Assembly: GCA_001938485.1 (NCBI GenBank)
Contig: MQRK01207995.1
Coordinates: forward strand, 18,793-82,792
DNA length: 64,000 nt
Direction: 5' to 3'
From: Girardia tigrina
Lineage: Eukaryota
Below the pieces are notes generated by a model, which was not told the DNA's origin, searched no databases, and saw nothing but the letters and a program-made list of their open reading frames with translations. This document shows, one piece after another, positions 1 through 64,000 of the stretch. The first letter of the stretch is position 1; each line of letters begins with the position of its first letter. The position numbers and the translations under genes are program-made.

Positions 1-272
1 AAGATATCAAACTGTTAAGCTACACATTTTGGCAAAATTTCATTAATATATTTAATACCATTCAAGAGATATAGCCAATTTTCACTTCGTCCGGTTATTT
101 TTGAGCGCTACTGTATTTTGTATATGTTGATGTCAATCGGACGATCTATATCTTATTAGCTAAATGCTAAGACTGAAGACAAAATCATTTAAATAGATAA
201 TTAAAAAAATAATTTATATGTTATCTATCTAGTATGTATCTCGAAAAGATATATATTTATAAGAAACTAGTT

Positions 273-2191
273 CACGCAGCCCGCTCAATAAATACGGTCA
301 AAAAGTTTATTTTATTAAATTCTCTGTGCATCAACATTATTCCCTCCAAAATATTCCCGGTTTGTATCCATACGCTTGCCCCGCATACGTTTCAGTTGTT
401 CAAAACATTCATAGAAGTCCTCAGAAGTCAAGCTTTTTAGCTGCCTCATCGTTTTACGTTTCACCATTGTATTAACCTCACAGAACTCGTACCGCTTTTT
501 TTTGCTGACAGTCTTTTATTTTTTTGTGTGACTACTTTCTGTTGGTGCAAGTGTGCGTGGATTGTTAGTGTATTTTGCAAAAATGTGATGATGTAGTTTC
601 TTGATCTTTTATTTTTATTTTTGTTTTGGGATATTATTAACGTGTTTAAGATCGAAACAGAAATTTATTTATTTTTATTTATGTAATTTATGTAATTAAT
701 TTATTTATGATTTTATTGTAATTTTATTTAATAATTGTCATAGGTAATTATGAATTATAAAATTACGAATAGAAATTAATCAATACAAGTTGATTACAAA
801 TTCAAAAATTCAAATTCAGAAGATTATAATTTATAATTGCCTGGTATCATCAACAAAATTTCTATCGGAAATATGAAGAAGAAATAATTGCCGACGCTGG
901 GATTTTGATACGTCAAATATATATAGCGGGACAATTTGTCATTTATCTGTCTACTCGAATATTTATTTTGGCTGACTAACAATTGATTCTCTTTCGTTGA
1001 AGGTATTGTATTAGATCGGTTGCGATTAAAAGTTCAATTGTTGATTCGTGTTATTTTTTCATTTTTCCATCTGACTATTAGTTTTTGTCAGTATCAGTTC
1101 AAGAACTGGATTCACTCAACGAAACTCCGTTTGAGTTAATCCAGTTTGTTCAATCCACAATATTATCGTTATTTTTGTAAAGTAAAAGTAACAAATTTTA
1201 CATTTGTTATTTTTACAACCATCCTCACCTCATCGCAGTACCTCTCCTACATAACTCTATGTATTGTTGGAATTGTATTTGGGAGCTAAGTCTGGTAAAT
1301 ATGGAATATTAGCTAGCGTTGTGATGAATTACAGACCAGATATTTATGGTCAATGACTGCAGAATCTGTTGACGTATTGTTGATATACAAAATACATATA
1401 TAACCATCACACAAATTTGTTCCCACAGGAATCCTAAACTGCATCAGAACCGCCAGATAGAATGCAGCATTTAGTGTTTATCTTTTATGGTGAGCTTCAT
1501 AATGCACAACACATTTTTGACATTTTTAATTGTGGTTAAAAAATTTGGTTATCATTTCCTGCTCTTTAATTTGATGTCGTAGTCGTGATAATCCTGTCAA
1601 GAAAACTGTGAGTTTGAGTTTGCAGAATGTGGTCAAGTATTTTGGACAAGTGTCAGTAACTTTACGACAATTTTTGTACAAAATTTTCTCAATTCAAAAT
1701 TGTTTTGTAAAAATTATATGCACAGACGATTTTCCCAAATTTATTTCATCAACAATCAATCATACAGTGAATCGGTGATTGAAAAGCACAAGAGACTGCA
1801 CACGTTCGATATTTTCATCAACAATGAAGGTCGACAATCTTCCTGGCCTTGAATCATCCTAAAAGTCTTCACTGTCACCATTTACATACTTCATCCAATT
1901 GAAGAGAGTTATTTTCTGGCATCAGTAATCTTCAAAAACAGCTGTCAACATTTCATGATTATTCTACTTTTTCAAGTTTCAGTAAAAATTTGATGTTTAG
2001 TTGTTCATATATTTCCATCTTCGAGAAGAGAAAAATAGTTCCAATTTTTACTATTCGATTGACTAGACAGCCTTACGATTACAAACGATTTAGTAAGTCC
2101 CTGACCATTAGCACAACCAGTTTTTGTAGTCAAATGTCACCTCAAAACCTCCTGGTAACTCGTTTTGTATATTTCTTTGACAGCCTACGTG
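273..2191 (-). mobile_element. Degenerate mariner transposon with an internal insertion (about 470-1270)
   Basis: Remnant peptides DDSRPGRLSTFIVDENIERVQSLV, IPYLPDLAP, EYFGG; weak TIR similarity cacgcagc.../...gcctacgtg. Confidence 0.6.
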
Positions 2192-2710
2192 TCAGCCAAT
2201 TATAAGATGAGACAGATTGCTATTTCGATTTATTATAAATTATATTATGTTAACCAGATCTGGGATATGTTTGTTGAGTAGTTAATTACATCGGTATTAC
2301 TTTGTCTCTATTGTTTTATTTGGGTACATATTTTATGGAGTCATTTTCTGAGAATATCCAGACCATCACACGCGTTCATTAGTCCATTTATGGACAGAAG
2401 TCATAATTTATAGAAGTCAATGTTTATTTGTACAAAGTGATCCATTCAATCATACCAAAGACTTTTCATAAGTGTTTGGTATTTTAATGAGGCATGTTAC
2501 GATTAAATAGTTAAAATAAAATAATATTTCAATTACATAAATAGAAATTAATGATGAGATCAGTTTTAGTTAGGAATAATTTAAATTAAAAGTAGTTTTG
2601 TTATGAATTTTAGAGGCAATTGTTTGTTTTAGATAATCAATTAGAATCCGAATTGTAAACAAAAGATATAATACTTTTTAAATAAAATTTGGAAAATATA
2701 TAACTTTTAC

Positions 2711-2968
2711 CTTATCGAAAAAAATGTCAATCAAATTTCTTTGAAAGGAAATGACGCATTCGGAATTGTTTTCGTATATTTCCGCAAGTTCTTCGAGTAG
2801 GTTGTGGACATTGTTGACGATTCCGATGAAAATGTCATTGTATTTCGGAATATTTCCTTCGATACTGAGCAACTGGAGTACAAGTTTCAAGAGATACTCT
2901 ACCGATTCTTTCTCCGAGGGTGCGATATCATTGGTTTGCGTGAAGAAACTCACTATCCCGTCAAATGA
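2711..2968 (-). CDS. IPO13: Importin-13-like exon 7
   Basis: ttaag acceptor phase 0, aag|gtaaaa donor, 86 codons. Confidence 0.7.
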
Positions 2969-5900
2969 CTTAATTTACGCAGTTTTAAGTATTTTTTTTA
3001 AAAATTATAATAATAATTTAACAAAAAATGAAGTAAAAAATAAAAATGTGAATGTATTTTTGGCAAATTTAGTACTGTTTCAAACACATTCGTTTCAATG
3101 GAAATGTCTATTGGATTTTTTTTAATTTTCTTTTACAAATATATACAAAAAATCATTAATTACTTTATTGCAACTAAAGAAGTCTTATGCCACGTACATA
3201 TATTATTCTTTATCTAATCTTTATTCTAGTAGATATATCAGACCTAGTTTAAATGAGTTTACATACCAGTCTATTAACCACATAATCAGCAATTAAGTCC
3301 GAAATTTAGATATTTATTTTACAGTTTTAGAACCAGTCTTCCATTTGTGTGATTTATTTTATTAATAATTAAGTTTAAAAATTGATTTAAAATTTAATTA
3401 ATATCTTCCAATATTGAATCCTTAGTTATATTGTTAAGAACATTGAGACAATTTTCTTTAAATTTGTATTATTATCACATTTAGAGTCATCACAACTCTC
3501 AGAAGATCTTTCACCGTTTGACATCGTTCTAATTGGATTTTTTTATTTTTAATCATGATTATTAGAACAATTTTTCTAATTCTTTTTAAAATATTTAACT
3601 TCTAAAAATATTAATTAAAAATAATAATTTTAACCATTTCTTTATAAAAACTCAAAATAATAAAAATGTTATCAAATTGTTAAAAATTTATTTAATTTTA
3701 TTTATATCTAATTAAATGCTTTTCTTTTCTTAAAAAAATATTAAACTTTAAATTGTTAATTTTAAAAATATGAACTTATCAAATGATTATTTTAATTATG
3801 TTCGAATAGTCAATCACTTTAAATTTAAATAAAAAATACCAATTTCCATCTGGGTAGAAGAATCAACATTCTAAGTTCAACATACTCGAATTAACATACA
3901 ACAACAATACATTCTCACATTCAAACAATGTAAAATATTCCTCACACTAATGACGATAATCAAAGGATTTAGACTATCAGAGAAACTATTAAAAATTAGA
4001 ATTTACTTTGTGTTGTTTTGTAACCAGGAAAGGAGGTTTTTATAATAATTATTTGAAAATCACAAATTAAGTTTCTTAAAAAAGTTCGTATACTTTAGTT
4101 TTACATTTTTTAAAAAAATATATTAATCCGATTGTTTGGTACATCAGTTTCTTCATGTGAACATTTTTTTTGAGTTCAGTATAAAATAGATCCGAAAATC
4201 AACCTGTGAGCAATAAATAGTTCTAATTCTCTAATCATCGTCATTAAAATTAACTTTAAAATAAAATTCTTACAAGGTCTTCTTATTAGGTCTTCAAGTA
4301 TGAAATTTGTAGAACTAAAGTCAAAGTTTATTTATAACTTTCTAATGCAAATATTTATGTCATTCATCAAAGTATGCGCCCATATTATCGACACACTTTT
4401 GCCATTTCAGCAGCAACTTGTTGAGGCCATTTGAATAAAAATTTAGTGGGCGAGAATCTATAAATTCCTAGAAGGCCATTTTTACGGCATCTTCAGAATT
4501 GAATTTTTTTTCTTTCAAAAAGTTATTCAAATTGAGGAAGAAATAGTTATCAGACAGGGTAGATGTGGTGAGTATGAAGGATGATACAAAAATATCAACT
4601 CAAGTTTCTGTAGTTTTGTTATTGCCCTAAGTGCAGTATGTGGTTTTGCATTGTTGTGGATCAAAATGGAAGTCAAATTGTTTACCAAACGCGGCTGTTT
4701 TTCTTTGAGTTGCCGCATCATATCATCCAATTGGTTGCAGTACACATCTGTTGTGATCGACGAACGAGGTTTCAAGAAGATTTAATGGATTACATCTGCG
4801 ACATATCACCAAACACTCATTATCAGCTTCTTTTGATGACTGTTGTCCTTTGGATTCTTTCTGGTGCTTTATTCATGTTCACCCAGCTTGCTGAACCTTT
4901 GTGATTATCATATTGATCGACTTTTAATCACAAGTAAAGATTCGACTCAAAAAGTGATAACGAGAAAACAACGTCAAGCTAGCATTAAACGCCTTGGTTT
5001 CTGCTTTTCATTCACCTCGTGTGGAATTTACTTATCCATTTCTTTTCAATTTTATCCATTTACCAAGTGATTCAATATTGTTTGCTTTGTAACAGCAAAA
5101 GTTAGCGATAAATCATGAACCCTTTGTGATGGATCTGACTCTCTTCATTATCTACCTGAGTTCCTTGGCGACCCCGAAATTCATTATTGAATTTAAAATT
5201 ACCTATCACAAATTTCCTAAACCATTTTTCCAATGTCGACTGCGTAGTAGCATTGTATCTAAATACACTATTAATGTTTTGCATGGTTTTTGATGTTGAG
5301 GGTCTACGTAGAAACTCGTACTTCATATTAGTTCGAATTTCATTTTTAAAATACTGATTATTACAAATAATTTTAATTAATTTTATTGATATGTTCAATA
5401 ACAATTAAACAAAAAAGCTGAGCAACAAAATGTGAGCAGCGTTATTAATGACAATAATATACATATATAGACAAATTTCTTGTTAATTCAATTATTTAGC
5501 TAAAATCACTCTTAAATTTTTCTTCCAATTTAATTTGTAAAATGTAATTCATTTTAAATTAATAAAATTAATTTTTAAATTATAACGAAAATTTTTTTAT
5601 AAAAGTTTATCATAAAACTATTAAATCTAAATTTACCATAAGTCTTTTATTTGAAAAATTATTTCTTAAAATATTATAAAGTTTAATCCGTTTATTATTA
5701 TTCTTATTTTCTTATTGTTATTCTTATTTCAAAACTTTTATTAAAATATATCATTTGTTTTGAATGTAAACATTTTGTATTTTTATATAAGTATTTGACT
5801 TTTGTTTGTATTCTTTCTAATATCATTTTTAATTTAAAAAATTTTTGCATTTATTTTATTTTTTAAAACTTTCAAATATAAAAAAAATAATAAATTATTT

Positions 5901-7659
5901 TGGTGAAGTGCAAATTTAAACTAACTCCTCATAATTTTCAAATGAAATGAAATTATTTTGTAATCATGTCTACAAATTTCCTATTTGACAACCTAATAGA
6001 AAGAATAATATGTTTTATACCATTTTTCATTTCTTCATATTATAAATTTACTTTGTAATTTTTAAAGATGGTAATAATTTTTGGATTATGAAAAAAATAT
6101 GGTATTTCAATCAAAAAAAATTATTAGCATCACAAAAATATAGAAGAATTAAAATATTTTGATTCCATAAAGTAGACACCCCATTGACATAGAAAATAAT
6201 TAATAATAAATAAAATGTGCTCTAATTAAGAGAAATAAAACATCCAATCTGAAGATTTATTACATCTTTTATAATCTATTTAAACACATCCATGTATTTT
6301 CCTGCAATACGCCTCACAATGTTCTCTTGGAAATTCTTAAAAAAGAATTTGAAATTAGTGATTCAAGCTTGTATTTTTTTTACCTTCTATGTAGTTGTAA
6401 TACATTTTTGTAATAATATTGATTTCAAAAGCGACACTTAATAGAACAATCATATATATATAATATTTGTCTAAAAAGTGTGTTTGTTCGTTTGTCGGTC
6501 ACGCTTTTCAATGTGAAATTGCAGACGAACCAGAGTGAATCCATTTAAGATCGTGGTCAATCTGGATAGCCCGCATCAATACAATCTTGTCGGTGTAGCG
6601 CCTTTGCCGAAAAATCGATCTTTGCTGATGAAATCGATCAAAAACCGTACAAGTCGTTAAATGGCTAAATTAACACAGATTTCGAATAATGACGATTTTG
6701 ATGATTCCTACACGGAATTTCGTGAAAATTTTTATGAAAATATCAATAAAATACTAATTAATTTGATAACTGACGATTTCTATCACTTATTCACTAATTA
6801 TTTTACTAAAAATCGATTTTGTAGAAATTACAAATTTTCGTCATTAAGAAATAGTATCAACAAATAAAATGCAAAATTGCGCAGGAAGCGGACGTGGTCA
6901 ATCTGGATAGCCCGCATCAATACAATTCTATTGGTACAGCGCCTTCGCCGAAAGACGCCCGGAAGCCGATGAAATCGATCAAAAACCGTACAAGGTCGTT
7001 AAATGGCTAAATTAACACAGATTTCGAATAATGACGATTTTGATAATTCCTACAAGGAATTTCGTGAAAATTTTTTATGAAAATACCAATTTATTTGATA
7101 AATGATGAATTTTATCACTTATTTACTAATTATTTTGCTGAAAATCAATTAAGGTTAAATTTGCCAAATTTCTTTATCTTCTGATTTACGGTTTGTTGGT
7201 CAAGCTCAAATTTTACTATGATCACATATATGCTGGTAAAATGAGTAATATTTGAGGAAGAGTGAGTGAATCCGCATAAAGTTGAGATAACTCTGCATAG
7301 TTCATATCGAGACGGTTCTGTCTGTACAGCGCCTTTGCCGAAAGGCCATGGGAGCCGAATTATTTGACTGACTGTTAAATCAACACAGAATTCGAAATAA
7401 TAAATTATAATAATTACAATTTAAAAATTAAAACAGAATCTTTCAAAGTCGAAAATTCAGCTCACCCGTCTCATATACCACGGGTCTTTTTCTAGTTTCA
7501 TAATAATTAGTAAATTTTTAGATTTTTAAAATACATTCGTTTTTAACAATTTATAATATTAAAATCAGAATTTAATTTACGACGGATCTTTCGTGGCATA
7601 TATATATATNNNNNNNNNNNNNNNNNNNNNNNNNNNNNNNNNNNNNNNNNNNNNNNNNN

Positions 7660-7712
<53 letters not shown>

Positions 7713-10700
7713 TGTTTGATTTGCAATTTACAATTTCATATGTATATCTGAAATGCTTTTCAAGTTCAATATTAACTATAATGTACAATCTAGAGTAAAC
7801 TAAAGTGATCTAAATATGATGAAATTCGATAGATAAATATAAAAATTGATTAAGTCAAAAATTAAATCAACAGCAAAGTCTCACGAGATTGATTATAGAT
7901 CCGACATATTCGCAGAGTGCATATACCATCTGTTTGTCATTGTTGTCTCTGTCTTTCCACTCGATATTGTTTCTAACGGCTTCCTTGTGGTCACGGATGA
8001 TCGACTCGATCACCGGATTGCACATCAGCGTGTAATTGATTACGAATTCCATCTCCGAGTTTCTGTTAATATATATATATATATATATATGTCGACTAAA
8101 AATCAATCAATATTTCTTTGACCATTGGTACACAATTTTCATCCATTTTTGAAATAGTTTACAAACAGTTTAAATTGAAGACATTTTAGCAGTAAATAAA
8201 TCAATCGAGTTTATCACATCTAATCACATAAATTCGAGAACAGCTCTCAAGAAGACCAAACTCGATAGGATCCTGAATAATGAACATGACGATTGGACTG
8301 ACTGGGGCAAGAGTGATTCTAGTCAAAAGACGCATATTATTCTATGAATACAATTCATGGAATTGTGTAACTGAGGTTCGAAGAGTTCTAAACTCTGAGA
8401 TCGCCTCAGAAAATCACAGAATCAGCCGCAGCAAAAAGTAACTGATGAGAGAGCGCATGTGTTCTGAATATTCAACGATCCTGTAGATTTGGCAGAATAC
8501 AGGGAAAGTCTAAACATAGCTGAGCGACTGAAAGAGATAGTCGAGCACGAGAAAGAATATCCGTAAATGCTTCTTGCTTTAAGGAATTTTCTGAACAGAA
8601 AGAACTCACAAGACACATTAAGAATGTGCATCTGGCCACGGCGCCGACGACACAGAGAGGTAGTGGTTCATTCATATGTCCCATGGAGAACTGGCACAAA
8701 AGTTATAAAACTAATGGATGGCTACAACGGCATTTATTAACTGATCATCGAATCCAAGGTAATAGTACTATGAACATCCAAGTAGTACAAAGTGAAGAAA
8801 CAGAAAGACGTACAGGACCTTTGAACTTGAACGCGGAACATGATATTCGAAGTGTCTGTCAGTGTAACTGATGAAGACTACCCAGGAGTAATCTTTAGTG
8901 TGGTGCTAAATTTTCGGCAGGATAAGAGAATGGATAAGAGAATGTTTCATTACCCATTTCTCCATTGCACTAGGTGCGATTATACAGCCAAAAGTCTCCA
9001 GAATCACAGAACGAAGGAACATGACGGTCATTGCTCAGAAGGAAGCCGAAGCGTGTCCGTGCATTGAAAACTCGCACTCTTGCACCTGACGCCGTGTGAG
9101 AAGATCAGAAAACTTTGTTTTTGTCAAATGGTTTCTGCCCATACAGCGTCTATGATTCATTACCATATGCACCAATGCTGAGTATTAATTGTAATACACA
9201 GTTATCCGTAACAGTCGGGGGAGGCTTATAACCATTTTTTAATCATCTTTTGTGAAAAATGCTATCAATAGAAGTCATTGTAATAGAAAATATCATCCTT
9301 AAGCACTGCAAAAAATCAGATGTTGACAAACTAAATACTTTGTCTTTATAATTTAGAATCTCAGATCTTATAATTTGTTCATCAATATTGAAAGCGATAA
9401 GTGCAGCTAACACTTAATTAATAAACTAAATATTTTGATTATTTTTATTATTGTGGACAGACGCGTACGCAGAAAAATATTTCGGGGAATACAATATTGT
9501 GCAATATTTGTTTTTTTTTTCTTTTTGTTTTTTTTTCTTTGTCTTCTTTTTTTCTTAGTTTCATTAATTATTATTAAAATAATAAATTTTTTAATACCAT
9601 GGAAATACCACATTTAATAACTTTTATAAGAAATAAAATTACATACATTTATACAATAATTACAGAAGCATAAGTCTTCTTGGGTTCTTCGCCAAAGAGT
9701 CTACAACTTTGTCAGTCTTTAAGGATGATTCCTGGTGAATGTTCATTATAGCTTAGCCATTCAATATCTGTTCTGATGCCGTGTTTCGTAAGAAATTCTC
9801 GATTCAACGCAATATAGAAAACGATCCTTAAAATGTGGCTGTTGCTACTGGTAAAGTTGAAAGATATTTTGATTACCGTAGTCACCCAAATATAATGCTC
9901 CCCAACTTTTGAATCAAAGAACTGGTCTTTTTTGACATACTCGAGTATAACGCTCGCCGTAAGTTTTCAGAATTTTGTTTAAAAAGTTAGTTTTTTTATG
10001 AAAAAATTTTATTTTCCACAAAAAAATTACATATTTTATATTTCAATCAGAAAGAAAGAGGAGGGTATTCATTTGAATTTTTACCTACAACAGATAATTA
10101 TGACAGGCAGTCACGCACGGTACTATACTGATTGATAAAATACCACAAACGTACCAATAAAATTTATTACATAGCTTGATATCCTATAACACAGAATTTG
10201 ACTTTGTAAACTGGGATTTCTCACATACTCAAGTATAATACTCGTCCGATTTTTGAAGTTGAAATTTGGGAAGAAAATGGGAGCATTATACTTGGGTAAT
10301 TACGGTAATACAATGACGCCTTCACATCGTCACTTCGCCAAAAAAGACTTCTTTAGTGCCACTAATATCACTTGACCATTTCTGGCATCTACATATAGGA
10401 GGATTTTGTTATCTGCAGCTCCCTTAATGTTTGAGGAAGACAAATTTCTATGCTCAGCGAAACTAATATTCAGTTTAAAAATTAATATTTTTCGGGAGCG
10501 GGATTTTTTTAAAATTTTTTAGAGATTTCACATTTTAATCATGTGAGGAATATTTTAAATTGTTTGAATGTGTAAATGTAGTGATGCGGTATGTTGAATT
10601 TAGAAGGGTGATTCTCCCACCCAGATGAAAATTGGTATTTTTTATTTAAATTTAAAGTGATTGACTATTCGAACATAATTAAAATAATCATTTGATAAGT

Positions 10701-13700
10701 TCATATCTTTAATTTAACAATTAAAATTAAGTTTAATATTTTTTAGTAAAATTTAAATTAAATGCATTTTTAATAATTTGATGACATTTTTATTATTTTG
10801 GGATTTATTGAGAAATGGTAAAAATTATTATTTTTAATTAATATTAATTATTATATTTAAAAAAATGACTTAGAAAAATTATTCGAATAATCTTGACTAA
10901 AAACAGAAATAAGAAAACCAATTAGAATGATGACAAACGATAAAAGACTTTCTGAGAGTCATAAGACTCTAAATGTGATTGTAATAAAAGTTCAAACGCG
11001 ACTTGTCTAAATTTTCTTAATAAATCATAAACAGTTTAACTTATTCTTATTAATATGCAGTTTAAAAAATTTATCCCCTTAATCTTCCCCCTGTGTACGC
11101 GCCTGATTGTGGAGTTTAATTATGTTCGAAATTTGTTTTTAAGAAAAATGCAAAATAAACGACAATTAAAACAAACAGAGAACGAGAAAACTCACGACAA
11201 TCCGGTTGCAACGAGAATATTCGTCAATAAATCGACTGCATCGGCAAATAATTCAGGCTTATGTATACAGTGCATCACAAACTGTTGTAAATTAGGTATT
11301 GTTCGGCCGTTACCCGAACAGTAGTTATATATATAACTGATCGATTTCAAAGTCAGTTGGTGCAGATTTGTGTTGCTGGAAAATCTTGTGCTCGTCTGAT
11401 TAATACAGATACGATTATCCGCATTTATAACACAAAATAAAATGATTATAGAAATAATAAATGCTGAAAAAATGTCAATTAGATTACTGAAAATCAATCT
11501 TTCTTTAATAATTGAGAAACGCACTTTGTCCAAGTGTGGCTGTAACACGATGGAATTTTAATGCTACCATAAATTAGTAAATCAAAAAAAATTTTTATAT
11601 CCATTATTTATGCAGAAAGAACTCTACTTTACCAACAAAATTTAAATTAAAAAAATATTTTCAAAATAAAACAATAAAAAATTTACAAATTTTGTTACCC
11701 AAGAAGAGTTCCACCCTCATAAAGCATGGATATAAAAAAAATAATTTTTTTGATTTACTTGTTAGACTTTTAATCTGCTTACTAGATTTTATTTATTTTT
11801 CATTTTTTGCGTAACAAAAACTACTTATAATTTATAAGTAGATCTTTTTCAATTAATATTGTTCTGTTCCGAATTTTCCGTTTTTTTCCAATTTTACGAC
11901 CTTAAAAAGTTGTTTTTGAACAAATTTTCACATAATCTTTTATTGTCATTGAGTAAAGTGTCATTGTCAAAGTGAGTAAAGTGCAAAGTTTGGAGAAAAT
12001 TCATTGAGTAAAAGGCCTTCAAAAATAGGCTTCTAAATTCCAAAGATATATATCTTGTGAACGCAAGTTTAGTATTTCGAAAATATAATTTGATTAAAGT
12101 TTTTTTGATATAATTATTGGACATGTTTCGATGTTTACATACATCATCATCAGCAATTTTCGTATATTTAGTATATGAATATTGAATTGTTTGAATAATA
12201 GAATTTTAAAAGATACATTTACTCTAAAAGGTAACGAAGAAATTAATTACTATTATTTATCAAAGTATTATTGGGTAATAATGGCAAAAAAATATTTTAA
12301 TTAAAAATTTTATATATATATATATTATTGAGTCTTGTGAACGCAAGTTTAGTATTTCGAAAATATAATTTGATTAAAGTTTTTTTGATATAATTATTGG
12401 ACATGTTTCGATGTTTACATACATCATCATCAGCAATTTTCGTATATTTAGTATATGAATATTGAATTGTTTGAATAATAGAATTTTAAAAGATACATTT
12501 ACTCTAAAAGGTAACGAAGAAATTAATTACTATTATTTATCAAAGTATTATTGGGTAATAATGGCAAAAAAATATTTTAATTAAAAATTTTANNNNNNNN
12601 NNNNNNNNNNNNNNNNNNNNNNNNNNNNNNNNNNNNNNNNNNNNNNNNNNNNNNNNNNNNNNNNNNNNNNNNNNNNNNNNNNNNNNNNNNNNNNNNNNNN
12701 NNNNNNNNNNNNNNNNNNNNNNNNNNNNNNNNNNNNNNNNNNNNNNNNNNNNNNNNNNNNNNNNNNNNNNNNNNNNNNNNNNNNNNNNNNNNNNNNNNNN
12801 NNNNNNNNNNNNNNNNNNNNNNNNNNNNNNNNNNNNNNNNNNNNNNNNNNNNNNNNNNNNNNNNNNNNNNNNNNNNNNNNNNNNNNNNNNNNNNNNNNNN
12901 NNNNNNNNNNNNNNNNNNNNNNNNNNNNNNNNNNNNNNNNNNNNNNNNNNNNNNNNNNNNNNNNNNNNNNNNNNNNNNNNNNNNNNNNNNNNNNNNNNNN
13001 NNNNNNNNNNNNNNNNNNNNNNTTTTTAACTCGTGCATCTGTACATAATTTGTCTAATGTTACCCTAATGTTGTGTTCTATTTGCTTGTTTGTATACATA
13101 TTGTCCCTCAAGCGCCTTCTAAGAATATTTAAACCCTGATTCGTAATTTCAAAACTGGACGATAAATTCCAAACTCTGTGAACAAGCCCTTTTATCATAC
13201 CCTCTGTATTTTTCCTCACAAAAACTCTGAGGTGTAAAGACCTGTATCTGTTGCCTTTCTGAATAATTCAGTTTTATGGCCCCCATTCATCCTAGTGACA
13301 AGAATGTCCAGAAAGTGAAGTTTATTATCTACTTCCAATTTTGTGGTAAATTTAATATTCGGATGAAGACCATTCATGAATGTTAGGAATGGTTCTATGA
13401 GGGATTGATTTCTGAAAACCAAAAAGACATCATCCACATATCTCTTGTATAACAAATGTTTTTCACCAGGGTATGCATTCATTTTATCCTCAAGCGACTT
13501 CATAAAAATTGATGCCAAAGTTGGTGCTAATGGGGAACCCATTGCGACACCGTCTTCCTGAATGTACCATTCATCATTAAAAAGAAAAGGTACATTTTTG
13601 GCACAAAATTTAAGAAGTTCTTTCAGTGCCCGCTTGTTCATTAATTCATTCACAGAGCTAGAGCTGTCATCCCATATTTTTTCACACAAATCAATGGTTT

Positions 13701-16700
13701 CATCGATATGTACGTTTGTGAATAAACTGGAGACATCAAATGAGACCATACACTCAGAATCACATTTCGGTACCTGATTCAAAATGAAATCTTTTAAGTC
13801 AAAGCTATCCCTAATCTCGAAATCATTTGAAATTAAAGGACTCAATAGTGAATCAAGTTCTGTGAATAAAATAATGAACAAGCAGGCACTTAAAGAACTT
13901 AATAATGTATTAGTTTTTTTGATTCATTTGTTTGAACGAATCAGTTATTATGAAATTATGATTGCTAATAAAAATTATTCCTGATTATCGATTTCATTTC
14001 TTGGTTGATTATTATCATTTTATTACAATCATTATATGAAAGAATTGAGTTTTATGAAAAATTTTGCGTTGAGCGAGTTTGCTGCTGTGATCTCGAAAAC
14101 AGCGGAAGTTCCGATAGAACGCGTTAAATTGTTGGTTGAAACCTAAGAGGAAATGTTGATACAAGGTCTCATTGACCGACCTTACAACATCGACCGTTTA
14201 AAAGATCGATTACACGATTGTCACATTTTGAAATGAATGTTTAGTTCCATTTTTGAGAGGAAATCTGGCAAATTGCATCCGGTATTTCCTGACACAGGCG
14301 TTAAATTGTGCGTTTAAAGATAATATGAAAGTGCTGTTTAATGCGTCAAAAAATAATACATATTTTGCGACCAATGCCGCAAGAAGAGAAAGGAAAACGG
14401 CCCTCATTAGGGCCACAATTTATGATTGGAGGTTGTCGCTCCACGATTTCAGAGAGCGAGAAATGGCCGTCAGATGACCAAGAAAATTAAAATCGGCAGT
14501 AAAAAAACTTGTAAATAAATCAGCGTGATGATTTGATGGAAATGTAAACAAACATTTTTTTATAAAATATATATAAATTTATTTTAATATTTGTCCCGTT
14601 TATTCTTTATAAAATATATCTTATTTACTATTATAAATTTTGGCTTTCAAAAATTGTCCCATTTATTTTGGTTGTCGCGTCCCGTTTATTTTTTCAATGG
14701 AATTTTGTCCCGAGAAATGGGAACCTACAGTAGTTTCATTTGTCAGGAATTAATAATACAAAAGGTAAAAGACCGATTTCGATTAATTACTACATTCAAC
14801 GTTGCGGGAATAGAGTCTGTAGAAAAGAATAATTATGACCCAATGATGCAACGGTAGTAAATAAGGCTTTAGGTCAATTGGTCTAGAAATAAATAAGGAC
14901 TGAGGGCGAAAAGTAATACTAACTTTAAATCTCTATAACTCCAACATAAATTCACAAATTACAAAAACTAATCAAGTAGGCTGTTGTTTGAATAAATCAA
15001 AATAAAATTCATTTTTTAATTTCATTCTTCATGAATATGTCGTCACAAACAGGAAGTCGCGAATTAATTATTCGTTTATTTCAAGAAAATCCACATTCAA
15101 GTCAGAAAACAATCGCCAGAAAGGCAAAGGTTTGTCAGAAAACAGTTTCTAACGTTATTAAAAACTTCAATGAGAACTTGAAAGTTTTTAGAAAAATTGG
15201 TTCGGGAAGAAGAAAGGGTTTTTCGTGTACACAGAACGTGAAGAAAGTAAAAGCTGTTAGAGAGAAATCCTCGTCTATCAATTCGAAAACTGATGGTAAA
15301 GCCAAATTGTAGCGAGAAAAAAGTTCGGAAAATTAAACAGTCTGTGGGTTTAAAAGCGTAAAGTTCAAACACTACCAGACCGGAACGCTAACAAGAAAGT
15401 AAAGGCACAGCAGCGAGTCAGAAAGTTTAAATCTGATTTTCTTTCGAAGAAAAGATTTTGCATTATGGATGATGAGACTTATGTGCTATGCTAGTTTTTA
15501 CAGCTACCCGGTCAAGAATTTTACTCTGCAACTAAGAGAGGAGGAGTTGAAGAAAAATTTAGAAGAAAGAAAAAATCTAAGTTTCCCAAAAAAATTCTTG
15601 TTTGGCAGGCTATATGTGGATGCGGGAAAAGGAGTAAATGCTTTGTCACATCTGGCACAATACACACAGAAGTATATGTGAAGGAGTGCTTGCAAAAGCG
15701 TTTATTACCATTCATAAGTCAGCACGGAGGTTTTACTTTCTTTTGGCCGGATTTGTCATCGTGCCACTTTAGTAAGGCAGCCAAGAAGTGGTACGAAGAC
15801 AATAACGTCGATCTGGTGCCAGGAGAGTCAAACCCACCAAATTGTCCAGAGCTTCGCCCAATCGAAAGATTTTGGGCCCTTGTAAAAAGGTAATTAAAGA
15901 CGACAAACAAGAGGGCACAGACAATTGCAGATTTTCGGAACAAGTGGAATAATGCAGCCAAAAACGTAACAGAAACTACAATTGCAAGTCTAATGGCAGG
16001 CATTCCGGAAAAGCTCGCTGAATTTATTAAAAAAATAAATAATCTTTCTTAGATTACTAAAATTATTTTGAATGAAACACGTTTTTCAAAACAGTCGGTA
16101 TTTTTCAATCAAGAATATGGTTTTGAAGATAGAGTATTTTAAAATTAGTATTATTAGTTCATACCAGAAAGAATGAGACTTAAGAAATGTCAATATCATT
16201 TTTAACGTGCAATGTAAAAAACAACACTGTGTAATACATTCATTCATAATCACCATTCTTCTTTATAACATTAGAGAGTCATTGTATCAGTTTTCCCATC
16301 TCAAGTGACCATCGATCAGCAGAAATATTTTTCAGTTGTGATGTAATGAATTGATGTAACTCATCTGCAGATTGAAAATGGGTTTCGTGTCGCTGATCTT
16401 CCAAGTAAGGGTGAATAAAGCGATCCAAGATCATGGGAATATGGTGATTGACGGAGCAAGGTAACATTCTTGTTTGCGAGAAACATGGACGTCACTTTGG
16501 AAACATGAGGCCTCGCGTTGTCTTGCGCGAAAATCATGTTCTTCCAGTTGAGTGGAAACACATGTCGACTAAACTTCTTCTCCATATTAACAAGAAAAGT
16601 GACATAACGCTCGCTATTCATGCTTTCTCTCTCCTGCAGCAGTTCGCAATGATATTTTCCAGTAAAGGACACTGCGATGACAGACATGATTTTTCTGTCA

Positions 16701-19700
16701 AACTGGCTACGCTTCACGACATGAATGGGTTCACTGTGATCACCATCAGGGGACACCCAGCAACGGTTGCTTCTTTTCTTGTCAACAATTCTCATGTAAA
16801 ATCACTTCTCATCCACCATCACAATATGTTCATGTTGGTGTTTGCTTTTCAAAATTTTTAACCATTCCTTTGCAGTAGTGACACGATTAACATTTTGATC
16901 ATTTGACAATGCATGAGGAACCCACTTACAGGCAACAGACCGAAAGCCCAAATGGTCACTCACAATACCTGAATGGTTCCATGGCTGAGGGATGTCTCAT
17001 CTTCAATTTCATCAATGGTCACTGCACCATTGGCGTTAATAATTCCAGAGACCAACAAAATATTTTCAGGGGTTGTTTTTGTTGATTTTCTCCTGCAGTT
17101 TTCCCAAACAAAAGAAGTCCAATTCAATTATCCCCCGATACACTGTAGATTCTCCAAAACTGTCAGCACAATGAACAGAGATAATTTCCTGATAAATTTC
17201 ACTTCCCGTTATGCCGAGTGAATAACTGGAGAAGGTATAGAAACGAAGATTTTTTTCTATTTTCCGCCATCATACAGACAAATAAATCAACCAATATTCA
17301 AACAAGTATTCAATAAATATTTCTGTCAATATTTTTTTAACTATTACATATTTTTACTCTTTATATGTTACTATATACTGCGCAAGTAATTTCCGCATTT
17401 ACAGATCACAAACATAGAAATATAACATCATTCTCACTCTTTCTGGTACGAACCGATATTTTTCGCACTCAGTCCTTAAATTATCCTAACAAGAAATTTA
17501 TCTAAAATTAAACTCGATTAAAATAAATCCGTTGAAAATAAATTTGTCTAAAATTACGATATACAGACTTGGGATGATGAAATGAGTGGCTTAAAAATTT
17601 TAGATGTTACGCCAATTTGTTTTAGACCAATTGGTCGGCTACCGTAAATAAAACACTTCATTCAATTCAATCCAGGACATCAACTATCGAAAAACGATTT
17701 TAGCACTGCTCTCGGAGAAGCAGAAGAACATCACACCCCACTGTGGTTAAAATACTGAAGAAATGTCCTAGTATGTGTTAAATATTGACGATTTAATGTA
17801 ACCTACAGATATTTTTTCCATTTTTCTTCGTCGATTTCGAATGGTTTTCCACTTTTCTGGCGGTAAAAACAGTGCTGCACAAATGGATAATTAAGTTATT
17901 AAAAGATCTTTAAATGTGTTTGTTTTCTTTTCTGATCTCGTAAAAGTAAAAATCCACTGACATCGAGATAGATAGATAGATTTTAATTGTCTATTTCAAT
18001 ATGAGTCTCTGGACTTGTTGTGTCATCGGCCGACAAGTTCAAATAATCAACATGAACATTAGTTATTAAATTAATTATTAAAAATATTTAATCAAATAAA
18101 ATTAAGTCAATAGATCTTTTAAAATAGGTTCTAAATCTATAAATATTTTTCAAAAGTATTAATAATAAATAAAAGAGAATGTGCCACCTCGAGGATGATT
18201 GACAAGAGCTCATTGGCCTCCTTATGGAGTGCTTGACTCAAACTAGAGAGCGCAAACACAGGCAAGTCTCTATTGCTGAATATTTCAATCATATTGCTGA
18301 TTAGTGTCTGGTTGCGACACGCGTTGGCCTCATTGTCATTCTGCAATCCTGTTGTATAATCATCAACATTAATAGCTTGTCGTTTCATCATTAATCAATA
18401 ATCGAACCCGTCAAAACGTTAATAAACGATTTATGTTCGCTCTGGCTGATATATAATAGTTTTATATACGCTGTTAACTTGATGAAATATAATAAATTGA
18501 TTTTTTCTTCATAAAACCGTTGATCGATTTGTAAATGTAACCAGATAAAATCCTCTTCATTGATCGTCTATAACAAATCGTAATTAATGTTTCTTTTCAG
18601 TCAAAGAAAAATTGTCGTCATTTCCGTATTACCGACAAGAACCATCAGTAATAATTTTGGTTCAAATTTCTGCTTTAACCCTTCGAAACTCAATATTTTA
18701 AAAAGGTATTTTAAAGGTATTTTAAAAGGTATTTCTTAAAAGGTACTAATAAATCACCGATGTTGTATAGAGCGGTGTGAAACAGATATGCAACAGTGAT
18801 TTGAAATGTGATATGTTAATAGTTAGATATCCTGTAAGAGTTACAACGGTTTGTTACAGAAGTGTCACACCATGTTAAGAAGAGTTTTAGATGCCTGTTA
18901 CAAACAATATGCGGAAGTGAAGGAGTTAAACAGGCATCTCAGAAGAGATCACGAAGGAGTAGAGCCAATCCGGCGGAAGAAGAGAGAGAAGAAAACCCAG
19001 CTACGTCAGAAGAAAGGAAAATATCAACGTCAACACTGTCCGAGGGAATACAAGACCGCTGGTTTCCTAAGGATTCATATTCAGAAGAATCATCAAGAAG
19101 CGCCAATATCCAATGCCCAGAGAGAAGAAAACTTGGAAGAAGAGAACGAGGAAGAGTCGACATCAAACCAATCCAATCCTCAGTTGCCGGACGCAACTGT
19201 GAGTATGCCGAGGAGACAGCCGAACGACAATGCCGAAGAGACGCACCTACAATACCGACTGCCAGCCGATTACAAGACTGCAAGAGGACAATTCAAGTGT
19301 CCGTTTCACGGTTGTTATGCGTCCACCGTAACAGCCAACGGCATGTACGGCCATGGTACCAAGTTCTATGGTTGGTCGTTCGTGACTGGCAAGCCGACTG
19401 CTCAGAGGTGGAAGACCACTGACCCCGTAGGAGGCCTATCGGGGGGCCCTTAAGGACTTTAGTTTCGGTGGACCCTCTAAAGAGCCTTAGGCTCAATACC
19501 ATTACAGAGATGGGAGGCCCACGAAGAGTTAATTATCAATTTTTGAAGATGTTTTTTGTTAAATATCATAAAAAATATAATAATAACACATGATTTCCAA
19601 AATGAAATCGATTTTAAAAAAATAACTAAATTCTAAATATTTATGAAAAATGTGAAAGATAAAATGAAAAACTTTTTTCCAAAAAAAATAATAAATTTGT

Positions 19701-22700
19701 ACCGAGTTCTCATTTCATTATAATTAATTCAACATTGACAATTAAATTTATAAGAGTTAATAAAACGTACATGAAGTCTTTCGTGGGTAACTTGATAAGT
19801 ATGACGACAATGCAAATTAAAGTGATTTTTTAACAAAATAATTTTTAGAAATTTTTCAAAGTAAAATTATTTAAAATCGTAATAAAAAATTTTTTATTTA
19901 ATTTTAATTGCATCGATAATGATTTTTTTTAATTATTTGGAAAAATAATATTTTCAAACATTATTATGAAAATTTCAAAACTATTTCCGAAGTTCAGCAT
20001 CCGTTATTTTTATTTTTCAATTAAAATTATAATTAATTTATTTTTTAAATGATTTTTAACATTATTCCATCAATATTTTAAGATCTTCTTTCTTTTTGAC
20101 CTTAGCCGTTGGACCGTGGGTGCACCCAATTATAAACAAGCCTTCGCTACATCTTTCTATTTGTAGTTTCTTTTCTCAGGTATTTCATACTCAGTCCAGT
20201 CCATTCTTTTAAATCGTCCATTCATTGCCTCTTTGGTCTTCCTCTAGGTCTTTCTCCTTCCACTCTTCCATCAATCATAACCTTTGCTAGTGCTTGTTTT
20301 CTTATTTGATGACCGTTTTCAGAGGTATCGGTACCCGTGGTAAATGGCCCCAGTGCCCTCGTGACCATACTTACGCTCCTCCGTAACCAGCAGTTAAAGT
20401 CTCCCGCAACAATAACCTTGGCGCCAGTACGGGATGCAGTTAGCTCGGCAGATGTGATGGTATTATGTAAAAGCGTGTAGAAGTTATCCTTTGATTTTAT
20501 ATCACAGCTGGAGTCAGTGGGACTATAACATCCAATTATGATTAATTTAGCCCTAACAATATATGCTCTAAAAATTCGATCAGATATCGGTTCAAAATTT
20601 ATGGATTCGTTCCTCCTGACTACGAGTCCCACACCACCAAGCCGAATCATTCCCATTTCAGGTCCACTATTATATAAAGTCAGATTTAGGAAGTCCTCGG
20701 TATTTTTCCCCCAGCGATGTGTTTCCGTCAAGACTAAAGCCAGGAGGTTCAGATCCATAAATAGAGAGTCGATACTTAATAATTTGACATCATCTAATCC
20801 GCGTACATTCCATAAACCGAACTTGCATTCTCTTGGGACGATTTCCGTCGTCCCGACCGGGCCTAGCACACTTTTACCCAAGTCCATAAAATCCCCCGTT
20901 TTATTATTTATTATTGAGAACGCTGCGAGTTTATGACGGAGACACTGGCTTGCAGGGCCGTTGTGAATCCCATTTGGGTGCTGGTTGGTCACGACCCTTC
21001 GGCACACCCTGTGACCTCTTATGATCGAAAACGTACAAACGAATAGAATTACATCGACTTGTTAATCAGGAGCGGAAACTCCTTCTCAAAGAAATGGGAA
21101 TACTACTAGTACATCAGACCAGCAGACTCCCATTCCGGCACCGAGGTGCTGTTCAGGAAATCCGCGAATTTCCTACTCAAAAGAGGAGCGGTTAGTGTTT
21201 ATGGATTCCCCGTCTGAGACTTATACTCCATATGAACTGAAGATACCACACGAGTGCAGTGATCCTCTGTTACTGTTTCTAATCCACTCCTCCGGATTTC
21301 AGATATCCCTATCTATGAGGTCCACACCCACATACAACAAACAACTCTATTTCTTATTTTCAGCTTCCTTCTCTTGATGATCTATTCTATTGATTCCGGT
21401 CTTTTACCTAGTATTTCTATCACTCTTCTCCAAACAAAGTCATTTGTCTTCTTTTCTTTCCAAGTGATCTTCAGCATTCTCCTGTAGCACTTCATTTCAA
21501 ACGCTTTACGTCTATCCATACTCTTCTGATTTATTGTCCAACTCTCGCATCCATAGAGGAGTGTTGTCCAGACAATAGCATTAGTGATCTTTAATCTGCT
21601 CTTGAGATGGATTTCTTTGAGGTTAAAAACTGTGCTAAGTTTAATCATTGCACTTGTTGATATACCAATCCTACTTCTGATTTCTTCTTCGCTTACCCCA
21701 TTCCCTGTGATAGTAGAGCCTAAATATTTGAAACTCTTAACTTGTTCCAGCTTCTCCCCTTCAATGAAAATCTCACGTTTAACCTCGTTGTTATGGTTTC
21801 CTGAAACCATTACTTTGCTTTTTTGTCTGTTGATTTCCATTCCAAATTTGTTTGACACTTTGTGTAATCTGTTCGTAAGTTCCTAAATCTCTGCCTCATC
21901 TTTGCCGATTATGTCTATATCATCAGCAAATCGTAGGTTGGTTATTCTTGTTCCTCCGCCGCTTATTCCAACATCGTTTAGATCGTCTATTGCTTCCATA
22001 ACAATTCTCTCAAGAAAAAGGTTGAACAGTGTTGGTGAAAGAATGCAACCTTGTCTTACTCATACTGATGATTTTAACCAGTCGCTAAATTGCTCACTTG
22101 TCAACACTTTTGTCTTTGCGTCTTCGTAAAGGCTCTTAATAATTTTCGTGACGTTTTCCTATGTTGTGTTTATTTTAAGATACAAAACCCTTAATTTTTC
22201 ATTTTATTTTGTAAAGGAATCAGGACTTTTTGGAGACGCCGTTTTGGCGTTGAACCTTTTTTTGGTAATGTGGAAACAATATGGAAACGCCCATAACTCT
22301 TTTTTAATATGAAAAATGGTATTTAATATGAAAAAATATCGATTTAATATAAAAAATTATCAAATTAATATGAAATAAATCACTCAAATCATATGAAAAA
22401 TAACTATGAATAAAAATTTTACATTTTTAGTTTATTTTGCATAATAAATTGAAATTTTTTTCAAGTTTAATTTATATTTTTTCATAGTAAATTAATATTT
22501 TTTCGTATTGAATTAATTTTTTTTAAAAATTGTCGACCTCGTGAATTTGGCAAGTCGTTTGCATAATACACGAATTTCCTATAGTGTATATATTACCACA
22601 AAAAGAACTACGGGCGTTTTCATATTACTAAAAAAAGGTTCAGTGCCAAAATGTCGCATACTCGATTTTAAATTGTATTTAAATTATTTTTAATTTAATT

Positions 22701-24624
22701 CCGTCAATATTTAGAGGTATAAAACCCTTAATTTTTCATTTTATTCCGTCAATATTTAAAGGTACAAAACCCTTAATTTTTAATTTTATTCCGTCAATAT
22801 TTAAAGGTACAAAACCATTAATTTTTCATTTTATTCCGTCAATATTTAAAGGTACAAACCATTAATTTTTCATTTTATTCTGTCAATATTTTAAGGTACA
22901 AACCCCTTAATTTTTCATTTTATTCCGTCAATATTTAAAAGTACAAAACCCTTATTTTTTCATTTTATTCCGTCAATATTTAAAGGTACAAAACCCTTAA
23001 TTTTTCATTTTATTTTGTAAAATTATGTCTTGAATTCTCAATTAAGAAAATAGCGAAAAACTTTTGTAATTTCTTTTTTTTTAATTTTAATTTTGATGAA
23101 AATTGTTATCTTTATTTCAAAATTAATGAAAGAAACCTCTGAATAAAAAAAACAAAATGTTCAAATATATCACAAAAAATATCAAATAATTATATTGAAT
23201 TTTTCGACAAAAAATATGTAATTTATTGTCGACTTCTCTGTTAATCTATCCCTGACATAATTTTACAAAAATAAATAAAATCAAAATATTTATTATTTTT
23301 TTAATTAATTTAAATTTACAAAACACAAAAAATAAAAAATTATTAATTTTGATTTTTTTCTGATAAATAATAATAATAATAATAAAATCAAAAAAATAAT
23401 ATCAAAATAGCTAAAAAATAATCATATAATTTGTAAATATTGTAAAAACTTAATTATTAATAATTCTGATTTATGTAATTCATTTTTTATTTTGTGGAAA
23501 ATTTTGATATTTATTTTGAAATTATTTTTTTTTAATATTGTTAATAAAAATTTTAAGATATCCATCAAAAAAATTTAAAATAAATCGAAAAAAAATCCCC
23601 GAAATTATTTTTAATTTTTAACATTTTTTAAATTTATTTTATTTCATGAAAAAATGAGAAATTTGAAATAAAAATTATTTCTTTCGCTCCAGTAAATTTT
23701 GGAAAATTATCTCACTACTAAAATCATTTGTTTCTTCGGTTTTTATTTTTATTTCTGCCGTTAATTTTTTTGCGTATTTTCATTCAAAAATTATTAACAA
23801 ATCGAATATCATTTTTTTCATAAATATTTTTCGGAAAAATAATTCCTGTAATTTATTTTTGTATCTTTATATTTATTTGGAAGATCTTGAGAAATATTTT
23901 TAATTTTTTACATTTAAAAAATTTATTTTATTATATAAAAAAAAGAAAAATGTGAAATAAAAATTGTTTCTTTCGCTCCAGTAAATTTGGAAATTGTCTC
24001 AGCACAAGAGTCGCTTGTTTCTTCAGTTTATTTATTTTTTTTATTTCGGCTGTTAAAAAATATTTTTTGCATATTTTCCTTCAAAAATTATTATCAAATT
24101 GTATTTCAATTTTATTTCATAATTATTTTTGGAGAAAAACAAATTTTTGTAATTAATTTTTTTATTTTATTTTTTTGAATATTGTTAAAAAATTTAAAAT
24201 ATCAATCAAGATATTTTGAGATATATCATGGAAAATTGCTCGAAAATTATTTTTTCATATTTCACACTTTATAAATTTATTTTATTTCATGAAAAAAGCG
24301 AAATTTGATACAAAAATTATTTCTTTAGTTTGCGTAAAAATGGAAATTGACTCAGCACAAAAGTCACTTGTTTCTTCAGTTTATTGATCAGTCCAGTTAT
24401 TCCAAAGTGCTTGATGCACTGGTTATTATCGAGATACAAATCGAAGCAATGGTGCAATGTTTTACTATTGTCGATAAAATCGACTAATTCTTGATGATTG
24501 CTGCCATTGAAATAAAATTGGCTTATTTTTTCTTTCATTGTATTTAAATCATATCTTAAAAAATTGGGTTTTTGTTTTTTTTTTCAAGATATACAAAAGT
24601 GATTTTTTACTTTATCTCGTCCAT
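2711..24624 (-). CDS. IPO13: Importin-13-like karyopherin-beta (HEAT repeats), 5' part; continues past window start
   Basis: Exons 24611-24624, 24368-24554, 18408-18567, 18188-18348, 11196-11395, 7885-8062, 2711-2968 splice in frame. [16 protein letters not shown] ~ IQYFGASALHIKISRY; [15 protein letters not shown] ~ SELFDSSVEAIVNAI; [13 protein letters not shown] ~ MIMFCTGIPGHYP. Divergent; transportin-3 not excluded. Confidence 0.7.
3420..3955. repeat. Dispersed repeat, inverted copy at about 10535-11025
   Basis: ttatgttcgaatagtcaatcactttaaatttaaataaaaaatacc is the reverse complement of sequence near 10635-10680; partial third copy near 28040. Confidence 0.8.
4350..5410 (-). mobile_element. 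Degenerate mariner transposase
   Basis: N-terminal [12 protein letters not shown]...WFRKF; HNNAKPHTA and HPSYSPHL (YSPDL-like) motifs; frameshifted. Confidence 0.9.
6450..7495 (+). mobile_element. Non-autonomous Helitron
   Basis: A|TC 5' end with TATATATA and GTTT repeats; 3' hairpin acccgt...acgggt (7464-7485) then CTAG|T; internal ~345-bp direct repeats. Confidence 0.8.
7885..8062 (-). CDS. IPO13: Importin-13-like exon 6
   Basis: aacag acceptor (phase 2 matches exon 5), ctc|gtgaga donor. Confidence 0.75.
8250..9100 (+). mobile_element. Degenerate LINE 3' fragment with three C2H2 zinc fingers
   Basis: [64 protein letters not shown]; stops present; related to 18851-19453. Confidence 0.55.
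9876..10305. mobile_element. pogo/Tigger-type MITE inserted in a Tc1-like remnant
   Basis: TA-flanked TIRs ccgtagtcacccaaatataatgctccc / gggagcattatacttgggtaattacgg. Confidence 0.75.
10535..11025. repeat. Inverted copy of 3420-3955 repeat
   Basis: Reverse-complement similarity over about 500 bp. Confidence 0.8.
11196..11395 (-). CDS. IPO13: Importin-13-like exon 5
   Basis: atcag acceptor, tc|gtgagt donor. Confidence 0.75.
11570..12010. repeat. Dispersed repeat, inverted copy at about 37400-37720
   Basis: ttttacgaccttaaaaagtt...ctacttataatttataagtag matches reverse complement at 37480-37600. Confidence 0.7.
12113..12160 (-). ncRNA. Minimal type I hammerhead ribozyme (PLE pLTR)
   Basis: attg CTGATGA t gatgt-atgtaa-acatc GAAA catg TC caat: intact core, stem II, palindromic stem III, GUC cleavage site. 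Confidence 0.85.
12393..12440 (-). ncRNA. Minimal type I hammerhead ribozyme, second tandem copy
   Basis: Identical to 12113-12160, 280 bp away. Confidence 0.8.
14039..14366 (+). pseudogene. ADP/ATP translocase (SLC25 ANT) pseudogene fragment, N-terminal part
   Basis: [49 protein letters not shown]...[22 protein letters not shown]; stop and frameshifts. Confidence 0.9.
14896..17476 (+). mobile_element. Tc1-family transposon (transposase 15031-16040, broken)
   Basis: TA-flanked TIRs aggactgagggcgaaaa / ttttcgcactcagtcct; [31 protein letters not shown]. Confidence 0.92.
16154..17456 (-). mobile_element. mariner transposon inserted within the right TIR of the Tc1 element
   Basis: TA TSD, TIRs ttagttcataccagaaagaatgaga / tctcactctttctggtacgaaccga; [20 protein letters not shown]. 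Confidence 0.92.
17966..18060 (-). mobile_element. Probable LINE 3' terminus (stem-loop plus TCTA tail)
   Basis: gaacttgtcgg...caacaagtcc hairpin followed by (TCTA)n. Confidence 0.35.
18188..18567 (-). CDS. IPO13: Importin-13-like exons 3-4
   Basis: 18408-18567 and 18188-18348 with a 59-nt phase-1 intron; an alternative acceptor at 18375 is possible. Confidence 0.65.
18840..19510 (+). mobile_element. LINE 3' fragment with C2H2 zinc fingers and structured 3' UTR
   Basis: 200-aa ORF with [53 protein letters not shown]; GC-rich hairpin after the stop. Confidence 0.55.
20085..22160 (-). mobile_element. 5'-truncated RTE-clade LINE (RT and C-terminus), interrupted
   Basis: [49 protein letters not shown]. 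Confidence 0.92.
20312..21355 (-). mobile_element. 5' UTR plus APE endonuclease of a second LINE inserted in or fused to the RTE
   Basis: [31 protein letters not shown]; splits RTE KRRKLK/GHQIRKQ. Confidence 0.85.
22233..22663. mobile_element. MITE with imperfect long TIRs (Mutator-like)
   Basis: gagacgccgttttggcgttgaaccttttttggtaat / attactaaaaaaaggttcagtgccaaaatgtcgcatactc. Confidence 0.5.
22697..23015. repeat. Minisatellite, about 45-nt unit, about 7 copies
   Basis: ttattccgtcaatatttaaaggtacaaaacccttaatttttcatt repeated. Confidence 0.95.
23600..24385. repeat. Degenerate tandem repeat (about 300-350 bp) overlapping the importin exon-2 donor
   Basis: Recurrent tttatttcatgaaaaaa...aaattg.aataaaaatt...ctcagcacaa...ttgtttcttcagtt at about 23640-23745, 23925-24030, 24280-24385. 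Confidence 0.75.
24368..24624 (-). CDS. IPO13: Importin-13-like exons 1-2 ([20 protein letters not shown]...KLKKQ)
   Basis: 14-nt first exon, 56-nt intron, caa|gtgact donor. Confidence 0.7.
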
Positions 24625-26176
24625 TGTCAATTGTAAGAATTATTATTCTTTCTTGCCAAAAATTATGTTTATGGAGATAAACAAAATTCTTCTAGAAATA
24701 CTGTTTGAAATCAAGAGAAATTCGAAAAAAATTCAATGAAAATTTACTTTATTTATTTATGGAATATTTAAAACTAGGATCAAATAAAAATGAAAATTAT
24801 CATATTTAAACAAGCGATTATAAAAATTATATTTAAATATTAAATTACATTTATATAATGCTTTTCGTGAATGACAATCGATAAAATAAATCTTGGAATT
24901 TTTTTTCAAATTTATGCTGATTTTTTTTGCATTTTACTTTATATTAACTTCAAAGTTCCACTTTGAAATTAATAAAAAATAATCTATTCAAATTTTTAGC
25001 TTCCTTTAAAATGATTTATTTTTAAAATATGTTTTTATTGATTTATAACCACAATTAAAATGTTAAAAAATATTTTTATTTCAGTAAGAAAATAACTATA
25101 TTTATAAAAATTTTTTTTTAGTTTTTTAGGTGATATTAATATTTTTACAATTATTATTTTAGAGAAACTATTTGCATAACAAATTCCAGATAATAACAGC
25201 TCATTTTCTTGTTTGTAAAGAATTAGTTTAAATAAATTTATCTTTCTGTCGAAGTGTGATATCAAAGTGAATCTAACATACATTGCATTGTATTTTACTA
25301 ATAAGTTGAGGTTCTATGAATTCATTATGTTCTTCAAATATATTTTCACTGATACTTCTTGTTAAAAACATTTTTAACGAAAGTAATAAATATTTTGAGA
25401 CAAATTAAATCATTTGGTGATAAAAGATATTTCTCTTGTTTGTTGTTTCTAAACTACAAAAAGTTGTACCTATATAACCATACATAGTATTAGAATTTCA
25501 AGTTATAAACTGAAATATTTTAATCAAAATGTCTTAAGTAAAATTTATAAACGGATGTCATTTTATAAAGAGTGAAAATTGATACTTTTGGCAGATGAAG
25601 AAATAAGGCTAAATAGTTGAGATAAAAGATTTACTTTGAAGTTAAAGCGGTTCTTTTTAAAATGATTTCACTGAGCAATTTAGAAATTTCTTTAATGAAT
25701 CATTTATGCCAGATATTGAAATTTATTTTTCGAAAGTAAAAAGTGTAGCAGAAATTTGTTTATTGAATCTCAAGATTGGAACACAGTAGGAAAATTGAAA
25801 TTGTCTATTTTGAGAGGAAGCGTCTTTACTTTTCTATTCAAGGTTTTGTAAAAGCTCTTGAAATTGAGCTGCTAATTTTTCTTTGTAATGTTTAGTGAGA
25901 TATCGCCACTGTTTTATGTTTAAATAAATCAACGATAATTATGTAATCGTTTTCCTCGTATGAGTTAACTCTTCAACAATTTTGAGTTGTTATCTTATTT
26001 CGAAGATCTCATTCCTTTTTTTGTCAAGTAAAACTGCGAAGCATTTGAAAAATTTACTTAAAAATCTTTAAAATATTCACGTTGGATATAGATGTGATAA
26101 TTATTAAAACTAGAGAAAACAGTTTAAAACTTAAATTATAAGAAAAACAAAATTATATTTTGTTAAAACAAGCAAT

Positions 26177-29100
26177 TTAACGTTTCGTGGAATATTTGAG
26201 ACAGTTGTCTGAATATCCATGCAGAGACAGATAGCCTGCCTTGATCTCCGATGGCATACACTTGATCCTTGAGTATTCTTTGATGTCGGCATACCGCAAC
26301 TTCGAGTCCGGGTCACGATATGCAGTGGGAATCCCACTCAAATCGGATAATTCGAGTCGAGGACGAACACTAACCGGAGAATCTAGCTCGTCATATAACA
26401 CGGCAGTCTCGGGCCATTTCATCTGATAATCAGTCAAAAAGTCAACTACAGTTCCATTTGTTCACATATCTAAAAAGATCTATTTTCAATTTTTTTCATT
26501 ATTATTATTTTAAAAATAATTTGTCATTATATATTTAGTTCCAGTGTCAACATATCCCAAGAAAAAACGTAAAGTAATTATCTATTAATCCATCAGTATC
26601 CACATCATTTTTATTTTTTTTATATTTTCAAAGAAAATAATATTTTTTTTAAATTATTAAAGTATTTAGACATTTTTTTTTATCTTTATACCTTTATGTG
26701 ATATTGGACTTCGATTTTCATATAGAACTTAATCGACAGACGCTGTATGTCATTACAATTATAAGACTTCGAAATACTTCAATAATGCGTCCACCAATAT
26801 TTTTTTAACATCCTTTCTTTACCATTATTATTGAAAGATTTATCCTTATTTTTCAGAAAAATATTTTTCTGTACAAATAATGATATGGTAGGTAATACTT
26901 GCAATGTTTGAGTAAGTTCTATGTGAATTGTAATTCCAGACTTTGCGTAAAACAGACGGATAAAATAGTCAATATAATGGTGTTTTCAATATTAATAAAT
27001 TTTCTCCAAAAACTTACAAATTTTAAATTTAAGCAATTATGATAAGTAAGAACCTTTGGAAATTTTTTCTTCAGTTAATTTACTAACTAAATAATTAAAC
27101 TTAAAAGACAAAAGAACCTTAATTTATCGAATTTCCCAGTGATATAAATAAATATTTAAAAAATATAAATTTAATAATGACAAATTATTTCTTAATATAA
27201 TAAAGAAAAAAATTGGAAGAATTCCTTTCAGATTTCTTATGTGATAAAAAACCATTTTAACCCTAATAAAATTAAAAACAGGTTCGATGTTAGTCAAAAA
27301 TAGTTCGTAAACCTAACCAACAAATTCAATGAGCTACGCGGCCGCGCAATTTATTGTTAAGTAATTTTTAGAATTTATACTAGTAGTAATGATATTGTTG
27401 CGATTATGTTTTAAGAAAATCAATGCTCTTACTTGATATTTTTTTATCATGAAATAATTAATTTAAAGGATTTAAAAATCTTAATTGTTTTTGAAGTTGG
27501 AATCATATCATTAGCCGTATTTAACGTATTGTATACGTATGGACCATACGGTATGGTTTATCATTTTTTATAATTTAACATTTATTAGTCTATGTATATG
27601 CATGCATACATACACATACACTCTTCAATTTAATTGTTCATGTGGCCTATTAAATATAAGTCATTTGAATCAATATATTTTTTTCAGAAAATTTTGCGGA
27701 TATTAAGAACACCAATTTGAGTTTCCATATTTTTATTTATTCAACAATTTTGATTGTCCTTAAAACAATCTTTGTCAAAGCTTTCGTACAATTGCATTCT
27801 AAACTAAATTGATTAATGAATTAATTCTTATTATTTTATTAGCAAATGGAGAAATAAATATTTTATTAAAATATTTACTCAAAACTTATTGGATAACAAT
27901 TAAAATGATTATTAATTATTTTAAAAATATTAATTCGATTTATTTATTAAAAATTGTAAAAACTAATTAACTCGTTTAAAATTAAAAATAAATTTAAACA
28001 TTACATATTTTTAGATAATAAGAATTCAAATATTAATCATCCATCTGGGTAGGAGAGACACAATTCCAAATCAACATACACATTCAAAATATACCTCAAG
28101 GCCTAATTATCCGAGCACCGAGAACAAAACAGAGGAAAAGTTGACTCTAATCTTTATTTCTAACCAAAGTGGTATACATATACATATTTTTTGAAAAATA
28201 TAATTTGATTAAAGCTTTTTATATAATTATTGGACATGTTTCGATGCTTACATACATCATCATCAGCAATTTTCAGATTTAGTATTTAAATATTTGAGTA
28301 GTACAATATCTTAAAAGATATATTAAGTTTAAACAAAATAATTTTTAAATATATTATTATTTATCAAAGTATTATTGGGTAATAATGGCAAAAATACTTT
28401 AATTAAAATTTTTAAGTATTGAAATAACCTTACTTTGCCCATTCTGAATGTTAATTGATGGGTTGTAGTGTCTTATTAGTAGAGATTCACAAAACTGTCG
28501 TTCGTAATGTAAATCAAAACCCTTTTGTAGAACAGAAAACTCATCTTTTGAAATGGATGAGGTTCTATCCTTACAACATAACCAATGATCAAGAACCTTA
28601 CTCGATCGACTCATTTGCGAGTGCTTGCTAATCCGGGTTTTGAGATGGCTATTTGTCTCTCCGATGTACGAGTTTTGACACCCGTGACAATAAAATTTAT
28701 ATACCAGATTAGCTTGCAAGGATTAGATTTCTGTCACATGCAAAGTTAAAAGTTTCCTCTCAAATAAATCGAAAACAGTTTGGGGTTTAATCATAAACAA
28801 CGAAATATGTCAGACTATATAGGAGTAGAAAAAATCCAACTAAACATCATCACATACTTACAAGACACATTAAATAATTATTAATAAATAATCACAAATT
28901 AATTCATAAATAATCACAAATTAATAAATAAATATTCAAAAATTAATTAATAAATAATCACAAATTAATTAATAAAAATTCATAAATTAATTATTAAATT
29001 TTAATAAATTAATTCATAAATAATCACAAATTAATTAATTAATAATCACAAATTAATTCATAAATAATCACAAATTAATTCATAAATAATCACAAATTAA

Positions 29101-30752
29101 TTCATAAATAATCACAAATTAATTCATAAATAATCACAAATTAATTAATAAATAATCACAAATTAATTCATAAATAATCACAAATTAATTCATAAATAAT
29201 CACAAATTAATTCATAAATAATCACAAATTAATAAATAAATATTCACAAATTAATTAATTAATAATCACAAATTAATTCTTAAATATTCACAAATTAATT
29301 AATAAATAATTACAAATTAATTAATAAATAATCGTAAATTATTTCATAAATAATCACAAATAAATAAATATTCACAAATTAATTATTAAATATTCATAAA
29401 TTAATTAATAAATAATCACAAATTAATTCATAAATAATCACAAATTAATTCATAAATAATCACAAATAAATAAATATTCATAAATTAATTATTAAATTTT
29501 CATTAATTACATAATAATAGCAAAATAATTATAAATTAATACAAAATATTCATAAATTAATTTTAAAAAATCTTACATTGATAAACAAAATCCAAACGAC
29601 ATGAAAATCATTAAGTCATGTGGATGATGCCATATGTAAATGCATATGTGACACTTATAATCGGGAATTGGCGTATTTAATATCACATATTGCATTGCAT
29701 ATATTTATCTTTCAGAATGACCCTAGGATCCATTGCCACTGGTTATATTACTTTTTTCCACATTTTCTATCTAGAAATCTAACCGAATACCTTTGTGGCA
29801 TTTATAATCGGGAAAGGGTGCATTATAATGTAAAGTCAGTCAATTTTGATTGTAAAGATTTGCTAATTTGTTTGTATTTATAACATTGTAATATAGATGC
29901 ACTATTTAAATGTAAAATTGCTCTATTAAAATGATATTTAAAATTGAGTCGGCTTTACTTTGTCCATTTTGAATGTTAATGGATGATAGTGCCTGATCAT
30001 ATTGACATTAATTAACACCCAAAATGGACAGAGTAAAGCCGACTCAATTTTTAAATATCTTTAATTAATTTAAAACTTAAAATGTTGACGGATAAAATCT
30101 CTTTCAAATAGAATGAATTTAAATTATGTTACCAATTATGGGAAATATTAGATGACAATTAAAAATCACTGAATATGATGCGAAAATACATCGAAACATG
30201 CCCGGAATAACAACAAGTGCTTTAATCAAATTATTCGTCCACAAAATCAAACTAGCATTCGCGAGATTATAAATATATATAAATATACTTGTGTATATAT
30301 TTATAAGTATAAGATCAGCGAAATCGCAGCCCCAATCACGCCCCAGCCGCTCCCATCACTACCTGATTCTCATAGGCCAAGATCTGCTTGAGATTCTTGA
30401 ACACGAGCCTGCGGCCCTTGCCCGCCTCGAATGCAGACGAGTGCTGGAAATTCTTATTCTTGAAGGGAAAACTATGTTCGGCGACCACGCCGCTGTGATC
30501 CTCGCTGGCCTTGGTGTCGTCGTCTGTCGCCTTGGTTCCTGTCGTTTGCTCCATCACTGCCGATGGAAGTGACAATCAATTAATCGATCCATAATTCAAT
30601 CAATCACACGAGCACACACGCGCAAGTCAACCTTTAATGAAGTCCTCGAACGACATTTCCTCGACTTTGCTCAGATCTATATCGTGGATGTTGTCGTCGC
30701 TGTGATGCGACGACGATTTGGCCGCTTTTTTCACTTTCTTTTTAAAGTACAT
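26177..30752 (-). CDS. INO80C: INO80 complex subunit C (IES6, YL1-C domain), 3 exons, 186 aa
   Basis: Exons 30632-30752, 30363-30556, 26177-26422 with matching phases. FPFKNKNFQHS...FKNLKQILAYE and SDLSGIPTAYRDPDSKLRYA...GYLSL match INO80C motifs (PFKDPNFVHS, WKNLKQILASE, SDVSGLLANYTDPQSKLRF). Confidence 0.92.
28190..28740 (-). mobile_element. Penelope-like 3' end: GIY-YIG endonuclease plus pLTR
   Basis: LVYKFYCHGCQNSYIGET...RISKH...ESLLIRHYNPSIN; pLTR similar to 12055-12592. Confidence 0.92.
28226..28273 (-). ncRNA. Minimal type I hammerhead ribozyme
   Basis: attg CTGATGA t gatgt-atgtaa-gcatc GAAA catg TC caat; the stem II change keeps a U-G pair. Confidence 0.85.
28870..29510. repeat. AT-rich minisatellite, 22-nt unit
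   Basis: taaataatcacaaattaattca tandem array. Confidence 0.95.
29933..30290 (+). mobile_element. Penelope-like pLTR with head-to-head inverted duplication and degenerate hammerhead
   Basis: Inverted arms 29933-29980 / 30010-30059 encoding NTQNGQSKADSIFK (compare NIQNGQSKVISILK); CTGAATA..gatg..catc GAAA catg CC at 30169-30202. Confidence 0.75.
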
Positions 30753-33231
30753 TCAAAATATTGAAATTAATTTCATCGATTAAAACGAATGAAGGAAGAT
30801 CGATTGATCGATCAATTGAAGATTTGCAATTCATTTGGATGTGGATTATTTGACAGGCATTAATACAGAAATTTAGATTTATATAATTGTATTTTTGTTT
30901 CAAAAAAATCATCGAATAATTTTTGTTTAGTGAAACTTGGTTTAATAATAATTAGATTGGCTTTACAAATTATAATTGAGATCATTTTTATTAAAATTAG
31001 AATTTCTCTATTTTTACGTTCTGGATTCATTCGCTCAGTTTTGGTCTGTTTGTTTGGTGCAAATCTTTTAATCATAGTTCATCCCACTTTTCAATATCGG
31101 TTAGAACTGAAATTTCGCAAAATTATCTATCCCGACTTATATTTTAATAATTTATCGAAAAAAATTAATTAATGGATTAATTAATAAGAAATATTTAAAC
31201 ACAAAAAGCGGAATAAAATAGACAATCAATCAGAAAATTTAAGTCAAAATCCTAATAAATCGATGTATGATTATTATTCGTGTAGCAAACTCGTCAAATA
31301 TAAGTATGGTTTTTAAAAAGATTTTTTAATATTAATTAATGTGTTACGCACAAGGGTCAATTTTATATTTCCCAAACGTCGTAACAAGGAAATAAAGTCC
31401 TTTAATAAATCAATCAGGAATTTATATCAATTAATTTTATCGAAAAATTCAATAACGTAAGACTGTTTAAATAAAATATTTATTAGAATAATTACAAGTT
31501 CTTTACAATTACAATTGTTAATAAGCAAATATGTTGATATCCTGGTGTGTGATGCGTTGATTTTATGTAACTGGGAAGCACCGTTCTCCAGTTACAAGAG
31601 GTTTAGGAATTGATAAATAAAAATTATTAATTTAATATATTATGAAAAATTATTGNNNNNNNNNNNNNNNNNNNNNNNNNNNNNNNNNNNNNNNNNNNNN
31701 NNNNNNNNNNNNNNNNNNNNNNNNNNNNNNNNNNNNNNNNNNNNNNNNNNNNNNNNNNNNNNNNNNNNNNNNNNNNNNNNNNNNNNNNNNNNNNNNNNNN
31801 NNNNNNNNNNNNNNNNNNNNNNNNNNNNNNNNNNNNNNNNNNNNNNNNNNNNNNNNNNNNNNNNNNNNNNNNNNNNNNNNNNNNNNNNNNNNNNNNNNNN
31901 NNNNNNNNNNNNNNNNNNNNNNNNNNNNNNNNNNNNNNNNNNNNNNNNNNNNNNNNNNNNNNNNNNNNNNNNNNNNNNNNNNNNNNNNNNNNNNNNNNNN
32001 NNNNNNNNNNNNNNNNNNNNNNNNNNNNNNNNNNNNNNNNNNNNNNNNNNNNNNNNNNNNNNNNNNNNNNNNNNNNNNNNNNNNNNNNNNNNNNNNNNNN
32101 NNNNNNNNNNNNNNNNNNNNNNNNNNNNNNNNNNNNNNNNNNNNNNNNNNNNNNNNNNNNNNNNNNNAAAAATTCACTAAATTCAAAAATATAACATTCA
32201 CAAAAATAAAAATAAGCAACCCAAATTCAAATTAAGAATAAATAAAAAGATTCATATTTTCATTACATTACATTACCCCAACAAATGTGTATAAAATTAT
32301 TTAATAAATTAACAAACGAAACAAATTAAGAATAAATAAAAAGATTCATATTTTCATTACATTACATTACCCCAACAAATGTGTATAAAATTATTTAATA
32401 AATTAACAAACGAAACATTAATAAATTATAGCGGACTTATTTTAAATCGTTTTAGGTGATATTTAAAACCATTAACCTGTGAACTGCATAGGTCAATCTC
32501 GTATCAAATTGTTTCCTTTTACATCATTTCAATTTATTCTCTTGTAACAAATTGAATATTTTCAAAATTACTATTGCTTGAAAAAATTCAGCTTGTTTTC
32601 TTTTATTCCCATTTATTTAACAATTTACATCAAGTTACAATTTTTTTTATTATTAGACGCAAATATTGATTTAAAACGTCATCAATGTGTAAAAGCATAA
32701 CCATTTAAATGAGTGAACGAACTAAGTAAAAAACTAGAATATTTTACTTCAAAAAAACGAAATTAGAAATTTCAAAATGGTGTGGTTGGTATATTTGAAA
32801 ACGGATTATATTTGATGAATGGAATATCGCTAACTCAACACTTTGTAGTTGTTTCTGAGCCTCCTCACAAAAGAAGAAACTTCTCTATTTATTTTCACAG
32901 CCCCACTAATGCTACCGTGAAGTGCATCCCAATCCTATGCACCTGTAAGCAGTCTAACTGTTTGCTAGACTCTATGATTTAACAAAGGAGGGTGTTCAAT
33001 TTGACTGAACAGAAGAATCTCCAAAATACTTCAATGAAATGAAAGAGGCACTGTTCAATCCGACCGGAGGGGGAGAGCCGTAACAGACACATTTTACCTT
33101 CGAAATCCAAAGAAAGAGGAAAAAACAGATGAATGGGTAATTGTCAAATAGTAAAATATTCTTGAAGTCTATTGTGCCGACCAATACTATCGAAATAAAG
33201 AAGGGATGTAAAAATAAGAGGTCAAATTGAG

Positions 33232-34070
33232 GGTACCGCGTTTAAACGTCGAAAAAAAAACATCGAAAAAAAACGTCGAAAAAAAACATCGAAAAAAAAC
33301 ATCGAAAAAAATCCTAAAAAAACATTGTATAAAAATATCGAAAAAACCCCCTAAAAACCTCTTAAAAAAACATCGAAAAAATTGAAAAACATTAAAAAAA
33401 AAGACATAAAATAAAAAATGTAAAAATTATATAAAAATTTTTGATGTTATACTTTTATTTAATAATAAATAAATCCGGCCAATTCCAATATATATGTTGT
33501 TGGATCTCTGTTTTCCCTTTCAATTAAAAAATCAACTAGTCTTTCATTAAATATTATGTATTTTTTTTTCTTCATGTTTAACTTTTAACATAAAATTTTT
33601 GAAAGTAGGATTTAAGTTTCCAAATATTGTCCTAAAAGAGTTATGCCAACCTTCTATTGCATTATTAGTTCTGGGCATATCATTAAAAAGCCTTGTTCTA
33701 GCATGCCACAAATTGATTTGATAAATAACTGAATTCCGGATTTCTTCCAACTCGGAACCAACATAATATTCAAAAAATATGAATAAACCTCATTAAGACA
33801 ATCAGGAAATGATTCTTGGTCTTTTAAAAACGAAAAAAACATCTCTGACACAAACCTTGGGAATGAATGCCAATGCAATTAAAGTATGTTTTTATATGTA
33901 TGTTCTTATAATGTCATTTTCACCATATTGTGATTTTAGTCCACAGGTAACAATTTTTTAAAAAATATTCTGCCCGAGATGAAATAGGCACCCCTGGAGT
34001 CAACAATTTTAGAATTTCTATTTCGATGTTTTTTTTCGATGTTTTTTTTTCGACGTTTTAACGTGCTACG
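33232..34070 (-). mobile_element. Internally deleted Mutator (MULE) element
   Basis: 9-bp TSD caaattgag; TIRs with catcgaaaaaa repeats; MPRTNNAIEGWHNSF and GCLFHLGQN-type remnants. Confidence 0.92.
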
Positions 34071-34899
34071 CAAATTGAGTGCTCTTCGAGTCAAAAACAA
34101 AAGATAAGGTCAAAATAATCACTCGAGATAAATTAATATGAATTCTAAAACAATCGATTTCCCAATGCCAAAGATGAAATAGTGTCTGATCAATGATCGA
34201 GGTAAGGGGAAATTAAAGATCGGAAAACAAAATCAGTTGACCAATAGAGCGAAAAATTTTTGTATTGTTTGCTGCTTTTTGTGGATGTTGTTTTTTTTGC
34301 AATTCTGGATCTAAATGAATCCATTTAAATAAAGAAGGTAAAAAATAATAAAAGAAAAAAGATATTGCCAAAATAGTGAACAAAAAATATATGGTTAGTG
34401 GTTTATGAATCACAACGTAATATATTTTCTAAGACCTTTGATTAGTCAATTAAAAATGAGAATCGGACTCTGATTGGTCCATGAAAATCTCAGATTGTTT
34501 GTAAAAAAATTTTAGTGTTTGAAATCAGAATTTTTTGTCGAGGTTTGGTTTTGTTTGGTAGTGGAAAAGGAGTGCAAAAACATAATCGATTGTAATGAAA
34601 TCTGCTGGGATAAAAAAATATGATGATGATTTGATCAGAGGTTTTTGTTTTACAAGTGGAGAATTTTGTAAAAAAACAATAACAAAATATGTATGTTCAA
34701 TTAGAGAATAATAAAACATTAAAAATGAATGATTCTTGTCTAAAATTGATGTCGTATTTCTTCTCAAAAGATGACAAAGATATTAATGGGAAATTGTAGC
34801 GATTCTTTCGAATGAAAGGTTTATCAGTCCGAGGGACGTGTTGTGGCTAGAGTTGCTGGCTCCGAACCGCCCATGTCCAATTAAACGCAACACATACGG

Positions 34900-36020
34900 A
34901 ATGGGGTTTTCAGAACTCAATAACACTCTATTAATTCTCACGCCGCCCAATTGACCTATGACATCCATACCTATTAAGATCTCTAAACCATACGGCAAAT
35001 GTTCCATGACTGAACATTCCACCCTAAGGATCCTACCATTTATAGTCAACCGCACTTCACCCGAACCCACTCTAACACTCTTTCGATTCGCCAAAACCAT
35101 ACATTCTCCGTCACAAAACAACATACAAACACTAACTAACCCTTTTAAAATAACCGTTTTCAAACAACCCGAATCAATCAACGCTATGGCCGACCTGTCA
35201 TTTACGGGGACGATCATCGTCGCCAACGCCTGCAACTGTGAAGAGAGGGAGTCGGCGCCTATAAACTCCCCTGTTCGTTTCCCGATTGACAATATTTTGC
35301 TATATGACCCAGTTTCTGACATTTGTAGCATATTGTATGTCTGTTTGATTGCCACTGAGAACTTTTATGATGCTTCTTTTCCTCAAATTCGGTGTCTCTC
35401 TCACGATAAAAATAGGGTCCTTTGTGAAGATTTGCTCTGGGTTTATCGAGTTTTCCCTGACCTCCCGATCTACCTGTTTCTTTGCTGTTGTTTCCGTGTT
35501 GTATTACTACCATTGAACCCTGAAATAAACCCTTTTTAATCCGAAAATACCTACGGCTATACTCGATCATTTCGGTCAAGGGTTGGTTGTCGGCCCGTTC
35601 CATATCCACCTGCAACTTGAAAGGCAGTCCTGCCATGAAGGCAGCCTTTGTTAGATCGTCGACCTTTGATGCTAGTATCTTCACCTGAGACGCATATTCA
35701 TCGATAGTCTCGCCCTCGTGATACTGTAAGTTTATCAATTGACTGTACGCAGAATGTCTAGTCAGGCCGAACGAATTATTTAGTATCTTGAAGAACCGAT
35801 CGCAGCTGCTTTGAGTCTTCTCGTCCGATTCCATGAAGATGTTCAGTGCAACCCCCGATAGTAAAAAAGGGAGATACGGGGCTGGATCAGTAATCTTCTG
35901 GATTTTCATGACCATTTCAAATTTCTCCTGCCAGATCTCGAAGCTAACGCTTCCATCGAATTTTTCCAAAAACTCTAAAACGATTTTCATATCATTCATT
36001 ATGCCCGGATAGCTTGTAAC
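34900..36020 (-). mobile_element. Gypsy LTR retrotransposon fragment (gag-protease)
   Basis: CYKCQKLGHIAKYC zinc knuckle; ALIDSGC and ILIGMD aspartic protease; truncated before RT. Confidence 0.92.
35238..35283 (-). promoter_or_regulatory. -1 ribosomal frameshift signal (gag-pro)
   Basis: G GGA AAC slippery heptamer (35277-35283) followed by a ggggagt...actccct stem; protease is in the -1 frame. Confidence 0.75.
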
Positions 36021-36769
36021 ACGCGAAAAGTTTATTTTCAACACATTGTTTAATTGATAATATTTAAACAAAATATTTATCAAAAAAGCATATATTAAAT
36101 ATTTTGAATAATTAAATTATCTAATATCCAACAAAAGGAAAGAAAAAGCTCTTTAAAATTATTTTAGTTAATTTGAAATGAAAATTATGTTATTTGTTAA
36201 AAGAGAAAAAAAACTATGAAAAAAGATTTATATTATTTAAAGAATTGGTTATTGTTGCTTGTTTTAATATGTTAATTAAAATTATAAAATTTTGATATCT
36301 AATAAATAAATATATCGATTTTGTCTTAATTAATTATTACAATTATTATATAAAGCAATTGAATTTTACATTGCTATAAATGCGCAATAAAGAGTCGAAA
36401 ATGAATCTTCTTTTGTCAATAATAAAACGTTTTATAAATCTTCGAATTAAGAAAAATCCAATAAAAGATTGGAAAATTTAGATCTCTATCAGAACAATTA
36501 TGAAACAAATTCCAATTCGAAATTTATGACCATGAATAAATTCATTCACAAAATATTTCTTTCGAAAAGCAACATCGGTGACCACTACGAACCGGTGGAT
36601 ACGTTCACGCAGCACGGATCTTTGCGTCAATACTGTATCAAGGGCATCGAAATAATACTTCGGATTATTCGTTATGGATTAAATATGAATACAGGCTCGG
36701 AAGTGTTGAATATATGTATAAAAGAAGTTGAATGACGACGTTTTCAGTTGGGCGTGAACAAGCGTTCGA

Positions 36770-36960
36770 AGAGAAAAATAAAATGGAAGTGATGTTTAAT
36801 GCGTCAAAAAATGATACATATTTGGTGGGATTCGGCAAGAATATTGCGAGTGGCAGTACGGCGGGTGCTATGTCTACCTTTCGTTTACTCACTCGACTAA
36901 GCACGAACTCGCTTGCTAACGACACCAAGAGCAACAAATCATGGGTCAGGATGCTGACAG
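36770..36960 (+). pseudogene. Second ADP/ATP translocase pseudogene fragment
   Basis: KNKMEVMFNASKNDTYLVGFGKNIASGSTAGAMS.FVYSLD.ART.LANDTKS (frameshifted). Confidence 0.85.
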
Positions 36961-38080
36961 TCAACCCCTCCAGCCAAAGTAATTTTAAAGAATTTACACC
37001 AAGCCTAATACAACTGAAAAAATTCCGCTCGACTTGATGTTTGGCTTGAAATCTAGAACCGTTTCTATTTTTTTATTAAATTCAACTTTTATCATTTGAA
37101 TTTTAACGATGGTCACTACAAGGAGGCTCTGATAAATTAAAACATATATGTCATCCTTTTCAGAATAAATAAACAAATAAATAAGTGCTCCACTATAGTT
37201 TACACATAAATAAACGTCTAAATAAAAATGTTCTTCTAATCTTAAATTTTTTAGCAGATTTTTTTCTATCTGTTTGGATTCATCTAGATGTAAATAGATT
37301 TCCTGGGCTATAAATAAGCTTTGATTAATTTGTTTATTAAAATGGTTGATTCAGAATAATTTTTCCATTCTTTTTATTAGCTTACTTTCTATCCATATAT
37401 GTATCCATGAACCTTAGAAACAAGTTTCTCAATCAAGTTTCTTCAAACTTTGCACACTTACTCATTTTCGATGACAAACAATGATTATGTGAAAATTTGA
37501 TCAAGAAAACTTTTTAAGGTCGCAAAATGGAAAAAACGGAAAATTCGGAGTTCCAGAACAATACTAATTGAAAAGTTCTACTTATAAATTATAAGTAGTT
37601 TATATTAACTTTTTATTGTTTTTTAAATTATTTTTTTAATTAAAACTTTGTAGGCAATGTGGAGTTCTGTCTGCATAAAGAATGGATATAAAAATTTTAA
37701 TTTTTTGATTTACTAGTTCTAATATGAATGATTGCTATAAATCTAAATGAGTGATAAATACCACATGTTTGCAGAGTTAGCTGGATAACATCATAAAAAT
37801 TGAATAGCACAGAAAAAAGTTATTCTAAGGTTTGTATATCTGCTTCAAACGATGAGAGAAATTCTAAAATATTAAATATCAAAAGCATTAAAAAAGTTAA
37901 AAAAATGAACAAATAAATAATGAAAAAATATATAATTTTCTAATAAACAGTGCAAATAATGTCACTTTGAAATGTAGAAAATATTAAAAAATATGTCAAA
38001 ATACATCACTCAGTTATCTAAAACTATAAATCTTATTTTTAGTAAAAGAAAAAAGGTAAATAAAATTGTTCAATGTGTGG

Positions 38081-38746
38081 CTAAAATGCAAACTGTCTTT
38101 TTTTTGTATTGGACTTCATCGGAGATTTCTTGGGACTGCTTGATCGTTTTATGGGTGATGATTCTTTAAATGTGTTAGGACTTGTACAACCGGTAGGCGA
38201 TGGACGTCTACCCAAGGATTCTATTGAATTTCGAATGACAGGTGCTTTAGAAGCCTTTGAAGGCGAATGTGTTCTTCTGGATTTTGTTGGTGATAAATTG
38301 TGTCGAATGGACTCAGTTGAATGACGCAGGGAATTTTTAGACTTAGATTGATATGACTGAGACTTTTGTGGTAACAAGTCTAAATTAGAAGAAGATATTT
38401 CTTCTTTAATTTGTCTTACTGTCATCAATAACTCATTGAGTCTTTGAAATCGCCTTTCTTTTTGTTCATTTCTACTATTACTTAGTAAGGTATTTATATC
38501 AGGTTTGTAATATTTTGCAGTGAAAGCCATCGGGATTTTAGCAGATTGTATACCAATATCATTTAGATTTTGACGAGAACGACGATTATTTGGGTCTGCA
38601 ATCATTGATGTTTTGAAATCCTTTTTTGTTTGAGTATTTTTTTCTGAAAAAGAATCGAACAGATTTGGGTTTGAGGCGAACTTTCTGACTGAGTGAATTG
38701 ATGTTGATTTATTACGATTCGTTTGAGTGCCTGTTTGAGGATAAAT
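38081..38746 (-). CDS. Spectrin-repeat gene terminal exon, Ser/Pro/Lys-rich tail
   Basis: ttttag acceptor in frame with ORF 38081-38605; ends KKRQFAF-stop. Confidence 0.75.
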   Translation of the reverse strand: MYPQTGTQTNRNKSTSIHSVRKFASNPNLFDSFSEKNTQTKKDFKTSMIADPNNRRSRQNLNDIGIQSAKIPMAFTAKYYKPDINTLLSNSRNEQKERRFQRLNELLMTVRQIKEEISSSNLDLLPQKSQSYQSKSKNSLRHSTESIRHNLSPTKSRRTHSPSKASKAPVIRNSIESLGRRPSPTGCTSPNTFKESSPIKRSSSPKKSPMKSNTKKRQFAF

Positions 38747-41700
38747 CTAAAATAAAAAAAGCATTATCTTTATAAAAAATACAGCTTTTAACGAACTGAA
38801 TATATATAAAAATATTTTCTAAAAAATGTATTCCTAAAAATATCAAATTTGATTTTTTGTTTTTTTTGGTTTTTTTATAACTTTGTAAGTTGCATATATA
38901 CTAATCTGTTTGAGTGCAACAGAGCTTATTTTGCATCATTTTCATCATCTGTCCCCATTTGTTTCAAAAGCTGTACATTTTCATGACATTTGTAAAGCGA
39001 ATAATAAATGCATATGCGATAGATCAGTTTTTTTTCTCTTTCAAATTATGTGGAATCCATACTTAGTAGCGATTCACATAATTGTGCTTCACTAAAAGCT
39101 CATAGACGGAAGTTTTTGATATCTGTAGTATTTCTGCTAATTCACGATGCATGAAGTGAGGATTGGTCTCGATCAGTATCTTATTTTAGTCACCATCAGT
39201 GTTGGAGGGTGTGCTAAAGTGGTTTTGGTCTAGCAAACTGTTCTATCAGCTAAAGTCGAAGCAGGAAATTTCGATGCCGCCATTTCGACGCGGGGACATT
39301 TCGACGCCAGATATGTCGAATTTAGGGAATTAAATGAAATAATTTGTTATTAATTAGGATTTTTGGGAATAAAATGAAATAATTTGTTATTAATTATGAA
39401 TTTTAGGAATAAAATGAAATTATTTGTTTTTATTATTTAAACATTTTTAGAATTAATATTATCTTTGTCAATAATATTTGTCAATTTTAATTATCCAAAT
39501 TTCTAATCTTTTAATAAGATTTTTAGGATTGTTGATGAAAATCAATTTAGAATCAATTGAAATTTTTTGTTCTGATTTTAAAGAAAAAATTTAATCAACA
39601 GACAACAATTTATCAATATGCACGATTCTGGAATGTATTTTAAATGTTTTTATTCATTTAGTAAATATTTGTGCAGTATTTCATCAGCAATCCACTCCTT
39701 TAAAAAGGCATGCTATCCGAGCGGGATGTGGAAATGTCTCAGACAGCGCCCACAATCGGTACTTCGGTGCAACCGACTCGGCTCTTTTAGCTTCTGTGAG
39801 GCATATGCGGGTTGCCGCGGGATGAGGCGTATGTTTTATACTTAAATTTACACTTACCTTTTATGTAAAAACTTTTTAATTTCAATATGAAAAATAATAA
39901 TTTATATATAAAAAAATAATAATTTCCATATAAAAACTAAAAAGTTAAATATAAAATGAATATTGTCTATATATAAGCGAATAAGGGTGTAAAAATCAAT
40001 TATATAATTTAAAATTTAAAATTTCAATTTTTTTTCTTTTTATCAATTAAATCTTAGTAAAATTGCATGAAAGTTTACTTTAAAATATAAAAATAAGATA
40101 CATAATATAAAAGTTTTATTTTCAGTTTTGAATTATTTATTTTTCTATGTTTATTTTCATGTGTTTTAAAAATTGAAATGTAAAAATAAGGCATATAAAA
40201 CTTTTCTAAATTTGAAATTTTATGAAATCATATGGAAATATTTTAATAAATATTATTTGTGTGAATAACACAAAATATATAATCTATAGGTTACATTTGA
40301 TGATACGTTCAAACAGAGGTACCGAAAAGTATGAGTGTGATGGATACTTATATGTCTTTGATAAGTATGTTTCCATGAAAATGTTAAAATCATGGCAATG
40401 TGATGTGGAGTTTGAAAAGAACAAAAAATGTAAAGGAAGATTTATACAATCACTAAATATGGAGCTTTTTAAGGTAGTTAACACTCGTGGTCATTTGGCT
40501 AGCGCGGCATATGTTGAAGTTTGTCGCAGCATAGCAGTTATTAAGGACAGAGCCAAAAAACATTTGAAATTCCTTTATAAATTCGTACTATTGCAATTCA
40601 AGGAATGACTACTGCAGCATTCGGTGAACTGCCTAATCAGGAAGCTATTCGAAAAAGAATTAATCGAACAAGAAAGGTAGTGGATATTACACCAGCACAT
40701 CCTCTAGATCGAGCTTCTATAGAAATATATGAAAATTATAAAAATTATGAAGATGAATCATTTTTATTATCTGATTCTCGATATGGTGATCGAAATAGAA
40801 TTTTAATTTTTGCTAAAGGCAGTGTGAGAAATTGGATAAATCAAGTTAACAAAATCTTCGTCGATGGAATTTTTAAATTAGCTCCAAAACTTTTTGCCCA
40901 AATTTTTGTTTTCATGGTTCAACGCGGTAATTATGTCGTACCGATTTTATACTTTCTTCTACCAAATAAAAAGGAGAAGACGTATACTCGAATGATTCAA
41001 ATGACAATTGAATCTTGGTCTACCTTTCAACCTACAGCAAGATCATTAGACGTTGAGGTTGCAGTGATAAATGCTTTCTTTTCTGCTTTTCCTAATGCTA
41101 GCTTACAAACATGTTTCGTTCAAAATATAAGGCGTAAACTGGTAGATGAAGGCCTAATCAGTCGGTATAACAAAGATGCAAATTTTGCTCTAAGACTTGC
41201 ATGATAGCTGCCTTGGCTTTTGTTCCAATAGAGGAACTTGAAAGATCATTTGGAGTCTTGAGTAATAGTTTAAGTCAAGAATTTACTCCTATTTTAGATT
41301 ACTTTGAAAATTATTAAATTATTATTAATTATTAAAATATAAATTATTAAAAATCCTAATTAATAACAAATTATTTCATTTAATTCCCAAAAATCCTAAT
41401 TAATAACAAATTATTTCATTTAATTCCTAAAATTCGACATTTCTGGTGTCGAAATGTTCCGTACCCAGCTAAAGTATGTTATCCGTAAACATGACATATC
41501 TTGTTTCTAGCTTGAGTAGCATTCTTGCGTTTCTTGAAATCAAAAAGTATCAAGTGACAAAAATGCTCCTTGATTTCTTCCATTTTCAAATCTCTACGTA
41601 GTAGATACAAATCAACTGAGACGATTTTTTTTCTAAAGATACGTCAGAAAATTAATTTTTATCATTTATAAACCATTCAGATTAATATATTCTGTCTCGT

Positions 41701-44700
41701 GCTATATTTAGGCAATCAACACGAACTTTCCGGTAAACCAAATATTAAAACTGATTTATTAAAATAATATTTGTGAGGAAATATATTTAATAAATTACCG
41801 ATAAAATATCTGCCTTATTGACGTTTTGTGTGAAATCACTTTGTATGTCGTTATTCAGGATCTGTTTGCACAAATCATGAACGTCCATACCTTTTAAAAC
41901 TTTACGAATCAATTCCATTTCATTGAGAAGATCTGAATAGATGTTGCTCAACGTTAAATATTTGTTGTATTTAATGATTGCGTTATTCTTTTTAAAATTA
42001 TTTCCGCTTAAACTGATTATTTCTTGGTGCATTTTGTTAAGAATATCCTTTTTGGATATTAAATTAATTAATGATTTCTAAAAAATAAATAATGAAAATA
42101 TAAATCAGTCATAACAGTCTTACTTCAAATTGTTCATATATCGTTTCATCTTCCTGGAGGGATTCTAATTTCTCCAAATCAAATTTTTGTCTTTTAAACA
42201 AACCTAATAATTCATCTGCTTCGTTTTCGATAGTGTTCCACTTTTCCTTATGATGTCGTAAAGCTTCAAGTTTTTTAAACATCTAAAACAATTTGTAAAG
42301 TAATAACAATCCAAGACAAAGTACGCGATCATTGAATTCGGCTATGTCAGCTTTTATTCGCAATAAATGGTTGTCATAAATAGAAGAATCCATATTAGAA
42401 GGAAGTATGGTTTCTTCGGAGATAGAATCCATATCGTTGGACTTTCGTGATGGTGTATGCTTTTGACGAATCTGGTCTTGACAGACCTGCTCAAATTCGA
42501 TTTCCATGATCTAATATATAATGGAAAATTATTTCATAGTTTCAAAAAATCAAAAGTTATGAAATTGTTTTTTATAGCATAGAAATATTATAACTAACCT
42601 TACGTCTTTTAGTACCTTAAATTAATTACAAAATTTTATATACAACATGTAAATATGTTAAATAAAAAACTGTATTTCTGCCATTACAATCCAGAAGCTT
42701 GTATTCACAATGTTTCCAAATTTTGGTTTTACCTAGATTATAAGAATTTAATTTATGTAGAATATAACATATATACCGGGTGTTGTGAAAGTCTAATCAA
42801 TCGACTTTGACACAAGATTTAAGAAACTTAAGCTGATATGTAGCAATTTATTTATGTTTGGTTTAGAGATTATAAATATTGACATTTTTTGATCAATATT
42901 TGATATTTAAAAATCTTTTTGTAAATGCATGACAGTAAAACGTGCCGTGATTATCACATTGCTTCGCGCGGGCCACCTTGACGATGAAATTTCCGGGTAA
43001 CTGGAAGAATCTGTGCGAACAGTAGATCGAGTTCAAAAACGATTTGCTGCAAGCAAGAGTCTACAAGACAGGATTAAGAGTGGTCGAATTTCAAAAATAA
43101 ACCTATCCCAGCTTAGAAGGATTATCAAGGCCCATTCAGAGCGATCAATCACAGTTCATGATTCCCAGTTTGGTATTCATGAGTCACAGATCAGTCGTGC
43201 AGTTAAGAAACTTGGTGGCACGAGTTTTATGATGATCAAAAGACCTTTGCTTGATCAATGCAATCAAGCAGACTTCATTTAAACTGTGTCAGGCCCTTTT
43301 GAACGATATCAAGTTCCACCCAGCTGGAATTCTTAACGTTTTCGAAGACAAAAAAAACTTTCACAGTAGATCCATCATGGAACTACTGCAACAACCATGT
43401 CATTCGCTTGGAGAATGATGACATCTGCGACGCACAAACGTTTAGTAGAACAAAGCATCCTGTCAGCATAATGCTACTGGGTGTGGTGGCCGCGAATGGA
43501 AAAGTCAGTGTTCGTCTCTGCTGGTTACAGATTGAATGTCACAGGTTACCAAAAAGCTCTGAACAAAACTGTACTGCTGTGGCTAAAGAAAGAGTTTCCG
43601 CAGGGGAATTTTTCGTTTTTATCAAGGTAGTGCACTATGCTATACGCAGGGGTTTTAAGGCCATTTTGGGTGTACAATGTACACCCAACTTTTCAAGATT
43701 TACACGCAAAAAATTTGATAATTAAATTAAATTAAAAACAATATTAAAATATCCCGTCTCACAAATAAATAATCATAAGGTTCCATAAAAATATTCAAAT
43801 TTCCAAATAATTAATTTAATACCGAATTAACAAATTTGTTTTAATATTCACATGCAAACAGTCAATTTGAATTTGTAAGTTTTTTGTGATTGATTGAATT
43901 TCTGTGAAGATTGTTGTGAATTTTTGAGAACAGTGAGACAAGTAGCCTTTATTTGAATGGGTTTTTCTTTTTGTGAGATGATTCTTTTTGAGATGGATTT
44001 TTCTGCTTGATGTTTTTTTGATTTTTTTGGTCTCAGTCGAGTGTGTAGAGGTAATGTTTTAGATAATGTTGTCTTCAACATATTCATCAACTCAAGCGGC
44101 TTAATTTCGTTAGGAAAACATAAATGGCATAGGAAACCCATAATTAACGATAAAATAGGCCAATTTATTCTTGAATATGTTGAAGACAACATTATCTATG
44201 TTGTCTTCAACATATTCAAGAATAAATTGGCCTATTTTATCGTTAATTATGGGTTTCCTATGCGATTTATGTTTTCCTAACGAAATTAAGCCGCTTTAAT
44301 CTTATTTATACATGATATCTTTACATGCTGATTGTGAAATTTCTAATTGTCTTTCAAAGGTGAGAAAATCCTCTTATCTATTATATGCTCTAATTAGCCA
44401 TTCTTTGTCAATCTTTGATATCCTGAAATAAAATCATTAATTATATTTCAAATTTTCTAAACATCAAGTTTTTCGAGTCTTTTTTTCGGGCAAGACTCTG
44501 TGCTTTGGGTTTCGTCAGACATACTGCTGAATTTTTTTAATAAAAAATATATTTATTAGTAATTTACCTTAATACATTGTTGGTAGCACTGTTAATGTTT
44601 GAAAGTTCGTAATTTAACAGGCTTTTTCAATTTTTTTATATACTGTTATATTTTTTTATATACTATTTTTATATTCTGTTTGCATTTATTTTATAATTTT

Positions 44701-47700
44701 CAATTGGCTCTTTATTTTTAGATGGCCAATTGTTATATAGAAATTTGAAGTCAGTCGAAGAATCGCTACTCTTAAGTGCAAGCAATTGTATATTAATATG
44801 CAGTAGAGCTCCATTACTTCTCCGTGTCGTTACTGATTCATCATTACCCTTTTCATCGCAAATAAAATAATGCGTCCCAGTAAACCTAGACAGCCAAAGT
44901 TAGACTATTTCTCTAAATCATCATCCTCTATTGCAACTGTTAGGGTAAATTAGTAAAATAGAAATTTTTAAATTTAACAAGAAATGAAGAAAATAAATTA
45001 TTTATCAATGAGTGTCTAATAAAATTTTATTCTCAAAAAAGAAAAACAACTGAAATTAATAAATTATAAAATTAATAACTAGAGAAAATACAAAGTCCAA
45101 GTTTATCATTAACCGAAAAGTTCCTCAGAAAATTGTGTATGAATTAAATTAAAAAAAACAATCAAGAAAAATTAATGATTAAAAAAATATGTTGCTTGAA
45201 TAATCATTATTTTTTTGCAATCGAGGGAATTATTGCGTGACTGTAATTTAAGTGTGCAATTGAATCTACGAATATTTCTCAATAAATCTTATTCTCGAAT
45301 TTATTCTTTGTTCTGAATTGATTATTGGTAAATTTTATTATTGTGGGTTAACAACTATTCGGATCTATGAATTCCGATTCTTCACCGACGATGGAGGACT
45401 CGAGAGATTCTAAGAACAACTAATTCTTCTTCATCAATATCATGTCACGAAGCAAATCAACCAATTTCATCAACTCAAATATCTGCTGTTACTAATACTG
45501 TAAAAGAATCGGTTTCAACAACTGATAAAAGTAAAACTTTTCGAGAATACAAATTCCTACTTGTCTGGCTAAAAGAAGAAGACTTTTTTGACAAAGACCT
45601 TAAAATTTATTACTTTCATCTAGAGGGACCAGGAAATGGAGTTATGAGCACGTTATGCAACTTGCGTCATTCAAAGGCTACGAAAGAAGCATACAAAAGT
45701 GAGACTTGATATACAACTTGCAAATCAATACTACGCAAACATATAGTTTCGACCACCCATCAAGCTGCTATTGAGAGACAGAAGATGCAGTTACGATCCG
45801 TCTTCCATGCCAAACTCCTTGATCTGGCCAGCCACTACAACAAGAACATAGCACAGTGTATTCACATGGTTTACTGGATCATGCATGAGGAAACAGTCAA
45901 CCGCAAAATCATTTCTCTTCAAAATTTATTAAACATGATTCATTGCAACAATCGACTTCGGGATTTTCTTCACACTAGCAGTACAGCAAGTAGTAAATTC
46001 ATGCTTCTCATTTCAGAAAATCTAACTAGTTAGATTATAGATAATGTGAAAACAGCACACTTTTGGGCAATGGTGGATAAATCAAGTGATGTAGCTCAAT
46101 TTTCACAATTTGCTGGGTTAGTCCGAAAGTTGAAGAAGATTGAATTCTTGTTCCCACTCCATGTTTTGGGAGCTGCTCTGCCGCACTTAATTACACTGTC
46201 AATGGTCTTTCAAAAGGGGGCCTAAATTTCGCACAGATTGATCCATCTAAGTAGCTATGCATTGACAATCTTCGAGAAATGGCGCTGGAACAAAGACCAT
46301 GGCAGAATGTGCACGAATGTTGACCTAAATACAAAGTGTTTATTCACAACATTCCGGACCTCAATAATGATGAAGATGAGAGAATGCATAAATTAACAAT
46401 AGCTTACGCAGAAGCCACGATACAGAAAATCCACAAACGCTTTCCAGAATCTGAGTTATTAGGATCATTTAAAGTCTTTGACCGAGCTATAGTCCCACGG
46501 GATGCAATTCAGCGAAAGAGATATGGAGAACATGCAATTTCGCGCCTTAGTGACAAGTTTGGCTCATTACTATCAGCGTTATCAACTCTACAAACTGAAT
46601 GGTTTTTTCCTGAGAGAACGTTTACTCATGTCTCAGTTCAAACAGTTGCGAGATGCAGGTGATGTATGTCGACAGGTCATTCGAAGTCCAGCCTATGAGC
46701 AAATCTGTCCCAATGAAATCCCTTTATCAATGGCTTGGCCGGAGCGAGGATTTTCAACACTCAAGCGAGTCAAGACATCCATTTGTAATCGTATTAAACA
46801 AGATACACTGCAGGAATTAATGAAAGCTTCTTTAAATGGTCCACCTAAAGATTCCCTTGCTATTGCGCAAACATGGAAAGAATTCAAGAGTTTTCGGCGT
46901 GTATTATCTCGCATTGGCAAAGAACAAGAAGTCATTTCTGCAATAGATAAAGAATTGGATGACTGTAACGCTGTAGAAGATTACAATGAATTTTCATTTT
47001 ATGATGTTGAGACAATCTTTGGATCTTAAACCTTTAAATCCAGTGTGCATGTTTGATGTAACAATTTCTGATTAAAAATAAATATGTTATACTGTACTGT
47101 GTACACCCACATTTTCTTAGGTTACATCCAGCTGGAAACCTTAAAAAAACCCTGCTATACGGTTAAGGCCACTCTATAGTTCTCCAAGGACAAAGCCGTG
47201 CTTTTAAAACCAAATACAAGTGGCCACCATATTTACCAGATGTATTTCCTCTGGATTACTCCATAGGGAGGGTGTAGAGAGTGAAGCCTGCTATGCTAGT
47301 CTGACAAGTGCCAAGGCCCTGAGAAATGCCAGTCTAGAAGAATTTAAGAGAAGCGCTTGTCGTGAAAGCTTGTACCGCATTCAGGAAACACCTGCAGCCG
47401 TCGTGCATACGACATGGATCATTTTGAATAAATTGTTTAAAATACTTCTATTCAACTTGAATTTATATATTTATATATTTGGGTTTCGATCAATTAACAG
47501 AAAAATCTATTACTCTTTGAATAAATTTCATTCAAATTACATTCTCGTTAACTTTAAAGTTTAGCTTTAGGAGTAATGTAAAATATATTTATAAAACATT
47601 TTAAAATTAAAGTTAAATCTTTTCAGTCCCGATTTCTTGAAAATTATAAAAAAAATAATGAAAAAAGTTGAAAACGCTCAAAAATATTGATATTACATTA

Positions 47701-50700
47701 AAATTGTGGAGTTATTAAAATTTTCCTTAAGAAATGCAAAAATGATTTTGCATATGTTGAGGGAATATTTTAAAATATATATTATTCTATATATTTATTT
47801 ATATATTGGGTTGAGGAATAAGTTCNNNNNNNNNNNNNNCCCGCCGTTTTTTGAAAAATTAAAATTTTATTTTTTAACAAAAAAGTTACTAAAAATTAAT
47901 CACAAATATAAACTCCGCCATTGTTCACGACTTCTTCCCAACGTTCAACGAGTTTTTCAATGCCTCTTTGGTAGAAATCGCTCAAATCAAAAAATTTGAT
48001 TTAAATATTAAATTGATTCAAAATTGATTCAAAATTCAAAAAACGGCTGGAACTTATTGCTCAACCTAATATTTGTTTTAATTAATAAAAAATAGATAAT
48101 AAATGATAAATTAGAAATGTTTGTTTTAAAGATTAAAAATTATATTTTTACATGATAAATAAATGGAATAGGAAGATAAAAATAAATAAAAGCAAAACAA
48201 AATTAAATTAATTATATAAAAATAATAAATAGTTAATAATAAATAATAAATAAAATTTACTATTAAAAATAAAAACTTTTATAATTCGACCTTAATCGAC
48301 TCATAAGTCGTACAAAAAATTATTCACTTGGTCTTACTTACTATTCTACCCTAAGTCCCACGAAATTATTTATCTGGCCTTAGGAGTGTATCTGGATAAA
48401 AATTAGATCAGGTTGCGTGATAATTGATTTACGATACCAAGTATAAAAGGATCGCGAAGTGCGAAGAAATTAACAACAGAATTAAATTATCGAAAGTGAA
48501 ATAACCATATTCTATCTCTACTTTAAAGGAATTAAAAGATGAATAAAAAGAATTTAGAATTATATTATTATAAATTAAATATATTATATATATATTTGTA
48601 CTGGAATAGTACATCAATAAGACTTAAAATAGAATCCCGAGTAGTCGACAAGATTCACAGTGTTTAAAATATGAAATCGACCAGGGGCCAAATCGCAGTT
48701 AACGTTTTATTGTAATCAACTGTATATACAAAATATAATTTTATCAAAAATCATTTTCGTTTTTTTTATTAAGTCGTACAAACACCAGTAAACCTCAACA
48801 AAAAAATTATGGTTCTTTTTTAGTTAGTAAAGAAACTTATGTGAAAGTGAGGAGAGCAATTAGATAAGAGTAAATAAACATAGTTTTCTATTATATTGTT
48901 TCACCCACATTACGCTTCCGGGAACAATTTTTTATAAAACATTTCTTTACTACCTTTAATTTCTCCAGGAGGCAGTTCACTTCCTCCATTTGAGCCGCAC
49001 AGTCTGCAGGATGAATTGTCATGGTCATTTCCTTTCCAATCCACCATTCCGGTAATTCTCGATAAAGAAATGTTTCAACGTTTTCAATTATTTTTTGAAA
49101 TCGTTTTATCATATTCAACCTTTGTTTTATGATATTCTAAAAAATAATAAATATTATCGAAAACTAGTAAAAAATTAAATAATTTGTCTGGAATATATTG
49201 TACATGGAAAATATGGATCATTGCAGTTTTCAAAAAAATATAAATAATAAAAAAAAATAAAAATATGCTTTGACTGAATTTCATTTTAAAGATGAATATC
49301 TATTTTTGAGCAGAAATTACTCTAATTCTTTCTAAGCGTAAAGTTTGAGCAAGATCGAAATCATCTTGCCTCTCTAACAAGTGAAATGCTGACTCTAAAC
49401 CCTTGGAATCCTCTGAACTATTTTGTATATTATCACCCATCCAATTATCATCATAATCTAATTCGTGAATGAAAGTGACCTAATGCTTTTAATACATTGC
49501 GGTTTTTACCTTTGCAAACTAATAACAGTAGCAAACAATGACGATCATTAGAATTGCCGGCATACAGTGCGTTTCAAATTGATTTGATCCCTACCGAAAT
49601 GAGTGTTTTGAGAAAACAGTTAGAGATGGAGACTGGGTCTCTTTTACCAAAAGAAAAGCATGTTTGAAAAACGTAAACAAACATGGATTTAGAACACTAA
49701 CGTTTTACAAAAACTTTTGCCAAATAATAAGATTATCAGTCTGTTTCAAATTAAAAAAAATCTTTAAAAATTATTTATTAACTATTTTATTTATTTATAT
49801 ATTTATCATAAGTAATAAACAATGACAGCACTATAACAATTAATAATTTGAAAAATTCGATTTTTTATATTTATCTCGATAGATTTTGAAGAGCCGAACC
49901 ACTGACGTTGTTCTAGGCGACCCGATTTGCATTTTTCACGGTAGAGACGTCCGAATATATTCGATAATGCTTGAAGACTTCTGACATAAAATTTCCCCAA
50001 TGATTTTCAATCGGATTCAGGTCAGGTAAGCAAGTAGGCAAGTCCATGTAATTGATTCCGTGGTGGAGTGTACACGTCTTGATCTCTCGACTTAATGCGC
50101 CAATTCATGTATCTTGTTGAAAAATGTATTGCATAGTTGATTTTGAAGCCGAAACGTTAAGTAATGATTCTGGAGCACATCGATGTAATCACAGCTCTTT
50201 ATCTTGTGAGACCAGATTTCCGGAGCGACCTTTCAATCGAAACAAAATGTAGTCCAAATCATAACCAAATCTTCCTCATAATTTATTTTTCCAAAAACGA
50301 TCGGATCTAATAGAAAATCCTTCCAGTAGTGAGCCGCAACTTCCGGTCTATCCAAACTCCACTTCTTCTCAGAAGAGAAGAATAATTAACCACAAATGAG
50401 TTTTAGCAGGTTATAATGGATTATAAAAAAATAACCAAAACTACCTTGCTCCCATCAAAGTTCATATGAGTTTTTGAGAACGTCAGACATGCATTTTTTC
50501 GCTTAACAAACAACACAGTAGCCTTGTTTAGTGGTTCCCGTTCGATGTGAAAGTTCTCCACAAAAGCTCTCCTAACAGTTGACTTCAATTCCTTGATTTG
50601 TAACTCCTCTTTTACCTAATTGATTGATTTTCCGTGGATGTTGTTGATAATTTGACTTTTGTTCTTAAAGTAAGTTTTTGTTTTAGCCCTGTTCTCCTTT

Positions 50701-53700
50701 ATGTGCAGAAACGTATTTTTTCTTTAAATAATATTACATTACAAAAGACCTAGTCTCAGTCTCTAACCATTTTCTCAAAACACTCATTTTGATTGTGGGA
50801 TAATTAATTTGAAACTCACTGTACATCATTCTATACATGATGCGAGAAATGATTTTGATGATTCTTAAAAAATTCAATTTCATCGATATTATAAAAAATT
50901 ACTATCTAACTGCTCTTCCAAAAATAATTTAAAAAGCTTTTCTTGATAATCCTAGCTGCATCAAAGTTGAATGGTAACTTTTGAAAATTCGTCTTACGTT
51001 CTGAAATACTATGTATCGATTAAAAATTTCTAAGTCATCCTTGGCTTGCAGTAAAATCTTCCCTTTTTCGAGTTTTTCATCACCAAAATAGAGGATCAGA
51101 GATATGGTGTCATAAGGATCTTTTCTGATAAAACCATTAATATACACCGTCGTCAAACATTTCATGTTTCTTAAATTACCGTTATCAAAGTTTACTTGTG
51201 ATCAAACATATTTTTTTGATCATTTCTTTACTTTTCTTTATATCAGAAATTGTTTAAGTACCAACTCTATTTAAACATGGAGTAATCCTTAATTATGTGT
51301 ATTGCGTTGATTGTCACTCGGCACCAAAAAACACCAAAATCATATATACAGAAACAATCCAAAATCTTATCACCAAGAAATTTAAATTATCAAAAAAATC
51401 AAGATTATCAGAAAATAAATTTATCAATTACTAAATAAATTCAATCTCCAAAAAATGCAAACTTTAAAATCCTGTATCACATTAAAAAACCCAATTATAA
51501 AAAAAAACAAATATAAAATTAATTAAATAAAAACAAATAAAAAACCTGTTTATTTTAAAAAACAAACCCCAAAATACAAAAAGCGTAAATTTGAATAAAG
51601 AAATCCGCCATCGTAACCAACGATAAAAAACTGTGTAGCGATAATTTGAATAACTAATCTTAACGAAATCAAGAGTGAATCGATTTCTCTTTCAACGATC
51701 TAAAGACTGATTTATCTTTCTGTAATGAGTTGAGAAACAATTCATCCTCACTCATACGATCAAAAATAAATTCTTCTTCACAAGTCTAAGAACCAAATTA
51801 TTGTTAAGAATTAAAAATGCTGGGAAAAATTTTGAAAGAAGGTTAAATTAAATATGTACAAATTAAAATTTATTTATAATTAAATATGTAACGTTTGAAC
51901 AAATAAATTACTAAAATTATGAAGATCTAATTAAATTGTTAATAATCAAAAATTTTTGAGAGTTTTAAATATAATATAAAAATTAAAATTTTTATTTTTT
52001 GTATGTGGAACGATTTTTAAAAATTAATAAAATAAACGAAACGATTAAATATTTTAAAACGTTATCATAATTTAAAATTAATTTATAAAAGTAATTTAAA
52101 AATGTCAAATATGAATATTTATAAGTATTTTTATTTATATCGGTGTAAGATTTATAAAACAAATTGTTTCTCAAAAAAATAATAAGTTTGTTTAAATATT
52201 AGATTTAAACATTGTTTTGTGTTGTATAATAAAAGTTTTGATGTCTGAAATAACCAATAGTAATAATTTAGACGATGTTCCAAGAACCTCTAATAGTTAT
52301 CTCTCTTAATTTAATTCAAAAATTCACTAAATGCGACTCTGGTGCGGAAAATCCTCGCGACAAGCGTTGATGCTTGTACTTTTTTATTAAATAAATTTTC
52401 TATCTTTATTTTTCATGTCAATGTGTTCGAACACGTTTCGAGAGCGGATTGACCCAGTAATCCACGAACTGATACACCCTTTTGTCGAGAAACCATACCG
52501 GGGCGGTACAGGTTAAAGTTAATATTTTCTTGTCACTTTCAAATGTCTCAGGCCACACTCCACACCATAATGTGCTTTTACAATTCGGAAAACTGATCCG
52601 AGTAATCAGAGGTTTTCTGCGTGTACAATCACAGTCATATAAAACTTTAAAATATGCTATCAAAATTACCTAATTAAAATCAAATAACAATTTCCATCAT
52701 CATATATAATTTGTAAATCATCATTACACTAATATTTGCAAATCAAAATATTAAATTAATCATAGTTATAAATTATTGAAACTTATAATGGAATCATTAA
52801 GTCTATGCTTAAACCTAATAACATCTATTACCAAATCACATTTTTACTTTTTGTAAACTGCGAACTGATACTATAATTATTATTTACAAATGTTTTAAAG
52901 AGGTTCATACCCTTACAAAATTCAATGCAACATATTTTTCTTATTAAAAATTTTTTGAAAAAAAGTCTCACATTAGAACTATAAGAGTTTTTGAGAATTT
53001 GGATCTTAGTACATTGTTGGGTCATGAGGAATGTATGAGATTACCCGTTGCAAATAAATAAACATACAAACATATAATTTCTTATAATATTAATAATTAA
53101 CAAATTACAAAGACGGTAAAAGATCATTTCATCAATCTTACTTTAAATTTTTCATTCATTAAAACCATTTGCTTCAAGCTCTGATCGATGCCTAAAAGTT
53201 TCATTGAGATTTCCGATTTCAGAGAACTCGGTTTGACAAATAATTTCCCAATTTCACTTATTTTATTCGATAAAACTTTAACTTTATTTTCATCAAAGTT
53301 TTCTATTTGCAATTTTATTTCTTTGCATAACTGAATTTTATTTTGTAGGTCCATCAGATTACTAAGACTCTGCACCTTATGAGATTCCTCAGTGATGAAT
53401 AAAGATATGTCCACCATCCATTTCTCAGCTTCCAACAAATCATTGTAAAGACCCTCAATGTTGGACTGGTCATGGACCAAGTCCTTTTCCAGTTTCTGAA
53501 AATAATCGAAATATTCGAGAAAGGTTTAAAAAATAATTTAATTACAAATTAATTGTCGTAACTATATTCAACCATTTAATTTTTAAAAAGTTTTTTAGAT
53601 TTATTTATAAATATTTAAGATTTCTTGATCCCAGATCATAAAAGTGTGTCATATATCCAAAGCCGCATTTATCATTAATCTTATTAAGCAAAGGTTCGGA

Positions 53701-56700
53701 GCCTTCGTTGCCAGAAAGCTTTTAAATTTCAAAACATTTGAAAACGAAAAAAAACTTTTTATAGCTCGTTGATAAAAATTGATTGAACTTCACGCCTGAA
53801 AATCAAAGATTGCCAAAATGACTACTCGTTTTCCTAACCTGTTAATCTTTTAATAGTTTACAAGCACAAGGAAATTTCAATCACTATTTACTATCAAATC
53901 TACACATTTGGTCACTATTAAATGATTAGAATGATCCCATGATTATCATGAACATGGGAATCGTTTTCAGGAGATAAATTAAAAATACATGAGATAAGTA
54001 TAGACTGGCCCAAAATTTAAGAAGTAAAATGAATTTATCGAAAAATATTTTAAAAGAAAACGGGCATTTAAAATAATATAATTTTAATGAAAAAGCTACT
54101 AGAAGTGTATTCCTTCTGATACAACGATGTTCCGAATTCGTTTTTCAAACGCATCAATAACTTTTACCAGCCTTTTTCGGTTTAATCTGCTAAATCTTTG
54201 AAGAAATAGAACTCCTCAATTCATAAAGAGTTTCCGGCCGATCTCGGTAGATGTTGTCTTTGACATAAACCAAAAGAAACCAATTTCAAGGATTGATGCT
54301 TGGAGAGTAAGAAGGTCACTCAATTCCTCCTTCAGACTTCTTTGGAGCATCGAGACAAATCAGTCTTGATCTGAATTCATTGCCCAAAAGCGTGAAAACT
54401 TCCTAGGTTTGATGCGGACATGTTCCGTCCTGCATGAACCAAATTCTTGTACCATGCCAAGTAATCTTATCTTTGAAAGTGCTTTTTTGTTCAATATTTG
54501 ACGACAAACTACTCCAGTAACAGTAGTTTCAATGAATGTCGGTCCAACAGTAGTTTTTGATGGGATGATTCACTATACAGTTAGTCTTCTTAGATGTAAA
54601 GGTTTTACAATCATTATTTGTGGTTTATCTCGTTCCCAGTATTGGATGTTCTGCTCGTTGACAAAGCCATCTAGGTGAAAATGAGCCTCGTTACTAAAGT
54701 TGATTTGTTTGATATTGATGGACTTCTCTTTCATCATTGTAACCATCGTGTTAGCAAACTCAAATCAATATTTTGCGGCTTTTTCCAACATGGACTGCGT
54801 CATTGGAAGCTTGTACGGTAAGAGCTCCAGGTTGAGTTTTATGAAGCGTAGCAAAGAAGATCTGCTTATTTCTAATTTTTGCAAAGTGAATCTTTGAGAA
54901 CCAGTTGTGTTTTCTTGGAAATAGATTTTGACTCTTTTGATATTTTCTTCGATCCTGACGCTCCTTTTCCTCCCTCGGGTTTCTGTTTCATCGGGAACAT
55001 TTCCTGTACGTCGAAATTTATCAATTAATCGTAATACCGTTGAATAACGAATACTGAATGACTCAATACAGAAACTCGGCACACCGATGTTCACCCGGTT
55101 CCGAATGACTGTCAGGTTCTAGTTATATCCAAAGTACCAAATCAATGAATATTTTATCAAAATCAATTAATAGCATTAAAATGACTAATACTTAGGCTGT
55201 CCCAAAAGTCCTCAAGTGGCCTTTAAAAACACACTAATATTTTACCAAATTTAACCAAATTTGGACTGAATATTATTCAGACTGTCATAAATACTGTGTT
55301 AAAATTTCAAAGCATAAAATTAAAAAAAAGTAAAATTTTGTTTTATTGAAATTTTAAAAGTGCAGCTAATTCAAATCAAGCGGTTTTTAACAATGGAACC
55401 AAATAAATGTTTAGACCTCATTCTAGCAAAGAAAGAACTCTTTTTTTTGAAAGAAGAAAAATTGGAAAAATTTATTAATCGCCCTATAGTCCAGATTTTA
55501 ATCTGTGTGACAGATTCTTGTTTTCAAAAATGAAGAAAAGTTTTAAAAATCATGTTTTCAAATCACATGAAGAAATTGAAGAAGCTTGTAAATTCTTTAG
55601 CAACAAAAACATTAAAAAATCAACTAGATAAACTTTTTAACTATTGTCAGTTGGTTATTGACAACAATGGTGAATATGTTGTTGCTTAAGAAATTTTTAA
55701 AATATTTTTTTAAATAAATTTTTAAATTCGCTGCATCTATTTTTTTTGTTGGTTAATAATATTATTTTTTTTGGTAAGTTTCAAATTTTATGCTTTGAAA
55801 TTTTAACACAGTATTTATGACAGTCTGAATAATATTCAGTCCAAATTTGGTAAAATATTAGTGTATTTTTAAAGGCCACCTGAGGACTTTTGGGACAGCC
55901 TAATATAATGACGGTATTGTAATTGAGGATATTTGTGTATGCAAAATTTCAGCTCGTTTACAAACAAAGAAATTATATCGAAGGATTTGAAAAAAGTGTT
56001 ACAGACCGACAGAGTGAACATATATAAACTTTGTAATAAGTTAACTTATTATTTTACTGAGAAATAACTCATAAATAAATTAATAATAATTGTTAGGACA
56101 AGTAATTGATAACAAAGATAAATGCAATGGAATAAGGTAATAACTACAGTTAAGATGAGTGAATACATTTCAGAAGAACATTATTTTTTTTAAAGGATTC
56201 TTGAAAAAATAATATTATTTTATCTGGAAAAAATACGGCTATACGCTTGGAAATCTAATCTCATTTTACATCTAATGATTGGAATAATACATTGGTGGAC
56301 TCTTTGTAATCTTTAATTTTTTAAAATATATATATATATATATATATATTAGGGATAAAAACAAGACGACGCGTTTCGAGATAATAAAAATCCCATCATC
56401 AGGTCACAAATTACACTACGCAAGTACACTATATGGTTACTTGCCGAAAATAAATTAAATTTATCCAANNNNNNNNNNNNNNNNNNNNNNNNNNNNNNNN
56501 NNNNNNNNNNNNNNNNNNNNNNNNNNNNNNNNNNNNNNNNNNNNNNNNNNNNNNNNNNNNNNNNNNNNNNNNNNNNNNNNNNNNNNNNNNNNNNNNNNNN
56601 NNNNNNNNNNNNNNNNNNNNNNNNNNNNNNNNNNNNNNNNNNNNNNNNNNNNNNNNNNNNNNNNNNNNNNNNNNNNNNNNNNNNNNNNNNNNNNNNNNNN

Positions 56701-56825
56701 NNNNNNNNNNNNNNNNNNNNNNNNNNNNNNNNNNNNNNNNNNNNNNNNNNNNNNNNNNNNNNNNNNNNNNNNNNNNNNNNNNNNNNNNNNNNNNNNNNNN
56801 NNNNNNNNNNNNNNNNNNNNNNNNN

Positions 56826-56859
<34 letters not shown>

Positions 56860-59800
56860 AGGTATCATAGACCGGGGATGGACCAACTGCGGCACGTCAG
56901 AGTATATTATGCGGCGCGTACGCATGTACAAGTTGCGATTCCATGTAGACTTTAATTTTCATTGCTTAAAAATTTCACTATTTTAAAACTTTATTCCGAC
57001 TATTTAATTCGAATCAACAGATATTAAATTGGTTTTATGGATATATGTTCCAGTTTGCCGATGCTGCTAACAAATAAATTTTAATGATATTAACGAAAAG
57101 AAAGAAGATTTTGTTTTTCAAGAATAAAAAATTCATGCAGAGTGAAAACCGTCTTTGGCTGTGATTTGATAATGTTTTCAATCTTAAATAATGTCGCTAA
57201 TTCTCCCATTAAAATTTGTTAGCAAACGAAACGAATACATCAATAAATATTCGGCAGCTGATCAAAAATATAAAGAGAAACATTAATTAAAAAATGTTCT
57301 TAAATACTTTAAACTTTAAAGTAAAAGTTCTTACCTTAATTTTGTCCAATGTTTCACAGAATTTTTTCTGTAAAACTAAGGGATCCTGAGATTTATGAAA
57401 ATCGGCATGAGCGTCGGCCTTGTAAAATAGGTCCATGAATTTAGATACTTTTGGTTTCAAAGTTTCAGAATATGCGTGCATATTCTAAAAATAAAAATAA
57501 TTAAAGGATGAATTATGTGATATTAAAACACAATATAAATGAAATTGAATAATCTTTGTATTAAGAATCATTTATATATTGTTTTCTTCATTTAACTTTA
57601 TGTGAAATGATGAAAATTATTCGTTTAGTCTCACATTTGAGCGTAGTCATGCAGAAAGCAGCTAGTCCACAAATATGTATTTTTGCAGTTTTTATGTGGA
57701 ATGAATTCAGAATTGTCTTATAATGTTCTGCTAAAAATTTCCAGTCTACTTGTCACAAAAAAGCTTGTAAAATGCACCCTTGTGGACATGGAAATAAATA
57801 AATAAATCAAAAACAAATTAAATAAATGAAAATAAATGGTAAAAATGTGTTTCTTTAAACGTGTTTATGTTGTTGTTTATGTTGTATCTCAGCAGAGGGT
57901 TTTCCGGTTTTTGTTATTGGAGATTCTTTTTCTGGATTTTTCTGACCTATTAATGATTGATTTGTCCAATTTAAATACGAAACAGAGTCGGGAGAGAACG
58001 TTTGATTTTGAGAAAATATTGATGTTGTTTTTACATTTGCCTCTGTTGAATTATTATCATCTTTACGTTCATAGAAAAACATATAGGCATTTGATAAAAA
58101 GAAATTCACTTTTATAACGTCAAATAAATCTTTTATATTGTTTGATTTCTGTACATGGAGATCGTCATAGAGTATCCAACCTTGGTGATGAAAAAGGGTT
58201 TGGTGATGACCACTTGTAGGCTGCAATCCAATGTGAATCAAAATCGCTTTGATGACATAATCATAACCTTTATCAGTTGTTTTATCTCTAATATATATCC
58301 ATTGACAAATGTGAACTAAAATCAACATTCGAGCAATTCTTCTTTTTTGTACCAGTATTATCATACAAATATCTTAGAAATTGAAAGCAAAGCAAAGGTG
58401 GAAGATACTTTAGAACGGTTTAAGACAACACGAACTATCATATTTATTATCATCTGAGAGTAATTCAACCTTCAAAAAATCTAAAAGTGCTTGATCAAAA
58501 AAGACCATTGGTTTCAAATCAATTTTTCTAAATTGAATACTGATCTCAGATTCATAACCGCAATCCTCTAAAATAGTATCGGGATTCCAAACGGCATTAA
58601 TTTTATTGTCAAATTGATTGAGAAGACTTTCAGGAATTTTTAATCTAGCACCATCGACAAATTTTACAATCACTTCAAGTGATGTTTCAAGGACTTCGAG
58701 CAACCAGCTGTCGTAAGTATAATTAGTCTCCAGATTTTTTCCAATATACGGCTCGATCCATTTTATGCGCGAGCAATCCATATTTTTGATGATCTTATTC
58801 TGACCCAAATGCGTACATTAGCTCTCATTTTGACATTGAAAAACGCCCAACATTTGTCTTTCCGTCGATATTCAACATGAAGATATCAGACATTTTTAAA
58901 TTGCATTCGTATAAGTGCAGATCCGATCGAGCGATATTTTTATGAAACCTTTATCGTACAAATTAATTATCTCAGAATTGTATTTGTGAATAAACCAAGT
59001 GACATTGACTGTTTCTTTTCGCGGAGGTCGTTCAAATTTTCTTCACTTGAAGAATCGTCACCGTCATTGGAATCCGATGGCGATAATGAAGCGCATTTCT
59101 CTGGATTATCGGGTTTTTTGTTGCCTTAATTCGACTGTTTGGTTTCATTGGAAATATCTTTAGAATTGATTGATTTCCAAAACGATGGAGTAAACGATTT
59201 CTCTTTTGTTACTAAACCCACAGAACATTTTTTCAACAGATTATCGATTAAAATGACTAAATCGTCGTAATAAAACTCTTTTGTTGTTGATTTCATTGGA
59301 AAAGTCGAAAAGGAAAATAATTTAACTCGAATGTGAATTATAATAAAAAAAATTGAGAGATTCGCAAAATTTTATTTGTTGAAAACCATTAACATTAATT
59401 GTGAATCACAAAATCAATTTTTTACTCCAAACACACATCCACTTACTTTTCATTCTAACCAATTACACATATCCATGCATTTCAACCTGATTACATACAC
59501 ATTATCACATCCATAATTCAGCGGAATAATTGATCCATTTAAATGGACAAAGACGATCCTCACAATTACAAAAAATATCAATGATCAAAACTCAAATTAG
59601 TTCTCTATTGGTATTTAATGTTAATTCAAAAATAGAACGACTTATCGACTGCAAACGTGAATTATTGAAACTACCATCATGAAACCAAATGAAAATGATG
59701 GTTTATCATGCTATTTATATTGATATATATATATATATATATACATATATACTTTTTAGCGCAATTTCCATACAGACAATTGCGATTATTAATTGGTTAT

Positions 59801-62800
59801 TTCTGTGTGGATGGATGGATGAATGTGTGTCCGCAGCTTTAAGTCGTATCTCCTCCTCAACGAAGCAATATCGAGGGCTAGTTCCAAAAGCAAATATGTT
59901 AAGCAAGTTCCGTGGATGATTGTGGGCCAAAAAAATTCCAGGAATTCCTTCCTGGATTTCCCGGAAAAGCCAAAAAACCTCGAATAAATGCAGTTTTTGG
60001 CATATATCTCGGCAACCAGACCACTTTGCAACTTGAAACATTTACCAATCGATTCCTGCAATAATTTAGAACAATATTGCCGAAGAAAGTTTTCAAAAAT
60101 ATCCTTTCGTTCGGTCACAAAAAATTAATCATAGTCAAATACTGATNNNNNNNNNNNNNNNNNNNNNNNNNNNNNNNNNNNNNNNNNNNNNNNNNNACAA
60201 AAAATTAATCATAGTCAAATACTGATATAAACGTTTTAATATTTGGGCACCGAATAACATAAGGAAATTGCGCTTAAATTGTCACTAGACTTTTTATTAA
60301 CTTGTTTTAATTTAATTTATTTATTTTAATTACTTGTTTATTTTACTTTAATTACTTATTTTATATTTAATTAAAATTTTTATTTTATTTAATTTTAATT
60401 TATTTAATATTTTAATTTAAATTGAGTTCAAGTAAGGGCCAAAAGGTAATCAAAGCGCGAACAGTTTATGGGGTGAAATTTGACAGTGATTGTTTTTATC
60501 TTTGATAATTGACGAGTTTTAATTTCTTGTATAAGAGATAATTTTCCAACGAATTTGTTGTCGTCATGGCTGTGAAAATTTGTTTGTTGAATCGTGATGG
60601 TAAAGTGGGAATTTTGAAATATTTGCTGTAAATTGGAAATTTGTAAATTAATGATGAAACTTTTTTTGGAAAAATAAAATATTGTATCAATTGAAAAATC
60701 TTCATCCAAATGTCGTTTGTTTTTTAAATCACTGTGAAAATGCAATATAATTGTAATAATTTAAAAAGTTCTATCGTTAATCACATCGATTTACATCGAT
60801 TCTCAAGGCAAAAGGATCAAACACGAAACCTTCTTTATTTTTTTTAAATTGACAATTGTGGTTGAAATTTTTAAACCTCCATTTTTGTAATTGTGACAAA
60901 TTTTCATTTTTAAAAACAAATTACACACCACACACACACTTAACCAATCGCATTCACATTATCATTAAATTTACATATTAACACACATGCATGCATTACA
61001 CAACAAACATTTACCAGGCATTCACACAGCATTCATACATAAAAATGAGGCTCACCATTTCGCCCAATTACATTGTGATTGCATATTTCCATTCAGCAAT
61101 CGATCGATTCAGACAAATCATACATTTGAAAATTAATAACACAATTGGACTATTCAAAAAAAGAAACAAAGAACTCACGTGATTATTTTTTTTAATCACA
61201 ATCACACCTTTTATCGATGATTTATTTGAAAGAAAAATTCTTAACTGAACTATTCAAATAAGAAACACCAAAACTATATATTTTATTTACTTCATTTAAT
61301 TTTTTTTATTTATTATTATTATTTATTTATTTAATTTATTAATTTTAATTAATTTGTCCAATTATTTTAATTTTATTCATGTTTAATTATTTAATCATAT
61401 ATTTTCAAATTCTTACCGGATACGACATTGTTTAGATCTAGAGATATTTTTAAAGGTGGAAAACATGCTAAAGACAGATTAACAATTGTTTTAACGTGTT
61501 CTGTATTGGGCAAAAAACTCCCTCCAATTATAATAGGGTAATCAAAATGACCTAGATGTCTAAGAAACATTGATTTGTCTAAGCTAAACGTTAAATATTG
61601 GTCAAGTTCAAAAGCCTTGATGACTACAACCTTATTTAATTCGTATCTTAGAGAATTGGACGACTATTTTAAGAAAAGAAATAGAAAAATACTTTTATAC
61701 ATTTAATTGATCCTGAAAATAAACTAACGAATATTAAGCTAAAAATTTTCCCACCTAATTTAACCAATGTGTTACAACCACTCGATGTTGGGATCATAAG
61801 GAGTTTAAAAGCATATTGCAGAAAGTATCAGATTTTAACTTTATTAAAAAAATTCAAGATAAAGTGCATGTATCTGAACTCGCTAAGAAAATGAATATTT
61901 TTGATGCGAATAAATTTTTGACTAGTGCTTGGAACGATATAAAGCCTGAAACTATACAGAAGTGCTTTAAAAGTTGTGGATTTTCAAAAAAATACTGATA
62001 TCGTTAAATATGATTTAAATGAAATAGAAAATTAAGTGAATGAAGTTGTCGAGATAGCAGAAAATATTGGGATACAGGGTAAAAATTTGATATTCGAAGA
62101 AATTATACCAGAATTTGAAATGCTGGCGGTTGAAGATTTACGCAACGTTATAATTGAAGAGTTTTATGATGATTATCCAATTGAAGAAGATGTGATCGAA
62201 CCCGATAATGTGGAAATAAATAATAATATCATTGGAATTCTAATATCTAATGACGAGGTAATAAATTATTTGACGAAATTAATAACTTATGCAAAAGAAA
62301 AATATATGTATGAAGGGGAATTAAATTTGTTAAAAATGAAACAGGATGTTATTTCTCAACATAAGAAGAATTTGAACCAAAACTCAATTATAGATTTTTT
62401 TATAAAAAAATAAATGTTGATTGATGCTTTAATTGATCCATTATATTTTAAACTTTTTACATCGTTACAAAATTTTACATCTTTTCTCTAAACGTTAAAA
62501 AAATTATATTACTATCATTTGGTGAAATCTATTTATATTCCAAAAAAATATCAAGTGATTTTCTTGTAAAATTTAATAATTAGTAAATATAATACTTTTG
62601 ATCTATAATTTTATTTTACATTGCCTTTTATTTCTAGAAAAAATGCACCAAAAACTTTATGTTACATTCTATATAAGGTACATTTTCGAAAAATTTTCTT
62701 GAAAAATAGGATGAACCTTATGGGGAGGTTTCACTGTATACAAATAAGAAATGAGCAACAACACATTGTTATATCATTTAAGCAAGGTCTTATTGTAACA

Positions 62801-63609
62801 TTTAGCGCTTATTGTGAACATATTATCTAGACATAACATATACCATCTAAAATGATTTAAGATTAAAAAAACTGTTTTATTTAAAAGGTAGAATCACAAA
62901 CAAAGGAGTGTCAATGATATTTTCATTAATGGTTTCTAATTTTTTAAATTTTCCGAAAAAATGCACAAATATTTGTTGTTGTTGTGCTCGATTATTTAAT
63001 ATTTTTTTAAAATAAATTATCAACTTTGAATATTTATTCATGTGTATTTTGGTATGATGACTTGGTTCCGTAAACATACCAACAAAACTTTTAAATACAA
63101 ATTTTGGGTCAATGTGGAAATATATTCAAAGTATTGTTTTATAAGTTATTCCTAAATCAAAATCACTAAAAAATGTCCAATACTCAAAATATTCAAAATA
63201 ATGTAATAAAATTCAAATTAAAAATCTTTTCTTTGATAGGAGAATTAAAAGAACAGGAAACATTTATCAACTTCTGTGAAATTACCTTTATTGTTTGAAG
63301 TCTCTTGGAATTAACATCATGGTTCTTATATCCTTCAGTTATCATTGATTCCAGCTCCCTATCCGTATCCGTTATCCAACTTTGAATTTGATTACTCAAA
63401 GTGTCCAAAGACGCCCAAAAATCGAGAAGACGATTCATTCGGTTTTTAATTTCATTGAATTTTTCTTTATAATTATTCCAATTCTTTTTTAAAGCTAAAG
63501 ACATTTCATTAATTATTCTTTCTGATTCAAAGAAAATTGAAAGTTTGTTGGACATTTGCATTGAATCCTCAACCATTCGATCACCCTCTGGTATTTGTGA
63601 TTCAAGTAA
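38081..63609 (-). CDS. Large spectrin-repeat protein (nesprin/dystrophin/spectraplakin-like), 3' part; 5' end lies beyond the window
   Basis: Eight exons with AG/GT boundaries, all phase 0, joining in frame: 63286-63609, 57335-57484, 53142-53495, 48954-49136, 42325-42510, 42124-42282, 41799-42077, 38081-38746 (stop). Amphipathic helices with spectrin-type Trp (QIQSWITDTDREL, LLEAEKWMVD, KEKWNTIENEADEL). N gaps could hide more exons. Confidence 0.8.
38900..41600 (-). mobile_element. mariner remnant split by a MULE
   Basis: MEEIKEHFCHLILFDFKKRKNATQA (41480-41585) continues as ...RELAEILQIS...VWIPHNL (38930-39245). Confidence 0.8.
39257..41466 (+). mobile_element. Mutator (MULE) element with FLYWCH-type zinc finger and DDE transposase (broken)
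   Basis: 9-bp TSD agctaaagt; TIRs with atttcgac repeats; SNRG...DGYLY...WQC...CKGR and FVDGIFKLAPKLFAQ...LLPNKKEKTY. Confidence 0.92.
41799..42510 (-). CDS. Spectrin-repeat gene, three exons separated by 42- and 46-nt introns
   Basis: Exons 42325-42510, 42124-42282 (MFKKLEALRHHKEKWNTIENEADELL), 41799-42077; canonical GT-AG, phase 0. Confidence 0.8.
42777..47620 (+). mobile_element. Tc1-like element split by a hAT
   Basis: N-half 42930-43646 (RTKHPVSIMLLGVVAANG); C-half after 47155 (KWPPYLPDVFPLDYSI). Confidence 0.75.
43647..47154 (+). mobile_element. hAT transposon (ZNF862/C17orf113-like), degenerate
   Basis: TIRs caggggttttaagg / ccttaaaaaaaccctg; ctatacg duplicated at both ends (7 of the expected 8 bp); PERGFSTLKRVKT dimerisation motif. 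Confidence 0.85.
47806..48069. mobile_element. mariner-type MITE
   Basis: TA-flanked TIRs ttgggttgaggaataagttc / gaacttattgctcaacctaa. Confidence 0.8.
48954..49136 (-). CDS. Spectrin-repeat gene exon (NIIKQRLNMI...LEKLK)
   Basis: tttttag acceptor, aag|gtagt donor, 61 codons. Confidence 0.8.
49565..50821 (-). mobile_element. Tc1 transposon, degenerate
   Basis: TA TSD, about 80-bp TIRs starting cagtg; IFQQD and LPDLNPIENHW motifs. Confidence 0.9.
53142..53495 (-). CDS. Spectrin-repeat gene exon (KLEKDLVHDQ...NEKFK)
   Basis: tttcag acceptor, aaa|gtaag donor, 118 codons. Confidence 0.85.
54000..55130 (-). mobile_element. Tc1/mariner superfamily transposase remnant (rosa/DD41D-like)
   Basis: KFRRTGNV...GRKRSVR, FSNEAHFHLDGFVN, WFMQDG, WPSYSP motifs. 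Confidence 0.8.
55192..55903 (+). mobile_element. mariner-derived MITE with about 130-bp TIRs
   Basis: ttaggctgtcccaaaagtcctca / tgaggacttttgggacagcctaa; internal RPYSPDFNLCDRFLF...NNGEYV. Confidence 0.9.
56363..56407 (-). ncRNA. Minimal type I hammerhead ribozyme, second family
   Basis: gac CTGATGA t gggat-ttttatt-atctc GAAA cgcg TC gtc; lies beside (TA)n and an N gap. Confidence 0.8.
57335..57484 (-). CDS. Spectrin-repeat gene exon (NMHAYSETLK...LDKIK)
   Basis: ttttag acceptor, aag|gtaag donor, 50 codons. Confidence 0.8.
57855..59020 (-). pseudogene. Intronless ubiquitin-specific protease (peptidase C19/USP) pseudogene
   Basis: Cys-box-like KGFIKISLDRICTYTNAI*KCL; FLKVELLSDDNKYDSSCC; His box YVIKAILIHIGLQPTSGHH...WILYDDLHV...NAYMFFYERK; several stops. 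Confidence 0.75.
59752..60295 (+). mobile_element. Helentron/DINE-1-like non-autonomous element
   Basis: Sub-terminal IRs agcgcaatttcc / ggaaattgcgct, adjacent 5' IR, (GGAT)n microsatellite, small 3' hairpin, T-rich ends. Confidence 0.7.
61420..62736 (+). mobile_element. pogo/Tigger (CENP-B-like DDE) transposon, 5'-truncated
   Basis: KGGKHAKDRLT, PPNLTNVLQPLDVGII, AWNDIKPETIQKCF; right TIR ...ggaggtttcactg TA. Confidence 0.9.
63286..63609 (-). CDS. Spectrin-repeat gene exon (LLESQIPEGDRMVEDS...KRLQTIK)
   Basis: ttcag acceptor, aag|gtaatt donor, 108 open codons. Confidence 0.85.
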
Positions 63610-63770
63610 CTGAATTTATGAAACAAATCAAAGTTTTTCTTTCTTTTGAATTACTTAGAAAAAGTAAAATGAATATCAATTAGATTCAGAAATTTATTAA
63701 GTGTATCAAGATTTTTATTTGGAGATTAACAATAAATGAAATTCATTCATTAAAAAAATATATTTAACTA

Positions 63771-63870
63771 CGTAACCGGATGTTTTATCACCGGACGATT
63801 CATCACATTTTTATTTTTCTAGTGGACGATTCACCACCGGATGTTTCATTACCGGCCGATTAATCACACT
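63771..63870. mobile_element. Probable Mutator-type terminus with sub-terminal repeats
   Basis: Repeated accgga(t/c)g.ttcatcacc motifs. Confidence 0.45.
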
Positions 63871-64000
63871 TTAAATGAAATTATAATAATTTTTTATTAA
63901 ATAATTCACCATACACTAAATAAAATTTTATAAATTAAAAGTAATCACATTTTTATTTTTGCCGAATGATTTTTTTATTAAACAATTCATCATATTTTAA

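Follow-up and report, generated by a model that had tools for sequence, protein, structure and literature searches.

Can two minimal hammerhead ribozymes that lie head to tail in an intron pair with each other, cut the pre-mRNA of their host gene and set free a small RNA? This question is raised by a locus in a 64,000-nucleotide stretch of Girardia tigrina DNA, called the window here, whose positions are counted from its first letter. An earlier note had described two identical 280-bp units of a Penelope-associated terminal repeat (pLTR) on the strand of an importin gene and had suggested that their hammerheads could act as a dimer and release a 280-nt, retrozyme-like RNA. Minimal type I hammerheads in the pLTRs of metazoan Penelope-like elements (PLEs) were reported by Cervera and De la Pena (2014; PMC4209133) and, according to the available part of that article, minimal dimers and trimers were cleaved at low levels. 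For coral and axolotl, canonical animal non-LTR retrozymes are treated in the accessible text of Cervera and De la Pena (2020; PMC7229834). In addition, the available part of a recent preprint (Li, Clavereau, Pollet; bioRxiv 10.64898/2026.07.22.740005) deals with pLTR-derived non-LTR retrozyme dimers and proposes the birth of retrozymes by local duplication of a PLE end. The idea of pLTR dimers as retrozyme seeds is thus already published, as far as the preprint text at hand shows. A literature search on hammerheads in planarian Penelope elements found, at the level of listed entries, no account of the present case.

The Penelope-like element and its end repeat

As assembled, the locus contains a pLTR core of 260 nt twice on the minus strand (12053-12312 and 12333-12592) with 100 % identity, separated by one 20-nt linker (12313-12332), which gives a period of 280 and 1.9 copies. 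Identity and period of the two units described before are therefore correct, but the identical part is 260 nt long and the remaining 20 nt are a single linker. This linker consists of the normal 3' end of the family, CTCAATAA, and (TA)6. The downstream copy (12053-12312) lacks the usual end of the family and runs into a short TA run, beyond which an unrelated high-copy dispersed repeat flanks the insertion (11572-12044); copies of this repeat often end at a TA run. The upstream copy stops, as already noticed, exactly at a gap of 430 N (12593-13022), at the point at which, in sister copies, the core meets the end of the GIY-YIG open reading frame (ORF). The gap is the expected place of a linker and the GIY-YIG part of the ORF, which together measure 467-484 nt in five of six sister loci. 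On its other side follows a 5'-truncated Penelope-type reverse transcriptase (RT) on the minus strand (13023-13857; RVT_1, E 1.4e-10, Pfam); compared with most sister copies examined, it has two deletions, of 5 nt and of 2 nt. The truncated 5' end carries a 48-nt inverted piece of the RT region (13853-13900, plus strand). Antisense trapping by an inverted pLTR in the host intron was considered and rejected; the inverted piece is RT sequence. The unit is the 3' end-repeat of a dead, 5'-truncated Penelope-like retrotransposon located in an intron.

In those sister loci whose upstream sequence is readable, the 260-nt core comes after the end of the GIY-YIG frame, and CT(C/G)AAT and (TA)n usually come next; exact junctions between ORF end and core occur 2,811 times in the assembly. 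Among 30 loci found with an N-terminal probe, five show the unit continuing into the ORF, and hence the unit is the true pLTR of an endonuclease-bearing PLE. In line with this class, RT and GIY-YIG follow each other in one ORF, with a continuous frame from RT to endonuclease in one locus (L089). The GIY-YIG domain of a sister copy (28402-28722) scores 21.9 bits, just below the cut-off of 22.6, and at the locus itself this domain falls in the gap. The tail of the family is visible in several inverted copies, which end at unit position 240, and in direct copies, which end near 268. The idea that solo pLTRs beginning at the ORF boundary form a family of their own was rejected; the pattern has three matches, this locus among them. 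The locus is an ordinary one among thousands of Penelope end relics.

Further copies and repeats are present in the window. A third family copy (28195-28722, minus strand) comprises a GIY-YIG end and a pLTR with a hammerhead at 28233-28266. Two related C2H2 zinc-finger ORF fragments (8524-8868 and 18827-19450, plus strand) probably belong to one dispersed repeat, and frames resembling the Gag and protease of an LTR retrotransposon lie at 34786-36116 (minus strand).

The hammerhead motifs

Each core carries a minimal type I hammerhead on the minus strand, at 12116-12157 in the downstream copy, with a predicted cut between 12120 and 12119, and at 12396-12437 in the upstream copy, which has the identical structure shifted by +280 and a predicted cut between 12400 and 12399. 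In the downstream copy, stem I consists of 4 bp between AUUG (12157-12154) and CAAU (12119-12116). The core CUGAUGA (12153-12147) is followed by an extra U (12146), stem II of 5 bp (GAUGU-AUGUAA-ACAUC, 12145-12130, loop AUGUAA) and GAA; the palindrome ACAUGU (12126-12121) and C17 (12120) complete the motif. The loop of stem II, AUGUAA, is a start-stop by itself.

The intact CUGAUGA/GAAA/GUC-type core claimed for both units was thus recovered, and the palindrome of stem III is present as well, with 6 nt (ACAUGU) instead of just CAUG. The exact 40-nt motif has 1,763 copies in the 1.43-Gb assembly and its reversed control none, and a descriptor scan of 435,765 bases gave four matches, all inside the window, again with an empty reversed control; the motif is therefore not a product of chance. 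An Rfam search returned no hammerhead match at E<=10. The following features of the minimal hammerheads of PLEs were found: the core CUGAnGA, GAAA and UH in type I order, an unpaired U (U12146) between positions 9 and 10.1, the pair G10.1-C11.1 (G12145-C12130), a palindromic helix III next to a helix I of 4 bp, and a location in the pLTR, where the hammerhead unit follows the ORF end and in 5 of 30 loci precedes the ORF. The two motifs of the window are members of this known kind. The earlier view of the unit as a Penelope pLTR whose minimal hammerhead depends on a partner is right. Column conservation of the ribozyme among genomic copies (0.980 compared with 0.966 elsewhere) gave no clear signal of selection. 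A minimal hammerhead of a second family, with the same plan, the palindrome ACGCGU and other paired stems, is found at 56368-56402 (minus strand).

In one sister locus (L113) the frame beginning with the AUG in stem III (window equivalent 12124-12122) stays open for 71 codons and runs into the sequence behind the pLTR, for which reason this AUG is the likely ORF start. The predicted cut would accordingly lie 2 nt behind this AUG, which sits inside the stem III palindrome. For the parent element, trimming of multimeric transcripts would be the task of the ribozyme.

The host gene

The insertion is located in a GT..AG intron on the minus strand (11396-18187), with the 3' splice site about 720 nt downstream of the nearer hammerhead. 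The downstream exon (11195-11395, minus strand) belongs to a probable gene of the importin-beta/karyopherin family. An 841-aa relative (P0001) maps to minus-strand exons at 18265-18182, 11398-11195, 8061-7885 and 2968-2705 and to five more beyond the window. Contigs of two runs from different studies, one guessed to be RNA (X3) and one of unknown kind (X9), span 11196-11397, and their overhanging ends, compared by eye, correspond to the adjacent exons, as expected for a spliced intron. Since exons and GT..AG intron share the minus strand, the hammerheads are in sense orientation to the host pre-mRNA; exons, mapping of the relative and spliced contigs all confirm the strand given before.

The identity of the gene is a lead from a language model (Atlas). 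Neighbours at 0.96 are TNPO3/IPO13/exportin clusters, and all ten of the best named matches fall in one family or clan, with a low recognition value. Searches of Pfam and PDB gave no significant match; the domains expected of the family are IBN_N, Xpo1 and TNPO3/IPO13 repeats. Single exons gave nothing significant in either database. On this language-model lead, membership in the importin-beta/karyopherin family is probable.

Both DNA runs compared have one extra T at position 11555, an intronic difference of one base in the assembly or the strain. Elsewhere in the window, an ORF at 26180-26461 (minus strand) contains a YL1_C domain (E 1.8e-7) and probably represents an exon of the INO80C/Vps72 type from a gene next to it. 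Spectrin-repeat character is seen in exon-like frames at 53127-53525 and 63196-63615 (minus strand), the latter matching Spectrin_SYNE1 with E 6e-5.

Age and origin of the second copy

A comparison with 32 other copies of the unit, from which this locus, one duplicate contig and alignments under 225 nt were left out, dates the two events relative to each other. Of its 260 sites the window unit has 6 (about 2.3 %) that depart from the majority, four of these variants occurring in none of the 32, and the other copies deviate from the majority by 2.5 % on average, with a mean pairwise difference of 4.6 %. The closest other match to the unit reaches 97 % (among 40 scored of 2,489 candidates) and that to the RT 96 % (among 40 scored of 4,011 candidates), so that no young donor was found among the scored candidates. 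Because the unit diverges like other copies and no near-identical relative was scored, the insertion is as old as its family. All six departures are common to both 260-nt cores; the doubling is therefore younger than the insertion, or it is not real. Two independent insertions side by side are excluded by the identity of 260/260 sites, given the mean pairwise difference between copies.

The second possibility, that only one pLTR with a normal end exists and that the assembler or a gap filler wrote its core twice, leaving a ribozyme that is an inactive monomer, is rather unlikely. It would explain the 100 % identity of the cores in an element that otherwise differs by 2-5 % from its relatives, the stop of the upstream copy at the N gap and the position of both joints in TA runs. 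Near-identical copies on both sides were seen at 4 of 55 gaps in 435,765 bases, a set that includes the window and contigs picked because they hold family copies. Moreover, a 48-nt contig of one run (X1) with a depth of 67.5 (single-copy about 54) matches 12013-12053 and then departs, within a flank that is itself a repeat, and a perfect 94-bp tandem, possibly an assembly product as well, lies 60 nt from another N gap (window 32228-32417). On the other hand, in the other duplicates at gaps N separate the copies and SNPs distinguish them, whereas the tandem junction at this locus is a 20-nt linker free of N. Allelic copies of a single unit would by themselves not give an end-to-start joint. The gap size also fits a tandem better: 430 nt are closer to the 467-484 nt expected if the upstream copy is the true element end than to the 710 nt expected for the downstream copy. 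Two other loci have head-to-tail pLTR joints of non-identical units, which indicates that such joints arise naturally. The second pLTR copy is thus rather likely to be real in the animal.

Exact blocks of 119 nt at four gap edges suggest an assembly k of about 120. With such a k, a real repeat of 260 nt would break off a contig at the very base where the upstream copy stops. Copy number could not be taken from the depth at locus variants; the pieces have depths of 129-408, which is explained by variants common to thousands of copies. In C252811 and C178920, near-identical copies of 500-765 nt flank gaps with 119-nt exact blocks and are probably alleles written in tandem by the assembly.

An origin at the time of insertion was also considered. 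Reverse transcription would have copied the pLTR, halted at the ORF boundary and begun again at the RNA's 3' end, leaving the kind of partial tandem that is typical of Penelope. Such tandems and two RT start sites have been described for Penelope elements, and four other copies (L052:1501-1867, L053:1302-1539, L091 and L092) begin within about 6 nt of the same point at the ORF/pLTR boundary, directly after a TA run. Two of the four form head-to-tail pLTR joints with non-identical units. However, copies ageing separately since insertion would by estimate differ at about 8-12 of 260 sites (chance of none <0.001), and no near-identical donor was present among the scored candidates. This origin is very improbable.

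In our opinion the 260-nt core was probably duplicated locally and recently, long after the insertion, and the two hammerheads would seldom pair or cut and would probably have no function for the host. According to this reading, a Penelope copy would have inserted and aged with its family, until a later break or slippage at the TA microsatellite adjoining the pLTR may have been mended by copying, with the neighbouring pLTR as template and a microhomology of 1-2 nt. A point against it is that the downstream copy is devoid of the 8-nt end, so that two template switches are needed.

Predicted folding and cleavage

The earlier expectation that the pair could form a dimer holds for the pairing itself. 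The double hammerhead is nested and possible in the folding model, and double cleavage would give 12399-12120, which is exactly 280 nt. Cleavage at a level that matters is not supported by the same predictions, in which the double fold lies 9.7-13.9 kcal/mol above the ensemble at 37 °C. Its predicted share at this temperature is 1.5e-7 in a context of 371 nt and 1.5e-10 in one of 563 nt, and half-dimers have predicted shares of 2e-6 to 2e-3. In the best fold of the monomer the core pairs with the palindrome, and the active monomer fold has a modelled probability of about 1e-8; the motif has a minimum free energy (MFE) of -6.4 kcal/mol, although that fold pairs the core. In the 371-nt context a half or full dimer is predicted 10- to 100,000-fold above the monomer, and in the 563-nt context the double fold lies below it. 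These two-dimensional models take no account of tertiary contacts, proteins or co-transcriptional folding and were run without a control of a known-active hammerhead, so that only the ranking of the shares counts. As predicted from these models, the two minimal hammerheads would pair and cut only rarely, too slowly to matter.

Comparison with known ribozymes and retrozymes

The following comparisons refer to the available parts of the cited publications. With the hammerheads of Cervera and De la Pena (2014) the motifs of the window share the conserved core, the extra base between 9 and 10.1, the G10.1-C11.1 pair, the 4-bp helix I and the small palindromic helix III, as well as the prevalence of solo copies from truncated elements and the requirement for a dimer. 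In contrast, helix II has 5 bp here and 7-8 in the Schistosoma families, and the two copies are 280 nt apart instead of about 3 kb. In the Poseidon element of Anolis (PAc) the ribozyme cleaved only with the protein of the element, and no RNA-seq reads ended at the ribozyme site (Frangieh et al. 2024; PMC11167929, as far as its accessible text reports). Like PAc, the present family has RT followed by GIY-YIG, AT-rich targets, a tail, an ORF start inside the hammerhead and a cut downstream of the start codon; this cut falls 26 nt after the start in PAc, the one predicted here 2 nt after the stem III AUG, and the copy in the window is dead.

The most far-reaching interpretation is an incipient retrozyme: the tandem would act as a double hammerhead within the host pre-mRNA and free an RNA of 280 nt for circularisation by an RtcB-type ligase, and it may reduce splicing or become mobile with the help of Penelope proteins. 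This reading is very improbable. The sense orientation in an expressed-looking intron and the nested dimer pairing, favoured over the monomer in the 371-nt context, speak for it, and axolotl retrozymes work as dimers according to the text at hand. With two units and -6.4 kcal/mol the locus would also come under the working definition of a non-LTR retrozyme in the available text of Li et al. (2026), provided that the tandem is real. Against it stand a ribozyme that is minimal and not canonical and a double fold with a probability of 1.5e-7 or less. Furthermore, eight of nine tested Xenopus dimers did not cleave (Li et al. 2026, in the part available), and the intron is spliced in the contigs of the two runs, whose animals may, however, be without the tandem.

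Retrozymes are described as dispersed families of tandem arrays with a highly self-paired circle in the consulted part of Cervera and De la Pena (2020), and neither property was found here. The circle of 280 nt (20 % GC) has an MFE of -16.5 compared with -23.0 ± 3.8 for 100 shuffles (z +1.7) and thus folds worse than these. Head-to-tail exact-pattern matches number 2 genome-wide versus 2,811 normal junctions, and 2 other loci among 40 scored align well across the tandem junction; an exact-pattern search of the assembly together with the 40 scored loci revealed no dispersed family of 280-bp tandem arrays. The unit resembles these retrozymes in its size within 150-450 bp, its low GC content, the type I ribozyme and the head-to-tail order as assembled, but differs in that it has no canonical loop 1-loop 2 architecture, no arrays and no stably paired predicted circle. 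The retrozyme-like circle proposed before is therefore not borne out: a 280-bp tandem family is missing, the circle is less stable than shuffles, and published minimal dimers are weak or protein-dependent, as far as the accessible accounts go.

The dimers of Li et al. (2026) are the closest parallel in the available text, with two consecutive pLTR units with complete hammerheads, a model of birth by local duplication and 42-44 % intronic copies in Xenopus. Unlike those, the present case is a single locus in an invertebrate-like genome, still joined to the parent RT fragment, with no dimer family and with a putative duplication. The tandem in the window is at most a seed of a non-LTR retrozyme.

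Significance of the locus

There is a slender chance that a retrozyme is seen here at birth, with a pLTR freshly doubled on a dead parent, transcribed by the host gene and releasing a 280-nt intronic circle, while an allele with one copy may still segregate and act as an internal control. Slow intronic ribozymes were found to have no effect on splicing (Fong 2009, as cited in the available text of PMC10919898). As it stands, the locus matters little and is probably neutral. Should the tandem be real and able to cleave, it would illustrate cleanly, at the level of alleles, the proposed first step by which a Penelope pLTR turns into a non-LTR retrozyme. It would then also serve as a natural test both of cutting by minimal hammerheads in vivo and of the consequences of an intronic cut for splicing.
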